Assembly: GCF_963921235.1 (NCBI RefSeq)
Contig: NC_086097.1
Span: forward strand, 62,746,001 to 62,810,000
Source: Mobula hypostoma
Taxonomy: Eukaryota
Length of the DNA stretch: 64,000 nt
Direction of reading: 5' to 3'
Positions within the stretch are counted from its first letter, which is position 1. Each line of letters opens with the position of its first letter. Shown here in pieces: positions 1-64,000 of this stretch. The notes under the pieces were generated by a model. It saw only the letters and a list, made by a program, of their open reading frames with translations. It did no database searches and was not told the DNA's origin. The translations under genes were made by a program, and so were the position numbers.

Positions 1-558
1 ATCGTATAAGAAAGCATTCATAAACAGCTCCTAACTGAGGGACAACTTGCATTTAAAAGAGCAGTTCAAATAGCTGTATCAATGAAAACAGCAGCCAGAG
101 ATGCAACTGAGTGTGAACAAAATTGTAGTGCCTAAACAGAAACCAGCCAGGCAGGGACTCACATATAACACACCAATGCATGTTTAAAGCAAATCTTACA
201 GAAAATGCCACAAAATAGAATATCGACAAAGAGTGTGTCAGGCAGACAAAAATAAATGGACTGCACAGAGAAGAGAAAAAGATAAAAAGTCAAGTTGCAG
301 TCCAAAAAGAGGACTAATCTGCATGCTGTTGATGAAAATATGATAATGATGACAGTGACACAGGACTACGTAGCTTTGAGAGTTACAATGTGGAAACTAT
401 CAATAGACAAGCATTATGGCTTACACTAGAAGTGAACAGCAAATTAGTAAAAATGGAACTGGACAGTGGTTCGGCTCTTTCAGGGATTCCACAAAATGAA
501 TTTGAATGGCAACTCAAAGATACTGAACTGAAGCCTGCAGATATCTAACTCAGAACTT
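1..558 (+). mobile_element. Degraded Gypsy/Ty3 LTR retrotransposon gag-protease remnant (runs off the window start)
   Basis: Hand translation gives ESIHKQLLTEGQLAFKRAVQIAVSMKTAARDATE (gag-like) and ALWLTLEVNSKLVKMELDSGSALSGI (aspartic protease LD[S/T]G motif), with stops and frameshifts. Confidence 0.75.
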
Positions 559-1744
559 AATTTGATGCCTCATTTAAATCCAAGTTTCCTGGAGGCCCAA
601 ATCTATAGTCTGCTGGTATTGGCAAAGACATAAACTGAAACCAAAGTGTCTGCATTATATCCAGCATGCTAATATTGTTACTTTATTTTTTAAATTTACA
701 TTAAAAGAAAATAAAACCTAGGTTTTTTTTAAAGTCTCAAGGAAAGGACAAATGACAAAGCTTACATATTATGTATTCTTACTTTATTCTAAAATTTATG
801 CAAATCAAAAAAGCAACAAAAACAATAATTTAAGAACTCAGAGGGAGGCATATTTGTCCTGCTTGAAGTGATTTGTAAAAATCTATCTGTTGAAATAACC
901 ACTTCTCACATCATTGATTCAGCTGTTCTTTATCATGTTGACAGAGCCCTGGCATTGATTAAAGACCTGATAATAAAGGATAGCCTCAGTTAACACAGTG
1001 AAAGATTATCTGCTGATCAACAGAAGTAAGAAGACTGAATTAAAAATATCATCAGATTACATGCACTTTGATTAAATTAATTGATATGTTTTCCTTAGTC
1101 TTGAGGTTGCTTGTCCTTTACTTATGGTTCAAAGCACCATTAAGGGAGACAGAATGGATTACACACTTTATCACTGACATTTATTTTGACTTTTCAAGTA
1201 ATAGACATCTTATTTCGCAGGGCTTTTTTTTGCTGTTAAGCAGAAACATTTGAAGAGCAGACAAGTGAAATGAACGGTTGTCCAAAAAACTATAGTGATT
1301 TAGAAGCCAGTTTTAAAGCCACCTGGTTTTCTCTGTTTTGAAATTCAGAGAATACCGGAGTCTAAAATGACTGCAATTTCACTGCGTCCATGGTTTATTG
1401 CTGTCCATAGATGCTGCCTCACTACTCCATAAATACACAGCACATACAGTGTAGAGATTGTGCAAAGAGGGGGAAGTAGATAAGGAACAGTATAAGAATA
1501 ATACAAGTTTTGGATCAAGGAGCATTCATTCCAAGATGCCCCATTGAAATCATCTTGTTATAAAGGGAAAGTTTCTTCTGAAGGTCAAACCCTGATTCCA
1601 TATGAATTCTTTCTGTCTACACAACTCTCATCAAGCAGTCTGATCTCACTTGTGTTACCTACCTGGCATCTGTCATATATGGTCCTTGCTCTGCCCTATT
1701 TCACTGATTTTCTCTTGGTCATATAGGGAGATCTGTTTTTATAA

Positions 1745-2147
1745 ACACAAGGAAGCCTGTAGATGCTGGAAATCCAGAGCAGCACACACCAGATGCTGGA
1801 GGAAATCAGCCTGTCAGGCAGCATCTATGGAAATGAATAGATAGTGAATGGTTTGGGCTGAGATTGAAAAGGAAGGGGGATATTGCCAGAATAAAAGGTG
1901 GGAGGGGGGGTGAGGGGAACGAGTCTAGCTGGAAAGTGATACGTGAAACCAAGCGCGTGGGAGAGGTCAAGGGCTGGAGAAGAATGAATCTGATAGGAGA
2001 TGAAAGTGGACCATAGGAGAAAGGGAAGGAAGAGGGGACCCTAGGTAGAAGAAGTAAATGAGGGACAAGGGAAATTTCTTTTCCGAAAGGAGAAATCAAT
2101 ATTCATGCCATCAGGTTGGAAGACACGCAGAAGGAACATAAGATCTG
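1745..2147 (-). mobile_element. Penelope-like element 3' fragment (end of GIY-YIG domain plus pseudo-LTR), older subfamily
   Basis: ~2088-2125 on the minus strand encodes LQPDGMNIDFS, as in the PLE ORFs at 22752 and 23271. 1745-1860 resembles the pLTR (agatgctggaaatccagagc...gcagcatctatgg). Confidence 0.75.
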
Positions 2148-2340
2148 CTTTTAAGTTCTTTTCTCTTTTGCTCACATGACTTTACATAGACTGTAGCTGA
2201 AATGTTGTCATATTTTAAAAAAAAACACTTTTCCATCATGGTTTTATTTGCCAAGTTTTGATTCCACTTTACCCGTTCTCACCCAATTGAAATTGGTTCT
2301 TCTCAAACTGACATTTTTACCTTGGTATCTCTTTCAACAC

Positions 2341-2535
2341 CATGGAAGTGTAGCAATTAGCATGACACTGTTACTCTAGAGTTTGGAGTCCAATTCCAGT
2401 TCTGTTCTCTGTGGAGTGGTCATTGTAAATTGTCCCATAATTACGTTAGGATTAATTCGATTTGCTGGGGATCGCTGGGGCTGTCTGGCTTGAGGGGCCA
2501 GTAGGACCTACTCCACTGTATCACTAAAATAAAAA
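2341..2535 (+). mobile_element. Degraded tRNA-derived V-domain-type SINE
   Basis: Shares ggtcattgtaaattgtccc and the 3' segment (gggcc...ctgtatc...aaataaa) with the copies at 52417 and 57798. Confidence 0.55.
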
Positions 2536-3325
2536 ATATTCCAAAGCTGCTCACTGATCTCATGATTACTGTTTCCTAAATGCTCCCCTACTGATATTTG
2601 CTCCACTGGCCTTGAATCATTTCCCAGAACTAAATCCAACAGGGGCCTAGATATGCACTGACCAAGAAAATTCTGTAAGAATTCTTCACTCTACTATTTC
2701 CAGCTATTTGTATGTTACTCCAGATTCCAACATCACCTGTCTCGAGAGTAGATTCTGTTTCAGTTTGTCCGAGGAGATCAAATCTTTTCAGTATTCAATC
2801 CTCATTGCACCCTTCTCCTTATCTTTCCTAAACACTTTATATCCTGAAACATTTAGAATTCCCATTCCTACAACTGTTTTGAAGTTTACTTTTCATCATC
2901 TCTGCCACATTATAATCCAATTTGGCAATTAAGTCTTATGTTTACTAGACTGGTCTAATATGCTTCTTGTCTTTGCAAACACACGTCGTAAATCTATCTT
3001 ACTTCACTATATCATCTCTTAATGTGGCTTTCTAAACATGTTTTGCATTTTGTTCTTGCGTACCCTTTCTCTGTAGTAATACAAATTATGTTCATTCGGA
3101 TACTTACTCAGCTCCCTTTTGAAGGCTACAATTGAATATACATTGCTTTAACCCTGAGCACAAATATTCCAGATTCACTAAATTAAAAAAGATTGCTTCC
3201 TATCTCTCACAGATGACATTAAGCTGGTAAAAATGCAAAGAAGATTAGAAAGAATGTGACCTGAACTCAAAGGTCTGAGTCATTGGGAGAGTTGAGAAGG
3301 CCAGAGCTTTAACTGCCCTGAAGGA

Positions 3326-4640
3326 TATCAGAATCAGGTTTAATATTACTGGCATACGTTGTGAAATATGTTGTTCTGCGGCAGCAGTAAATTGCAATAC
3401 ATAATAATTTTTAAATCTATAAATTACAATAGAAATATGTATAAAAAATAAATTAAATAGTGTAAAAAGAGAGCAGAAAAGAAGTCATAAGACCATAACA
3501 TATAGGAGGAGAATTAGGTCATTTGGCCCAACGAGTCTGCTCCACCATTTCATCATGGCTGATCTAATTTTCTTCTCAGCCCCAATCTCCTGCCTTCTCC
3601 CCACATCCCTTCATGCCTTGCTCAATCAAGAATCTATCAACCTCTGCCTTAAATATACATAAAGACTTGGCCTCCACAGCTGCCTATGGCAAAGAATTCC
3701 ACAGATTCACCATTCTCTGGTTAAAGAAATACCTCTTCATCCCTGTTCTGAAAGGACACCACTCTATTCCAACATTGTGACCTCTGATCTACCTCTGATC
3801 TTAGACTCCCCACCATTGGAAACTCCCTCTCCACATTCACTCTATCAAGGTCTTTCACCATTCGATAGGTTTCAATGAGGTCACCCCTCATTCTTCTAAA
3901 TTCTAGTGAATACTGACCAAGACCCATCAAATGCTCTTCACATGACAATCCTGGAATCATTTTCATGAACCTCCTTTAAACCTTTTCTATTTTCAGCACA
4001 TCTTTTCTAAGACAAGGGGCCCAAACCTGCTCACAAATAGTGAGGTAGAGTTCATGGATTCATTGTCCATTCAGAAATCTGATGGCAGAGAGGAAGCAGC
4101 TGTTCCTGAAATAGGGAGTGTATGTCTTCAGGCTCCTACACCTTCTCCTTGATGGTAACAATGAGAAAGGGGCATGTCCTGTGTGATGGGGGTCCTTAAT
4201 GATAGATACCATCTTTTAAGCTATCACCTTTTGTAAATGTCCTCAATGCTGGAGAGCCTAGTGTCCATGAAGGTGCTGGCAGTTTTTACTATCTTCTACA
4301 GCTTTTTCTGATCCTGTGCAGTAGCCCCTCCATATCAGATGGCGATGTAACCAGTTAGAATGCCTTTCACAGTACATCTGCAGAAATTTGTGTCTTTGGT
4401 GTCTTTGGTGACATACCAAGTCTCCTCAAGCTCCTGATGAAATATAGCTGCTGTTGTAATTGTATCAATATGTCGGACCCAGGATAGACGTGCAGAAATG
4501 TTAACATTCAGGATATTGAAACTGTTCACCCTTTCCATGACTGATCCTTTGATGAGGACTGCCGTGTCCTTGGCTTCCCCTTCCTGAAGTCCACAATCAA
4601 TTCCTTTGTCTGACCAATGTTCAGTACAAGGTTGTTGTGT
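3326..4640 (-). mobile_element. Rex1/Babar-like LINE 3' fragment, interrupted by a CR1
   Basis: ORF 4335-4538 (ERVNSFNILNVNISARLSW...NFCRCTVKGILTG) matches the Rex-type RT C-terminus also seen at 9683 and 54445; tcagaatcagg tail at 3328. Confidence 0.7.
3487..4036 (-). mobile_element. 5'-truncated CR1 LINE
   Basis: ORF 3721-3966 contains YSLEFRRMRGDLIETYRMVK (CR1 ORF2 C-terminus); cataagaccataa tail. Confidence 0.85.
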
Positions 4641-4699
4641 GACACCTTCAGAGGGATATTGGTCTCTCTCAAGTTCAATTGTAACCAGTTCGTTTTGTT

Positions 4700-5497
4700 C
4701 AGGTCACACTTTCAAGATGGGAACTGTCATTGCAGCAGAAAAGGTCATTAGCTGCAGTCTACCATCACTGCAGGACTTGTATGTGTCTAAAACAAAGAAT
4801 TGGACAGAAAAATTATTGCAGATATTACCCATCCATCAAAATGCCTTTTCCGAAAGCTTCTTTCTAGAAAGCACAATAGGGCTACTAAAACAAAAAATTC
4901 ACGATATCTTAAAAGCTTCTTTCCTCAGACAGTTAATCTAATCAACCATTCTCATTGAATGAATCCACCCAGCTCTATTATTTCAGGTATGGCTCTGTAT
5001 TGTGAACACTTTAAACCACTTTTTATACTGCCGGTATTTATCTATTTATGCACGTTTTATGTATTGTTTATTAACATACAGTGTGGAATAGGCTCTTCCA
5101 GTCCTTCAAACCATGGCACCCAGTAACCCCCGATTTATTCCTAGCATAATCACAGGACAGTATGCAATACAATGACTAACCAACCTACCAACTGGTACAT
5201 CTTTCAACTGTGGGAGGAAATTGGAGCACCCAGAATAAAACCACACATTCATAGTGAGAACATTCAAACCTCTTCCAGGCAGCTATGGGAATTGAACCCT
5301 AGTCACTGAAACTGTAAAGTGTTGTGCTAACCACTATGCTACTGTGTTGATATCTGTACTTCAAACTTAATTGTTATATAATTTTTTATTCTGTATTATG
5401 TTTGAACATTATCATTTTTGTTGCATATAGCACCAACACACCACAGCAATTTCCTAATACATGTACATGTATCTGGTGCATGAAGTTGATCCTTGAC
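4700..5497 (+). mobile_element. Rex1/Babar-like LINE 3' end with a nested SINE
   Basis: AAEKVISCSLPSLQDLYVSKT in ORF 4606-4941, followed by a 3' UTR ending ...gatccttga. Confidence 0.6.
5080..5346 (-). mobile_element. tRNA-derived V-domain-type SINE
   Basis: Reverse complement shows a head (cacagtagcatagtggttagc...gggttcaattccc) and the core tctgggtgctccaatttcctcccac. Confidence 0.7.
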
Positions 5498-8400
5498 ATT
5501 CCCCAGGAATTATCCCAATGACCCACAAATCTGAAAGCCTGCCCCCTGCACCAATCCTTCCACCAAATTTTCAAAAACGAGTACTGCCATACTTTTCATA
5601 CAGGCCAGGTACAGGCAGGTTGTGGTTCTTTGTTTGTCAAAATGTGTTTGCATCCATCGAATGCGCAATTGGAAGAATATTGTGTCATACTATACAATAA
5701 CTAAAGGCCGATAAACTTTATATAACAAAGATTTTTGCAAGTTAGTAAATCTTGCCCTACTATGTGTATGTCACCTTGAATGACATATTTCACAACCAAA
5801 TGATCAACTTGGGAACTGAAAAACAGAAAACTGCATAAATTGGAAATCTGAAATGGAAATAGAAGTGCTCAGTATGTCTGAGAACTAAAGAAAACTTTAG
5901 GTTATTCATCTGAAGCTGTTGCCTAACTTGCTGAGTCTTTCCAACACTCTTATTTTTAGTTATGATGGGCTCAGGAAGTGGATTAGTAAGTGTAAGCAAG
6001 TTGCAACAGATATATCCAGCAGAATATCCCAGTGAAGGTCTATTACAGAAAACATTTGTAGATGTCAAATGCACAATACAAAAATTAGGCTGAAAATTCA
6101 CTCCAACAACAAACTGTTTCCCTAGGTACTTCCCAGGTACATAATCAGACAAAAACAAATGGCACCAAGCCAAAGTCAATGAACAAAGTATATTTTGAAA
6201 TGCATCTCACATGAGATGAAAGAGAACTCAAAGGTGTCTCTTCTAATCCCCAAACAATCCCATTTTGCAGTTCAGTCTCCAGTTTATTGAATTCCTGTTA
6301 ACGTAAATCAATATAGATTCCACCCGCACATGGGAAAAATACTGCAGTGATGTTTTATGAAACAATCCATTAAACTCAGCTCTGGAGAAAATTTATTTGA
6401 ATTTGAATGGGAGGTCTTAGAAAAATCTATGAAAAGAGGTGCCATAAAGCCTTCTAAATAAATGGTCATTGACAATGTCAATGTAAACTGCAAAAAACAA
6501 TGTTCATGCAATGGAAATTGTATAGCATAGACATGGGTGGACAGAGCTTAAATTTCTTAACAGTACTATCGTATATATCTCTTACAGATACAGTGGTATC
6601 ACAAACATAGCCTCAACTATATTTTCATTTGTGTGTTGTACCAGTGTACAGCAACTTACTTTGATCCTGAGCAGAGAGCAAACTCACAAATACCCAATCT
6701 GTGAAAATCAGATTGGAAAAAAGCAATGAAAATTACCATCAAAATTCAGGACATTCTACCTGCATTGACAAGTAAAAGGACATTTTTGCACCAATAATCC
6801 TAAAATATGCAATTTTTTGAGAAGAATCCAAGCCATGTTTATAAACATTGTTCACTGTAATCACAAAGTGTAGTTATTATGGGGATTTATCGTGTTTTTA
6901 AAGAAAAATTATGTAATCAGGTCTTTGCACAAGTACAAAATGAAGATAACTATGGATATTTCTTTGGTAGGTTTTTTTTATTCTTGTAACTTTGATCCAG
7001 TACATAGTTAGCTATTCATATCTCACAGTGAAAGGATTCAATGGAATGTGGATCATTAATCTTTAGTTATCATGGTGTGAATGTTAACCTTACTGCTGGG
7101 GCAGGTTTCCAAACTGGTGAGATTATGTATGGACAGAAGGTAGGAGATTGCTATGATCAAACCTGAGTTGCCATGACAAATGGATAGTATGCCCAAGAGG
7201 AGATAGATTCAAATGAACAACACTGATGTAATTTCAATATCTATTATAAAAGAAACGAAAAAGGTGTCCAGTCTTATAATAATGTCCGCCTTCTGGAGAG
7301 CTGCTTATGAGTATTCCAGTAGAAAAAATTAGACACTTGCCAGAACATCCATACTCCGTCTACAGAGATGAACTACCATTGATTACTTTGAACCAAATCA
7401 CTTCTTAGTGAGAAAACTGTATATCTTTTGACAGATCAGCTGAGTTAATCATGTCTCTGAAATGTGATTGGACTAGCTCAGAATGAACATGAATGTTTGC
7501 CAATTTTTACTTGATATTTTACAAGGTTGTGATGGATTTCGTTTTAATCAGTTCAAAACTAAACACATGACTAAGGTATCTCAAACTATTGCAACTTTTC
7601 ATATAGGAATCAACTAGTAAAATTAAAGTAACCCTGACGCAGGGGAAACTGATTAAACAATATAGCTCCCAAGAATTAGTCATTGTCATATTTTATTCCG
7701 AAGAAAATTTAACTTCTATTTGGACTATCTTTTAATAAACAATATCATGCAATTTAATTTCCAGACAATTGCTTGCAGAACTCATGTAAAATACTAGTTC
7801 ATTAAAATTCTGGGGCCCTCCTAACTCACAACAACAGAACACCAGCATTGAAAGTCCATTAAGTTAATCTTGCAGGATTTACTCTATTTTGTGCGTGATA
7901 CAAAGTTGCTCCCTTAAGTGTAGGCGTATAAGCACCCATGTATCTGTGTAATTTCCCCAGGTTTTTTGGTGCGAACAATACTTTAGCAGAACTGTGAATT
8001 TGTGCGCTCTCTGGTTAATTGAATAACAGCTTTGTTTAGTGGCATCACCATTTATGATCAGGATGGTTTATTCCCGTTTATTCTCCTGTCAAATAGTTTT
8101 GGAATTTCAACTGATAGAAGCAATTTGGATCCATTTTTCACACATAATTTGTTTTACGTCGGTACCCTCCGCTTATGTGCTTAATTCTTCTTTTATTGGG
8201 AGAAGTTCATGTTATTTCAATTATGAATTCTGCTCCCTCCAGTTCAGAGAGGCTCTTTTTAAAATAATTCAATTGACCTTACAAAGCAGAGCACTGCTTC
8301 AGTAAATGTGAGTTGTTCTGTGTATAAATTTTGCTTGCTGTCATATAAACTGTTTGTTATGCAACCTGTCATAATTACCATCCTTACTCTAATTCATCAA

Positions 8401-8530
8401 TTGTCTGTGGTATCAATGTGCACTTGAATAAATATAGACGCCATTCTGTTAAAAATACGTACTGAGAGTTAGATATTAATGAATCTTAATTAAATTATTT
8501 ACCCATGAATCTTTTAGGAATTTCTCACAG

Positions 8531-8582
8531 GTTTGTACAATAGTAGAACATATAAAATGGCTACCGAGCGCCTCTCAAACAG
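8531..8582 (+). CDS. Probable short exon of an unidentified host gene; ATG at 8557 gives MATERLSN-(R/S)
   Basis: Acceptor tttctcacag|G, consensus donor CAG|gtaagt, strong Kozak context aaaATGG, and retained CpGs within otherwise AT-rich unique sequence. Confidence 0.5.
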
Positions 8583-8638
8583 GTAAGTTTACTTTAGAAT
8601 AGAATGTGCATCATTATCGTAACTGCTGATACAGTATT

Positions 8639-9420
8639 AGATAGATAGATAGATAGATATACTTTTTTAATCCCGAGGGAAATTTGGTTTCGTTACAGCC
8701 GCACCAACCAAGAATAGAGCGTAAATATAGCTATCCAAAAAACGCAACTATCAAACAACAAAATGCAAAACTATGCCAGATGGAAAATAAGTCCAGGACC
8801 AGTCTATTGGCTCAGGGTGTCTGACCCTCCACGGGAGGAGCTGCACGTTCAATGGCCACAGGCAGGAACGACCTCCCGTGCCGCCAAGTGTTGTATCACG
8901 GTGGAATGTGGCCGAAGTCCAACAGTAAAAAGTTCAATACACAGTCTGCAAACACCTTCCTCGATCGTAATATACCCCGGATTGCACCATCCGTTGTTAG
9001 CCAGATCAGTAAGCACCCCATTCCTTCACGCTTACCGCTCTCGGTGAACTTCCGGTCAGGCGGAACGGTATTACCCACCGAACTCCTCTTCTCCAAAAGT
9101 CTCTGTTGTCTCGACCCGGTCTTCTTTCCTCGGCTTTGTGATCCCCCTCTGCATCCTCTGTGTGTTTTCCTCCGGATTTCAGCAGGGGTGTCCACCGCTC
9201 TGCTCGCTAAACCGGCCGGCATTTGCTGGTCCGTGGAATACACAATGTGACCTTGCTTCTGTCCCGTGTGTCAGGATGTAACCATTTTCAGCGCTAAAGA
9301 AAACCCAAATAAAACTCTCTACCAGCATATTAGTGAGGGTGTAGCTTCGACATGTTGCCGTGAGAAAAAAAAATGCAAAAAGTAACATAAATTAAAAAGT
9401 AAGAAGAAAGTACAAACGAA
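8639..9420 (-). mobile_element. Internally deleted (RT-less) Rex1/Babar derivative with (TATC)n tail
   Basis: Minus strand reads N-terminal PAEIRRKTHRGCRGG, then an APE fragment (PDRKFTESGKREG; NNGWCNPGYITIEE; IELFTVGLRP), then the C-terminal RHGRSFLPVAI, a 3' UTR and (gata)n at 8639-8660. Confidence 0.7.
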
Positions 9421-9534
9421 ATATGAATTGAAACATTATTTGAATGTTAAAGTGTCTTGTAATTATTCTTAATTTGCAATTTTCCAGACTGGAAGTGTCG
9501 TTTGATTGGGAGAGGTTTCCTAAATTTAATCAAA

Positions 9535-10850
9535 TCGGAATCAGAATCAAGTGTACTATGACTGAATCGTGTTGTGAAATCTGTTGCTTAGCAGCAGCAG
9601 TAAAATGCAAAGCCTTAAAAATCCATAAATTACAATAAGTAAAATATATATATAAATTAAATTAAGTACTACAAACAGAGAGCTAAAATAGTGAAGTAAT
9701 ATTTTTGGATTGGTTCATTATCCAAATCTGATTTGACAGAGCAGAAGAAACTTTTCCTAAAATGTTCAGCATGTGTCTACCTCCTCTATGATGGTAGTAA
9801 TAAGAAGAGAGCACGTATAAGGTGATGATTGTCCTTAATAATAAATGCCACTTATTTGAGGCATCACCTTTTGAAGATATCCCAAATGCAGGGGAGGCTA
9901 GTGCAACCCTATGCAGATTTTTCTGACCTTGTGCAGAGGCCCTTCCATACCAGATGACATTGCAACCAGTTAGAATGCTCTCCACAGTACGTCTGGAGAA
10001 GTTGGCGGGTGTCTTTGGTGACATACCAATTCTCCTCAAATGTCTAATGAAATATAGCCATTAACATGCTTCCTTCATCATTGCATCAATATGTCAGGCC
10101 TAGAATAGCTCCTCAGAGATGTTGACACCCATGAAATTGAAACTGTTCTCCCTTGCCACTGCTGATCCCTCGATGAAGACTGGTGTGTGTTCCTTCAACT
10201 TCTCCTTCCTGAAGTCCACAGTCAATTCTTTGCTCTTGTTGACGTTGTTGTTGCGACACCACTCAACCAGATGAATTATCTCACTCCCGTTCCCTCCATG
10301 TCACCATCTGAGATTCTGCCAGCATCACTTGTGAAATCAGCATGTTTATAGATGGTGTTTCGGCTGTGCCTAGCCACGCAGTCATGAGTGTAGAGAGAGT
10401 ATAGCAGCGGGCTAGCCGCACATCCTTGAGTTGTGCCAGTACTGATTGTAACTGAGGAGGCAATTTTACTTCTGATCTGCACTGAGTGTGATCTCCTGGT
10501 GAGAAAGTTAAGAATCCAGATGCAGAGGGAGATTCAGAGGCCCATGTTTTTAAGGTTGTTAATTGGTACTGAGAGGATGATGGTGTTGAATGCTGGGCTG
10601 TGATCAATAAACAGCAGCTTGACGTAGGTATTGCTTTGTCCAGGTAGTCCAAGGTCTAGTGGAGAGCCAGTGAGATTGCATCTGCTGTAGACCTATTGTG
10701 GTGATAGGCAAATTGAAATGAGTCCAGGTCCTTGCTTAGGCAGGAGTTAAATCTAGCCATAACAAGTTACTCAAAGCACTTCATCACAGTAGATACGAAT
10801 GCAAATGGATGATTGTTATTGGGGCAGTTTACCCTGATCTTATTGGGCAC
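9535..10850 (-). mobile_element. 5'-truncated Rex1/Babar-like LINE (RT region)
   Basis: STGTTQGCAASPLLYSLYTHDC...IYKHAD (decayed PQG and FADD motifs) and SRRTVESILTGCNVIWYG in ORFs 10276 and 9683. Confidence 0.85.
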
Positions 10851-12574
10851 AATTTGAATAATCTTAGTTATAAATTTATACAATTGGATCAGATCCCTGC
10901 ATAACCATTTGTTTAATTTTATTTTCCATTAACCTCAGTAAAATCATTTGGTGTTTAAAAACATGCAGCCAATCTGATAGAATTATTTTGTGAATTAACT
11001 AAAAGTTGTCAACAAGTTGTCCAAAAGTAAAGTCTCTGTTATTATTAATTGAAGATAATTCATCATACCAACTTTTTGGAATCAATTAAACACATTATAT
11101 ATGATCTGCTTATCATATTTAACATTAACTTATGCTGTATGGTATTACATAGAGAAAGCATTTATGATATTAATTTCATGACCGTCAGACAGATGAAAAA
11201 TGAGAGAAAATTCTTTGTAACTTTGTATAAATTCGTAATCGTATAAATTCATAATCTCAACATAATTATTAAGTAGTGAGTTACTTTTTTTAAAATTACA
11301 TTTGATATAATCTAGGTCATGTTTTCTGATGGGGTGAGAAATCATATCTAATCAAAGAGAAACAATAACAACTGCACTTTCCTGGAGAAATGGAAACAAG
11401 TGAGAGATTAATGAGAATAATTTACAATTTAGCAGCCTGAATCCCAGGTGTAACCTGCTAATAGTTGCACCTCGATTTTTAAAATTATGAACCATCACTT
11501 ATAGTGCTTAATGCTCCAAGACTACTCTTTGTCGATGAAATTTAATGCATTTTCCACTGCAAAGATTGTCACAGTTCAACTCCAACACAGCTAATGTGTA
11601 AAACCTCAGAGGGAACATTTTCAGCTAGAAGCATAACAAAACTGTGCGCCCTCCAAAGTTCACTCTACCATTCAGTAAGATCATGGCTGAGATCATCACT
11701 GAGTTCATCCCCAAATTCTGCCTGCTCTCCAGAACTCATAACTCCCTCAACAGCCAGAAAATTTCAACTCTGAATATATTTAATGACTGAACAATCTCAG
11801 TGCACTAAGCTGGAGGATCATAATCATTCATAATCCTTTTGTATGTTGAAGTTTTTCATGATCACAGCCTTGTGCATAACAAAATCTGTCCTTATAAAGT
11901 GAAATAACAGCTCAATGTCAATAATTTGGCGGTGCTCATTCTGGCCCGGCATCTGCATTCAGCCACTGAACTAAATCTGGTGACACCTTTACCTGCAGGA
12001 ACACCCATGGATTGGGTCACACTGGAACCCTCTGTGAAGTGAACTGGGCTGCAAGTGGTGGCCAGCCCTCAAAGTGGAATAGCCCCACTGTTGTCAATAT
12101 GCAATAATTTTAAATCTGTTTAAATTGGTTTACATGTGAAAACAAATAACAAAATATGATTAAATTATGTAAAGTAAGAAAGGTCTAAATTGTATCAATA
12201 CTGTGTGTTCATTGATATGATGGCTATATAAGGTGGTGGCCATATAGTTAAAAAATAAGAAGGAAGGAGAAAAAGGTGGGAGATGATGGCAAGATCTCCA
12301 GTCCAAAAATTAACCTGGACCCAGCACTTAATTAGTGTGGAACTTACTCTGGCCTTCACAAGAACTTCTACCGTTGTTAAGCCAGCTGTATAGTAAGAAT
12401 GAATGTGCACAGGCGACTTCAGCTGCAATCACACTGGAAAAGCTTGATTTCACGAAGAGGTAATAGATCCTTTCATTTTCTCCCACACACACATTCCCTC
12501 TACACTGGATATTCACAGATCTGCATGGGAACGTACCAGCTACAAAATGCCAGGTAATAACTTGTCATAGCCTC

Positions 12575-13260
12575 AAAATTCAGCGTTCAAAGGAGATTTA
12601 TTATTAAAGTATGTCAGCCATAAAACAACGGAACCCTATAAAACCCATTGAAAAAGAAGACCATCAAACACCCAATGAGCAAAAAAAAAACAAATTGTGC
12701 AAACAATAAAAGTAAGCAAATAACATTTAGAACTGAAATTCACAAAAGTGAGTCCACAGCCACGAAGCCAGTCATCACTGCAGCCGATCCAGGAGCGAGC
12801 TTGTTGCAGGCTGCTGCCTCAGTTCAGTGCAGATATGAGTAAACCTCAGGAAGTAGCTGACCCCATTCCTGTCTGGTCAGTCGCAAAACCCTGACTTTTT
12901 CAATCTGGTTCAGTGCTTAAGTCAGCAAACCTCAGGCTGTTCCTTGCTCTCGGACCCAGGTGCGGTCCCTGCTGCCTCACTTCTGCTCACCTTATCTCGG
13001 TTCTGGCACGTTGAATTGGCTCCAAATCCACTCCAGCAATGGTGAAACATTGGCTCATTTCCTGCTCTCGGGCCTGGGCCCGGCGGCCCCAATTCAGCTC
13101 CTACCCGCCACGCCACGCCACAACCATCCTGCACCTTTGGGACTTCATTTCACACCATAAAAATGACAGGTGGTACAGGCGGTTCAAAAGCTTACTTCCA
13201 AAATGGAAGTTATAGGCTATTGAATGCAGTGACAGTATCTGAGAAACGGTGTGTTTAATA
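12575..13260 (-). mobile_element. Non-coding, GC-rich non-autonomous retroelement with a Rex-like 3' end
   Basis: 3' end similar to the LINE 3' end at 53405-53460 (ttcaaa...tttattat.aaagtat); CpG-rich body; no coherent ORF. Confidence 0.45.
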
Positions 13261-13639
13261 CAGTAATTTATAGTTTTGATTGTTTTGTTTGCTACCAGCA
13301 AGTCATCACAGTGCTTCACCAGTGTCATCTTAAATCTTGACAGCTCCAAGGAAACTGTGAATTGTGTCTCAGGAAGGACAAGGGCAGGATGGGTAATACC
13401 TCACCAGCTGATTGACCTCCTAGATACACACCAGCCTGGCAAAAAATATATTATTTATCTCTCAGAGTCTTAATAACTGGCACTGTCCACACATGGAGGC
13501 AGTAAAATCTAAATGGCCTTTAGGTGTGGGCTGATAGCTGACCAGCAACATTTGCATCATCAGGGAATCAATGACTACTTCAAAGTTCCTGGCTAGGCAG
13601 TTTCCCCCAACACAGATATCCCATGAGTCACCATTTGCC

Positions 13640-14140
13640 AGAAACTGAACCAATTTTACATTCAGCACATCTACAAAGAGTGCTGTCACAAAAAGCAGCA
13701 TCTCTTCTTAAAGACCCCCACCATTCAGGCCATTCTCTCTTCTTGCTGCCGCCATCAGCAAAGAGGTACAAAAGTCTTAGGTCCCACATCACCAGGTTTC
13801 AGGAACAGTTATTATCCCTCAACCTTTGGGCTCCTGAACCAGCGATGAGAACCTCACTTGCCTCAACACTAAACTGATTAGAACATAAGAACATAAGAAA
13901 TAGGATCAGGAGTAGGCCACCTGTCTGCCTTTCAATAAGACCATGGCTGATTGGCCGTGGACTGATCTCCACCTACCTGCCATTTCTCCATAACCCTTAA
14001 TTCCCCCTTATGGACTCACTTTCAGAGATTCTACAAATCATGTCAACAATATTATTTATTTATTCATTCATTATTATTTGTAGTTTTTGTATTTGCACAA
14101 TTTGCCTTCTTTTGCACATTTGTTGTTTGTCAGTCTTTGT
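13640..14140 (+). mobile_element. Rex1/Babar-like 3' end with a nested CR1 tail fragment (13878-14010, minus)
   Basis: KAASLLKDPHHSGHSLFLLPPSAKRYKSLRSHITRF in ORF 13623; agaacataagaacataagaaatagg tail. Confidence 0.75.
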
Positions 14141-15680
14141 GTGTAGAAGAAGCCATCCAGGGCAAATCAGCTTGTAGACTAGTACAATCACCCTAAATAT
14201 TCATTCTCTCCATCAGTCAAGCTGTGGTGTCTACCACCTACAAAATGCACCGCATTTGTTCACCTTGGCTTCTGGACCCCGGCACTAAGGAGTAGCAAGG
14301 CAAAAGTCATTTTGGACCATTTGCAGAATCCTCTTCGAGTAACACGACATCCTGTTTCAAAAATATATCACCTGTGCAGTATTGTTACTTTATCTAAATC
14401 CTGGAATTCCCTATCCAACAGCACCATTGAAGCATCTTCATTAGAAGGACTGCGACAGTTCAAAAATATAACTCACTACCATATTGTCAAGACAATTAAA
14501 ATAGGAAACATATGCTGGCCTTTTTCGGTAATATTCAGATCCCAAAAAAATAAAGAAATTGACACTGATCTTGCCAATATTGCATGAGTCCTATTTTAGC
14601 TCTTCTTTCTGGGTATAAAACACTCATATATATACCATTTCAGATGGAGAATTTCCTGATTTTTTTGTTCTGCCATATATAAATGTATTAAAATGTAGTT
14701 GTTGTTTTCAAATCCTGTGGTTAGGCCTCATAAGCATTAAAAACTTAGCTCTCTCCGAATACATATTGACTTTTAAATGTCTGTTTTGTTACTAGAGCAA
14801 GTTGAAAGATGTATTGTTAATGTGGTACAAAATAATTCATCTCATATCCAGTTCCAAACTAAAATCAAGTGGATGTGCAGTTGTCATCTCTGAGAACATC
14901 ATCTCCATCCTATCAACTGTGTTCAAGCTCCAATATTCTAGAGAGAACTGCATCTTCATAGATAATGAAGTATTGAATAAAACAATCATATATGCAGTCC
15001 CATGAGTCAGCAGCATGCTCTATGTGCAACTCTAAGAATACAAATGGAGTAAGTTTAGATCTATTTCTTTTTTGCAGTGAGGCTACTACTGGTGATACCA
15101 GTAAGGAGTAACATAACTCCAACAGTAACTGAGAAAATACTGCAAGTACTGATAATAGACTTGCTGTTTTCCACAGCAGTAATTCCAGTTAACACAAACA
15201 GAAATAAGGGACATAAAATATTTAAGCATTTTTCATCTTTTATTTAAACATGGTATCTAAAAATGAAAGTTTTACTTTCCCACAGACTGTTGCACCATCA
15301 AGAGCTCTCTGACGATCATAAAGTGAACCTCAATCTATACAATTCAAACTATGTCCCATGTGATTATCACTGATCAATCAGAATAACTGTGCTACTGCAA
15401 CTATCTTAACCACGCAGCCGTAACCTTGAGAAGAGAGCTGTTAATCAGAGGTGGTTTTACTGTCATCTTCACCAGCATCTATTGTCTCTTAAGGGAGAGT
15501 TGTTATACATGAATTCAATAACTTCGGGGCTTATTGGACTATTTGAAAAAAGTGATTAAAAATAAATTAACTCAATAAAGGAATCTGTTTGCATCTTCTG
15601 GGATATAATGAACATTCTTCACAGGATCCATTGATCAAATTATGTGATGGATAAAATGCAAGAAGCTGGAAACAAAGATA

Positions 15681-15800
15681 TGATGAAGGGTCTTAGCCTG
15701 AAGTATTGATTGTTTATTTCCATTCATAGATGCTGCCTGACCTGCCGAGTTCCTCCAGTGTTTCGAGTGTTGCTCAAAATTTCTAATGTCTGCAGAATCA
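15681..15800 (+). mobile_element. Solo PLE pseudo-LTR with a decayed hammerhead motif
   Basis: tgatgaagggtcttagcctgaag...catagatgctgcctgacctgccgagttcctccag...ctgcagaatc. Confidence 0.7.
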
Positions 15801-16272
15801 CATGCCTCTGATATTCCTTCTAATCGTGCTTAACACAATATGTATCTGGTGCTGGAGTTGGCAGTATGTTCCAAATGATAATTTTACAAGTTTTAAATAC
15901 AGAGGTGTTGAGCCTGATATTATATTACTGGAAAGTACTGACAGAGACAGTGTGATAAAATTACCAAAAGCTGTGATTCACTTAATGTATTGTATATGGT
16001 TTAATTGGTCAGGAATTTTAATTCAACATTTTTATTTAGTACAGTTCAGCCAATATCAAAAATAAATGCTGCAACTTTATTTTTCAAAATCTATCAGTGC
16101 AACTTTTAAAGAGAGTTTACTAAAGAAAGTCTCCGCCTATAAAACTGGACAAGCTTCCCATCCCTGCTAGGTGAATTGATTACCAGTGGCTATTTCCAGT
16201 ATTTGCTCTTGCTCAGAGACCTTGAAGGAGGCATCAAAGATCAAGCAGCTGTTCTTTTTTCCAACGTGCAGC

Positions 16273-16345
16273 TAGAACATAGAACATAGAACATAGAATA
16301 GTACAGCACAGTACAGGCCCTTCGGCCCACAATGTTGTGCCGATC
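16273..16345 (-). mobile_element. Extremely 5'-truncated CR1 insertion (3' end plus (agaacat)n tail)
   Basis: agaacat x3 followed by agtacagcacagtacaggcccttcggcccacaatgttgtgccga; cagct on both flanks. Confidence 0.7.
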
Positions 16346-16729
16346 CAGCTGCTGGATACATTTCAAAAGGTATAATTGTGATTTTGCTCACTGACTGATT
16401 GGTCCAAATATTAATTAAAGTATGTTTTACAAACCATCTCTGGGGAACAGACAGGTTCCGGCTTACAGGTGCCCATGTCAAATCTGTCCACAAGTCAGTG
16501 AATACACAAAAACCACCTAGTGTAGCAACCAGACCACAACAGTATTGTATTGATTGGCATGAAAAGCATACAAGACTGACAAGGAAAAACAATTATTAAG
16601 AGATGAGAGAGAGAGAGGAAACTAATTTTTCCTTTCATAGGAACAACCATATGCAGAGGAGTTGGAGTTTTGAACTGAAATTATGGGAGCTCATTCAGAT
16701 GTATGGATATCCATAATCCTGGCATTTGT

Positions 16730-16997
16730 TTGTCACAAGACTTTTTCAAGCTGGCCTAGATGAAGTGGTCCACAATGATCGGGAACACATCAGGGTGCAC
16801 TGAGTAGATTGCATTGCTCAGCTCCTCTTCTGGCAGCTTGATGTTAGCCAGGTGTGGAATGTGCACTGCGACCAGGATGACAGTGGAGAACTCCCTCAAC
16901 AGATAGAATGAATGATACTTGACTGCCAGATGTTCCAGTTCGGGGGGAAAGGGACTGAAACTCAACTGCCATGCCTGTGTGTCATGATGAGTTAATC
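16730..16997 (-). mobile_element. Rex1/Babar-like APE endonuclease fragment
   Basis: ORF 16756-16965: PELEHLAVKYHSFYLLREFSTVILVAVHIP...HPDVFPIIVD. Confidence 0.7.
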
Positions 16998-17009
16998 ATG
17001 AAACAAAGG

Positions 17010-17224
17010 CTACACACAAAATGCTGGAGGAACTCAGCAGGCCAGGCAGCATCCATGGAAAAGAGTAAACAGTCAACGTTTCGGGCCAAGACCCTTCAGC
17101 AGGACTTTGGACTGAAACGTCGACTGTTTACTCTTTTCCATGGATACTGCCTGGCCTCCTGAGTTCCTTCAAAATTTTGTGTGTATTCCATTGGTTTCCA
17201 GCATCTTCAGATTTTCTCTTTTTT
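17010..17224. mobile_element. 215-bp fold-back PLE pseudo-LTR insertion
   Basis: An inverted pLTR (17010-17106) is joined to a direct pLTR; 12-bp TSD atgaaacaaagg at 16998-17009 and 17225-17236. Confidence 0.85.
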
Positions 17225-17716
17225 ATGAAACAAAGGGTGCCTCTGCCTTTACCTGACACCCCCACTCAGTGGAAGCAGTGGAAGATGAAGTTCTAGGGCT
17301 GAAGTGCTGAGTCCAGAGTGCAGGGAGTGATGTCTCTGGAGAGCAGAGTACACTGCAATCCAAGTTGGTCCAAACTTTCCATATATCTAATACTCTCAGA
17401 TCCCGGTGAACCTCTTCTACACCATCTCCAAAGCCTCCTCAGCCTTCCCATAGCATGGTAATCAGACTGCATACAATGTGGCCGGAACAAGGTTTTATAC
17501 AGCTGCAATAGAAAGAGAAAATTTGGGGAATGAAACAATCAGTAAATGGGGAGAATTTTCTTTTTCTTTTTTTTATTTTTCCAATACTTTTTTGATTTCT
17601 ACATAGAAGAAGACAGAGTCCAAGAGAATACATATTATAAAGCAAAAGAAAAAATATAATAATACCAGATACAGTATATATAATATCATATTAACAAACT
17701 CCTTACTCTATATTCA

Positions 17717-18925
17717 CAAACAACAGGAATTCTGCAGATGCTGGAAATTCAAGCAACACACATAAAAGTTGCTGGTGAACGCAGCAGGTCAGGCAGCATC
17801 TCTAGGAAGAGGTGCAGTCGACGTTTCAGGCCGAGACCCTTCGTCAGGATGAACTGAAGGAAGAGTGAGTAAGGGATTTGAAAGTTGGAGGGGGAGGGGG
17901 AGATGCAAAATGATAGGAGAAGACAGGAGGGGGAGGGATAGAGCCGAGAGCTGGACAGGTAATAGGCAAAAGGGATACGAGAGGATCATGGGACAGGAGG
18001 TCCGGGAAGAAAGACAAGGGTGGGGGGGGGACCCAGAGGATGGGCAAGGGGTATATTCAGAGGGACAGAGGGAGAAAAAGGAGAGTGAGAGAAAGAATGT
18101 GTGTATAAAAATAAGTAACAGATGGGGTACGAGGGGGAGATGGGGCATTAGCGAAAGTTAGAGAAGTCGATGTTCATGCCATCAGGTTGGAGGCTACCCA
18201 GACGGAATATAAGGTGTTGTTCCTCCAACCTGAGTGTGGCTTCATCTTTACAGTAGAGGAGGCCGTGGGTAGACATGTCAGAATGGGAATGGGATGTGGA
18301 ATTAAAATGTGTGGCCACTGGGAGATCCTTTCTCTGGCAGACAGAGCGTAGATGTTCAGCAAAGCGGTCTCCCAGTCTGCGTCGGGTCTCATCAATATAT
18401 AAAAGGCCACATCAGGAGCACCGGACGCAGTATATCACCCCAGCTGACTCACAGGTGAAGTGTTGCCTCACCTGGAAGGACTGTTTGGGGCCCTGAATGG
18501 TGGTAAGGGAGGAAGTGTAAGGGCATGTGTAGCACTTGGTCCGCTTACACGGATAAGTGCCAGGAGGGAGATCAGTGGGGAGGGATGGGGGGGACGAATG
18601 GACAAGGGAGTTGCGTAGGGAGCGATCCCTGTGGAATGCAGGGGGGGGGAGGGAAAGATGTGCTTAGTGGTGGGATCCCGTTGGAGGTGGTGGAAGTTAC
18701 AGAGAATAATATGTTGGACCCGGAGGCTGGTGGGGTGGTAGGTGAGGACCAGGGGAACCCTATTCCTAGTGGGGTGGCGGGAGGATGGAGTGAGAGCAGA
18801 TGTACGTGAAATGGGGGAGATGCGTTTAAGAGCAGAGTTGATAGTGGAGGAAGGGAAGCCCCTTTCTTTAAAAAAGGAAGACATCTCCGTGTTCCTAGAA
18901 TGAAAAGCCTCATCCTGAGAGCAGA
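17717..18925 (-). mobile_element. 5'-truncated Neptune-type Penelope-like element inserted in the L1 3' UTR
   Basis: 13-bp TSD tactctatattca at 17704-17716 and 18926-18938; encodes FFKERGFPSSTI...RVPLVLTYHP and a frameshifted GIY-YIG domain, followed by the pLTR. Confidence 0.92.
17816..17851 (-). ncRNA. Minimal type I hammerhead ribozyme motif in PLE pLTR (stem I weakened)
   Basis: Minus strand catc-CTGACGA-agg gtctcgg cct-GAAA-CGTC-gact. Confidence 0.7.
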
Positions 18926-21900
18926 TACTCTATATTCATATAGATTAGATTAATTTGTATATTAGAATATAAACTATTTTATTAAAAGAAGATCTACACC
19001 CACTACCAAAGTCGAAGCCGTTTGGAAAAAAAAAGAGAAAAGAACTTATCAGATAATAAAATATGCTATTAACCAACTTCTGTACTTTACTGAGAAGTCA
19101 AAGATTATGAAAATAATTTAAAAACGGCCCCCAAATTTTGAAAATCTTGGTTAGATTCAGAAATTGAACAACGAATCTTTTCTAAATTTAGGCATGCCAT
19201 AACATCCCGTAACCACTGAGCATGATTAGGCAGAACAGCATCCTTCCATTTAAACAAAAGCGCCCTTCTAGTCATAAGAGAGATAAAAGCCAGAATGTGC
19301 AAATCAGATGTCTTCAAAATTATATCTTTGCTTCCAACAATACCAAATAGGGCAGTCAAAGGATTAGGCTTAAAATTTACTTTAAAGAGTACAGAAAAAG
19401 TTTGGAATACTTCCTTCCAATATTTTCCAAGATGTGGACATGTCCAAAACATATGAATAAATGAAGCTTCTCCATTGTTACATCTATCACAGTAGGGAGA
19501 TATATCCATATAAAAATGAGATAACTTATCCTTGGTCATATAAGCCCTACGAACCACTTTAAATTGTAGGAGGGAATGACGAGGACATAACGATGAAGTA
19601 TTAATCGATTTAAAAATCTCATTCCAAGTTTCTTCAGAAATTGAAGTCTGTAAATCTTGTTCCCAAAGATTTTTGATTTTGTCTAAAGAATAATTTCTTA
19701 TTCCCAACAACATATCATAAATACTGGATATTGAACTATTATAAAATGATTTCATCTGATACGTTCTTATCAGGACTATTAGGAAATGTATATAATTGAG
19801 ATCGCAGAAAATCTCTAATTTATAAGTACCAAAAAAATCATTTTTTGGTAAACTATATTTAGTTGACAATTGTTCAAACGAAGAAAGACTTCCTCCAACA
19901 AAGAGATCCTGGAAACATGTAATGTTCAATCCTTTCCATTGTTTAAAAACTACATCAGTCATAGAAGGCTTAAAAAATAATTTTAAAAAATGGGACTAGA
20001 AAGGGAAAATTTCAATAAACCGAAGTGTTTTCTAAATTGTATCCAAATCCTCAAAGTATGCTTGACTACCACATTTTCAGTTATCTTACGTAAGGATAAA
20101 GGAAGTGAAGTTCCCAAAAGAAAGATAGTAGAAAATTTATTAACCGAGTTAGCTTCTAAAGAAACCCTCCCGGGACAGTCCTCATGATTAATACAGTATA
20201 ACCAAAACGTGAGATTCCGTATATTAGCTGCCCAGTAATAAAACCTAAAATTTGGTAAAGCTAAACCTCCATTCTTGTTAACTTTCTGGCGATGGACTTT
20301 ATTTAATCGAGAATGTTTATTTTTCCATATGTGGGAGGATAAAATAGAGTCCAGAGAGTCAAAAAAGGATTTAGGAATAAAAACAGGTAAAGCCTGAAAG
20401 AGGTATATAAATTTAGGTAAAACATTCATTTTAATAGAATTAATTTGACCAATCAATGATAACAAAAGGGACGACCAATTTGATGATGTTCTTTTTACAT
20501 AGCAATTTAATAAAGTAAGAAAATTTTCTTTAAATAGGTATTTATAATTCTTAGTAATTGTTACCCCCAAATAAGTGAATTGGTTTCTTACAATTTTAAA
20601 AGGAAGGTTAATATCAGTTAATAGCAAATTATTCAAAGGAAAAAGTTGACTCTTGTCTAAGTTCAGTTTATATCCAGAAAACTGACTAAAGCAAGAGAGT
20701 AAAGAAAGCACAGAAGATAATGAAGTTTCGACATTAGAGATGCAAATCAATAAGTCATCCGCATAAAGTGAAACATTGTGGATAGTACCCTTTCGTAAAA
20801 TACCAGTGATATCATTAGATTCTTGACAAGCAATAGCTAAAGGTTCTAAAGCCAGGTCAAAGAGCAAAGAACCCAAAGGGCAACCTTGACTGGTTCCACG
20901 TTGAAGTTTAAATGGTTTAGAATGCTGAGAATTAGTGAGAACCCGAGCAAAAGGGGATAAATACAATAATTTAATCCATTCAATAAAGTTGGACCCAAAA
21001 TTAAATTTTTCTAAGATTTTAAATAAATAACGCCATTCAACCCAATCAAAAGACTTCTCAGCATCTAAGGATATCACACACTCTGATATCTCCTTCGAAG
21101 GAGAGTAGATAACATTTAATAATCGATGAATATTAAAATGAGAATAACGATTTTTAATAAAACCAGTCTGATTGTCAGAAATGATAGATGGTAAGTTATC
21201 TTCCATCCTGTGGGCCAGAATTTTAGATAGAATTTTAACATCAACATTAAGTAAGGAAATTGGTCTATATGAAGAACATTCAGTTGGGTTCTTTTTTTTT
21301 AAGGATAAACAAAATAGAAGCTTCATAAAAAGATTGTGGCAACCAACCTAGCTTAAAAGCATCTGAAAAAACTGAACATAAATGAGGCATAAGCAAAGAA
21401 GAAAAAGCCTTATAAAATTCTCCAGAAAATCCGTCAGGACCTGGAGCTTTCCCTGAATGCAGTGAACGTACAGCCTCGGCTCTTTCTTTGTGAGAAATAC
21501 ATTGATCCAGCTGTTTTCTGTTATCAACAGAAAACGTAGGGATATTTATTTGGTCTAAAAATTTATCCATTACAGTATTATATTTAAGAAGATCAGAACT
21601 ATAAAGCTTAGAATAAAATTCTCTAAAAGTATCATTTATTTCTAAATGATCAATTGTCCTAATACCATCAGCTTTGTAAATTTCTTTAATCTGTCATTTA
21701 GCACTAGAAGTTTTAATTTGGTTAGCCAATAATTTACCTGTTTTATCTCCATGATTATAAAATTGACTTTTATCCTTTAGGAGTTGAGTTTCAATAGGGT
21801 ATGTTAATAAAAAAAATCATGTTTAGTTTTAATTTCAACCCATCTTTTATATAAAACAGGCTCTGAAGTTGAAGCATATACTTCATCTAATTGTTTCAGC

Positions 21901-22423
21901 TGATTAGCTAAATTAATTCTCTCTTTATTAGCTTTTTCTTAACACTTGTAGTATAAGAAATGATTTGTCCTCTAATATATGCTTTAAAGGCATCCCATAT
22001 GACAAGACTAGAAGTCTCCCCCACTGTGTTTGTCTTCAAAAAAAGAGAGTAATTTGCCTCTCCAAGAACTTTAAGAAATCTTTGTCAGATAACAAAGTTA
22101 AATTAAAACACCAGAATCTGTTTGTCTGAGGAAAACCAGAAAGATTTATGGATAAAAGCACAGGAGCATGGTCAGAAATAGCAATCTCTTTATATTCACA
22201 AGATTGAACTAATAGAATCATTTGGTTATCAATAAATAGTCAATTCTGGAATACGTATGATGAACATGAGATAAAAATGAATATCCTCTATCTGCTGGAT
22301 TTAAGAAATGACATATATCAACAATAAACAACAGGAATTCTGCAGATGCTGGAAATTCAAGCAACATACATCAAAGTTGCTGGTGAACGCAGCAGGCCAA
22401 GCAGCATCTATAGGAAGAGGCGC

Positions 22424-22459
22424 AGTCGACGTTTCAGGCCGAGACCCTTCGTCAGAACT
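22424..22459 (-). ncRNA. Minimal type I hammerhead ribozyme motif in PLE pLTR
   Basis: Minus strand agtt-CTGACGA-agg gtctcgg cct-GAAA-CGTC-gact. Confidence 0.8.
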
Positions 22460-22751
22460 AACTGAAGGAAGAGTAAGTAAGGGATTTGAAAGCTGGAGGG
22501 GGAGGGGGAGATGCAAAATGATAGGAGAAGACAGGAGGGGGAGGGATAGAGCCAAGAGCTGGACAGGTGATAGGCAAAAGGGGATACGAGAGGATCATGG
22601 GACAGGAGGCCTAGGGAGAAAGACGGGGGGGGGTGACCCAGAGGATGGGCAAGAGGTATATTCAGAGGGACAGAGGGAGAAAAAGGAGAGTGAGAGAAAG
22701 AATGTGTGCATAAAAAGGAGTAACAGCTGGGGTACGAGGGGGAGGTGGGGC

Positions 22752-23309
22752 CTAGCGGAAGTTAGAGAAGTCAATGTTCATGCCATCAGGTTGGAGGCTA
22801 CCCAGACGGAATATAAGGTGTTGTTCCTCCAACCTGAGTGTGGCTTCATCTTTACAGTAGAGGAGGCCGTGGGTAGACATGTCAGAATGGGAATGGGATG
22901 TGGAATTAAAACATGTGGCCACTGGGAGATCCTGCTTTCTCTGGCGGACAGAGCGTAGATGTTCAGCAAAGCGGTCTCCCAGTCTGCTTCGGGTCTCACC
23001 AATATATAAAAGGCCACATCGGGAGCACCGGACGCAGTATATCACCCCAGTCGACTCACAGGTGAAGTGATGCCTCACCTGGAAGGACTGTTTGGGGCCC
23101 TGAATGGTGGTAAGGGAGGAAGTGTAAGGGCATGTGTAGCACTTGTTCCGCTTACACGGATAAGTGCCAGGAGGGAGATCAGTGGGGAGGGATGGGCGGG
23201 ACGATTGGACAAGGGAGTTGTGTAGGGAGCGATCCCTGCGGAATGCAGAGAGAGGGGGGGAGGGAAAGATGTGCTTAGTGGTGGGATCCCGTTGGAGGTG
23301 GCGGAAGTT
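22752..23309 (-). pseudogene. PLE ORF C-terminus (Cys-rich linker plus GIY-YIG endonuclease), left arm
   Basis: PCKRNKCYTC...GVIYCVRCSRCGLLYIGET...RFAEH...LEEQHLIFRLGSLQPDGMN; frame open but 5'-truncated with no RT. Confidence 0.9.
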
Positions 23310-23837
23310 ACTAAGCACATCTTTCCCTCCCCCCCTCTCTCTGCATTCCGCAGGGATCGCTCCCTACACAACTCCTTTGTCCATTCGTCCCCCCCATCCC
23401 TCCCCACTGATCTCCCTCCTGGCACTTATCCGTGTAAGCGGAACAAGTGCTACACATGCCCTTACACTTCCTCCCTTACCACCATTCAGGGCCCCAAACA
23501 GTCCTTCCAGGTGAGGCATCACTTCACCTGTGAGTCGACTGGGGTGATATACTGCGTCCGGTGCTCCCGATGTGGCCTTTTATATATTGGTGAGACCGGA
23601 CGCAGACTGGGAGACCGCTTTGCTGAATATCTACGCTCTGTCCGCCAGAGAAAGCAGGATCTCCCAGTGGCCACACATTTTAATTCCACATCCCATTCCC
23701 ATTCTGACATGTCTATCCACGGCCTCTTCTACTGTAAAGATGAAGCCACACTCAGGTTGGAGGAACAACACCTTATATTCCATCTGGGTAGCCTCCAACC
23801 TGATGGCATGAACATTGACTTCTCTAACTTCCGCTAG
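23310..23837 (+). pseudogene. PLE ORF C-terminus (GIY-YIG endonuclease), right arm
   Basis: Mirror copy of the left-arm ORF (VIY...YIGETGRRLGDRF). Confidence 0.9.
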
Positions 23838-24129
23838 GCCCCACCTCCCCCTCGTACCCCAGCTGTTACTCCTTTTTATGCACACATTCTTTCTCTCACT
23901 CTCCTTTTTCTCCCTCTGTCCCTCTGAATATACCTCTTGCCCATCCTCTGGGTCACCCCCCCCCGTCTTTCTCCCTAGGCCTCCTGTCCCATGATCCTCT
24001 CGTATCCCCTTTTGCCTATCACCTGTCCAGCTCTCGGCTCTATCCCTCCCCCTCCTGTCTTCTCCTATCATTTTGCATCTCCCCCTCCCCCTCCAGCTTT
24101 CAAATCCCTTACTCACTCTTCCTTCAGTT

Positions 24130-24165
24130 AGTCCTGACGAAGGGTCTCGGCCTGAAACGTCGACT
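24130..24165 (+). ncRNA. Minimal type I hammerhead ribozyme motif in PLE pLTR (intact core)
   Basis: agtc-CTGACGA-agg gtctcgg cct-GAAA-CGTC-gact: stem I agtc/gact, stem II agg/cct, palindromic ACGT in place of stem III; predicted cleavage after C24161. Confidence 0.85.
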
Positions 24166-25406
24166 GCGCCTCTTCCTATAGATGCTGCTTGGCCTGCTGC
24201 GTTCACCAGCAACTTTGATGTATGTGGCTTATATCAACAATACCACATTTCATTAGAAATGAATGGATAAACAAAGCTGATTTATTAAGTGTCACTGGTT
24301 TAGAAGAAGACTGATCTAAAACTGGATCTAACCAGCAATTAAAGTCTCCTGCCATCACCAATGCGCGCAAACTCAGATCAGGCAAAAACAAAAAAAAAAC
24401 GCTCAAAGATTCTGGATCATTTATATTTGGAGCATAAACATTAGCAAATACCAACAATTTATTTTCTAATTTCCCTGATACTATAACAAATCGTCCATTA
24501 GTATCAGAAACAACCTTGTTTTGAACAAAGGGAACTGTATTTCCTATAAAAATTGAAACTTCTCCAGCTTTGGCCTGAAAACTTGAATGAAAGTCAACCC
24601 TCTCCATCAGCTAAAAAGGTGTGAGTTATCAGAATTGTGTACATGGGTTTCTTGTAAAAAAAAAATTGAGACCTTAAATTTTTTAATATAGGCAAAAATC
24701 TTATTTTGTTTCAAAGGATGATTTAATCCTTTCACGTTAAGACTAAGTAACTTAATATTATAATCCATTTTATTATTATTTAAAAGAAAAGTTAAAAGGA
24801 TAATCTTTAAGAAGATTAGTAAAACTAAACAATAACCTATGAGATAAGGAAACCAAACAACAGGTTTGACTAAGGATCCCAAACAGCTTCAAAGAAAAAA
24901 AAACCCAAACACTCTCCCCCTTCCCAAAGAGAGAAAGTCGACCAAAGAAAGTCGACGCCTACAACTAATAGCGATATCCCCCCAAAAATCCTGCTGGCTT
25001 AGCTCCAAATAAATTACAAAGTTTGAAATATTCCAACCTAGTCAGAACAACAGATAATAAAGAAACAGTTAATTCTGAAATCAAAAACTCTAGAAAAGTA
25101 AGTATAATACAAAATAATATGGACACTCAGAATATTGGCTTATTAAAATCTTATTCTCAAAGTAAAACCGTAAGAGGTTCTAAAAGAAAATTAACTACAA
25201 GATTCACCAGAGACAAAATACACAATTATTCATGTAAGTTTTTGTTAAACAGCTCTAACATGACACTTTTAAACTTAGCAGACAAAGTAATAGCACACTA
25301 AAGTCTTTCTCAAAATAAATCCTTACAAAGTTCAAAAAGAAAGAGTTAAGTACAAAGTTTAGCAAAGGTAAAATAAACAGTTATTCATGTAACAAATAAT
25401 AAGCAA

Positions 25407-26257
25407 TCACCTTACTGACTCTAAATATTTCTGGGCCTGGAGACTCTAATGGAAGCATTTTTGTGATCCATCCTGCAGTGTAATTCTGAGCTTCGCCGGA
25501 TACAGTAGAGAAGTTTTTAAATCCTTGTTGAAGAACTCTGACATGACGTTTTTAAACTTAACACGCTCCCTCATAATCTCTGCTGAGAAATCTACAATGA
25601 TTCTAATCTTTTTTCCATTAAAATTAATTACACCTTTCCGATGAGATTCACGAATTATACGGTCCTTTGTTTGAAACTCATGAAAAGCGATTACCACTGA
25701 ACGAGGTTTGCTTGCAAACATTCTATTTCCAGGTACTCTGTGCGCTCAGTCGACCATTGGTGTCGATTTTAAAATATCAGGAAATAACTGAACCAGAAAG
25801 TTTGTAAAAAATTCTGTAGGACGATCACCTTCAGTTAACTCTTTGAGACCAAGAATTCGTACGTTATTCCTTCTATGTCTGTTTTCTAAATCAGTAATCT
25901 TCTGTCTTAGTTCGTTGTTAACCTTGGATTGTTTTTCATAACGCTTTTGCAGATCGTCCATTTTCTCATCCAGAATCGACACGATTTCTTCATTCTCTTT
26001 ATTCGTTTATCTTGCTCAGTTGAGATTTCTTGAATAGAATCCAGTTTTGTACTTAATTGTTTAATTTCAGAGCCAAGTTGTTGAAACTCTTCGGAGGATT
26101 CCTTCCTGAATCGTTAAAATTCCTCGGAGGATTCTTTTCTGAATCGCTGATTTTCCTCAGACGCTTCATTTCTGTGCTTTTGCATCAATTCGATAATAGC
26201 ATCCAAAGACGTAGAAGAATCTTCTTCTTTTTTACCTTTAGCAGTTCTTGTCGTCAT
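25407..26257 (-). pseudogene. L1 ORF1p (coiled coil, RRM, CTD), frameshifted
   Basis: ATG at 26257 (MTTRTAKGKKK), then DLENRHRRNNVRILGLKE, PRSVV, KIRIIVDFS and LLYPAKLRIT in successive fragments. Confidence 0.85.
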
Positions 26258-26603
26258 AGTGTCAAATCAGGTTGGAAAGTAAGAAAAGTAAAGTAAACTA
26301 GGAGCGGCTATATAATGCTGTTATTCCATCCACCGCCAGCAGGAAGTCTAATGGGGAGAATTTTGAGATTCACTTTGTACAGAGCTCATCAAATTTGGTA
26401 GAGCACTTGAGAGAAGTTTTCTGGAGCTGTCAATAGATATGACTGATTGGCTCAAAATTGACTTTGATTTGACTTTTCATTCACACATTGTTAGTTCCTG
26501 ACCTTGAAGCAATGTGGGCAATGTTAAGAAGCAATACAAGCTATTTTCAGCAGACCTACTATGTTTAAGAATGAATTTTAACCCTGCCCAACCTGTGGAA
26601 ACA

Positions 26604-26739
26604 GGGTCCTGCTGAAGGATCTCAGCCCAAAATGCCAACTGTACTTTTTTTCCATAGATGCTGCTTGGCCTGCTGAGTTCCTCCAGCATTTTGTGCGTGT
26701 TGCTTGGATTTCCAGCATCTGCAGATTTTCTCATTTGTG
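26604..26739 (+). mobile_element. Solo PLE pseudo-LTR with a decayed hammerhead motif
   Basis: gtcctgctgaaggatctcagcccaaaatg...tccatagatgctgcttggcctgctgagttcctccagcattttgtg...ctgcagattttctc. Confidence 0.8.
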
Positions 26740-27099
26740 AAGAGATGGTTAAGATTTCCTGTTCAGATGTTCAGATGTGACTTGAGATATCCCTGTCCAG
26801 TGACAATATAATCATGCTGCTTTCTGATTACAGAAGAGGTTTTCACCACATGAAAACAGGTACCTTATTCATATGTAGGTATTGAACTCACAGGACGTCA
26901 TTCAGATTGCAATGAGGTTTTAGCTGCAGGCCATCACAGCGATGCCACTGCTAAAATGATAGAAGTGCACTAGAAAGAAATTGAGGTTGGTCCCTGCCGT
27001 GGGACTTTATTGATCTTCCTCACTCATTAACCCATTCACCATGATCAGTATTTCTTGTCATATCAGGGGCCTTTCTCTGGGGTCTTCCATCACAGCCCA

Positions 27100-27690
27100 G
27101 TCCACCCAGACAAAGCCCTCCCCACCACTGAGCACACTTACATGGAGTGCTGCCACAAGAAATCAGCATTTATCATTAAATAATGGATCTAATCCAGGAC
27201 ATGCTCTCTTCTGACTACTACCATCAGGCAAGAGGTACAGGAGCCTTAGGTTTCACACAACCAGGTTCAGGAACAGTTATTCTCCTCCAAACATCAGACT
27301 CCTGAACCAGCATGGATAACTTTACTCACCACAAGTCTAAACCATGGTCCTGGAGGAATGTTGTTTTGTCTTTACTGTGTACTGTACCAGCAGTTTATGG
27401 TTGAAATGACAATAAAAAGTGACTTGACTTGACTTGAACCTGATTCTACAACCTACTGATTCACTATCAATTATCTTATTATTCACATTCTCAATATTAA
27501 GTTTTTATTTGCACAATTTGTCTTCTTTTACACATTGGTTATTGTCAATCTTTGTTTTGTATAACTTTTCATACATTCTATTAAACCTCTTTATTTTCCT
27601 GTAAATATCTACAAGGTAATGAAGTTCAAAGTACTACATTGTAACGTATACATACTTTGATAATAAATTCACTTTAAGCTTTGAAATTTG
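27100..27690 (+). mobile_element. Rex1/Babar-like LINE 3' end with a small nested (gactt)n-tailed insertion
   Basis: ccatcaggcaagaggtacaggagccttagg...accaggttcaggaacag (PSGKRYRSL...TRFRNS) and 3' UTR. Confidence 0.7.
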
Positions 27691-28459
27691 AACTTCACTG
27701 GTGACCTCCTGCTGTGGAAAGTACTCCTGTCTCCTGACTATCTAATGATGCCATTAGCTTCAAGCTCAAATTCACCCTAGGACACAAGAGCCTTGCGCTC
27801 AAATTAGTATGGACACCCCCATTCACTCCCTTCACCCAGGCCTAAGGTAAAATTGGATCTTCAGCCTACATAAACATAAACACTAGCTATAATGAAAAAC
27901 ACAATTGTGGTCATCATTTTAATATTATTTATCTTTTTTAAATGTTATAAGGATAATAAACTATCAAATACTATTTGCTTTGTACAAGTGATTAACTGAC
28001 ATTTAAAAAAGCTGCAAATAAAAATATTTAAATGAGACTGCATTTTATTCGGAAAAGAATCTACCACTTTTGAACATCGAGATTTTCATGTATAAATGAT
28101 GGAAAAAGTGAGCATACATCTATGGCAGAATATTCACTTTAAAACTTATGTAAATCAGATATTTACTTGTTATTTGTAAAGATAGAGTCTCGTGAAATCA
28201 GGATTACGTTAGAGGATTCCTGCAGATCTTTTATACGTTGCAGTTGAAATCAATTTGCAATGTGGCACAAACCTCAGTACAAAAATGAATTCTGTTTCAA
28301 TTAAATAATTCTAAATGTCTGGCAAATACTGATTATTGATCTCATCATTCCACAGGGCTTCTTTATTTACGGCTTTCTGCGTAGTCTGGAACAAGAATTC
28401 CTGCATTTTCTGTGACAAGCATTGAAGCCTATCATATGTACTTGCGTTAGATTAATTGG

Positions 28460-28546
28460 CAAACAACAGGAATTCTGCAGATGCTGGAAATTCAAGCAAC
28501 ACCCATCAAAGTTGCTGCGTTCACCAGCAACTTTGATGTGTGTTGC
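28460..28546. mobile_element. 87-bp fold-back insertion of the young PLE terminus
   Basis: caaacaacaggaattctgcagatgctggaaattcaagcaacac..., then its partial reverse complement; TSD ttagattaattgg at 28447-28459 and 28547-28559. Confidence 0.9.
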
Positions 28547-28959
28547 TTAGATTAATTGGTAAGGTTTCATAACAAATTGCTGAGTAAATACTATTTAAAA
28601 CAGTGTTAACCATGCAACAATCAATTGCTATAAACCAGTCTGAGCTCCTAGGGCTGCAGTATTAACCGAGAACGGAAACTGAGTAAAATGCAAAATCTTT
28701 AATTCCACCTGTCCCAAGTATATCTGGTTGGTGCCTCCCCTTTGTGCTATTTAAAAAAAAACATCACAGATGAATCAGTAAGAAAGGATGAGCGGAAGTA
28801 ATTAATCAGCGAGGCTCTTTATAAAACAACGATAAGGTTGTAGGTGTCCAAAGGCTTTGCAAGGTCCCGCAATTAAGGAGGAGCTTTCTAGCTACCTCTG
28901 TTCAGTCATGATATGAAGAGGTCATAGTATCACAGTCCTAATTAGATTATAGAGCAACT

Positions 28960-29680
28960 CCACAAGCATATATAACACCCAGATATTTCATACATCGTCT
29001 GTGACTGCTCCATCTGCTGTTCAAGGTGATCATTTAGTTTTTTCAATGTGCTGAACAATCTGTTGAAGAGAGGCACAAACAAGATTTCCACCATTGTTAT
29101 TAAAGGCCTTGGGTTTGCTCCCATATAGATCAAGAATATGTGTAATCTCTCCCAGTGATTTAGTGCTTGAAGTCCAGGTAGATGCTACTAAATCTATTGT
29201 GCATCCAAAACAAATAAATATTTCTGAAGTGATGATGCCCAGAATTTTGCACGTGTAGGATAACCAGCTGCAGTGTGATTGATATCCTGTGATTTCTGAA
29301 AATGATGTCTGGACCACTATGCATATTGTGTTTCTGAGCCTGGATGGTGACATCAGCAGCTTCTGAACTTCAATGAATACTGCAGCATAAGAGAATTACG
29401 ATACTAGTTCATCGGACTGCTACTTTGTTATCAGGAAGCAAAGGAAGTCACCTGTTTGCTTTGATGAACAAGATGCCTGTGACCTATTTGATAAGCTTGT
29501 AAACTGACGTTGTTGTCCTTGTAATGACCTAGAGTAACTAGAACATTAACTAGAGTGGTAACCTACTGTATGTAAGGTACCCTTCTCCTGGAGACTAACG
29601 TAAAGCATATAATCAACCTTGGTCAGGCTGAAAGCAGACTTCGTCTTCAGCAAATTTTCCAGTCAGCATCTCCCAAGTTC
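28960..29680 (-). pseudogene. Very degraded PIF/Harbinger (HARBI1-like) transposase fossil
   Basis: Colinear decayed motifs on the minus strand: C.RR.L.FS, VTTLVN...GSLQG, IK*VTGILFIK, FRN..GY.S..QLV, LFSTLKK. Confidence 0.45.
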
Positions 29681-30847
29681 CTGAAAATTTCAAGGAGGGA
29701 GCAACATTCCTTCCATTGCTCTTATCTGAATGAAAGTTTTAGCCATCAAACTGAAGCTGCTCCCCTTTAAGGATTTGTTTCTTGAAAGGTCAGGATAGGG
29801 TTTTAATTTCCAGTACAAATAAGAGACTGAGAGCTACACAGTGACTATGCATAAAATAGCACATTGCTTGGGGAGTTATTAACATGCAAGATAATGTATT
29901 TGAAGTAAATAGGAAGTCTTAAGTGCAGGCAACCCTCTAAAGGTAAATCACAGGCTAAAATCTTCTCTGCAAATTAAGAGGTACTAGTCTTTAATGAAGG
30001 TGATAATTGACCCAGTCTCTGAGCTTCCATTCAGTGATGTTTGATTCCCTCACAGTAAATGGGGGAACGTGCTAGTGAATAATTAGCTGTTAATCTTTTG
30101 TTTGATGCACAGCACAGTATTTTGAATTTACCTTTGCTTTCTGACATAATTTATTCAAATTTCCATCTTAACAATTATACAAATATGTTTTTCTCCACAT
30201 TTTCCCCCAGTATTGCTATTTAGAATTTTAAAAATGAGTATTTAATTTTGTCTACATTTAATTGGGATGATTTTCATTATGCTACATTTCTTGTTTCAAT
30301 ATATTGCAAGGTCACTAAAAGTGTCACTTGCCAATATATTTCATAATTGGCACAGAAGAGAAACAGCACTGATTCCATTTTGCCTTTTGCTGGTAATAAC
30401 ATACACCCATTTTTGTCGCATTAGAGGCAGCCACATTAGTGTGAACTCCAAGCACTATAATACATTCCAGCCCCATGTAAAACAGAAAATGATAGGAACG
30501 CTCAGCAGATTCTGCAGTGAAAAGTGAGAGAGAACAATTAGCGGGCTGCATTTTATACAAAGAGTGGTGGGCTGAGCTTGGATTCCCTACAAATTTATAA
30601 GATTCTGAAACCCTAATCTGATCTATGTGTACTGGATTTTCATTTATGTGATGCTCTACTCAGGCTACCAGAGTTATTTAAATAAATACACCTTGCTTAT
30701 TGAGGACGGTGTGACCGTGCGACACAATTACAGAGGTAGTGTAGGTATTCCAAATGACTCACCTCTAACTGCTTTTATTTGTTTATAATGAACACAGGGC
30801 AAGCTACAGGAGGCCTCATCACTACCAGGAGATGACTTGACAATCTA

Positions 30848-32424
30848 CAGTTGAAGTCAGAAGTTTACATACACCTTAGCCAAATACATTTAAACTCAAT
30901 ATTTTCCACAATTCCTGACATCTAGTCCTAGGAAACATTCCTTGTCTTAGCTCAGTTAGGATCACTAGTTTATTTTAAGAATGTGAAATGTCAGAATAAT
31001 AGTAGAGAGAATGATTTATTTCAGCTTTTATTTCTTTCATCACTTTCCCAGTAGGTCAGAAGTTTATATACTCTTTGTTAGTATTTGGCAGCATTGCCTT
31101 TAAATTGTTTAACTTGGGTCAAACGTTTTAGGCAGCCTTCCACAAGCTTGTCACAGTAAGTTGCTGGAATTTTGTTCCATTCCTCCAGCCAGAACTGGTG
31201 TAACTGAGTCAGGTTTGTAGGCCTCCTTGTTCGCACACGCTTTTTCAGTTCTGCTCACAAATTTTCTATCGGATTGAGGACAGAAAATGTTGTCAATTCT
31301 GGTTCATCCTTGGGAGCAATTTATTTGCGACCGAGCTTTAACTTGCTGGCTGATGTCTTGAGATGCTGCTTCAATATATCCACATAATTTTCCTTCCTCA
31401 TGATGCTATCTATTTTGTGAAGTGCACCAGTCCCTCCTGCAGCAAAGCACCCCTACAACATGATGCTGCCACCCCCATGCTTCACGGTTGGGATGGTATT
31501 CTTCGGCTTGCAAGCCTCACCCTTTTTCCTCCAAACATAACGATGGTCATTATGGCCAAACAGTTCAATTTTTGTTTCATCAGACCAGAGGACATTTCTC
31601 CAAAAAGTAAGATCTTTGTCCCCATGTGCACTTGCAAACTGTAGTCTGGCTTTTTTATGGCAGTTTTGGAGCAGTGGCTTCTTCCTTGCTGAGCAGCCTT
31701 TCAGGTATGTCGATATAGGACTCGTTTTACTGTGGATATAGACACTTGTCTACCTGTTTCCTCCAGCGTCTTCACAAGGTCCTTTGTTGTTGTTCTGGGA
31801 TTGATTTGCACTTTTTGCGCCAAAGTACATTCATCTCTAGGAGACAGAATGTGTCTCCTTCCTGAGCGGTATGAGGACTGCGTGGTCCCATGGTGTTTAT
31901 ACTTGCGTACTATTGTTTGTATAGATGAATGTGGTACCTTCAGGCATTTGGAAATTGCTCCCAAGGATGAACCAGACTTGACTTCATTTTCTGACATCAA
32001 TCTGATAGAGAATTTGTGGGCAGAACTGAAAAAGTCTTTGCGAGCAAGGAGGCCTACAAACCTGACTCAGTTACACCAGTTCTGTCTGGAGGAATGGAAC
32101 AAAATTCCAGCAACTTACTGTGAGAAGCTTGTGGAAGGCTATCCAAAATGTTTGACCCAAGTTAAACAATTTAAAGGCAATGCTACCAAATACTAACACA
32201 GCGTATGTAAACTTCTAACCCACTGGGAAAGTGATGAAAGAAATAAAAGCTGAAATAAATCATTCTCTCTACTATTATTCTGACATTCCACATTCTTAAA
32301 ATAAAGTAGTGATCCTAACTGACCTGAGACAGAGAATGTTTTCTAGGATTAAATGTCAGGAATTGTGAAACACTGAGTTTAAATGTGTTTGGCTAAGGTG
32401 TATGTAAACTTCTGACTTCAACTG
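30848..32424 (-). mobile_element. Sleeping Beauty-family Tc1 transposon, rearranged and non-autonomous
   Basis: Termini cagttgaagtcagaagtttacatacac at both ends; TA on the left flank and TG on the right. Transposase pieces KSGSSLGAISK...VKRVLYRH, WSDETK, KHGGGSIML and NLWAELKK...KGNATKY. Confidence 0.95.
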
Positions 32425-32439
32425 TGTGTTGTCTCTAAC

Positions 32440-32705
32440 AAAAACATAAAACATAGATCACTACAGAGAATGCTGGTGCTTTGGCCCACAATGTTATGAC
32501 AACCTTTTAACCTACTGTAAGATAAATCTTAGCCTTACCTCCTATATAGCCCTCCTTTTTTCTATCATCCATGTGCTATCTAAGAGTCACTAAAATATTC
32601 TATGTCTATCTATCTCTGCCATGACCTCTGACAGCGTATTTCACACAACCACCAGTCTTTGTGTAAACAAACTCTGACATCACCCCTATACCTTCCTCCA
32701 AATAC
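32440..32705 (-). mobile_element. CR1 3' end fragment
   Basis: aaacataaaacatag tail and ttggcccacaatgtt, as in other CR1 3' ends in this window. Confidence 0.6.
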
Positions 32706-33011
32706 CTTCAAAATAAAACACAGAATATTAAAGCACAATATGGGCTAACTGCCTCTGATTTTACCTGCTCTGCAGGTCTAACTGCTGATAGTTGTACTCC
32801 CTGACTCTTGAAAGATCCAACAGATGAAGGAAGAAGGGAAGTTTGGAAAGAGGCTTGCTACATATTTCCCTGAAGGTGTTGAGGAACAGGTGTGCTTCAT
32901 TCCGTCAAGCTCCCCACCGTTCGACCGCACGATCAATCACACCGAAAAATGGATTCAAAACGATAGAAATCACCCTGAGATCAGAGCACCATCACGATTA
33001 GGGATCAGAAT

Positions 33012-33751
33012 CTTTGTGTGTAGGGTTGATTGCAAACATTTTGTCACCAGTCAAGGTAATATCATCAATGCACAACTGAGTGTTCACATTTATATTGGTC
33101 AGACAACTTTTTTTTTGGATTGGTTGGCTGTTGCGCAGGCCCCTAGCCTCCGCTGGGCCGCGGCCAGCTGGATAGCTGAGTGGAGACTGCCCCAAACACT
33201 ATGTAGGACAGATGGGGAGAAGACTGTCCACTGGCCTACATGAACAACAGCTAACCTTAAGAAGACACAATCCTCTGTCAAGAAGGAGACAAGTTATCTG
33301 GGAAACTACAAAATTTCTGGCAGAAGCACAAAACAAAAAATCAAGATCACTCTTTGAAGCTTGATTCTCAAAGGAAGACTCTATTAACAAGCTTATTGAA
33401 CTGGATGCAATTTATGAACCTGTATATCTGCTTGATTGGGCTGAGGGGTGAGCCATGAACACCCGGGGAACCAAGGCTCACAATGATTGATACCCAGTGG
33501 TATGGCCAGCAGAGATCACTCAGCTATCCAGTTGGCCGGGACCGAGCGGAGACCAGTGGCCAGCACAACAGCCAACCAATCAGAACAACAAGTCGGACCA
33601 ATATAAACATGAGCACACGGTAGAAACAGCACTCAATTGCACACTGATAATGTCACCTCAACTGGTGATGAAACATTTGCGGCCTACCCTCCAGCCTCGA
33701 CGAACAACCATACAAACAAGCAGCCAACCCGAGCTACCAATCTTTCGAACA
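33012..33751 (+). mobile_element. Second Penelope-like family (Poseidon-like): inverted pLTR, GIY-YIG fragment, direct pLTR
   Basis: ~33185-33422 translates (with frameshifts) DCPKHYVGQMGRRLSTGLHEQQL...WETTKFLAEAQNKKSRSLFEA*FSKEDSINKLIELDAIYEP. 33020-33180 is an inverted copy of ~33518-33690. Possible TSD gatcag(a/g)at. Confidence 0.8.
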
Positions 33752-36119
33752 GATCAGGATGTATCTTCTCTGGAGTAGGTCCTCTACCTGACTCTAGTGA
33801 TCTCCGTCCACGTGTTTGAATGTTCACTCCAATTGTCATTTAGGTCACCATGTTGACTACTTCTCCTGGACTCTCTGGGTGTGAGAATTCAAGGACTGCC
33901 CAGCTCTGGGATCAAAACCCCTTCAAACTGGTGGCTCAGGCTTGTTAACTTTTTGCGATCCTCCTTGTTGACTGGAAGTAAAACCTGCCAATGATGGTTG
34001 CAACAAATGAAGAAATTATCAACATGTGCAGTCAAATTGAGAATGCATTATCTTGGGCGGGGGGGGGACCTAAACTTTTGGGTGTCAGTTTTGAAACTTT
34101 TCTTCATCTGCTGTATTCAGCCTTGATGTGCAAATATCCATACTGAGCAGGCACACAGAAGTTAAGCAAACATAGGAGCCAAGATACTGAGTTGCTGTAC
34201 TAGGTTGGGCTGGGTTAGCAATGGGGGAAAGGTAATGGGGAAAGAAGACGGCAAAAAATACTGAAGGCAAGGGACATTAAATGAATGGACCCAGTTATAT
34301 GAAAACATTTGCAGTATTGATATGGGTTCTGAAATGCCATGGAGCATCCGACCAAAGGATAAGGTGCTTGTGCTTCAGCTTCCGTGCAGGATGAGATAGG
34401 GCAGCGAATTGAAGTGGCACGCATCACATTTCAGACTGAAAAGAGGTGTTCCGCAAAGCGGGCACCCCAATCGGCATTTTTTACCCTGAATGGTTAAGAT
34501 GACTATGTCATGAACAACCAAAACTGTACATTAGAATACTTATGCAATAACTTTCCAAAAGAAAGTAGGCTGACATGACAGGCTAGCAATGCTCATGCAT
34601 AATGCCCTTTTTTGCAATTCTGCACATATTATCTTCATTAAGGAGACAACAATCTGTGCGCATATGATAATGATCCCTCTCCTAACAAACTGAAATCAAA
34701 GCAGTGTAGATATTTCACTTTCCTTCATGACCCCATCATGTTCTGCACGCACATGGCCTGTATGAACACCCACACTCTGTTATATATATCAAACCAACAT
34801 CTTCAAAGTGGAAAAGGTCACCAGCACATTTCAGAGGCAATTCAATTTAAAGATTAATAAATGCAGTTCCCTGGGACAGCATCATGTCTAGCTCTGACTC
34901 TAAAATGTTTTCTTAGTAAAGTGTGGATTTGGAAAAAAAAATACTGCGCTTATCTTACCATAGTGCATGGATAAGGTGCTACAAATTGAACTACTGTATA
35001 TAAAATTTTCTAAACTCAGTATTTCAAGAATGGATAAACTCAAGGGATACCGAGAGAGCAGGTTCAGTTTTCTCTGCAGCAACATACACTCAGACAAGCT
35101 GTAGAACAAAGCCCAAGCTACTTGACTTGTCTGGTGTGCTTCCAATCAAGGTCTTTATGATGGCATGTCAGCAGAAAGAGTGGCCATGAGGCAGGGTACC
35201 AGTTCTAAACAATGAATCTGTGCACTTTTTACATTGAAAATACTGAAAACAAATAGTATAGTCATTGGATTACATTATATTAAATTGAATAGATTTATAA
35301 ATTAACAGCCTGAGAAGGAAGCATCCTAAAAGTTTATATCTTCACCAATCCATATTTTAATATACTTTTTTGGATCTTCTTTGCCCTTCCTTCTCATCAG
35401 ATCATCAGACAATGATTAAGTTAAAAAAAATCAGAACCCTTTGCTGGCTCAGAGGCATTATGTAGTGAGTAGTTGGGGCAAAGTTTGCTAAAGGCTCACA
35501 GGATCCATTATCGGTTTGTCCCATAGTAACTGAGTTCAGCCACTGTGACCTCCAATTGGCCTCCTCACTGCTGTGTTACTGAAGGGAACACATTAGGTTT
35601 CCAATTCAGAATGACACAGTTGTTATTGAGTGTACATGTTTGTGAAACCTTAAGTCCTGTGGAGCAGAGCCAACTCCAGAGCTCTGTTGGTCAGTTACTC
35701 AAATGTCAAGATCAATCCCAGTCATCAGAGGCTCCCAGGATTGAGTCAGTATACCCACTCTTACAGATCTTGGCAGAAATAAAGTGTGCATGCATCAGAA
35801 CTCCCAAACTGAGTCATGTTCCACAATTACAATTGTAATGAATTGATAAATATAAGAAATAAAGAAATCTTCACTTAAAATTTGCATTCTTAAGAATGTT
35901 AGAGAAGTTTTCCAGGCCTGATAATCATCTATTAATGTTTTCTAAAGGAAAATCTGTAACTGAATTTTTACCACCACAGATATTCAATTACTACAGACAT
36001 ACAAATTAGGAGCAGAAGTAAGATGTATCACCCTTTAAGCATTTAATAAGAACATTGTTTGACTGATTATAACTCCAAATCCACATTCCCATCCACCCAC
36101 AGTAACATTTCATCCTCTT

Positions 36120-36440
36120 GCTCTGACAGCCTCCAATGCACATGCACTCACAGTTACCATTGCAAACATCAGGTCAGTCTTCCGGAGACAGAATCCATGG
36201 AAAGCATCTGGCCTAGGTGGAGTCTCCAACTGTGTCCTATGATCCACGTGAGGATCAGCTGACAGGGTACTTGTCGACATATTTAACCTCTCTCTCAGTA
36301 TTCTGAGGTTCCCACCTACCTGCCGAAGGCAACTATCATCCTGGTACCAAAAAAAAATAAGGTAATGTGCCTTAAAGACTACTGACAGTGCCTCTGACAT
36401 CCATTGTCAGGAAGTGCTTTGGGAGCCCAGTCAAGACACA
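36120..36440 (+). mobile_element. Rex1/Babar-like RT fragment
   Basis: KASGLGGV...DQL...DIFNLSL-like decayed RT N-terminus. Confidence 0.6.
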
Positions 36441-36469
36441 CATAATCTCACAATAGTCTGAAAATGTGA

Positions 36470-39080
36470 TCCTATGAAGCAGTGTTAGTGTGGCTTCATG
36501 AAGAGGAAATCACATCTAACAAATTGATTGGAGGCTGTTGAGGAAGTATCCACTAGTATGGATGGAGAAGAACCAGTTAGTAAAGTAATATAGCTTCTGA
36601 ATTTCGAAATTTGTTCAACAAGATACCTCTGTTATGTATCCCTAGGGTTCCTTTTCGCCATGGGCTGTCAATTTAAGGCACAAGAGAGAACTGAGACTAA
36701 CTTTTGGATTTCTGCTTAGAGAGAGAGGGGCAGAATCTGCCTTTCAGCTCGTATTTACACTTTTACAAGGTCACTGATACTGCTGTCAGCTTCTGGGTTG
36801 CCATGGAAAGAGAGAGAGAGGTGGAGTTATTTGATGGACAATCGATGTTATGGTTTCTCTGCAGAGTGTTTACTTTTTACAAGGACGGTTACAGACACAC
36901 AGACACATACAGTTAGAGTCAAGGTGGATTCGATCAATGAAAGACACCAGCGAGTGAAGTCCTGGTTTAAACTTTCAATAGCCCAAAAGGAGTGAGTTGA
37001 GATCGATCCTGAGTATTGATAAATGACTCTCACAAGTTTTCTGCAACTAGAAGAAGTTTGCAGAAGGGTGAGGAAGATTTGAAACAGAAGAAACCTAGTG
37101 ACAAAGAAGCCACTGTTTTGACTCTCTCTCCTAAGTAGCCCGTAAGGGTGAGTTTGAGTTCCATTCGAATACGAAGGTATGACTGTCACGTAGTTAATCC
37201 ACAGGAGTGGCTTCTCTGGTGAGGGGAGTACCTTTGTGAATACCACTTGTGTGTTACCCTTGTTTGGGTGTGGTAGTTCACTGAAGAAAGGCACCCCTGT
37301 GACAAATCACTGTTGGAGTTATTTCGTATGTCATGGAACTGGACAAATGGCTATCACAGTTGTGTGTTTGGGGTAACCTTGTGTGGAAACTACCTGTGTG
37401 TGATAATCCTTGCCTGGGTTGGTAGTTTTACCACTTGAAGATGGTACCTCAGGTATAGACTACTGTTGGTGATAATCCTTACGTGGATTCTGTTGGAGTA
37501 TCCTGTGGCCACCATTTTGGGATGACCTGTAGCTGAATTCGGGTGTGGCACCACTTGTGTTGAAAGGATATTCACTGAAGATCACTGTCGGTGGTACTTC
37601 GTGTGTGGAGTGGAACAACTTCGGGGATAAAAGCTATTACTATTGTTATCTGTATTGCTGTCATGAAATCTGTGGAATATCAACGTAATTGCCTTCTCAC
37701 AACATTCGCCTTTTGGATTGCAAATATCTCTCATTAATTAACCTGAGCATTGAACTGAACTATTTTACATTCCAGTGTAAGACGGTATCCGTTACCACCT
37801 AAGCTAGAAGAAGTTTGGGTTTTATATTTACACACCTGTATATGAATAAGTTCTGCTAACCTGTTTGATTTATCTGGTTGTATATTACTGTTTTACATAG
37901 TTACTAATAAAATAGAATTAGTTAACAGCAATACGAGACTCCAGGTGTGTTCCATTTCTGCTGGTTCTTAAACGCATTACAGGGTATGTAACACCTCTAA
38001 TAATGTTACTTGCAAAGTAACATCTGGGGGGAATATAGTGGCCTGGAAAGAGGACTGAGTAATCATAAGGAGGGATGAGAGAAATAAAGAGGCCATTTTC
38101 AAATTGGTAAGCTACAACCAATTAGGATGCTACCAGGATGAGTGCTTTGACCACAGCTGTTGTCTTGTAAGATATAGTAAACATTTTTGAAAAATTAAGC
38201 AAATACACCATGGCCAGCTTGGTATACTTTACAAAATGTGGGGGTGGAGGGGATGGGTGAGAGGGAAGGATACAACGAGATTCTGATAAATTAACTGAGC
38301 AGGTAAAAGTTTAGACAATGGAGAACTGTGTGGGAAGTTGTTACGTGACTCAATTTGGAATGATAAAGCAACATATTACTTAAATAATCAAACACCGTAG
38401 ATGGCCATAGAACAAAGAATCTTGGAGGTTCTCATATAGAAAACACAAAGCTAGTGTACAGCTGCAGCAAGTAATCAGAGAAGGAAGTAAAAAGTATCTT
38501 CCTCCCCACCACCCCTCAAAGGGAATTGGAGCATAGAGGCAGGGATGTCTTCCTCAAACAATGTAAGTCATTAGTGAGACCACATCTAATTGTGTACAAC
38601 TTTGCTCCCCTTATTTATGAAAGGTTCTCTATCTTTAGAGACGGTTCAGAGAAAGTTCACCAGACTGATTCTGGATGTAAAGCGTTTGTCATTTGAGAGA
38701 AGGTTAAATAGGTTAGATCTGTACTATTTAGCTGAAAGAGGTCGCAACGTTGAAGTATGTAAGACTTTTCACAGGGAAATAGTGGGAGTATGTTTCTTCT
38801 CATGGAAGATTCCAGAACCAGGATGCATAATCTTAAAATATAGGGATGGCCATTTAAGACTGAAGTGAGGAAAATTTATTTTCCGAGAGAGTTGTGAATC
38901 TTTTGAATTCCTTGCCCCACAAAGCTGTGGATGGCTAAAGTCTTCAATGTATTCAAATCTGAAATAGATAAATTTTAATCAGTGAAGTAATCAAGGGTTA
39001 TGAGTAGAGGAGAGTGGATCAGGCTATGATTGGCAGAGCAGGATCCACATGACAAATGGTCTACTGTTCCTAAATCCTAT
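36470..39080 (+). mobile_element. Old CR1 remnant split by a solo LTR
   Basis: Decayed RT start at 36470-36625 resumes after 37997; LETVQRKFTRLI...LNRLDLY in ORF 38590. Confidence 0.65.
36630..37993. mobile_element. Solo LTR (1364 bp), probably Gypsy-type
   Basis: TG...CA ends with imperfect terminal inverted repeats (tgttatgtatccct / agggtatgtaaca); 4-bp TSD cctc at 36626-36629 and 37994-37997; no internal coding region. Confidence 0.85.
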
Positions 39081-39112
39081 GGACATATGGTCTGAACGGC
39101 TTTCAGTACATC

Positions 39113-39345
39113 TAAGGGGGAGGGAGGGAACATCGACTCAGACCATGAGAGGCCTGCGTCGGGCATTTTCAAGCCTTACAAGGTGCAGATTGGAAGTCTG
39201 TGGGGTGACACTCCTTGCACAGACTAGAGCAATGTGTGGTTAAGTGCCTTGCTCAAGGGCACAAACACCCTGCCACAGCTGAGGCTTGAAATAGCAACCT
39301 TCAGATCACTAGACGAACGCCTTAACCACTTGGCCACGTGCCCAA
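39113..39345 (-). mobile_element. tRNA-derived SINE
   Basis: Minus-strand A box TGGCCAAGTGG with a tRNA-like head; TSD cagtacatc at 39104-39112 and 39346-39354. Confidence 0.85.
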
Positions 39346-39536
39346 CAGTACATCCAAACCATTCCTTAAATAATGATTCCAATACTGTACACAATACCCC
39401 AGAGGTGATCTCACCCAGGAACTATATATCTGAGGCATAACCCCGCTACTTTTGTATTCAGTTCCCTTTGTGATCACCAGGAAAGTTGTATTAAATCAGC
39501 CTTTTAGCCGATTTCCTGTTAGTTTTACAGTCTAAA

Positions 39537-39748
39537 GCCGCCGGTGGTGTAGTAGCATCTGCACCGGACTCTTGAGGTGAGTGGTTCCGAGTTCAAGTCC
39601 GGTCAACTCCTTCAATGCTTCCCATCCATGCTGGGTTGAGCATCGGACTAGCAACTGGGCCTCGTGAAGAACAGACATATGTTAAAGAAATGGCAAGGTT
39701 GCCTTCCAATGGGCCACAATACGCAGAGAGGAACTCAACAACAACTTT
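39537..39748 (+). mobile_element. tRNA-derived SINE with (CAA)n tail, possibly RTE-mobilised
   Basis: A box tggtgtagtagc and B box gagttcaagtcc; TSD cagtctaaa at 39528-39536 and 39749-39757. Confidence 0.8.
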
Positions 39749-42294
39749 CAGTCTAAATTATCTCGCCCTACAGTGTTGACTGTCTGTTTCCTTCCACAAA
39801 TGCTGCCTGATCCACTGAATTCCTCCAGCATCTTGTTTCCTCCCTAATTAATTGCTGGTTATTTTAAAGTCACTGCTAGAAATTTTGCTTTAATTCATTG
39901 TGCTTTTTGTCAGGCTTTGTCATCCATTTTGAAAACCTATTCAGGTCAAAATATTCAGGTCTGTTGAGCTTACATCACTCAGAACATGGCAGATCTGTGT
40001 ACAGCTATTTTTTTAAAATTTCATGTCAAGATTATTTATTTAATGGATTTAAAAGAAGCCGCACTGAGGTGAACTGGGGAATGGAGAGGGGGAAAAAGAA
40101 GCAGGAAAAAACAACCACTTTTGGAAAATGTCCTGCAGTAAAAGAATGGAAGTATTTCCAGCATTTTTTAATTTGGGATTTGCAGCAACTGCAGTGCTTT
40201 GTACCTCACATCTCCAGCATTGACTGATTCTTCGTTTCCTCTTACCTCTTTCAGCTGCTTCTGTTTGCACTTCCTCAAGGATGAGCTGTGCACAACAAGC
40301 CTTTGGCACCTTCACGCCTGTGTTATTCACTCTCTCGGTCTCCTTCTTTTTCATGCCTATTCCATCCATCCACCCATCTCTACAAATTAATGCATGCTTG
40401 ATTTATAACCTTTTCCGTTTCTGGTGACAGGTTGAATATTTTGGGGGCCTGTGAAATTTCCTGCACTTCAAGTTGTTTGGGCTGGAGGTGAAGTACTTTC
40501 TTTGTTCATTGGTCAAATGTTCAAGGTTGTCATTTCCCATCATTTTAAAAATCATTTCAAATCAACCTGGGGCACCCATCTCTACTGCCAATTTGACAAT
40601 GAAAATGCATTCACAACAGTGGAAAGTGGAGAATTACTTCTCATTTTCATTGCTTACTGAGCCTGGTACTTATGGGTTTCATTTTTAGTTGCCTGTTGAG
40701 TTTTGAACCAGGTTCTGAGACTGATAATGCCAGGCCCAGAAGATCCTAATTTGTCAGCCAAATCACCATGAACAAAGTCACTCAAGTTTGCGGGAGAGGA
40801 TCAAGTCTAAGTTCCTGACTCCTTTCAGACTAAGTCAGGAGACAGTTAATATGAAATAAATCAAACTGTCCAGCAGGTGGGGAGAGGAGAGCAGGCTATT
40901 GGAGAGGAGGGAAATTCAGAAAAATAGAGGTCTAAGGAATCCTGAGTAGCAGACTGGACACAGGAAGAGTCAAGAGGTGTGACAGAATGGTGGGGTGATG
41001 TGGGCAAATTTGGGAAGGAGGGTTTGGGTGAACAGATCAAAGAAGGGAGAGGGATGAGAAAGGGAATGGGTAAGGTTGAGAAATTGGAACTCAGAAGAAT
41101 TGGCATCAGGATCAATGTCAGCCCTTGGATTTGGGAGAGAGATCAGGAATGTTGACAGGGATTTTCTAGGCCATTGGAACAGGAGACAGCATGGACATTT
41201 GATCATGTATTTTACTGACATCCTGTGGAATTATTTCCCCAGGTGTTTTCTGTAATGGCCATTCCAGATACTACACGGTCGAAATTCACCTGCATTACTC
41301 CAAGAAGAGCATTGCAGAAGGGAAAAAACTGAAATGTGTGCTTCTGATCCAGAAACAATGAGGGTCTCGAACATGCAGCTCTTTGATCTGGAAATGATCA
41401 CTAACACAATTTATTCTGGGTTAAATCTATTTTCAGCTGCAGTGCTTAGAAAGGAATAATGCCATGCGATTGAATTTCTCCAAGATACTATATATACTCT
41501 TCTACTATATCTAAAGTGTAGGAGCATATTGACTAATAACTAAAATGCCGCAATGAAACCAAATGGACCATCAGTCAGTTAATCAGATCCTTTGAGAAGC
41601 TTTCTACATTAACAGGTTTTAAATTCAAATTAAGGGCAACAAGAAACACATGAAAGTTTATAATATCTGCAATTTACTAGACTTCTTAGCAATTGAGAGA
41701 GGCAGATGAAATGTAGTAGGAGACTCATCCACAAGTCTCAAGTTCAAGTCCAGCTAGGTACAATTTTAAACTGGAAATGCCTGAGAAATACTATGTCAAT
41801 GACAACTTGAGTATCAGCCAACTTTGACTGGAGCATATTAGGCGTGAACTAACACCTGTGTATACTTGGATGTTTACTGGACCAAAATAAATTCTACAAT
41901 AATAGCAGCTATTGGGAAGTGACAGGGCACAGAGGAAGCCCTTCAAATGAAACCCTGATACCTGAGCCTCTCGAGAAAACTTCTAATCTCAGGATTTCCT
42001 TGTGGCTGTTGAGATTCACCCTTCTGGGTCCTGAGTAAAATTCTTTGACTTTATGCTGTGCTCCTGCTTCTAGAAACCAAGTAACAACTCCTCGGTTGTG
42101 GCGAGCGTGCTGGCTCCAATTTAGAAATGTCATCACAGAGCCACAGTCTTTCGAGGACTCGCAAGCACTCACTGGTGATCTTGCCAATCTCTTTGGTTCA
42201 ACTATAGAAGGAACCCAGACACCAGAAAAATTGAAGTTCTTGAATAGAGGGAAATGTGAAGTCTGTACATTATATTCCATGTTTGAACAGTTCA

Positions 42295-43123
42295 AAATGA
42301 AGGAAGATAACGAGGAGGCGGAGCTAAGTGGTTATGGCGCCCAAGGGCAACTCCTTTGCTGGCATCTTTGAAAACAGTTCTATTTCTATCTTTAATATCT
42401 CTAGTTTTCCCTTTCAGGGTTCTTTTGAAGACCCTGACCTGGGGTTACATGCTGACTACAGTTCTTTGTGGGAACGGGACGCGCTCTCAGGGTTCCACAA
42501 TTGGCCACTATTCAGCATGCCAAAGTCTCCGCCTAAGATTTCGGTACGGATTCAGAAGCCTGGGATCTTGAGGGACTGGAGATGGGCGAATCAAGGGTCG
42601 GTGTCGCCACAGGAGACCCGTGTGTCACTGTGGGAGTCGGAACATCTGCTGTGTGCCTGGGGACCCGGGATCTTTGCGATCTTCAGGCACTGAGTTTGGA
42701 AGAAGCGACGTAACGGACTTTTAACATCGTAAACCAGAGAGTTGTTTGTTATGTCTCCCCGCTCGATGGAAAATGGAGTCACCTCTTTCTCCCTTGTTAG
42801 GAGAGAGAGAGCCTGCATCTTGTCGAATTATCGGGTGAACAATGTAGTCTTTGGGGTAACTGCAGGTCTGGGTCTTTGCTATTGCTTTGCTCACACTTGA
42901 GTGCTGGTAGCGGGTGTGCTTTATTTTTGCTGGTAGGGGGAGGGGGATTGTTGCTCGGGGCCGCTTACGCGCAGTGGGGGGGTTACTTTGGGGTCTTAAC
43001 ATTAACTGTCATTCATTCTTGGGGCACTCCTCTGTTTTTGTGGATGGTTGCGAAGAGAAAGTATTTCAGGATGTATATTGTACACATTTCTCTGACATTA
43101 GATTGTACCTTTGAACCTTTGAA
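42295..43123 (+). mobile_element. Non-coding, CpG-rich non-autonomous retroelement with (ctttgaa)-type tail
   Basis: atggcgcc near the 5' end, CpG-rich body, and ...gtacctttgaacctttgaa end like the Rex-type tails elsewhere in the window. Confidence 0.5.
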
Positions 43124-44472
43124 ATACAATAAATAAAATAGAGACCAGTTGGAATATGCAACTTGCCACCACATGGAGAAGTGAAGCTACATTTTAGAAG
43201 CTAGAAAAGGGCATAAATCAGAATAACATTGAAAATGCTTTGAAAGGAGTGGAGAAAGTAGAAGAAACACCAACATTGGCCTATCGGACTAAATGGTCTG
43301 TTTCTCAATTCTACTTTGTTAACTCATTCTAAAATCTCAATTATGAACTGAAAGGATTGGTACAGTAGAGCTGCTTTAAGTGTCTGCCAAAATTACTGTA
43401 AATTAGACAGGAACTTCCAATGGCTGTAAGTATAATTTTCCACCATTTGTAGTTATCATTTGTGTGCATGTTTGACCTTGTTAATAGATAACCGTAAGCC
43501 TGCTCATTATTCATCATATGATTGGTTATTAGAAACTATAATCTTGCATATATTTCACACAAAGCTTTATGTGGAAAAGTCTAAAAATAATATTTAATGG
43601 TATCATTGCAGAATACTTTTATTTGCCTTGCAAGACTAATCCCTGAACCTAGGCCATGGACTAGTACCGAAACCTTCATAAATGTTGTACCTTCTTAAAA
43701 ATTAAAAAGATTTTTATTTGAAATTTCACTTGGATCTATAATGACACTAGTGATGGAGCTGAGCTGTAGGTGGTGCTGTGAATCAGTGAAGACACACAGC
43801 ATACTAATATATTAACATCCCCTATCATTGCAACGAGATTCAAAATTCAAGATTATTATCATGTCCAGTACACAAATGTAAAGGAGAACAAAATATTTGT
43901 TACTCCAGATCTAATGCAGCATGAAAGAAACATAATAAGAAAAAGAACACAATAATAAAAATAAACACAATAAATATAAATACATAAGATAGCTTATGTC
44001 CATAAAGTGATACTAGGCATAGGAGGTTTGTATGTAAAGCACTGTTAAGGAACATTATAATCCTGAACAAAATACACATTATTGTGGTTTCTTCACAGTC
44101 ATTATTTTATTTAATCTTTCATGTATGGTTTATTTTCATGGGACTCCTAATTGCATTACCATAAATCCTAATGCACTTGTTAAAAAATGGCATTAAAAGG
44201 AGCAAAATGTCTGTCAGAGAGCAACTAATTCTGAAAAATTTAAGAGAAAAATTTCTAAAATGCAGTTCTCTGTCCCTCATATTCACACATCCTTTTATTT
44301 TCATTTTATTTGTCACTGGCTAAGACATGGGCCTGTGAAGTGGGGGCCAATCCTGTGCTTTGTATATAGGCAAAGGAATATGGGTGCAGGTGCAGATCTC
44401 ATCGGTGGAGTTTTAAATGAAATTAAAGCTAAAATTGATCTTTTCAGACATTATCAATTCATCAAATGGAGG

Positions 44473-44570
44473 ATAACACACAAAACACTGGAGGAACTCT
44501 GCAGGTCAGGCAGCATGTCTGGAAAGGAATAAAGAGTTAAAGTCTTGGGCCCAGACTTTATCAAGAGTCC
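44473..44570 (-). mobile_element. Solo PLE pseudo-LTR fragment
   Basis: acacacaaaacactggaggaactctgcaggtcaggcagcat... Confidence 0.7.
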
Positions 44571-44619
44571 TACATTAGTTTTCCTGTTTCCTGAGGACAA
44601 AATCAAAAAGGGTGAATAC

Positions 44620-47372
44620 AGGACTGAAGGTGTATTTAAATGTGCACAGTATATGGCATAAGGTAGATGAACTTGCAACACAGTAACAGTTTGGCAGATA
44701 TGATGTTGTAGGCATCACTGAGTCATAGCTGAAAAAAGATTATAGCTGAGAGCTTAATGTCCAAGGATTCACATTGTGTCACATCGAAAGGATAGGCTGG
44801 AAGGTAGGGGGGTGGCATTGCTCTGTTGGTAAAAAAATGAAATCAAATAATTAGAAAGAGGCAACATATGGTTGGAAGGTGTTGAATCATTGTGGATAGA
44901 GCTATGAAATTGCAGAAGTAAAAAGATCCTAATGGGAGTTGTATACAGACCCCCAAACAGTAATAAGGATATGGCCTACAAATTACAATGGGAGATAGAA
45001 AATGCAAACCAAAAGGGCAATGTTAAAACAGTCATGCAGGACCTCAATATGCAGGTAGATTGTGAAAATCAGATTGGTACTGGTTTACAGGAGGGGTAAT
45101 TTCTACAGAGCCTATGAGCCTTTTTAGAGCAGATCGTGGTTGAGCCCATTAGAGGATCAGCTATTCTGGGTTGGGTGTTGTACAATGAACCAGAATTGAT
45201 TAGAGAGCTCAAGGTAAAAGAACCCTTAGGGATTAGTGATCATAATATGATCATATTCACCCTGAAATTTGGGAAGAAGAAGCTGAAGTCAGATGTATTG
45301 GTATTACAGTGGAGTAAAGGGAATTACAGAGGCATGAGAGAAGAGTTAGCCAGAATTGTTTGGAAAAAAAAAACACTGGCAGGAATGATGACAGAGCAGC
45401 AATGGATGGAATTTTTGGAAGCAATTTGGAAGGAACATGATATACATCTGTGAAGAAGTATTCTAAAGGAAAAATGATGCAACAGTGGCTAACAAGAGCA
45501 GTCGAAGTCAACGTAAGAGTCGAAGAGAGCAGGTAATAGAGCCAAAATTTGTGCGGAGTTGGAGGACTGGGAGGCTCTTAAAAACTATCAGAAGGTGGCT
45601 AAGAAAGTCTTTAAGAAGGTAAAGATGAAATATGAAAGTAAGCTAGCTAATAATATTAAAGAGGATACCAAAAGCTTCTTCAGATACAGAAAGTGTAAAA
45701 GAGAGGCAAGAGTAGATATCAACCTGCTGGAAAACCATTCTGGAGAGGTAGTAATGGGGGACAACGAAATGGCCAATGAACTGAATAAGTATTTTGTATC
45801 AGTCTTCACTGTGGAAGACTCTAGAAGCATGGTGGATGTTCCAGGTGACAGGGAGCATCAAGTGTGTGAAGTTACCGTAACTAATGAGAAGGTTCTTGCA
45901 AACCTGAATGGTCTAAAGGTAGATAAGTCACTTGGACCAGATGGTGTACACTCCATAATTCTAAAAGAAGTGGCTGAAGAAATTTATAGGCCAGTTAGTC
46001 TGACCTCAGTGGTTGGGAAGATGTTGAATCAATTATTAAGGATGAGGTGTCAGGGTACTTCGAGGCACATGATAAGACAGACTGTAGTAAGTATGGTTTC
46101 CTCAAGGGAAAATCTTACCTGAAAAATCTGTTGGAATTCATTGAAATAACATGTAGGATTGGCAAAAGAGGATTGGTTGATGTTGTGTACTTGTATTTTC
46201 AGAGGACTTTGACATGGTGACACACATGAGGCTGCTTAACAAGCTATGAGCCCATGGTATTACAGGAAGGATTCTAGCATGGACAAAGCAGTGGCTGATT
46301 GGCAGAAGGAAACGAGTGGGAATAAGGGGAGCCTCTTCTGGCTGGCAACCAATGACTAATGGTGTTCTACAGGTGTCTGTGTTGAGACTGATCCTTTTTA
46401 CATTATATGTCAATGATTTGGATGATGGAATTAATGGCCTTGTTGCAAAATTTTCAGATGAAATGAAGATAGGTGGAGGGGCAGTTTTGAGAATGTAGAG
46501 AGGCTACAGAAGGACTTAGACATATTAGAAGAATTTGCAAAAAAGTGGCAGATGGAATACAGTGCTGGAGGATGTATGATCATGCACTTCGGTAGAAGAA
46601 ATGAAAGGGTTGACTATTTTCTAAATGGAGAGGAAGTACTAAAAACTGAGATTCAAAGGGACTTGGGAATCCTTGTGCAGGATCCCCTAAAGGTTAATTT
46701 GCAGGTGGAGTTGGTGGTGAAGGCAACTGCGAGGTTAGCATTCATTTCAAGAGGACTAGAATGAGGATGTAATGTTGTGACTTTATAAAGCACTGGTGAG
46801 GCCTCAATTGGAGTATTATGAACAGTTTTGGGACCCTCATCTTAGAAAGGATATTCTGAAACTGGAGAAGGTTCAAAAGAAGTTCACAAAAATGATTCCA
46901 GGATTGAATGGCTTGTCATATGATGAGCGTTTGATGGCTCTGGGCCTGTATTCACCAGGATTCAGAAGAATGAGGGGTGACCTCTTCGAAACCTATCGGA
47001 TAGTGAAAAACCCTGATGGAGTGGATGTGAAGAGGATGTTTCCTATGGTGGGAAATTCTAAGACCAGCGGACACAGCCTCAGGATAAAGGGGCGTCTTTT
47101 TGGAATGGAGATGAGGAGAAATTTCTTTGGCCAGTGAGTGCTGAATCTGTGAAATTCTTTGCCACAAGCAGCTGTAGAGGCTATGTCTTTATGTATACAT
47201 ACAGTGGAGGTTGATAGATCTTGATTGGTAAGAGCATGAAGGGATATGGGACAAAGGCAGGAGATTGGGGCTGAAAGGAAAAATGGAACAGTCATGTTGA
47301 AATGGTGCAGAAGACTCAATGGACTAAACTTCCTAATTCTGCTCCTATATATTATGATCTTATGGTCTTATG
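44620..47372 (+). mobile_element. CR1 LINE spanning nearly all of ORF2 (APE plus RT), inactivated
   Basis: GVVYRPPN, LGISDHN, GPDGVH, YRPVSLTSVVGKM, VAKFSDE, RRMRGDL; tcttatggtcttatgg tail. Confidence 0.92.
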
Positions 47373-48174
47373 GTACTCTCCACCAAACCAACTCTGACCT
47401 CCCCACCCCCCACTGCTATCCCTAAATCCCAAATCTACCCTCACTTCCACAGCTAATCCCCTATTACCCAGATACATTAAGGCCCATTAGTTCTTCTAGC
47501 TCACCTTCACAGCAGAAACTGAATCCAGATCTTTGCCGTGTTGACACAGCATTACAAGATCAAGTTATGTCATCAGCTTTGGTCAATTTAGTTTGGAAAA
47601 CACTTGTCTACCGCCATTTGAGTAATCCAAATTGATTAAGTAACAGAATTGCAGATAAGAGGTACAAAGCATTGTCAGGAAAAAAATGGAATTTCACATT
47701 CAGCACAAAGTGCTCCTGGGGTATTGCTGGCTAGCATTTCCTACTTCTATGCTCCCGGCTTCTCTGCTAATCAAAAAGACGAGGTAAGGAAATAGTCCTG
47801 TGGAGATCACAGAAGCAGCTGTGAATGACAAAGATGCAATGACGATCCAGAAGGAGATAACAGGAGCTGCTTATGGAAAAATGATAAACATAACTTCATG
47901 TACAGAAATCAGGCTTATGTGACAAGATCAAAAATTATTCAGAGAGGAGTCAAGATCTTCATAAAAAAAAAGTCATAGCTAAAGCGAACTTCCAATTAAA
48001 GAGAAACACACAGTTGTTTAAATGTAAAATAAAATGAGATGGAGGAATGTAACATTAAGTATTTGAAAAATGTATTAACAGTCAGCATCAGAATACACTA
48101 ATCAACAGCAATAATTTGATTAAATAAATTGACAATACACTTAATTGTACTATATGAAGATTGCTTTTTTAAAG

Positions 48175-48250
48175 AAATATATATACAGGGTGTGTGCATG
48201 TATATATATATATACATACACACACACACATATATGTATATATACACACT
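48175..48250. repeat. (TA)n/(CA)n/(TG)n compound microsatellite
   Basis: Seen directly. Confidence 0.85.
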
Positions 48251-48959
48251 GTGTTTCAGTAATTCATAATCTACCCATCACTCAATTCTTAATCTTAATG
48301 AAAGAAAATTGTATTTGGAAATCAGCCATTCTCAGTATTCTTCATAGGTATCTGGAATTACTGTATCTTCAAAGATCATTACTCAGATTATGCATGACTG
48401 GGTAAAATTATGTTATAATTCAACAATGGATAGATATGGAATTAGAATGGATCCACAACATGTCAATAAATCCTGTTAAGTGTCACCTGAAAGGTGTATG
48501 TTGTGTTCATCAACAATGTTGTGCAAACATGTGCGGCTTCATTTCAAGTAATTACATAGGTTGAAGTTCAGCATTTGCACAGATGCATTTTTGATTTTTT
48601 CTAATAGCTACATTGTCTCCTGATTTAGATGTGACATTTACTTGAATCCTATCCAAGGTTTTAGTGTGATATGAGCATTCTGTCATGTGACAGGCTCTTC
48701 AATGATGCTGTTTTTAATGAAAGATAACAATGCAATAGAACTCTCACAAATATTCCTTCACCTTCCTACTCTTTGAAATAAAAATCCTGCCGATACAACA
48801 ATAATTATCAATATGCTGCAGAAGTTATGTCCTGAGGTAAGCTAATTTCCCCAGTATATTTATCTGTGCATGATTTACCCAGCTGATCTCTCTGGCCTTC
48901 TAACTGTTCTTCATATTCTGCTTCTTTCTCTTCTCCTTTTTGGTCTTTAAGGGTTTGCA

Positions 48960-49200
48960 GCAGAGCTGCACCCTCACAGCTCTCATGACCTGGGTTCATT
49001 TCTATCCTCCAGTGCTGTCTTTATGGAGCTTGCACAGCCTCCCTGTGACTGTGTAGATTTACCCCAAGTTCTCTGCATTCCTCCCACATCATAAAGACTT
49101 GCATGTTGATAGGTCACTGGACCACTGTAAATTGCCCCTATTGCATAGATGAGTGGTAGAATTAGTGGGAAAGTGGGAGGGGTAAACCAGGATGAGAGTA
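48960..49200 (+). mobile_element. Degraded V-domain-type SINE
   Basis: cctgggttca B-box remnant, cctccctgtgactgtgt...cctcccacatc core, ctgtaaattgcccc. Confidence 0.65.
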
Positions 49201-49254
49201 AATGTGTGCTTGGTGTTTAAATTCCATGTAACTCTGGTTTCATTTACTTTAATT

Positions 49255-49665
49255 CCTGCCTTCCTCCCTCCCTCCTTACCTTTCTCCATCTTTCTTTCCC
49301 TCCTAACCTCCTTTCCTCTCTCCTTCCCTCCCTCATTTCTTCCCCTTTCTCTTCCCTCTCTCTTTCTCCCTCACTTCTCCCTTTCCTTTCCTCTCCTCTT
49401 TCTTTCCCCTTTGTCCCTCCCTCCTTCTTTCCCTCACACCCTCCCTGACTCTTCTCGCTCCACCATTCCTCCTCTCCCACCCTCTTCCTCTCCCTAATTC
49501 CCTCTCTTCTGCCTTCCATCCTTTTCTCCTTTCCTCCCTTCATCCTGCCCCCATTCCACCATTTGTCTTTCCTTCCGTTCCTCCCTCCCTTTATCCTTCC
49601 CTCCCTTTCTTCCCTCCCTTATTCCCTCCATGTATTGCTTTCTTTTCTTCTTTTCACTCTTTTTT
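49255..49665. repeat. ~400-bp polypyrimidine/polypurine (CT-rich) low-complexity tract
   Basis: Almost exclusively C and T on the plus strand. Confidence 0.9.
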
Positions 49666-50231
49666 TCGGTGGATGGTGGAGACCGGTATTGCACAATGTG
49701 GTACAAAGAAGACAGTATAATGACACAACCTTCACTCTGGATGAAGTCGTAGAGATAATGTGACGCTTGGCACCTTGTTCCCCATCAGATTCAACAGTCC
49801 TCATACATCTGAGCCCTCTGTCTCTCTGTTCCTGTCATCCTAGAATCAGCTTACTCAATTTTTTCCACTATAAATCCAAAAATAATCATTACTTTCCTGT
49901 TTCCCCATTTAAACTGTCTGGGTAAGTGGCTGTTGTTTTCTCCTTCTGACCCTTGTGGATGAAGAACACTCTTTCTACATTACATCTCTGCACAGCACCT
50001 CCCCTGCAGCAGCTAACATATTGAAGCATTGTATTTTCCATATGTACTTTACTTCAATTCTTCCTAGTTCATGTTTATTTCCTGTACGACTATCAGCAAT
50101 TTGGGATGGCATGGTAATGTAGCAGTTCACGCCTTACTACAATCACTGATCAGTGTTCAAGAACTCAGCCTACCATAATATACCCAGCTAATTGACAGCA
50201 GGGCTAGGATGACAGGGGTTTATTTTTATTG

Positions 50232-50478
50232 AGATACAGCGCAGAATTGAACTTTCTGGTCCTTCGAGCTACACTACCTAACAATCCCCAAATTTAATCC
50301 TAGCCTAATTACAGAACAATTTACAATGCCCAATTAGCCTACCAACCAGTAGGTCTTTGGGCTGTGGGTGGAAACCAGAGTACCTGGAGGGAACCATGTT
50401 GTCACAGGGAAAACATACAAACTCCTTACTGGCAACAGTGGGAACTGAACTCAGGCTATTGGTACTGTACACCATCGA
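50232..50478 (-). mobile_element. V-domain-type SINE
   Basis: Reverse complement core ttccctccaggtactctggtttccacccacagcccaaagac and ggcattgtaaattgt. Confidence 0.7.
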
Positions 50479-51566
50479 GCCAGCCACTGTGTGACTGTGG
50501 TACCACGACAGGTTGCGGAGAAGGCTAAGTGTATGTGTGCAGAAAGCAAAAGGCACTAGTTGTCTTCGTCAAGAGTCATGCCCCTTTCAGATGGCTATAA
50601 GACCAGTAACGATCAATAAACTCAAGTGAATATTTAAATTCAGTGAATATATTGTTAAATGGCTTATCCCAACACCTACCATATTAATAATCAATGCTGA
50701 AGTGCCAGATTTTTGAATAAGCAGAGTGATCAGGTTAAAACTGGCCAAGTTATAGAATGGACTGAGCCTTGCACCCAAATTCTTAATGTATAAAAAGCAA
50801 GTGAAATGATTCAGTACATCCTGTAAATTGTTTGCCCTCATTTCTAGCAGAAGGTCCTATATGCAGGAAAGTGGACAGGTATGCATAGGCACAATTTACC
50901 TTAGCACACCTGCTATATTCTGAATGTCATCTGCCCATGTGTTGACAACATCAAAGTGAATGAATCTCTTTCCTAATGATTGAAATTTGATTAAAAATAT
51001 TCAACATAGGACCTTGAATTAAAAACCAAAATACAAACAGGAGTAAGTCATTTGGATCCTCACATCAACATTCAATGGGTGACTTACCCTCAGCACAAGT
51101 ATCCTACACTAACCCCAAGTCATTGATTCCCTTGGTCTTCAAAATTCTATTGGTGTTCAGTTCCAAGCAGGAAGTCTAGATGTCTAGATATTTATAGACG
51201 CACAATTGAAAGCTTCATGTCCAGATGCACCACAGGTCGGTGTGGCAACTGCTCTGCTCAAGGCCACCGAAATTGCAGAGTTATGGGCATAGCTCAGTCC
51301 ATTATGAAAACCAGCGTTTCCTCCATTGACTCTGTCTACATTTCCTACTGCCTCAGAAAAGCAACCAACATAATGCAAGACCCCTCCCAACACTTTCATT
51401 CTCTCCTCTCCCATTGGCCAGAAAATTTAAAAAAGCTTGGAAACATGAACGATGAGACTCAAGGTCAGCTTCTAGCCCACTGCAATAAGACTCTTGAATA
51501 GATTTTCTGTACAATAAAGATGAACTCTTGATCTCTCAAGCTACCCAGTTGTGGCCCTTGCACCTT

Positions 51567-52400
51567 AAGAATCAGAATCAGGTTAATTACCACCATCTTA
51601 TATGTCATGAAATTCATTGTTTTGTGACAGCAATACAGTGTAAAATCATAAAAATTACTATTAATTATCAAATAAATAGCACAAAAAATGAATAATGAGG
51701 TAGTGTGCATAGGTTCATGGACCATTCAGAATCTGATAAGGAGGAGAAGAATCTGTTCCAAAATCATTGAGTTAAGGGTCTTCAGACTTTTGTACCTCCT
51801 TTCTAATGGTACTAATGAGAAGAGGGTATGTCCTGGTTGGTGAGGGTCCTTAGTGATTAAAGATTAAAGTCTATTACAAGTCTTGTGGCCCATCAGGCCG
51901 GTGCTAATGCCGGTTTCCATGACATGAAGCGACTGAGAGCACGAGACTCCCCCGGCCCGCCCCCACCCCGGATTGGACGCCAGTCTATCGTGAGATTAAA
52001 CCCCAGCAGTTTTGCCGGTACCCATTCTCAGCTGGGTAGACTGGAGTATTGTGTGGTTAAGTGCCTTGCTCAAGGACACACGCTGCCTCGGCAAAGGCTC
52101 GAACCCACGACCTTCAGATCGCTAGTCCAACGCCCTAACCACTTGGCCATGCACTACACGTCCTTAGTGATGAATGCTGTTTCTCGTGGCATTGCCTCTG
52201 GAAGATGTACTTGATGGTGAGGATGGTGTCAGTAATGGAGCTGGCTGGGTCTACATTGTGTACATTGGAATCTCTATACCAGACTGTTATGCAACCAGTC
52301 AGAATGCTCTCTACTACGTATCTATACAAATTTTCAAGTTTATGGTGACATACCAAATCTCCTCTAACTCTTAATGAAGTAAAGCCATTCGTATGCCTTA
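51567..52400 (-). mobile_element. Rex1/Babar-like 3' fragment with a nested SINE
   Basis: NLYRYVVESILTGCITVWY in ORF 52135; agaatcagaatcagg tail. Confidence 0.75.
51858..52159 (-). mobile_element. Young tRNA-derived SINE with a Meta/MESC-like central domain
   Basis: A box TGGCCAAGTGG, B box GGTTCGAGCC, core gtgtccttgagcaaggcactt...cccagctg..aatgggtaccgg; 12-bp TSD gtccttagtgat at 51846-51857 and 52160-52171. Confidence 0.85.
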
Positions 52401-52416
52401 TTCATGACAGGACCCA

Positions 52417-52680
52417 TGGAGAGTAGTGCTTAGCACGGCACTGTTATAACTCGGGGGTCGGAGATCAGAGTTTAATTCCGGCATCCTCTGTAAGGAGTTT
52501 GTACACCCTTCCCGTGAGTGTGTGGGTTTCCTCCAGGTGCTCCGGTTTCCCCCCCCCAGAGTCCAGAGATGTACAGTATAGCGGATAAATTGGTCATTGT
52601 AAATTGTCCTGTGGGTTGCTGGGCAACGCAGCTTGTTGGACCAGAAGGGCCTTTCCACACTGTATCACGAAAAAAATAAA
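52417..52680 (+). mobile_element. V-domain-type SINE
   Basis: gtgggtttcctccaggtgctccggtttccc core, ggtcattgtaaattgtcc, A-rich end. Confidence 0.8.
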
Positions 52681-53594
52681 CAAGTAAAGTCAATGAGCTG
52701 AGCCCGTGTGCTATCTAGATGGTAAAGACAGACAGGAAAACTGTAGGGGGTATAGGTTAATTATAGGTAAATAGGGATTCGATGAGAAATGCATTTTGGT
52801 TGACATGTACGAAGTTGGCCAAAGGGCCTGTTTGGATGCTGTATACTGTAACTTTAAAAACCAAATATTTTTAAGTTAAACTTCACCATCTCCGTAACTT
52901 TTAATTAGTCCTTCGTTTGGACATCAAGACAAGTTGAAGCATTCATTTAGCACACCAAAGATATGTGTGATCTGATTGTGAGATTTGTACATTTTTACCA
53001 AAAGAAGATCAGTCACATTACTGTTAAACTTTATTTGGGATTTTGGACTATGCTCTGAACTTTGTTGGCAATTTAGGTCATGTGCAGCAAGTGCACGCTG
53101 ACAGCTGAAGTCTCATCTCAGACTCAATAACTCAGGATTTAGATTGGGAATAGAGCTCAGGATCAGGGAAAACTGAAGTTCAGCTCTGCCAATCATGCCA
53201 GTTCACATTTCAAATCCAACGTCTGGATATGATGTTAACATATCTTCTATTCTAACATATCAAAATACCATACAATAGTTCACCTGCCAAAACACCCTCT
53301 CTAAGTCTCTCAAAGATCTCAGTAATGTGCCAAGAACACATTTACATGGACCTTCTAATATTCAGTAAGGCTCAGTAAAGCAAGAAAAAACAGTGACAGT
53401 GTTTTCAAAGTTCAAAGTTCAAAGTAAATTTATTATCAAAGTATATATATGCCACCATAAACAATCCCAAGATTCATTTTCTTGTGGGCATACTCAATAA
53501 ATCTATAGAATAATAACCACAACAGAATCAATGAGAGATCACCCAACTTTGGCAATCAACTAGAGTGCAGAAGACAACAAACTGTGCAAGTACA

Positions 53595-54309
53595 TGTAGC
53601 CCCCGGTAAGCCTCAGGGTCACTCGACTCACTGTCCTCTAGGGAAACAGCCCTCGGCCCCGCCAAACTGGGTAAGTAAGTTTGTGTGGATGCTGTGTGAT
53701 GTACCCCACTCTGCCAAATAACAGACAATACACCATATACAATTAAATGAATTACAGTTTATAGGTATTACTGGAACTAGGTAATTAATGGAGATAAAAT
53801 ATAAAAGGAAAATAAAAGGCGCCACACTTATCGAAGTTCAATCTCTTCGTGCACAAACAGTTGGAGCTCTAGTAACGATCCTTTCCTCACCATTCGATCC
53901 CCTCTGACCACCTCGACCTGCCGCCTGGGACCAACCACGGTTGTCAACCAGACGCTCCACACGAGTTGGTCTCCGTCTCCTCTCCTCGCCGAAAACCCTG
54001 AACCTTGGACTCCTGCTCGGAGTCCGACCCCGTTAGCCAGCTCATAGCACCTTGTCCATTCTCTCTCCCTCTGTCGCGCCTTCTCCCCAAAAACCCGTGC
54101 ATCACAATAACTTACAGACACACAGAAAGAATAACGTCTATCCCAATTGATTCGTTCACTCTCTTATCAATAACATAATCCAAACAAACTGCTAGCAGGA
54201 GGACTTTCTCAGCAGTTAACATAACAAAGAAGCCATTTCATTTTATAACATAACAAAGAAGCCATTTTAATTAGCCTACACAGTAACATAAAAGAAGAAA
54301 CCCCTTACG
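53595..54309. mobile_element. Solo LTR (715 bp)
   Basis: Ends tgtagccccc...ccccttacg (CA mutated to CG); 4-bp TSD taca at 53591-53594 and 54310-54313; interrupts the LINE 3' UTR. Confidence 0.8.
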
Positions 54310-55409
54310 TACAAAAAGAAGAAATAATAATAATAATAAACAAGTAAGCAATAAATATCAAGAACATGACGAGAAGAGTCTTTGAACGTGAGACCATAGG
54401 TTGTGGGTACATTTCAATGATGTGGCAAGTGAATTTGAGTGAAGTTATCCCCTTTGGTTCAAGAGCCTGATGATTAAGGGATAGTAACTTTTCCTGAACC
54501 TGGTGGTGTGAGTCCTGAGGCTCCTGTATCTGCTTTTTGATGGCAGCAGTGAGAAGAGAGCATGTCCTGGGTGTTTGGGGTCCTTGATGATGGATGGTGC
54601 TCTCTTGTGACAGTGCTTCAAGTAGATGTGCTCTGTGGTTGAGAAGGATTTAACTTTGATGGAGTAAGTCCAATCCACTATTTTTGATAGGATTTTCCAT
54701 TGAAGAGCAATGCTGTTTACATACCAAGCTGTGATACAGCCAGTCAGTATAATCTCCACTAAACATGAATAAATGTTAGTCCAAGTTTTAGATATCATGC
54801 TGAATCTCTGCAAACTCCGAAAGAAGTGTGTTTTCTTCATAATTGCACTTACGAGCTTGGCCCAGGACAGGTTCTCCATAATAACATCAAGGAATTTAAA
54901 GTTGCTGACCCTCTCCACCTCTTATCATCCGATGAAGACTGGCTCATGAACTTCTGGTTTTCTTCTCCTGAAGTCAATAATCAGCTCCTTGGTCTTGCTC
55001 CTTGATCTCCATCCTATATGCTGATTTATCGCCACTTTTGATCCAGCCTGTGACAGTGGTGTCATCAGCGAACCTGAATACGACTTTGGAGTTGTGCATA
55101 GCCACACAGTCACAAGTGTGTAGCCAGCTGAGCAACAGACTAAGCAACAAGCCTCGTGGTGCCCCCGATGCTGATGGAGATCATGGAGGAGGTGTTGTTG
55201 CCAAGTGAGAGTCTGCAAGTGAGGAAATCGAGGATCCAATTGCACAAGGAGCTATTGAGGCCAAGGTCTTAGTGCTTATTGATTAGTTTTGAGAGGATGA
55301 TGGTATTGAATGCTGAGCTGTAGACGATAAAGAGCATCCTGATGTATGCATCTTTGTTGTCCAGATGTTCAAGGGTTGAGTGAAGAGCTAATAAGATGAA
55401 ATCTGCTGT

Positions 55410-55549
55410 CATCCTCTTTCCACAACAGTCCTGATCTTTTCCTGTCCCGATGAAGAGTCTTGGCCCAAAAAGTCGACTGTTTGCTTTTTTCCATGGATGT
55501 TGCCTGGCCTGCTGAGTTCCTTCAGTAACTTTGTATGTGTTGCCTTGAC
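55410..55549 (+). mobile_element. Solo PLE pseudo-LTR insertion lacking the terminal tail
   Basis: TSD atctgctgt at 55401-55409 and 55550-55558; decayed hammerhead ccgatgaagagtcttggcccaaaaagtcgac. Confidence 0.8.
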
Positions 55550-56499
55550 ATCTGCTGTGAACCTGGTGCTCCGGTAGGCAAATTGGAGTAGATCTAAGTT
55601 GCTTCTCAGGCAGGAGTTGATATGTTTCACCACCAACCTTTCAAAACACTTCATCACTGTGGATGGAAGTGCTACTCTGTGGTAGTATTTGACGCAGGTC
55701 ACCACATTCTTCTTGGGCACAGGTATAATTGAAGCCTTCAGGTGGGTACCACACACTGCCAAGGTGAGAGGTTAAAGATCTCAGTAAACACTCCAGTTAG
55801 TTGATCAGCTGTTAGTATTTGCCTAGGTACCCCATCTGGGCTGGATGCTGCTTTTCATGGGTTCACCTTCTTGAAAGCTGCTTGCACGCCAGCTCCAGAG
55901 ACTGAAATCATAGGATCAATGGGGAATGTCGGAGTTTATTATCGTTCCTCCATGTTTTGATCATCAAAGTGAGCGTAGAAGGCATTGAGGTCATCTAGAA
56001 GTGAACCCCTGCTGTCGCTCATGTCACTTAATTTAACTTTATAAGAGGTGATAGTATTCAAGCCCAGCCACAACTGTCAAGCATCCTTCACTAATTCAAT
56101 TTCTTTCCAAAATTGCCACTTTGCCCATGAGATGGCTTTCTGGAGATCGGATCTGGACCTCTTGTAACTTTCTTGGTTACCAGATTTTAATGCCGCTGAT
56201 CGGGCTCTCAGCACATTGTGAATTTCATGATTCATCCAAGGCTTCTGACTGGGGAAGATTCTGAATTACTTTTTGGGGACACATTCATCTACAACTGTTT
56301 AAATAAAGTCCGTTAAACTATGGTGTATTCATTCAGATCCATAGATGAGTCCTTGAACATAGCCCAGTCCACCAACTTGAAGCAATACTGTAGCCACTCC
56401 TCTGCCTCCCATGACCACCTAATCTCTGGAGCTTTGCTCTTTAGCCAAGTGGCATATGCAAGTAGGAGAAAGACTTTTGTAACAATTTACTTTCATGAA

Positions 56500-56632
56500 G
56501 ACAAGTGATGCCGCAGATACTAAATATCCAGAGTAACACACACAACACACCGGAAGAACTCAGCAGGTCAGGTGGCATGTATGGAGAGGAATAAAGAGTC
56601 GACATTTCAGGCTAAGAACCTTCATCAGAACT
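56500..56632 (-). mobile_element. Solo PLE pseudo-LTR with hammerhead motif at 56597-56632
   Basis: Minus strand agtt-CTGATGA-aggttcttagcct-GAAA-TGTC-gact. Confidence 0.8.
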
Positions 56633-57797
56633 CAGTAGCTTAAATTGTATTTTATACAGCTTTGCTTTGGGGCACACCTGTGAATGCAACCAATGACTCA
56701 AGGCTGCAGTCAGCACTGAGATGAATTATTTTGCATTCAAGTTAGTCCCTAAGATTCCTACCTTTTTGTTCTTGAGAGCTAAGCTAAAAATATGAACAAT
56801 AAAAGATTTTTTGTGTTTCAATTTTATCCTTACCATCTTAAAAATCTTCAAAAAATGCAGAACATTTTTCTTAATCCATAATTATGAATATAAAATTCCC
56901 AAACAATGATCTTCTTATATTTGAACTATTAGTTCTATAAAGTTTCATTTGGACTGGGCCAAAAAGAGTTGTAAGACAAAAGTTACATCAATTTGCTGCA
57001 ATGCCGTTTTAAGATTCAAGATCTTGGGCTGGCATTTGAAATCTGTGCTGATTCTGCAGCAGAATGTGATCTGTTGAGGGAGTACTGATTCAAAGCCTGT
57101 CTCACCACCTCCTTGGGGAAGTGTAGGTTTGTTAATTCATGCTCCATCTGCGTTGAACCAATAGAATCGTTTACAGGGCCTTTCTCGAACGTGAATTAAG
57201 GTTTAATTTGTATTGAATGACAATTGTAAATCAGTGTATAAACAAGCAGCAACAGTTTTTTTTCTGGTGTTTACCTTTTATAGCTGACTAGAGAATCAGT
57301 CACTTTGTTATTAGTATTCAGAGCATTTTTACAGCCCAAAATGCCTGATCTCACAGTATGGTAGCTTTAATTTACAACACATGCTTGATTTGTTAAGTAC
57401 TTTTATTTTTAAATTGTTTTTTCCCCCACATTTGTAGCTTCCTGACATTGATATTTCGAATTGCTTGTTATAAAAGATTAAAAATGATGAACATATATTT
57501 TTGCATGGTGTACAAAACATCACTGTTATTGCTTATGTATTATAGTTAAATTAACAAATTTAATGAGTTGCACTAGAAAGTAGTGATTAATAATCCCTGA
57601 AATTAGCAACAAATTGCAGCATTAGGCAGAATCTCAACACTGAGATATGCACACAGAGCTCCTGCAGGAAGGAACTGCAAAAGGCTCACTCCATCTTCTT
57701 GGATAGCCCTCATTCACATGACCATGCCGAGACCTGTACTGATACATTGTTGTACCAAGCACAGTTGTTTTGATGACAGCAGCTTATCCTATGCAAA

Positions 57798-58690
57798 TGG
57801 CAGCATGATAGCACAGTGGTTACCCCAGCACTTTACAGAACAGGGGGCCGGGTTCAGTTCCCGTCACTGTCTGTAGGGAGTTAATACATTCTCCCCATGA
57901 CCATACAGGTTTCCTCCGGGTGCTCTGGTTTCCTCCCACCGTCTAAAGACATACTGGTTGGAAGGTTAATTGGTCACTGTAACACATCACACCCTGCAAA
58001 AACTCATTTCAGGGAGGTAGCACAACCACCCCCAGACATCAATAGAGTAGCTCCTTAGCAGCTAGCCAGCTAGTTTAAGTAACGTTAGCTATGCTCATGA
58101 ACGAATGACACCTGTTAAACTCACCTCAACATGTCTTTTACATTTTAACCCACCATGGGCAATAGAAAAGTCACTGTTGCAAACAGTGCAGCGAGCAACA
58201 CTGTCAGTATTTTTGACCCCTATTAGGCAGGGGTACACTTTAGGGTAGTCTGGGGTGACGTACGTTTTATACTTTCTTTTTTTGGAACACTCTGCCATGG
58301 TGCTGCAGGGCCCTAATCTGAACCGATAGACAATGAAAGAGAGAGAGAGGTCGACTGTAAAGCCCACCCACAGAGAAAACTGATAGGTCTACTTAGCACA
58401 ACGAGAACCCAATCAGGATGTTCTCTCTGTCACTCTCTCGCTGCGTCTGTCACTCGCGCTCTCTCTCTCTCTCTCTCTCTCTCCCTCTCCTCCCTCTCGC
58501 TAACTCGCTCTCAAAAAAAATCGATTTCCAGGATATTGTATATAAATTGCGGGAATCAGGGTGCCACTATCAATATGCGTGAGACTGCCAGAACTTCCGG
58601 GAGAGGTGGGATGTCTGCCGTAAATTGTCCCATTAAATCAAGGGATGAAGGGCCTACTCCACACTCCATCTCAATAAAATAAAATAAATA
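57798..58690 (+). mobile_element. V-domain-type SINE split by a hAT derivative
   Basis: Head tagcacagtggtt...gggttcagttccc and core ggtttcctccgggtgctctggtttcctcccac; the motif ggtcactgtaa|attgtccc is interrupted at 57982/58624. Confidence 0.8.
57983..58617 (-). mobile_element. Internally deleted hAT-like DNA transposon retaining the first transposase exon (BED-type zinc finger)
   Basis: 58298-58125 encodes MAECSKKRKYKT...ARCTVCNSDFSIAHGGLKCKRHVE, followed by donor GAG|gtgagt. Imperfect TIRs (cacatcacacc / ggtgggatgtctg); flanks ctgtaa and ccgtaa. Confidence 0.75.
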
Positions 58691-58715
58691 ATGTCCTGTT
58701 TATAGCTCCACCTCT

Positions 58716-61700
58716 GTCATAGAGAACACTACAGCACAGAAACAGGCCATTTGGCCCATCTAATCCATGCTGAACTATCATCTGCCTAGACCCATTGACC
58801 TGCACCCAGACCATAGCTCTTAACACACCTCCCAACACACCTCCCATCCGCATACATATTTAAATTTCACTCAGGTGTTGAAATCCAACCCGAATCCACC
58901 ACTCCCACTGGCTGCTCGTTCTACACTTTCAACAGCCTCTGAATGAAGAAGTTTCCCCTCATGTTCCCCTTCACCAGTTCACCTTTCATCCTTAACCCAC
59001 CTCCAGTTCTAGTCTCACCCAACCTCAATGAAAATAGCCCTCTTGTATTTACCCTAAGAAAACATCTCATCATTTTGTTGCCTCTATTAAATCTCCCCTC
59101 CTTCTCCTGCACTCTGGGGAATGAAGTCCAGACCTGCTCAACCTTTCCCTAGAACTCAGGTCCTCAAGTCCCAGCAATATCCTTGTAAATTTTCTCTGCA
59201 CTCTTTCAATCCTATTTACATTTTTCCTGTAGATACGTGATCAGAACTGGACATACTACTCTAAATTAGGCCTCACCAATGTTTTATATAACTTCCCGAC
59301 TCCTGTACTCAATACTTTGATTTATAGAGGCCAATGAGCCAAAAGCCTTTTTTACAACCCTGTCTACTGTGACACCACTTTCAATGAATCATGAACCTGT
59401 ATTCTGAGATTTCTCTGTTCTTCCACACTCCTCAGTGCCCTACGACTCACCGTGTAAGTCCTATTCTGGTTTGTCCTCACAAAGTGTAACACCTCACATT
59501 TGCCTGTATTAAGTTCCATGTGTCATTTTCAGCCCATTTTTCCATCTGGTCCAGATCCTGCTGCAAGTTTTAATAGCCTTCCTTGTTCTCTATTATGCCC
59601 CTAACTAGCTGTCAACAACAAATTTGCTGATACAGTATATTACATTATTTTCCAGATTGTTGATATAGATACCGAACAACAATGGACTCAGCACTGATCC
59701 CTTTGGCACACCACTAGTCACAAGCCTCCAGTCAAAAAGGCAACCATCTACTGTCACTCTCTGTCTTCTCCTCTGAAGCCAGTGTCCAATCCACTTTACT
59801 AACCCATATTGAATGGCAAGTGACTGAAGCTTCTTGACCAACCTCCCATGCGAACCTTGTCAAAGGCCTTGCTAAAGTCCATACAGACAACATCCACTGC
59901 CTTGTCTTTATTGACTTCCCTTATAACTTCCTTAAAAAACTTTTTTATGATTGGTTAGGCACAACTACACACACAAAGCTATGTTGACTCTTCCTAATCA
60001 GTCCCCATCCATCCAAATACTTATATATGTGGTCCTTTAGAATACATTCCAATCAGGCTCACTGGCCTGTAATTTCCCAACTTATTTTTAGAGCCTTTCT
60101 TGAACAACAGAACAACATTACTATCCTCCCATCGTCTGGCACATTACCCATTGCTAAGGACATTTTATATATAGCTCTCCTAGGGTCCCTGCAATTTCTG
60201 CACTAGCCTCCCACAAGGTCCAAGTGAATTCCTTGTCAGGCCCTGGGGATTTATCCACCCTAATTTGCCTCAAGACAGCATACATCTCCTCCTCTTTAAT
60301 CTGTATACAGTCCATGAACTCACTGCTGCTTTGCCTAACTTCTCTAGACTCGGTGTCCATCTCCTGAATAAATACAAATGGAAAGAATCCGTTTAAGATC
60401 TCCTCCACCTCCTTTGGCTCCATGCATGGAGGACCCTGTAATCTTCAAGAGGACCAGTTTTGTCCATTGCAATAATTTTGCTCTTAATATATCTGTCAAT
60501 GCCCTTAGGATTCTCCTTCACTTTGTCTGCTAGAGCGAACTCATGTCTTCTTTAAGCCTTCTCAATTTCCTTCTTAAGTGTTTTCTTGCATTTCTTTTAC
60601 TTCATGAGTGCCTCATTTGTTCCTTCCTGCCTATACCTGCTTTGTACCTCTTTCTTCTTCTTACCAAGGGCTTCAGCATCTCTCAAAAACAAAAGTTTGC
60701 TAAACCTGTTAGACTTGCCTTTTATTCTGAAAAGAACAAACAAACTCTACTCTAAAAATTTCACTTTTGAAAGCCTCCCACTTAGCAGCCACACCTTGGC
60801 CTGTAAACAACCTATCCCAATCCACAGCAGCACACACAAAATGCTGGAGGAGCTCAGCAGATCAGGCAGCATCTATGGAAATGAGTAAATAGTCAATGTT
60901 TTGGGCCGAGACCCTTCTTCAGGACTCATTCTACACTTGTCAGATCTTTTCTATTTCCATCAAAATTGGCCTTTCTCCAATATAGAATCTCAGCCTGAGG
61001 ATCAGGCCTAATTTCTCCACAATTATATTGAAACTAATGACATTATGATCACTAAATGCACAGTATTCCCCTACTCAGACTTCTGTCATCAGCCTTGTCT
61101 TGTTCCCTAATAGATCTAGTGTTGAACTCTCTCTAGTTCGGACTTCTTTGAAGTGATGAGGGAAACTTCCCTGAATACATCTGACAAACTTTACCATATC
61201 CAGCACTTTTACAGTATGGGGGTCCCAATCAATATGTGGAATGTAAAAATCACCTACCATCACAATATTATGTTTCTTGCAACAATCTCTAATCTCTCTA
61301 CAAATTTGCTTTTCTAAATCCTGATGACTATTGGGTGCTCCATAATATAAAAATCCCATTAACATGGTAACCCCTTTCTAATTCCTTAGTTCCACCCATA
61401 AAGCCTCAGCAGATATGCTGTCCAATCTCTCCTGTCCGAACATTGCTGTGATTTTTTTCCCTGATTAATAATGCCACCCCTCTCCCTTTAATCACTCTTG
61501 CTATATCATGTGTAAATCAACGAAGCTCTTGAACATTGAGCTGCCAGTCCTGCCCCTCCTGCAACCAAGTCTCATTACAATATCATAATTCCACGTGTTG
61601 ATCCATGCCCTAAGCTCACCTACCTTTCCTACAGTACCCCTTGCATTGAAGTATGCACAACTCAGAACATTATTCCCACCATGCCCAACCTTTTCGAATG

Positions 61701-61960
61701 TAGGCTTAACAACATCTTCCCCACAACAACTCACTTTCTGCATTGACACTCTAGTTCCTATCTCCCTGCAGCTCTAGCTTAAATCCCCCAGAAAAGCTCT
61801 TCCTCAAGAATATTAGTCCCCCTCCAGTTCAGGTGCAAACCATCCCCCCCGTACAGGTCCCATATTCCCTGGAAGAGAGCCGAATGATACAAAAATCTGG
61901 AGCCCTCCCTCCTACACCATTTCCTGAACCACGTGTTAAACTGTATTGTCTTCCTATTTC
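58716..61960 (-). mobile_element. Long CR1 LINE (ORF1 esterase end plus ORF2), inactivated
   Basis: WDLY..DGLHLNWRGTNIL-like ORF1 end at ~61800-61870, then YFNARG, VGDFYIPHIDW, DKSPGPD, SGVPKGSVLSPLLF and ISKFVVD. Confidence 0.9.
60829..60927 (-). mobile_element. Solo PLE pseudo-LTR nested in CR1
   Basis: cacacacaaaatgctggaggagctcagcag...gggccgagacccttcttcaggact. Confidence 0.8.
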
Positions 61961-63401
61961 TTTGGTATTTGCTTTTTCAAAGAAAGACAACACTTAGAAC
62001 AAACCCCAACAATATGTACTCATGAGGCTCCCACCTGTGTCCTGTTTACATAAAAAGAACTGATCTGGACAAGCACTTGAATTACCATGAAGGCTACAGA
62101 CAAGCGTTGGTAATTTAGATTAGTGTGGTTTTGTGCTTCATGGCTTACGTGATCATAGTGGGCTGAAGTGCTTGTTTCTGCGCTATATGACTCTTTTGAA
62201 CAATAGAGGAGCTTTGTGCATTGTTTGATCTAAATCTTATTCCACCTGATGTCTATTAGGCAGTATGATTCAGTTTGTTTCACCCTCTTAAGAATTTATT
62301 GACAGTCAACCACCTCCATCACACAAAATGGTCATCAGTGCAACTTCCACAGTTCAATAAGGTATCCTTTCAAATGTGCTGTACGTTTCTTTTTAATGTT
62401 ATATTTTAATTCAAAGAAAAGACAAGCAAAAATGTAAGAATTGCATCATTATGGAGCTGTTAGATTTTATTTCTAATACTAAATGCAACTCTGGCCTCAT
62501 TTTAACAGGGCAATTCATGTTGGTAGCTGGTGTCAGAATAGCGATTAAGTACCTGTCTGTCCTAATGATGCACCCACTGTCAAACACTGATAACATCGAC
62601 TCTGTTTCGAAAATTTGAGATGCAGAGCTAAACCACACATACACCAAGACATGGTTTTTCTATAAAGTACTTATCAATCAACTCTGTGGCATATATCAGT
62701 GCCACAACAAACAGAAGATTGTAGAAATGTTCAGCCTCAAAGCTTGTCCGGCACAATTACTATCAATCAAACAAGAGCGCATGCTGCTTCAAAGAATATA
62801 TTAAAGAATTCATATTAATCAATCATGTGCAGTTCTTATTTTTATGCACATAATGTTTTTTTCTTCACCTTCGCCTTTTCTGATCATAGAAAATATTAAA
62901 TTTATATTGCAGCATAAATATTTAAAGCAGGATTAATAACATTGTAAAAGTAATGAACCAGCATTGATGCCACCAAACACTTAAGTGCTTCTAATGAAAA
63001 TTATGTTATGTGTAAAGATGCATGTGTTATTGTGTGGAATGGAGCTTTGCTTTCTATGCTGGTAATGAATGACCTGAATGAAATGAGTGAACCCCATTAT
63101 ACAAATGGTACAATAAATGAGAATGATCACGCTCAGCTGAATCCTCTGTTTCTAAAGTATGTACAACAGATGATACCTGACATTTTTCAAGTAATATTTC
63201 AATAATAGAAATAAAATAATAAAGAGCTTAACTAACCGTTAGTTTGCAAATTACAATCTGCTGGCAGCCATTTCACACTATCACAAAACTCATGGTCTAG
63301 TCCCCAGATTTCATCTTGAATATGCTGCACTTCAACTTGCCATCCAAAATGAATCTTTGACAAGAATGCTGCATTTTGCAGCACTGTAATTCTTTACTTA
63401 A

Positions 63402-64000
63402 GCCATAAGATATAAGAGCAGATATAGGCCATTTGGCCTGTCAAGACAATTCCAGTATTCAATAATGGCTGACTTATTATCCCTCCAAACCCAAATCCCC
63501 TGCCTTCCCCCCTTAACATTTGATGCCCTTACTAATCAAGAACCTATCAACTTCCACTATAAATATACCAATTTGATGGCCTCCATAGCCATCTGTAGCA
63601 ATGAATTTCACAAATTCTCAACCCTCTGGTGAAAGAAAATCCTCCTTATCTCTTTTCTAACGTGACGTCCTTCTATTCTGAGGTTGTGCCCTCTGTTCCT
63701 AGTTTCCCCCACTAATTTCCCTCTTCTCCACTCCTCATACACTACTCATACACTAACCCGAGAATCACGCTTGGGAATCCCCTCTGAATTGTCTCCAATG
63801 CCAGCGTATCCTTTCTATGATGAGGGGCCAAAAATTTCTCATTATACTCTAAGTCCGGTACGACCAATGCGTTATCAAGCCTTAGCATTACATCTGTATA
63901 TTCTAGTCCTCTCAAAAATCAATGCTAACATTGTATTTACTTTTCTTACCACTGACTCAACCTGCAAGTTAGCCTATAGGAAATCCTGCACAAGGACTTG
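63402..64000 (-). mobile_element. CR1 3' portion (continues beyond the window)
   Basis: gccataagatataagagcag tail; similar to the reverse complement of 46680-47372. Confidence 0.85.

What the first reader, a model, noticed from the sequence alone, without database searches (positions are those of the whole stretch)
22327..24229. 1.9-kb near-perfect palindrome formed by one Penelope-like insertion, with a GIY-YIG ORF and a hammerhead ribozyme on each strand
Seen: two ~920-bp reverse-complement arms around a 30-nt spacer (23280-23309), one 13-bp TSD around the whole unit, and about 15 substitutions between arms counted by eye. Both arms share variants absent from the sister copy at 17717 (e.g. 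ctagggagaa, aaaggagtaacagctgggg), so they come from one template. Each arm holds an open ~175-185-codon GIY-YIG frame reading outward and an HHR near its outer end. Known: PLEs often carry an inverted 5'-truncated copy upstream. Inference: if this lies inside a host transcript it would fold into ~0.9 kb of dsRNA (endo-siRNA or ADAR substrate) and could silence the family; at DNA level it is a candidate cruciform or fragile site.
Basis: partly seen in the sequence, partly recalled or inferred. Interest (0 to 1): 0.75.

Follow-up and report, generated by a model that had tools for sequence, protein, structure and literature searches.

The report
Head-to-head Penelope retrotransposon insertion
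This 1.9-kb mirror-image stretch is two truncated, head-to-head copies of a Penelope-like jumping gene sitting inside a broken LINE-1 element, a known pattern likely laid down in one event when both cut ends of the target DNA primed copying, and nothing tested here shows that it is transcribed or does anything.

Summary
The palindrome is in the sequence: 920-bp arms with 15 mismatches and no gaps, a 30-nt spacer, and one 13-bp target-site duplication. It interrupts an L1 whose endonuclease frame resumes at the next residue. The arms share 36 substitutions and 13 gap columns against the sister copy, so they come from one template. It is the textbook Penelope-like (PLE) unit: a 5'-truncated copy, an inverted copy and a one-sided 33-nt tail. 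The linker motif points to the Neptune/Nematis type. Both GIY-YIG frames look dead: neither has a Met before the nuclease core, each lost a conserved His, and 11 of 11 arm differences in the frame change an amino acid. The hammerheads are the known minimal PLE motif. Two smaller insertions in the window have the same build but carry the spacer on the tail-less arm. That favours priming from both target nicks over simple snap-back (n=3). Read-level proof of the junctions was inconclusive; transcription, siRNA, editing and fragility are untested. Inverted Penelope copies as an siRNA source are already in print. The scan noted this architecture before, many times in this genome. Ordinary; low interest.

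The parts
22314..22326 (.). Left target-site duplication, 13 bp, part of the host L1 endonuclease coding sequence
   Evidence: chance control
22327..22359 (-). 33-nt PLE 3' 'tail', present on this end only
   Evidence: matches the 3' ends of the copies at 17717 and 28460 (D9)
22360..23279 (-). Left (tailed) arm, 920 bp: 3' part of a PLE, element sense on the minus strand
22423..22460 (-). Minimal type-I hammerhead motif, left arm (core 22455-22428); the base pair closing stem I has changed to G-U
   Evidence: pattern scan; descriptor from PMC4209133 passages; no Rfam hit
22752..23276 (-). Truncated linker + GIY-YIG frame, 174 codons + stop; first Met lies after the GIY-YIG core; conserved His122 changed to Cys
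23280..23309 (-). 30-nt spacer: ordinary element sequence continuing the left arm (1 difference from the sister). The turn has a 2-nt microhomology, AC 23310-23311 against GT 23278-23279
23310..24229 (+). Right (inverted, tail-less) arm, 920 bp, element sense on the plus strand
23313..23837 (+). Truncated linker + GIY-YIG frame, 174 codons + stop; first Met lies after the core; conserved His106 changed to Tyr
24129..24166 (+). Minimal type-I hammerhead motif, right arm (core 24134-24161, predicted cut after 24161)
24230..24242 (.). Right target-site duplication, 13 bp
19105..25745 (-). Host L1-type LINE with stops and frameshifts, interrupted by the insertion: endonuclease pieces on both sides, RT 19986-21347, zinc knuckle 19108-19995, weak ORF1 match 25449-25745
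17717..18925 (-). Sister PLE copy, one arm only, tailed, with its own 13-bp TSD (17704-17716, 18926-18938); used as outgroup
28460..28546 (.). 87-bp two-armed insertion of the same family: tail, 22-bp arms, 7-nt spacer in the orientation of the tail-less arm, 13-bp TSD
17010..17224 (.). 215-bp two-armed insertion of an older related family: 79-bp arms (8 mismatches), 17-nt spacer in the orientation of the tail-less arm, 39-nt tail, 12-bp TSD

Best explanation
It is a pair of truncated, head-to-head copies of an endonuclease-bearing Penelope-like retrotransposon between one 13-bp target duplication inside a broken L1, likely made in a single integration in which both target nicks primed reverse transcription, and likely decaying without function since. 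Shown by the sequence: one TSD, a tail on one end only, arms from one template, a 2-nt microhomology at the turn, and an L1 frame that resumes in register. Inferred: the GIY-YIG nuclease cut both strands 13 nt apart. The top-strand 3' end primed a cDNA from the tail start site and the bottom-strand 3' end primed a second cDNA from the start site 33 nt further in, on the same RNA or an identical one. Both cDNAs stopped early (952-985 and about 920 nt), their 3' ends annealed through the microhomology, and fill-in gave the palindrome. The longer cDNA supplied the spacer. My confidence in the identity (one PLE insertion of known build, real DNA) is about 0.9; in two-ended priming as the route, about 0.55.
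For: Anatomy. L1 continuity: the right flank aligns to human L1 endonuclease residues 68-180 (E=1.6e-9); residues 4-27 of the left flank align to 184-207 (E=0.018, weak alone but in exact register). PLE identity: 29 hits among 337 candidates, the best at 92% from a devil-ray genome; 4 of the 5 homologs rescanned carry RT plus a C-terminal GIY-YIG, with RT scores below cut-off. [quoted passage not shown] Decay: 11 of 11 arm differences in the frame are non-synonymous, against 76% expected if neutral, whereas arms versus sister show 4 synonymous of 12 (Fisher p=0.09); changes are split 8 and 7 between the arms. Two-ended priming: in 3 of 3 two-armed insertions in the window the inverted arm stops within about 2 nt of the tail boundary. 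By eye, of 9 one-armed copies aligned, 5 start at the tail, 3 at the tail-less site and 1 is unclear. The spacer runs in the tail-less arm's orientation in 2 of 3, which snap-back of a tailed first strand cannot give directly. In vitro, an anole PLE protein cleaves and extends both target strands and starts at two sites that flank the tail (PMC11167929, main text read).
Against: Only three two-armed insertions were available. A short spacer between inverted arms can be flipped later by template switching (recalled, no call), which would mimic the orientation result. The large palindrome itself has its spacer in the tailed orientation, so it fits snap-back equally well. Two-ended priming needs two near-identical templates or re-use of one RNA, and neither was shown. 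The in-vitro data are from a Poseidon-clade element, while the linker motif places this one with Neptune/Nematis. The turn has only 2 Watson-Crick pairs plus 3 G-T pairs (+5.5 kcal/mol when folded as a hairpin), so the join is weak under either model. No read or contig was seen across the junctions.
Confidence: 0.55

Rival explanations
1. Same single PLE insertion, but made by self-priming: the tailed first-strand cDNA ended at 23311, snapped back on the GT at 23278-23279, copied itself, and was cut or released at the tail boundary before joining the other target end.
For: It explains arm identity at birth without a second RNA. The spacer of the large palindrome is in the tailed orientation, and there is microhomology at the turn. 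Self-priming is the published reading of PLE inverted junctions, there on an antisense template (PMC3846280 Discussion); the tail has been ascribed to endonuclease resolution of the intermediate (PMC8557442 passage).
Against: It needs an extra step to stop the copy at the tail boundary in 3 of 3 cases. It predicts a tailed-orientation spacer, seen in only 1 of 3. Tail-less 3' ends also occur on one-armed copies, so that site behaves as a start site in its own right.
Confidence: 0.3
2. The locus is transcribed (from an unseen host intron or from the upstream L1 5' end on the minus strand) and its 0.9-kb RNA duplex feeds Dicer or ADAR and dampens the family. This can hold together with either origin model.
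For: The fold is predicted. In Drosophila, siRNAs map to the inverted parts of rearranged Penelope copies (PMC3681739 passage). The L1 extends about 2 kb upstream of the insertion on the minus strand. An unchecked scan note reports an edited Penelope hairpin in a 3' UTR elsewhere in this genome (e1-9868370); this is a lead only.
Against: No host exon was found among 232 of 271 frames scanned. The same paper concludes that such siRNAs do not silence Penelope efficiently. The arms have diverged symmetrically with no sign of being kept matched. The family is very abundant (153,941 contigs of one run fitted the 5.5-kb stretch), and two more two-armed copies lie within 6 kb, so one locus is unlikely to matter.
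Confidence: 0.08
3. Assembly or sequencing artefact: a fold-back read or a collapsed repeat produced the mirror image.
For: No read-level support was obtained. PLE inverted structures are known to trouble assemblies (PMC8557442 passage).
Against: A fold-back read would mirror the left flank; here the L1 resumes in register after a 13-bp duplication. The arms differ at 15 sites split between them, and the tail asymmetry matches two other insertions. For the small one at 28460, contigs of two organisms reach 22-25 nt into the insert on both sides (records 15, 16, 23, 24).
Confidence: 0.03
4. Two independent insertions of different copies, later homogenised by gene conversion between the arms.
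For: The family is abundant and a 94%-identical sister lies 4.6 kb away.
Against: There is one TSD around the whole unit and none at the centre; the 49 shared columns are spread along the whole arm; the same build recurs in 3 of 3 cases.
Confidence: 0.02

Closest known systems
Canonical EN+ Penelope-like insertion unit (e.g. Pen2a_Av of Adineta vaga, PMC3846280; general scheme in PMC8557442 Fig. 2 legend)
   Same: Inverted 5'-truncated copy joined head-to-head, 30-40-bp tail on one end only, TSD around the whole insert, C-terminal GIY-YIG, hammerhead near the 3' end.
   Different: In the described examples the inverted part is typically one pLTR of about 180-210 bp beside a long copy. Here both copies are cut to nearly the same length, so 97% of the insert is arm (920 bp each) and no RT is included.
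Neptune/Nematis clades of PLE
   Same: CX2-5CxxC linker before the GIY-YIG (here CX4CxxC), which PMC8557442 states is absent from Penelope/Poseidon.
   Different: Clade not fixed by a tree: no named Neptune or Nematis reference was on hand and the locus holds no RT.
Minimal hammerhead ribozymes of metazoan PLEs (PMC4209133)
   Same: CUGANGA core, extra base before stem II, GAAA joined straight to GUC through a palindromic ACGU, 4-5-bp stem I.
   Different: Pair 10.1-11.1 is G-U here, not the highly conserved G-C. The two copies are on opposite strands, so they cannot form the tandem dimer in one transcript, and each would be paired with the other arm.
Rearranged Penelope copies with long inverted repeats in transformed Drosophila melanogaster (PMC3681739)
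   Same: Long inverted repeats formed by Penelope integration; a possible dsRNA source.
   Different: There siRNAs were sequenced and mapped to the inverted parts; here nothing shows transcription.
L1 twin priming (recalled from memory, no call)
   Same: Second target strand primes a second cDNA; the two are joined by microhomology; one TSD.
   Different: L1 twin priming inverts a non-overlapping upstream part of one RNA. Here the same 920 nt are present twice and the second start is at a fixed site 33 nt from the first.

Membership tests
EN+ Penelope-like element | [quoted passage not shown] | tested here: met
   C84 and C87 invariant in 12 of 12 rows. His106 and His122 are each present in 10 of 10 homologs aligned (10 of the 29 hits); each arm has lost one of them.
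EN+ Penelope-like element | Telomerase-like RT upstream of the endonuclease in the same ORF | tested here: inconclusive
   Absent from the locus (5' truncation). 4 of 5 homologs rescanned have RVT_1 upstream, all below Pfam's cut-off. Kinship with telomerase RT was not tested.
EN+ Penelope-like element | Inverted 5'-truncated copy, one-sided 30-40-bp tail, TSD around the unit | tested here: met
   against PMC8557442 and PMC3846280 passages.
EN+ Penelope-like element | Direct pLTR tandem flanking a full ORF | tested here: not met
   No direct repeat inside the insert. This is expected for a copy truncated inside the ORF; it bears on completeness, not on origin.
Penelope/Poseidon clade | No CX2-5CxxC linker before the GIY-YIG | tested here: not met
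   CX4CxxC is present (C41, C46, C49); clade rule from PMC8557442 passages.
Neptune or Nematis clade | CX2-5CxxC linker before a C-terminal GIY-YIG | tested here: met
Neptune or Nematis clade | RT phylogeny with named members | not tested
   No named reference sequences were fetched; the locus has no RT.
Minimal PLE hammerhead | Core CUGANGA, stem II, GAAA, UH; palindromic 15.2-16.2; short stem I | tested here: met
   Pattern scan found it in 3 places in the window: both arms and the sister; descriptor.
Minimal PLE hammerhead | G10.1-C11.1 pair; hammerhead fold; Rfam family score | tested here: not met
   G-U at that pair; the minimum-energy fold of the 52-nt piece is not the hammerhead fold in 3 of 3 copies; no Rfam hammerhead match.
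Minimal PLE hammerhead | Self-cleavage as a dimer or with protein help | not testable with these tools
   Needs an in-vitro assay.
Hairpin endo-siRNA or ADAR-edited locus | Long intramolecular duplex if transcribed | tested here: met
   Predicted only.
Hairpin endo-siRNA or ADAR-edited locus | Transcript across both arms; 21-22-nt RNAs or A-to-G clusters from this locus | not testable with these tools
   Only contigs were served, with no strand, level or small RNAs.
Fragile palindrome / cruciform site | Long, near-identical arms with a short spacer, and breakage shown | tested here: inconclusive
   Arm length and identity fit. The 30-nt spacer lies between the 12 bp that stalled forks in eukaryotes and the 52 bp that did not (inverted Alus, PMC7999016 passage). 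No indel between the arms. Breakage was not testable.

The most novel reading that the evidence does not exclude
Penelope-like elements integrate by two-ended target-primed reverse transcription: each nick primes its own cDNA, one at the tail site and one at the tail-less site, and the two are joined 3'-to-3' by microhomology. The orientation of the spacer records which cDNA was longer, so the thousands of two-armed copies in ray and shark genomes give a direct census test of how PLE inverted structures form, a step the literature still calls undefined. This locus would be a large, clean example.
Probability: 0.4. Interest if true: 0.5.

Novelty: new member of a known kind. Interest (0 to 1): 0.2.

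Why it matters
As a single locus it matters little: it is a larger than usual example of a described PLE insertion pattern. Its use is as a data point on PLE integration, whose inverted and tailed products are still unexplained. Spacer orientation and the fixed tail boundary can be counted across a genome to separate two-ended priming from snap-back. If many such 1-kb hairpins lie in transcripts, they would be a dispersed dsRNA source in cartilaginous fishes, but nothing here shows that for this locus.

Tried and rejected
No whole genome is held for this window, so no census of copies could be made. No RNA holder was listed by the run search. The contig lay on 23250-28750 (4 of 24 listed runs) was swamped: 153,941 contigs in the first run, tables cut (15 joints shown, 1385 not shown). 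Neither junction of the large palindrome appears, and no empty-site contig for it was shown; this is no evidence either way. The run guessed to be RNA covered 24 of 30 bins and left the unique bins without cover, which is no evidence on expression. Depth in the arms (about 1-3 million against 5-10 in unique bins) shows an abundant family but is not a copy number. Pattern scans for more loci: 0 in metagenome contigs, 0 in viral contigs. Rfam: 0 at gathering score. The 70 E-value matches are mostly miRNA-precursor models, with a few snoRNA, cis-regulatory and sRNA models, all below gathering score and all over the hairpin centre; rejected as generic hairpin matches. The search of earlier findings by sequence and near this place returned nothing. 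My first guess of a Poseidon-clade element was dropped after the linker motif was seen. A G-to-A strand bias among arm changes (8 of 9) is not significant (p=0.18). CpG transitions are 2 of 15 (p=0.29 or 0.04 under an assumed 5x or 10x rate); not pursued. No ADAR-type cluster is frozen in either arm (1 A-to-G in element sense). Weak Pfam hits Mis12 (25749-26006) and CysS_C (56080-56265) are below cut-off and were not taken as exons. PMC9977147 and bioRxiv 10.64898/2026.07.22.740005 gave nothing relevant in the passages seen. One PNAS paper on Penelope enzymes was not held.
Full report
Observation. The repeat finder reports arms 22359-23279 and 23310-24230, 98% complementary, 30 nt apart. Direct comparison gives 15 mismatches and no gap. 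A 13-bp duplication flanks the unit at 22314-22326 and 24230-24242; 0 of 5000 random pairs of 30-nt stretches in the window share even 12 nt. The unit is not symmetric: 33 nt (22327-22359) lie only on the left. A three-way alignment with the sister copy at 17717-18925 shows 36 substitutions and 13 gap columns shared by both arms against the sister, and polarises the 15 arm differences as 8 left and 7 right. The arms therefore come from one template and have diverged since.

Host site. The flanks are an L1-type LINE on the minus strand, with RT at 19986-21347 and a zinc knuckle at 19108-19995. Read on the minus strand, the right flank aligns to human L1 endonuclease residues 68-180 and ends in the duplicated word. 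The left flank, searched separately, aligns from its 4th residue to residues 184-207 (E=0.018), so the frame resumes in register. The L1 has a stop 30 codons further on. A fold-back read would mirror the flank instead, so an artefact is unlikely. I could not confirm the junctions in independent data: no genome is held, and the one contig lay allowed was swamped by family copies and showed neither junction.

What the arms are. Each holds the last 174 codons of a PLE ORF and its 3' end. Pfam GIY-YIG scores are just below cut-off. A search for longer relatives gave 29 hits among 337 candidates, led by ray and shark proteins, the best at 92% from a devil-ray genome. Of 5 hits rescanned, 4 carry RT upstream of the GIY-YIG, with weak RT scores. 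An alignment with 10 of the 29 hits shows the two Cys inside the GIY-YIG motif and a CX4CxxC linker. PMC8557442 (passages) gives the first as typical of canonical PLEs and the second as present in Neptune and Nematis but absent from Penelope/Poseidon; no tree was built. The frames look dead: the first Met is residue 162 of the 203-codon open frame, after the nuclease core; the right arm has lost His106 and the left His122, each present in 10 of 10 homologs; and 11 of 11 nucleotide differences between the arms in the frame are non-synonymous, against 76% expected without selection. Arms versus sister show 4 synonymous of 12 (p=0.09 for the contrast), a weak hint that the arm differences arose after insertion.

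Hammerheads. A pattern scan finds the core in 3 places: both arms and the sister. It fits the minimal PLE hammerhead of PMC4209133 (passages), which was inactive as a monomer and weak as a dimer. Against activity here: pair 10.1-11.1 is G-U, not the conserved G-C; the local minimum-energy fold is not the hammerhead; Rfam finds no hammerhead; and a transcript would hold only one sense copy, paired to the other arm (inference).

Known pattern. [quoted passage not shown] PMC3846280 (passages; Discussion read whole) describes the same unit inside one TSD, calls head-to-head the most frequent arrangement and reads it as self-priming. PMC8969392 (passages) lists inverted pLTRs and short extensions as routine. 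What differs here is only proportion: both copies are cut to nearly the same length.

How it likely formed. The window holds two more two-armed insertions with one TSD each: 28460-28546 (22-bp arms) and 17010-17224 (79-bp arms). In 3 of 3 the tail is on one arm and the other arm ends within about 2 nt of the tail boundary. By eye, of 9 one-armed copies aligned, 5 begin at the tail, 3 at the tail-less site and 1 is unclear. The spacer continues the tailed arm in the large palindrome but the tail-less arm in the other two. Snap-back of a tailed first strand gives only the former, and snap-back of a tail-less strand cannot supply the tail. Two cDNAs, one from each target nick, joined by microhomology (2 nt here, 5 nt at 28460) give either. 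PMC11167929 (parts 1-2 of 4 read, covering the main text; supplements not seen) shows that an anole PLE protein cleaves and extends both strands and starts at two sites flanking the tail, and predicts a dimer; the word 'inverted' occurs there once, for a blocking group. I found no statement of this two-ended model in paper searches, but the subscription reviews on PLE structure were not held, so it may be in print. Limits: n=3; spacers can flip later (recalled); the in-vitro element is of another clade; and the large palindrome alone fits both models. I put two-ended priming at 0.55 and snap-back at 0.3.

Age and stability. Arm divergence is 1.63% (95% range 0.9-2.7%). Contigs of organism A match the unique sequence with 0 differences in 1834 nt (4 of 8 listed pieces; the other 4 lie in the L1, one with 0 differences and three with 2-13). 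Organism B differs at 33 of 1975 nt (5 of 8 pieces; 3 L1 pieces left out) and organism C at 89 of 1736 (4 of 8). The insertion is thus about as old as the split from B. It has gained no indel in that time, which does not suggest strong germline fragility. PMC7999016 (passages) reports fork stalling at inverted Alus with a 12-bp spacer but not, in eukaryotes, with 52 bp; 30 bp lies between.

The dsRNA idea. A transcript is predicted to form one long duplex. No host exon was found: 232 of 271 frames of 62 aa or more were scanned (39 inside known repeats left out), with 5 transposon-type hits and 2 weak hits below cut-off. Short exons were not tested, so an intron is possible, and the L1's own 5' end lies upstream on the minus strand. 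Nothing locus-specific was obtainable on RNA. The idea itself is in print: in Drosophila, siRNAs matched the inverted parts of rearranged Penelope copies and did not silence the element efficiently (PMC3681739 passages). A search on Penelope and hammerheads in sharks and rays gave 4 papers, seen as listings only.

Earlier notes of this scan. The same architecture was noted in another genome, and 91 of 295 notes in this genome fit the words searched, 8 of them shown. They include a two-ended reading with a one-sided tail and a report that turns follow microhomology. My note on two-ended priming preceded. These are unchecked AI notes and are not counted as support; they do suggest the pattern is common here.

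Verdict. Real in the assembly, almost certainly real in the genome, and a new example of a known PLE insertion type. Interest 0.2. The one lead worth keeping is the spacer-orientation census as a test of PLE integration.

Noticed in passing
window 28460-28546: 87-bp two-armed PLE insertion. Contigs of organisms A and B reach into it from both sides; the organism C contig fits only to the end of the TSD (28459) and then runs on about 24 unfitted letters, a hint of an empty site (records 15, 16, 23, 24, 31).
   Followed up: partly
window 17010-17224: 215-bp two-armed insertion of an older PLE-related family with a 12-bp TSD; the full arm ends at the outer edge of hammerhead stem I.
   Followed up: partly
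window 1743, 15800, 26736, 39836, 44476, 55547, 56491, 60826: Eight short one-armed copies of the older PLE 3' end. They start at the tail or at the tail-less site, and several end at the hammerhead's 5' edge. About 12 PLE-derived insertions in 64 kb.
   Followed up: partly
window 17704-18938: The sister copy sits at the 3' end of the same L1, with a 13-bp TSD and a stop in its GIY-YIG frame. All three TSDs of this family in the window are 13 bp and AT-rich.
   Followed up: partly
window 30839-32433: Tc1/mariner-type element with long inverted ends (419 nt at 92% plus 66 nt) and Sleeping Beauty-like transposase pieces.
   Followed up: no
window 33106-33593: Element with 77-nt inverted ends, 83% complementary, 334 nt apart; MITE-like.
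   Followed up: no
window 59608-61377: Minus-strand LINE remnant (RT and endonuclease pieces), with a short PLE copy at 60826 between them.
   Followed up: no
window 22360-24229: 8 of 9 G/C-to-A/T transitions between the arms fall on the same element strand; not significant (p=0.18).
   Followed up: yes
proteins P0003, P0004, P0011, P0027, P0028: Several ray gene models with host-gene names include this PLE frame, suggesting mis-annotation or exonisation.
   Followed up: no

Follow-up and report, generated by a model that had tools for sequence, protein, structure and literature searches.

A minimal hammerhead motif in the pseudo-LTR of a Penelope-like element insertion of Mobula hypostoma

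Does a motif with the letters of a hammerhead ribozyme act as one where it now sits, and how did it come to be there? The question is raised by positions 24130-24165 (+) of a 64,000-nucleotide stretch of Mobula hypostoma DNA from contig NC_086097.1 (the window, below), which read AGTC CTGACGA A GGGT CTCG GCCT GAAA CGTC GACT. A preliminary description had taken these letters for a type I hammerhead with a palindrome instead of helix III and a predicted cut after C24161, and the sequence is as described; it had further placed the motif in the pseudo-LTR of a Penelope-like element (PLE), which is borne out by the end of a GIY-YIG ORF, a tail, and a TSD. We posit that the motif is very probably a dimer-type minimal hammerhead of a PLE pseudo-LTR that was passively spread and that the flagged copy, the one at 24130, lies in a dead insertion.

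Letters, fold, and covariation

Sequence, predicted fold, and alignment register identify the flagged stretch, part of a PLE pseudo-LTR, as a minimal type I hammerhead motif whose cleavage is a prediction (Table 1). Its helix II differs from the 3-bp AGG/CCU stem first proposed: a bulged A is followed by four pairs, GGGU/GCCU, and a CUCG loop. In the isolated 36-mer, this register has predicted pair probabilities of 0.86-0.95 versus 0.02 for AGG/CCU, and in an alignment of 21 distinct rows (drawn from four window copies and 19 outside loci, those with a 28-base match among at least 123), its first pair forms in 19 rows versus 5 of 21 in the other register. An extra nucleotide and a highly conserved G10.1-C11.1 pair are described for minimal hammerheads in PMC4209133, in agreement with the bulged-A register. 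Within the window, positions 10.1-11.1 form a G-U wobble in insertions A, B, D, and G and a G-C pair in C, E, F, and H. Across the 21 rows, helix I covaries, all four of its pairs having changed on both sides.

The outside loci (at least 123) come from a metagenome scan whose pattern specified the core and some of helix II and put no constraint on helix I. Among the matches listed, helix I reaches at least 4 bp in 62 of 109 distinct loci; with its partners shuffled, the count averages 12 and peaks at 22, and with the partners slid it is at most 7. The core letters were fixed by the search and related loci are not independent, so it is the helix I result alone that counts, and not as a probability. 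Among the same matches, 97 of 109 loci have C at position 11.1 (U in the young window family), and 11 of 109 adjoin PLE protein remnants within 900 bases; on one contig, two motifs (L005 and L006) flank PLE coding sequence. The outside loci are animal-like and have the same hammerhead architecture as the window copies. The hammerhead pattern had no match in viral contigs, and a flank-based pattern had none in metagenome or viral contigs. Two metagenome loci, L040 and L047, each have two motifs on opposite strands about 55 to 60 nt apart, like short inverted insertions.

Could so short a motif be a chance match? The loose pattern CTGANGA-gap-GAAA is not enriched in the window (9 matches versus 7.8 expected), and the 36-mer is no more stable than its own shuffles (z -0.37). 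A structural descriptor, in contrast, finds three matches with helix I of at least 3 bp, or four with at least 2 bp, while 200 first-order Markov controls averaged 0.03 and 0.07 and never exceeded 1. The motif also has a fixed position in the PLE and shows covariation in independent loci. The descriptor controls and the helix I pairing outside the window refute a chance origin, whose probability we regard as negligible. Rfam gave no hammerhead match at the gathering threshold, and no hammerhead family appeared among 48 rows at an E of 10 or less on 22000-24500. Rfam miRNA-family matches at 23170-23415 fell below their own thresholds and were rejected as reflecting the hairpin centre of insertion A.

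Table 1. Positions of the motif, its carrier, and related insertions in the window
Feature	Position	Strand	Remarks
Minimal type I hammerhead motif	24130..24165	+	by sequence, fold, and alignment register
Helix I	24130-33 / 24162-65	+	
Core CUGACGA	24134-40	+	
Bulged A	24141	+	
Helix II	24142-45 / 24150-53	+	CUCG loop
GAAA	24154-57	+	
Palindrome ACGU	24157-60	+	in place of helix III
Predicted cut	after C24161	+	position 17
Pyrimidine tract	24100..24129	+	predicted to pair with core; ends in AG resembling a 3' splice site
Insertion A	22326..24229	.	head-to-head inverted, 5'-truncated PLE; 921-nt inverted repeat, 98%; TSD
Tailed arm of A	22326..23309	-	ORF end, CT-rich UTR, hammerhead, tail
Tailed-arm hammerhead of A	22424-22459	-	cut predicted after 22428; one U.G pair in helix I
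Tail of A	22326-22362	-	34-37 nt; without counterpart in plus arm
Tail-less inverted arm of A	23310..24229	+	bears the flagged motif
TSD of A, left copy	22314..22325	+	12 bp
TSD of A, right copy	24230..24241	+	12 bp
PLE ORF C-terminal remnant	23310..23837	+	linker CKRNKCYTC (CX4CxxC), GIY-YIG endonuclease
Mirrored PLE ORF remnant	22752-23309	-	
Broken L1-type LINE	19105..26006	-	hosts A in its endonuclease domain; RVT_1, zf-RVT; Transposase_22 weak
Insertion B	17717..18925	-	5'-truncated PLE with tail; 13-bp TSD 17704-16 / 18926-38
B hammerhead	17816-17851	-	intact core, 2-bp helix I
Insertion C	17010..17224	.	short inverted insertion; 12-bp TSD
C tail-less arm	17010-17106	-	CUGCUGA (A6C) core
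C tailed arm	17107-17224	+	starts in loop II
Insertion L	28460..28546	.	87-bp inverted insertion without hammerhead; 13-bp TSD
G	56495..56632	-	short old copy; core intact, palindrome changed to AUGU
E	26605..26741	+	short old copy; A6C core, G12A, U16.1C
D	15676..15802	+	short old copy; C3 and A15.1 changed
F	55409..55545	+	short old tail-less copy; U4C, G12A; candidate TSD 11/12 matches
H	60826..60926	-	short old tail-less copy; G12A, palindrome lost
I	44470..44570	-	degenerate copy, absent from the preliminary list
J	39750..39836	+	degenerate copy, core deleted or eroded
K	1741..2142	-	older-subfamily copy; ORF end, CT-rich UTR, hammerhead 5' half deleted

Insertion A and its relatives in the window

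The flagged motif lies in an inverted insertion, A, whose TSD copies match perfectly and whose arms differ at 15 of 920 sites; A and insertion B differ at 42 of 976. It stands 290 nt downstream of the GIY-YIG stop codon and about 100 nt ahead of the tail end. The GIY-YIG domain is recognized as PF01541 at E values of 1.7e-4 and 2.8e-4, just under the curated cut-off. The closest relatives of the ORF remnant are a Mobula protein (91%) and a Hypanus protein (81%), followed by shark proteins, and the remnant aligns to the C-terminus of an 892-aa protein with reverse transcriptase (RT) and GIY-YIG domains (45%). Neptune and Nematis elements are distinguished by a CX2-5CxxC linker ahead of the endonuclease (PMC8557442). 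Based on linker and endonuclease, we provisionally assign the carrier to the Neptune-type PLEs, the RT core being absent from the window. The window has no full-length or tandem PLE copy, and the active parent element is thus putative. Two gene models of other species touch on the same region. A zebra shark model (P0007) reads past the PLE ORF, and its last residues match the translation of the hammerhead motif, which suggests the same motif position in sharks; a Hypanus model (P0004) runs from the last residues of the PLE ORF straight on into different sequence, possibly the mark of a splice donor that other subfamilies have at the PLE stop codon.

The host of A is a near-complete but broken, AT-rich L1, whose reading frame reads ...GIVDI on one side of A and IVDICHFLNP...YSRIDY on the other, the two sides sharing the TSD; B lies just beyond the end of its ORF2. 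Both young PLE insertions are thus in, or at the end of, an AT-rich L1.

How many relatives does the motif have nearby? All nine copies on the preliminary list exist: a mismatch scan found near or exact copies at 24130(+), 22424(-), 17816(-), 56597(-), 17071(-), 60891(-), 55443(+), and 26605(+), and BLAST and a profile search added 15681(+). The list was incomplete, however, as the profile search finds 16 segments at an E of 0.0012 or less, from 13 insertions in the window; the profile was built from 9 of those 16 segments, four weaker matches (E 0.23-0.8) are not counted, and searching the reversed window with the same profile gave no match. Nor are the copies said to be intact three independent ones. 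The nine copies represent eight insertions, since 24130 and 22424 belong to one, and the copy at 17816 (B) keeps all 11 core positions but only 2 of the 4 helix I pairs. The copy at 56597 (G), called near-intact, likewise has an 11/11 core but a palindrome changed from ACGU to AUGU. In all, 11 of 11 core positions are intact in both A arms, B, and G; the palindrome is kept in both A arms, B, and C and lost in D, E, F, G, and H; and core, both helices, and palindrome are complete only in the two arms of A, where helix I has its 4 bp.

The older copies have decayed neutrally after insertion. A test set beforehand, that of excess core conservation among genomic copies, did not show any in the old ones: in six older copies (a small sample that left out I, J, and K, with the motif eroded or deleted), the core has changed at 9 of 66 positions and the flank at 44 of 352 (P = 0.84). 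In this small sample, no selection on the core is shown; three of the nine core changes are G12A, as would be expected of CpG decay. That dead copies decay neutrally says nothing against a working ribozyme in the source elements. One core variant, CUGCUGA (A6C), is common to the separate insertions C (17071-17106 -) and E (26605-26640 +), which also have similar tails. Among 40 of 86 variable places listed for family contigs, one falls inside the motif.

The very high genome-wide abundance that had been predicted is supported. On a 611-base stretch, 181,483 contigs of DNA run X1 align, as do 13,259 contigs of X9 and 8,686 of X14 (runs only guessed to be RNA), none of these being copy numbers. 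At 22325/22326, a fixed 3' end, 608 X1 contigs exit into unrelated A/T-rich sequence, and just upstream of the motif contig depth falls, by a factor of about two in X1 and by more than that in X9 and X14. The window's 16 segments and 13 insertions amount to about 200 per Mb, which, in a genome that we presume to be 1-3 Gb, would give some 10^5 relics if this density is typical.

Perfect TSDs of 12 to 13 bp surround four insertions, A, B, C, and L, while the candidate TSDs of D, E, G, H, and I do not exceed the background and their 5' limits are thus unproven. Each of the inverted insertions A, C, and L has one tail-less arm, and these end at about one common site. In C and L, the arm without a tail is the one that reaches further 5', and the tail is confined to the other; in L, the tailed (-) and tail-less (+) arms meet in a 5-nt self-complementary overlap. 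Because each arm of C and L holds sequence that the other lacks, neither can be a plain fold-back copy of the other, which implies two priming events in these two of the three inverted insertions; A is compatible with either route. The short copies C, D, E, G, H, and possibly I have their 5' ends no more than about 5 nt from the helix I 5' strand (15676, 17106, 26605, 44570, 56632, and 60926) and not at the cut site; for these five or six, random truncation offers no explanation. The starts of F, J, K, and L lie at other places. The same 5' strand is also the loop of the masking hairpin predicted in the young family.

Other repeats share the window. A Tc1/mariner-type element at 30839-32433 has long ends in inverted orientation (419 nt at 92%, and a further 66 nt); at 31701-32066 (-) it retains a Sleeping Beauty-like HTH remnant. 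Further LINE fragments with RT or endonuclease remnants, presumably CR1-like, lie at 45118-47364 (+), 3486-4036, 63755-63894, 59608-59859 (-), and 61078-61377 (-). Inverted arms of 75-77 nt (83-84%) form the pairs 33106-33593 and 50321-57982; the first, 334 nt apart, is possibly a MITE. A long CT-rich low-complexity tract spans 49186-49763.

A proposed history and its alternatives

In our model, two motifs of an active tandem element would pair through ACGU, which would supply helix III and form a double hammerhead. By analogy with characterized PLEs, this dimer would cleave itself after C17, although only weakly, and the PLE protein would probably assist. Anatomy, TSDs, and fold register were observed here, and cleavage in the active element is taken from published work. 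Minimal hammerhead monomers are reported to be inactive and dimers weak (PMC4209133); in PMC11167929, PLE hammerhead cutting depends on protein and is dispensable for insertion in vitro, where catalytic mutants were unimpaired, and RNA-seq showed no ends at the cut site. One of nine natural Xenopus dimers is reported to cut and eight not (bioRxiv 10.64898/2026.07.22.740005). Reverse transcription would start about 100 to 135 nt downstream of the motif, at the tail end or 34-37 nt inside the tail; because this lies downstream, most 5'-truncated copies would include the motif, which would thus be spread passively. The templates of insertion would be uncut RNA, and this agrees with the 16 segments, none of which has its 5' end clearly at the cut site (one fragment, 1385-1419, begins near it and is too decayed to judge).

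Once in the tail-less arm of a dead inverted insertion, the flagged copy would probably be silent, because read-through RNA of either strand makes the complementary arm first. In the predicted fold of the whole insertion, 35 of 36 bases of the (+) motif and 36 of 36 of the (-) motif pair with the other arm. A promoter inside an arm could escape this pairing, but not the upstream pyrimidine tract, and its product would be a monomer. The tract is predicted to lower the probability of helix II from 0.96 to at most 0.01 once at least 15 nt of upstream sequence are included, a local masking matched by 6 of 200 shuffles. As a general feature, upstream masking was rejected: 11 of 104 outside loci fall in the lowest 5%, with a mean rank of 0.44, so the effect is local only, and no locus of the 104 has the tract with its AG. 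An AG beside helix I is reported as a splicing case in Drosophila virilis (PMC4209133). Splicing at this AG was tried and rejected, the sole joint, 22459-22765, having no GT-AG ends, occurring also in the DNA run, and resting on one contig per run. In the lowest-energy fold of the 36-mer monomer, the core is paired with CGUC, and ViennaRNA gives the active dimer -9.5 kcal/mol versus -28.3 for another duplex, ignoring tertiary contacts of the core; all of these folds are nearest-neighbour predictions that include neither tertiary contacts nor protein.

Can dispersed copies nonetheless cut host pre-mRNAs, in cis or in trans, as the preliminary description had suggested for a sense copy? Two copies are complete, the family is abundant in X9 and X14 (the guessed RNA runs), such that trans partners could exist, and related full hammerheads are reported to be conserved in amniote introns (PMC3088659). 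Against this, a Pfam scan of 290 of the 368 ORFs of at least 55 aa (most skipped ORFs lie in known repeats, and short exons would be missed) found no host exon, only transposon families and two weak matches. Both were rejected: Mis12 falls within the L1 ORF1 region, and CysS_C at 56080-56265, for which no homologue was found, is a peptide that we take to be a LINE fragment. The predicted masking by the other arm and the tract, the monomer fold, the neutral decay of the old copies, and the published behaviour of monomers, of the Xenopus dimers, and of RNA ends at the cut site point the same way. Cleavage of host RNA at this locus is unlikely, and as an account of the dispersed copies at large we consider it highly improbable. 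If transcribed, the 920-bp, 98% inverted repeat of A inside the L1 would give long double-stranded RNA from either strand. Such RNA would be a likely substrate for editing or small-RNA production, and it is a more likely host effect than ribozyme cleavage. Might the motif pair two RNA templates rather than cut? ACGU and a strand-swapped helix I would then hold two RNAs in a dimeric complex, both nicked DNA strands would be primed, one at each start site, and the pyrimidine tract would keep the core inactive until removed or displaced. The two primings in C and L speak for this, as do the A arms: at 13 sites the minus arm departs from the X1 majority, and at 8 of these both arms have the minority letter, absent from most family contigs, and B has the majority one, which points to one source. 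However, conversion between the arms could explain the shared alleles, inverted insertions are also made by Naiad PLEs, which lack canonical hammerheads, and the masking tract is not general in the 104 outside loci; we judge template pairing very unlikely.

Two further possibilities concern the family rather than the locus. The copies of 100-140 nt might not be random truncations but a short non-autonomous element of SINE-like or retrozyme-like kind, with the hammerhead at the start of its RNA. The clustered 5' ends near helix I suggest as much, and so do the non-pyrimidine upstream flanks of D, E, G, H, and I, in which tblastn found no ORF remnant, and the drop in contig depth in X1, X9, and X14. 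But the same 5' ends would result if reverse transcriptase halted at the local hairpin, other subfamilies with divergent UTRs may account for the depth drop, and the matches listed (6 rows per run) show no loose-end peak at the helix I edge. With the motif in no tandem array, the TSDs of D, E, G, H, and I at background level, and four copies starting elsewhere, we rate a short element as unlikely. Alternatively, is the motif a vestigial catalyst in ray families, kept as a protein-binding or structural signal or as a hitch-hiker? This is compatible with passive spread at the locus and is somewhat less remote, although still doubtful. C and E share CUGCUGA, and A6C is reported to lower Mg2+-dependent cleavage strongly in another hammerhead (PMC7151607; its effect is also described in PMC3088659); the young family has G10.1-U11.1 where most of the listed outside loci have C; insertion in vitro withstood catalytic mutations (PMC11167929); and Naiad PLEs spread without canonical hammerheads (PMC8557442). 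On the other side, the young family retains the palindrome, both helices, and the core at all 11 positions, distant animals still show the core and the helix I covariation, the anole motif is reported to cut when protein is present (PMC11167929), and A6C rests on two copies only. A dimer-type hammerhead, passively spread, remains our preferred reading.

Hammerheads of Penelope-like elements elsewhere

This kind of hammerhead is already published, and the window adds an ordinary PLE member in a ray. Among the titles listed, we found no publication on ray PLE hammerheads; subscription literature lay outside the search, and novelty is therefore not claimed. A genome with very many copies of several ages allows statistical tests of the role of PLE hammerheads. 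Where do 5' ends fall relative to the cut site, are A6C subfamilies mobile, and are sense copies depleted in introns? The CUGCUGA copies C and E may belong to one such mobile subfamily with an altered core.

Minimal hammerheads have been reported in metazoan PLE pseudo-LTRs, including the fish elements Xena, Poseidon, and Neptune (Cervera and De la Pena 2014, PMC4209133). Relative to those described there, the young window family pairs G10.1 with U rather than C, two older copies have the CUGCUGA core, and helix II has 4 bp rather than the 7-8 bp of Schistosoma. If typical, 13 insertions per 64 kb would far exceed the 4,000-9,000 motifs of coelacanth and Xenopus (PMC4209133), which are descriptor matches, while most window copies are decayed.

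Non-LTR retrozymes also bear type I hammerheads on short noncoding units related to PLE pseudo-LTRs (PMC7229834; bioRxiv 10.64898/2026.07.22.740005). They form head-to-tail tandem arrays (PMC7229834), whereas the window copies are single or head-to-head, and none of 16 TRF rows (period limit 500) places the motif within a tandem repeat.

In structure, the insertions resemble Neptune and Nematis EN+ PLEs: a C-terminal GIY-YIG domain after a CX2-5CxxC linker, 5' truncation, an adjacent inverted copy, a one-sided tail of 30-40 bp, a short TSD, and insertion into another retrotransposon (Craig et al. 2021, PMC8557442; Arkhipova et al. 2013, PMC3846280), with TSDs of 12-13 bp here versus 8-10 bp in the rotifer examples and full-length or tandem copies absent from the window. 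In their probable mechanism, the insertions resemble PAc, the Poseidon element of Anolis carolinensis, in which two reverse-transcription starts delimit the tail, targets are AT rich, and the RNA template is uncleaved (Frangieh et al. 2024, PMC11167929); PAc itself is a Poseidon-clade element with an ORF that begins within the hammerhead.
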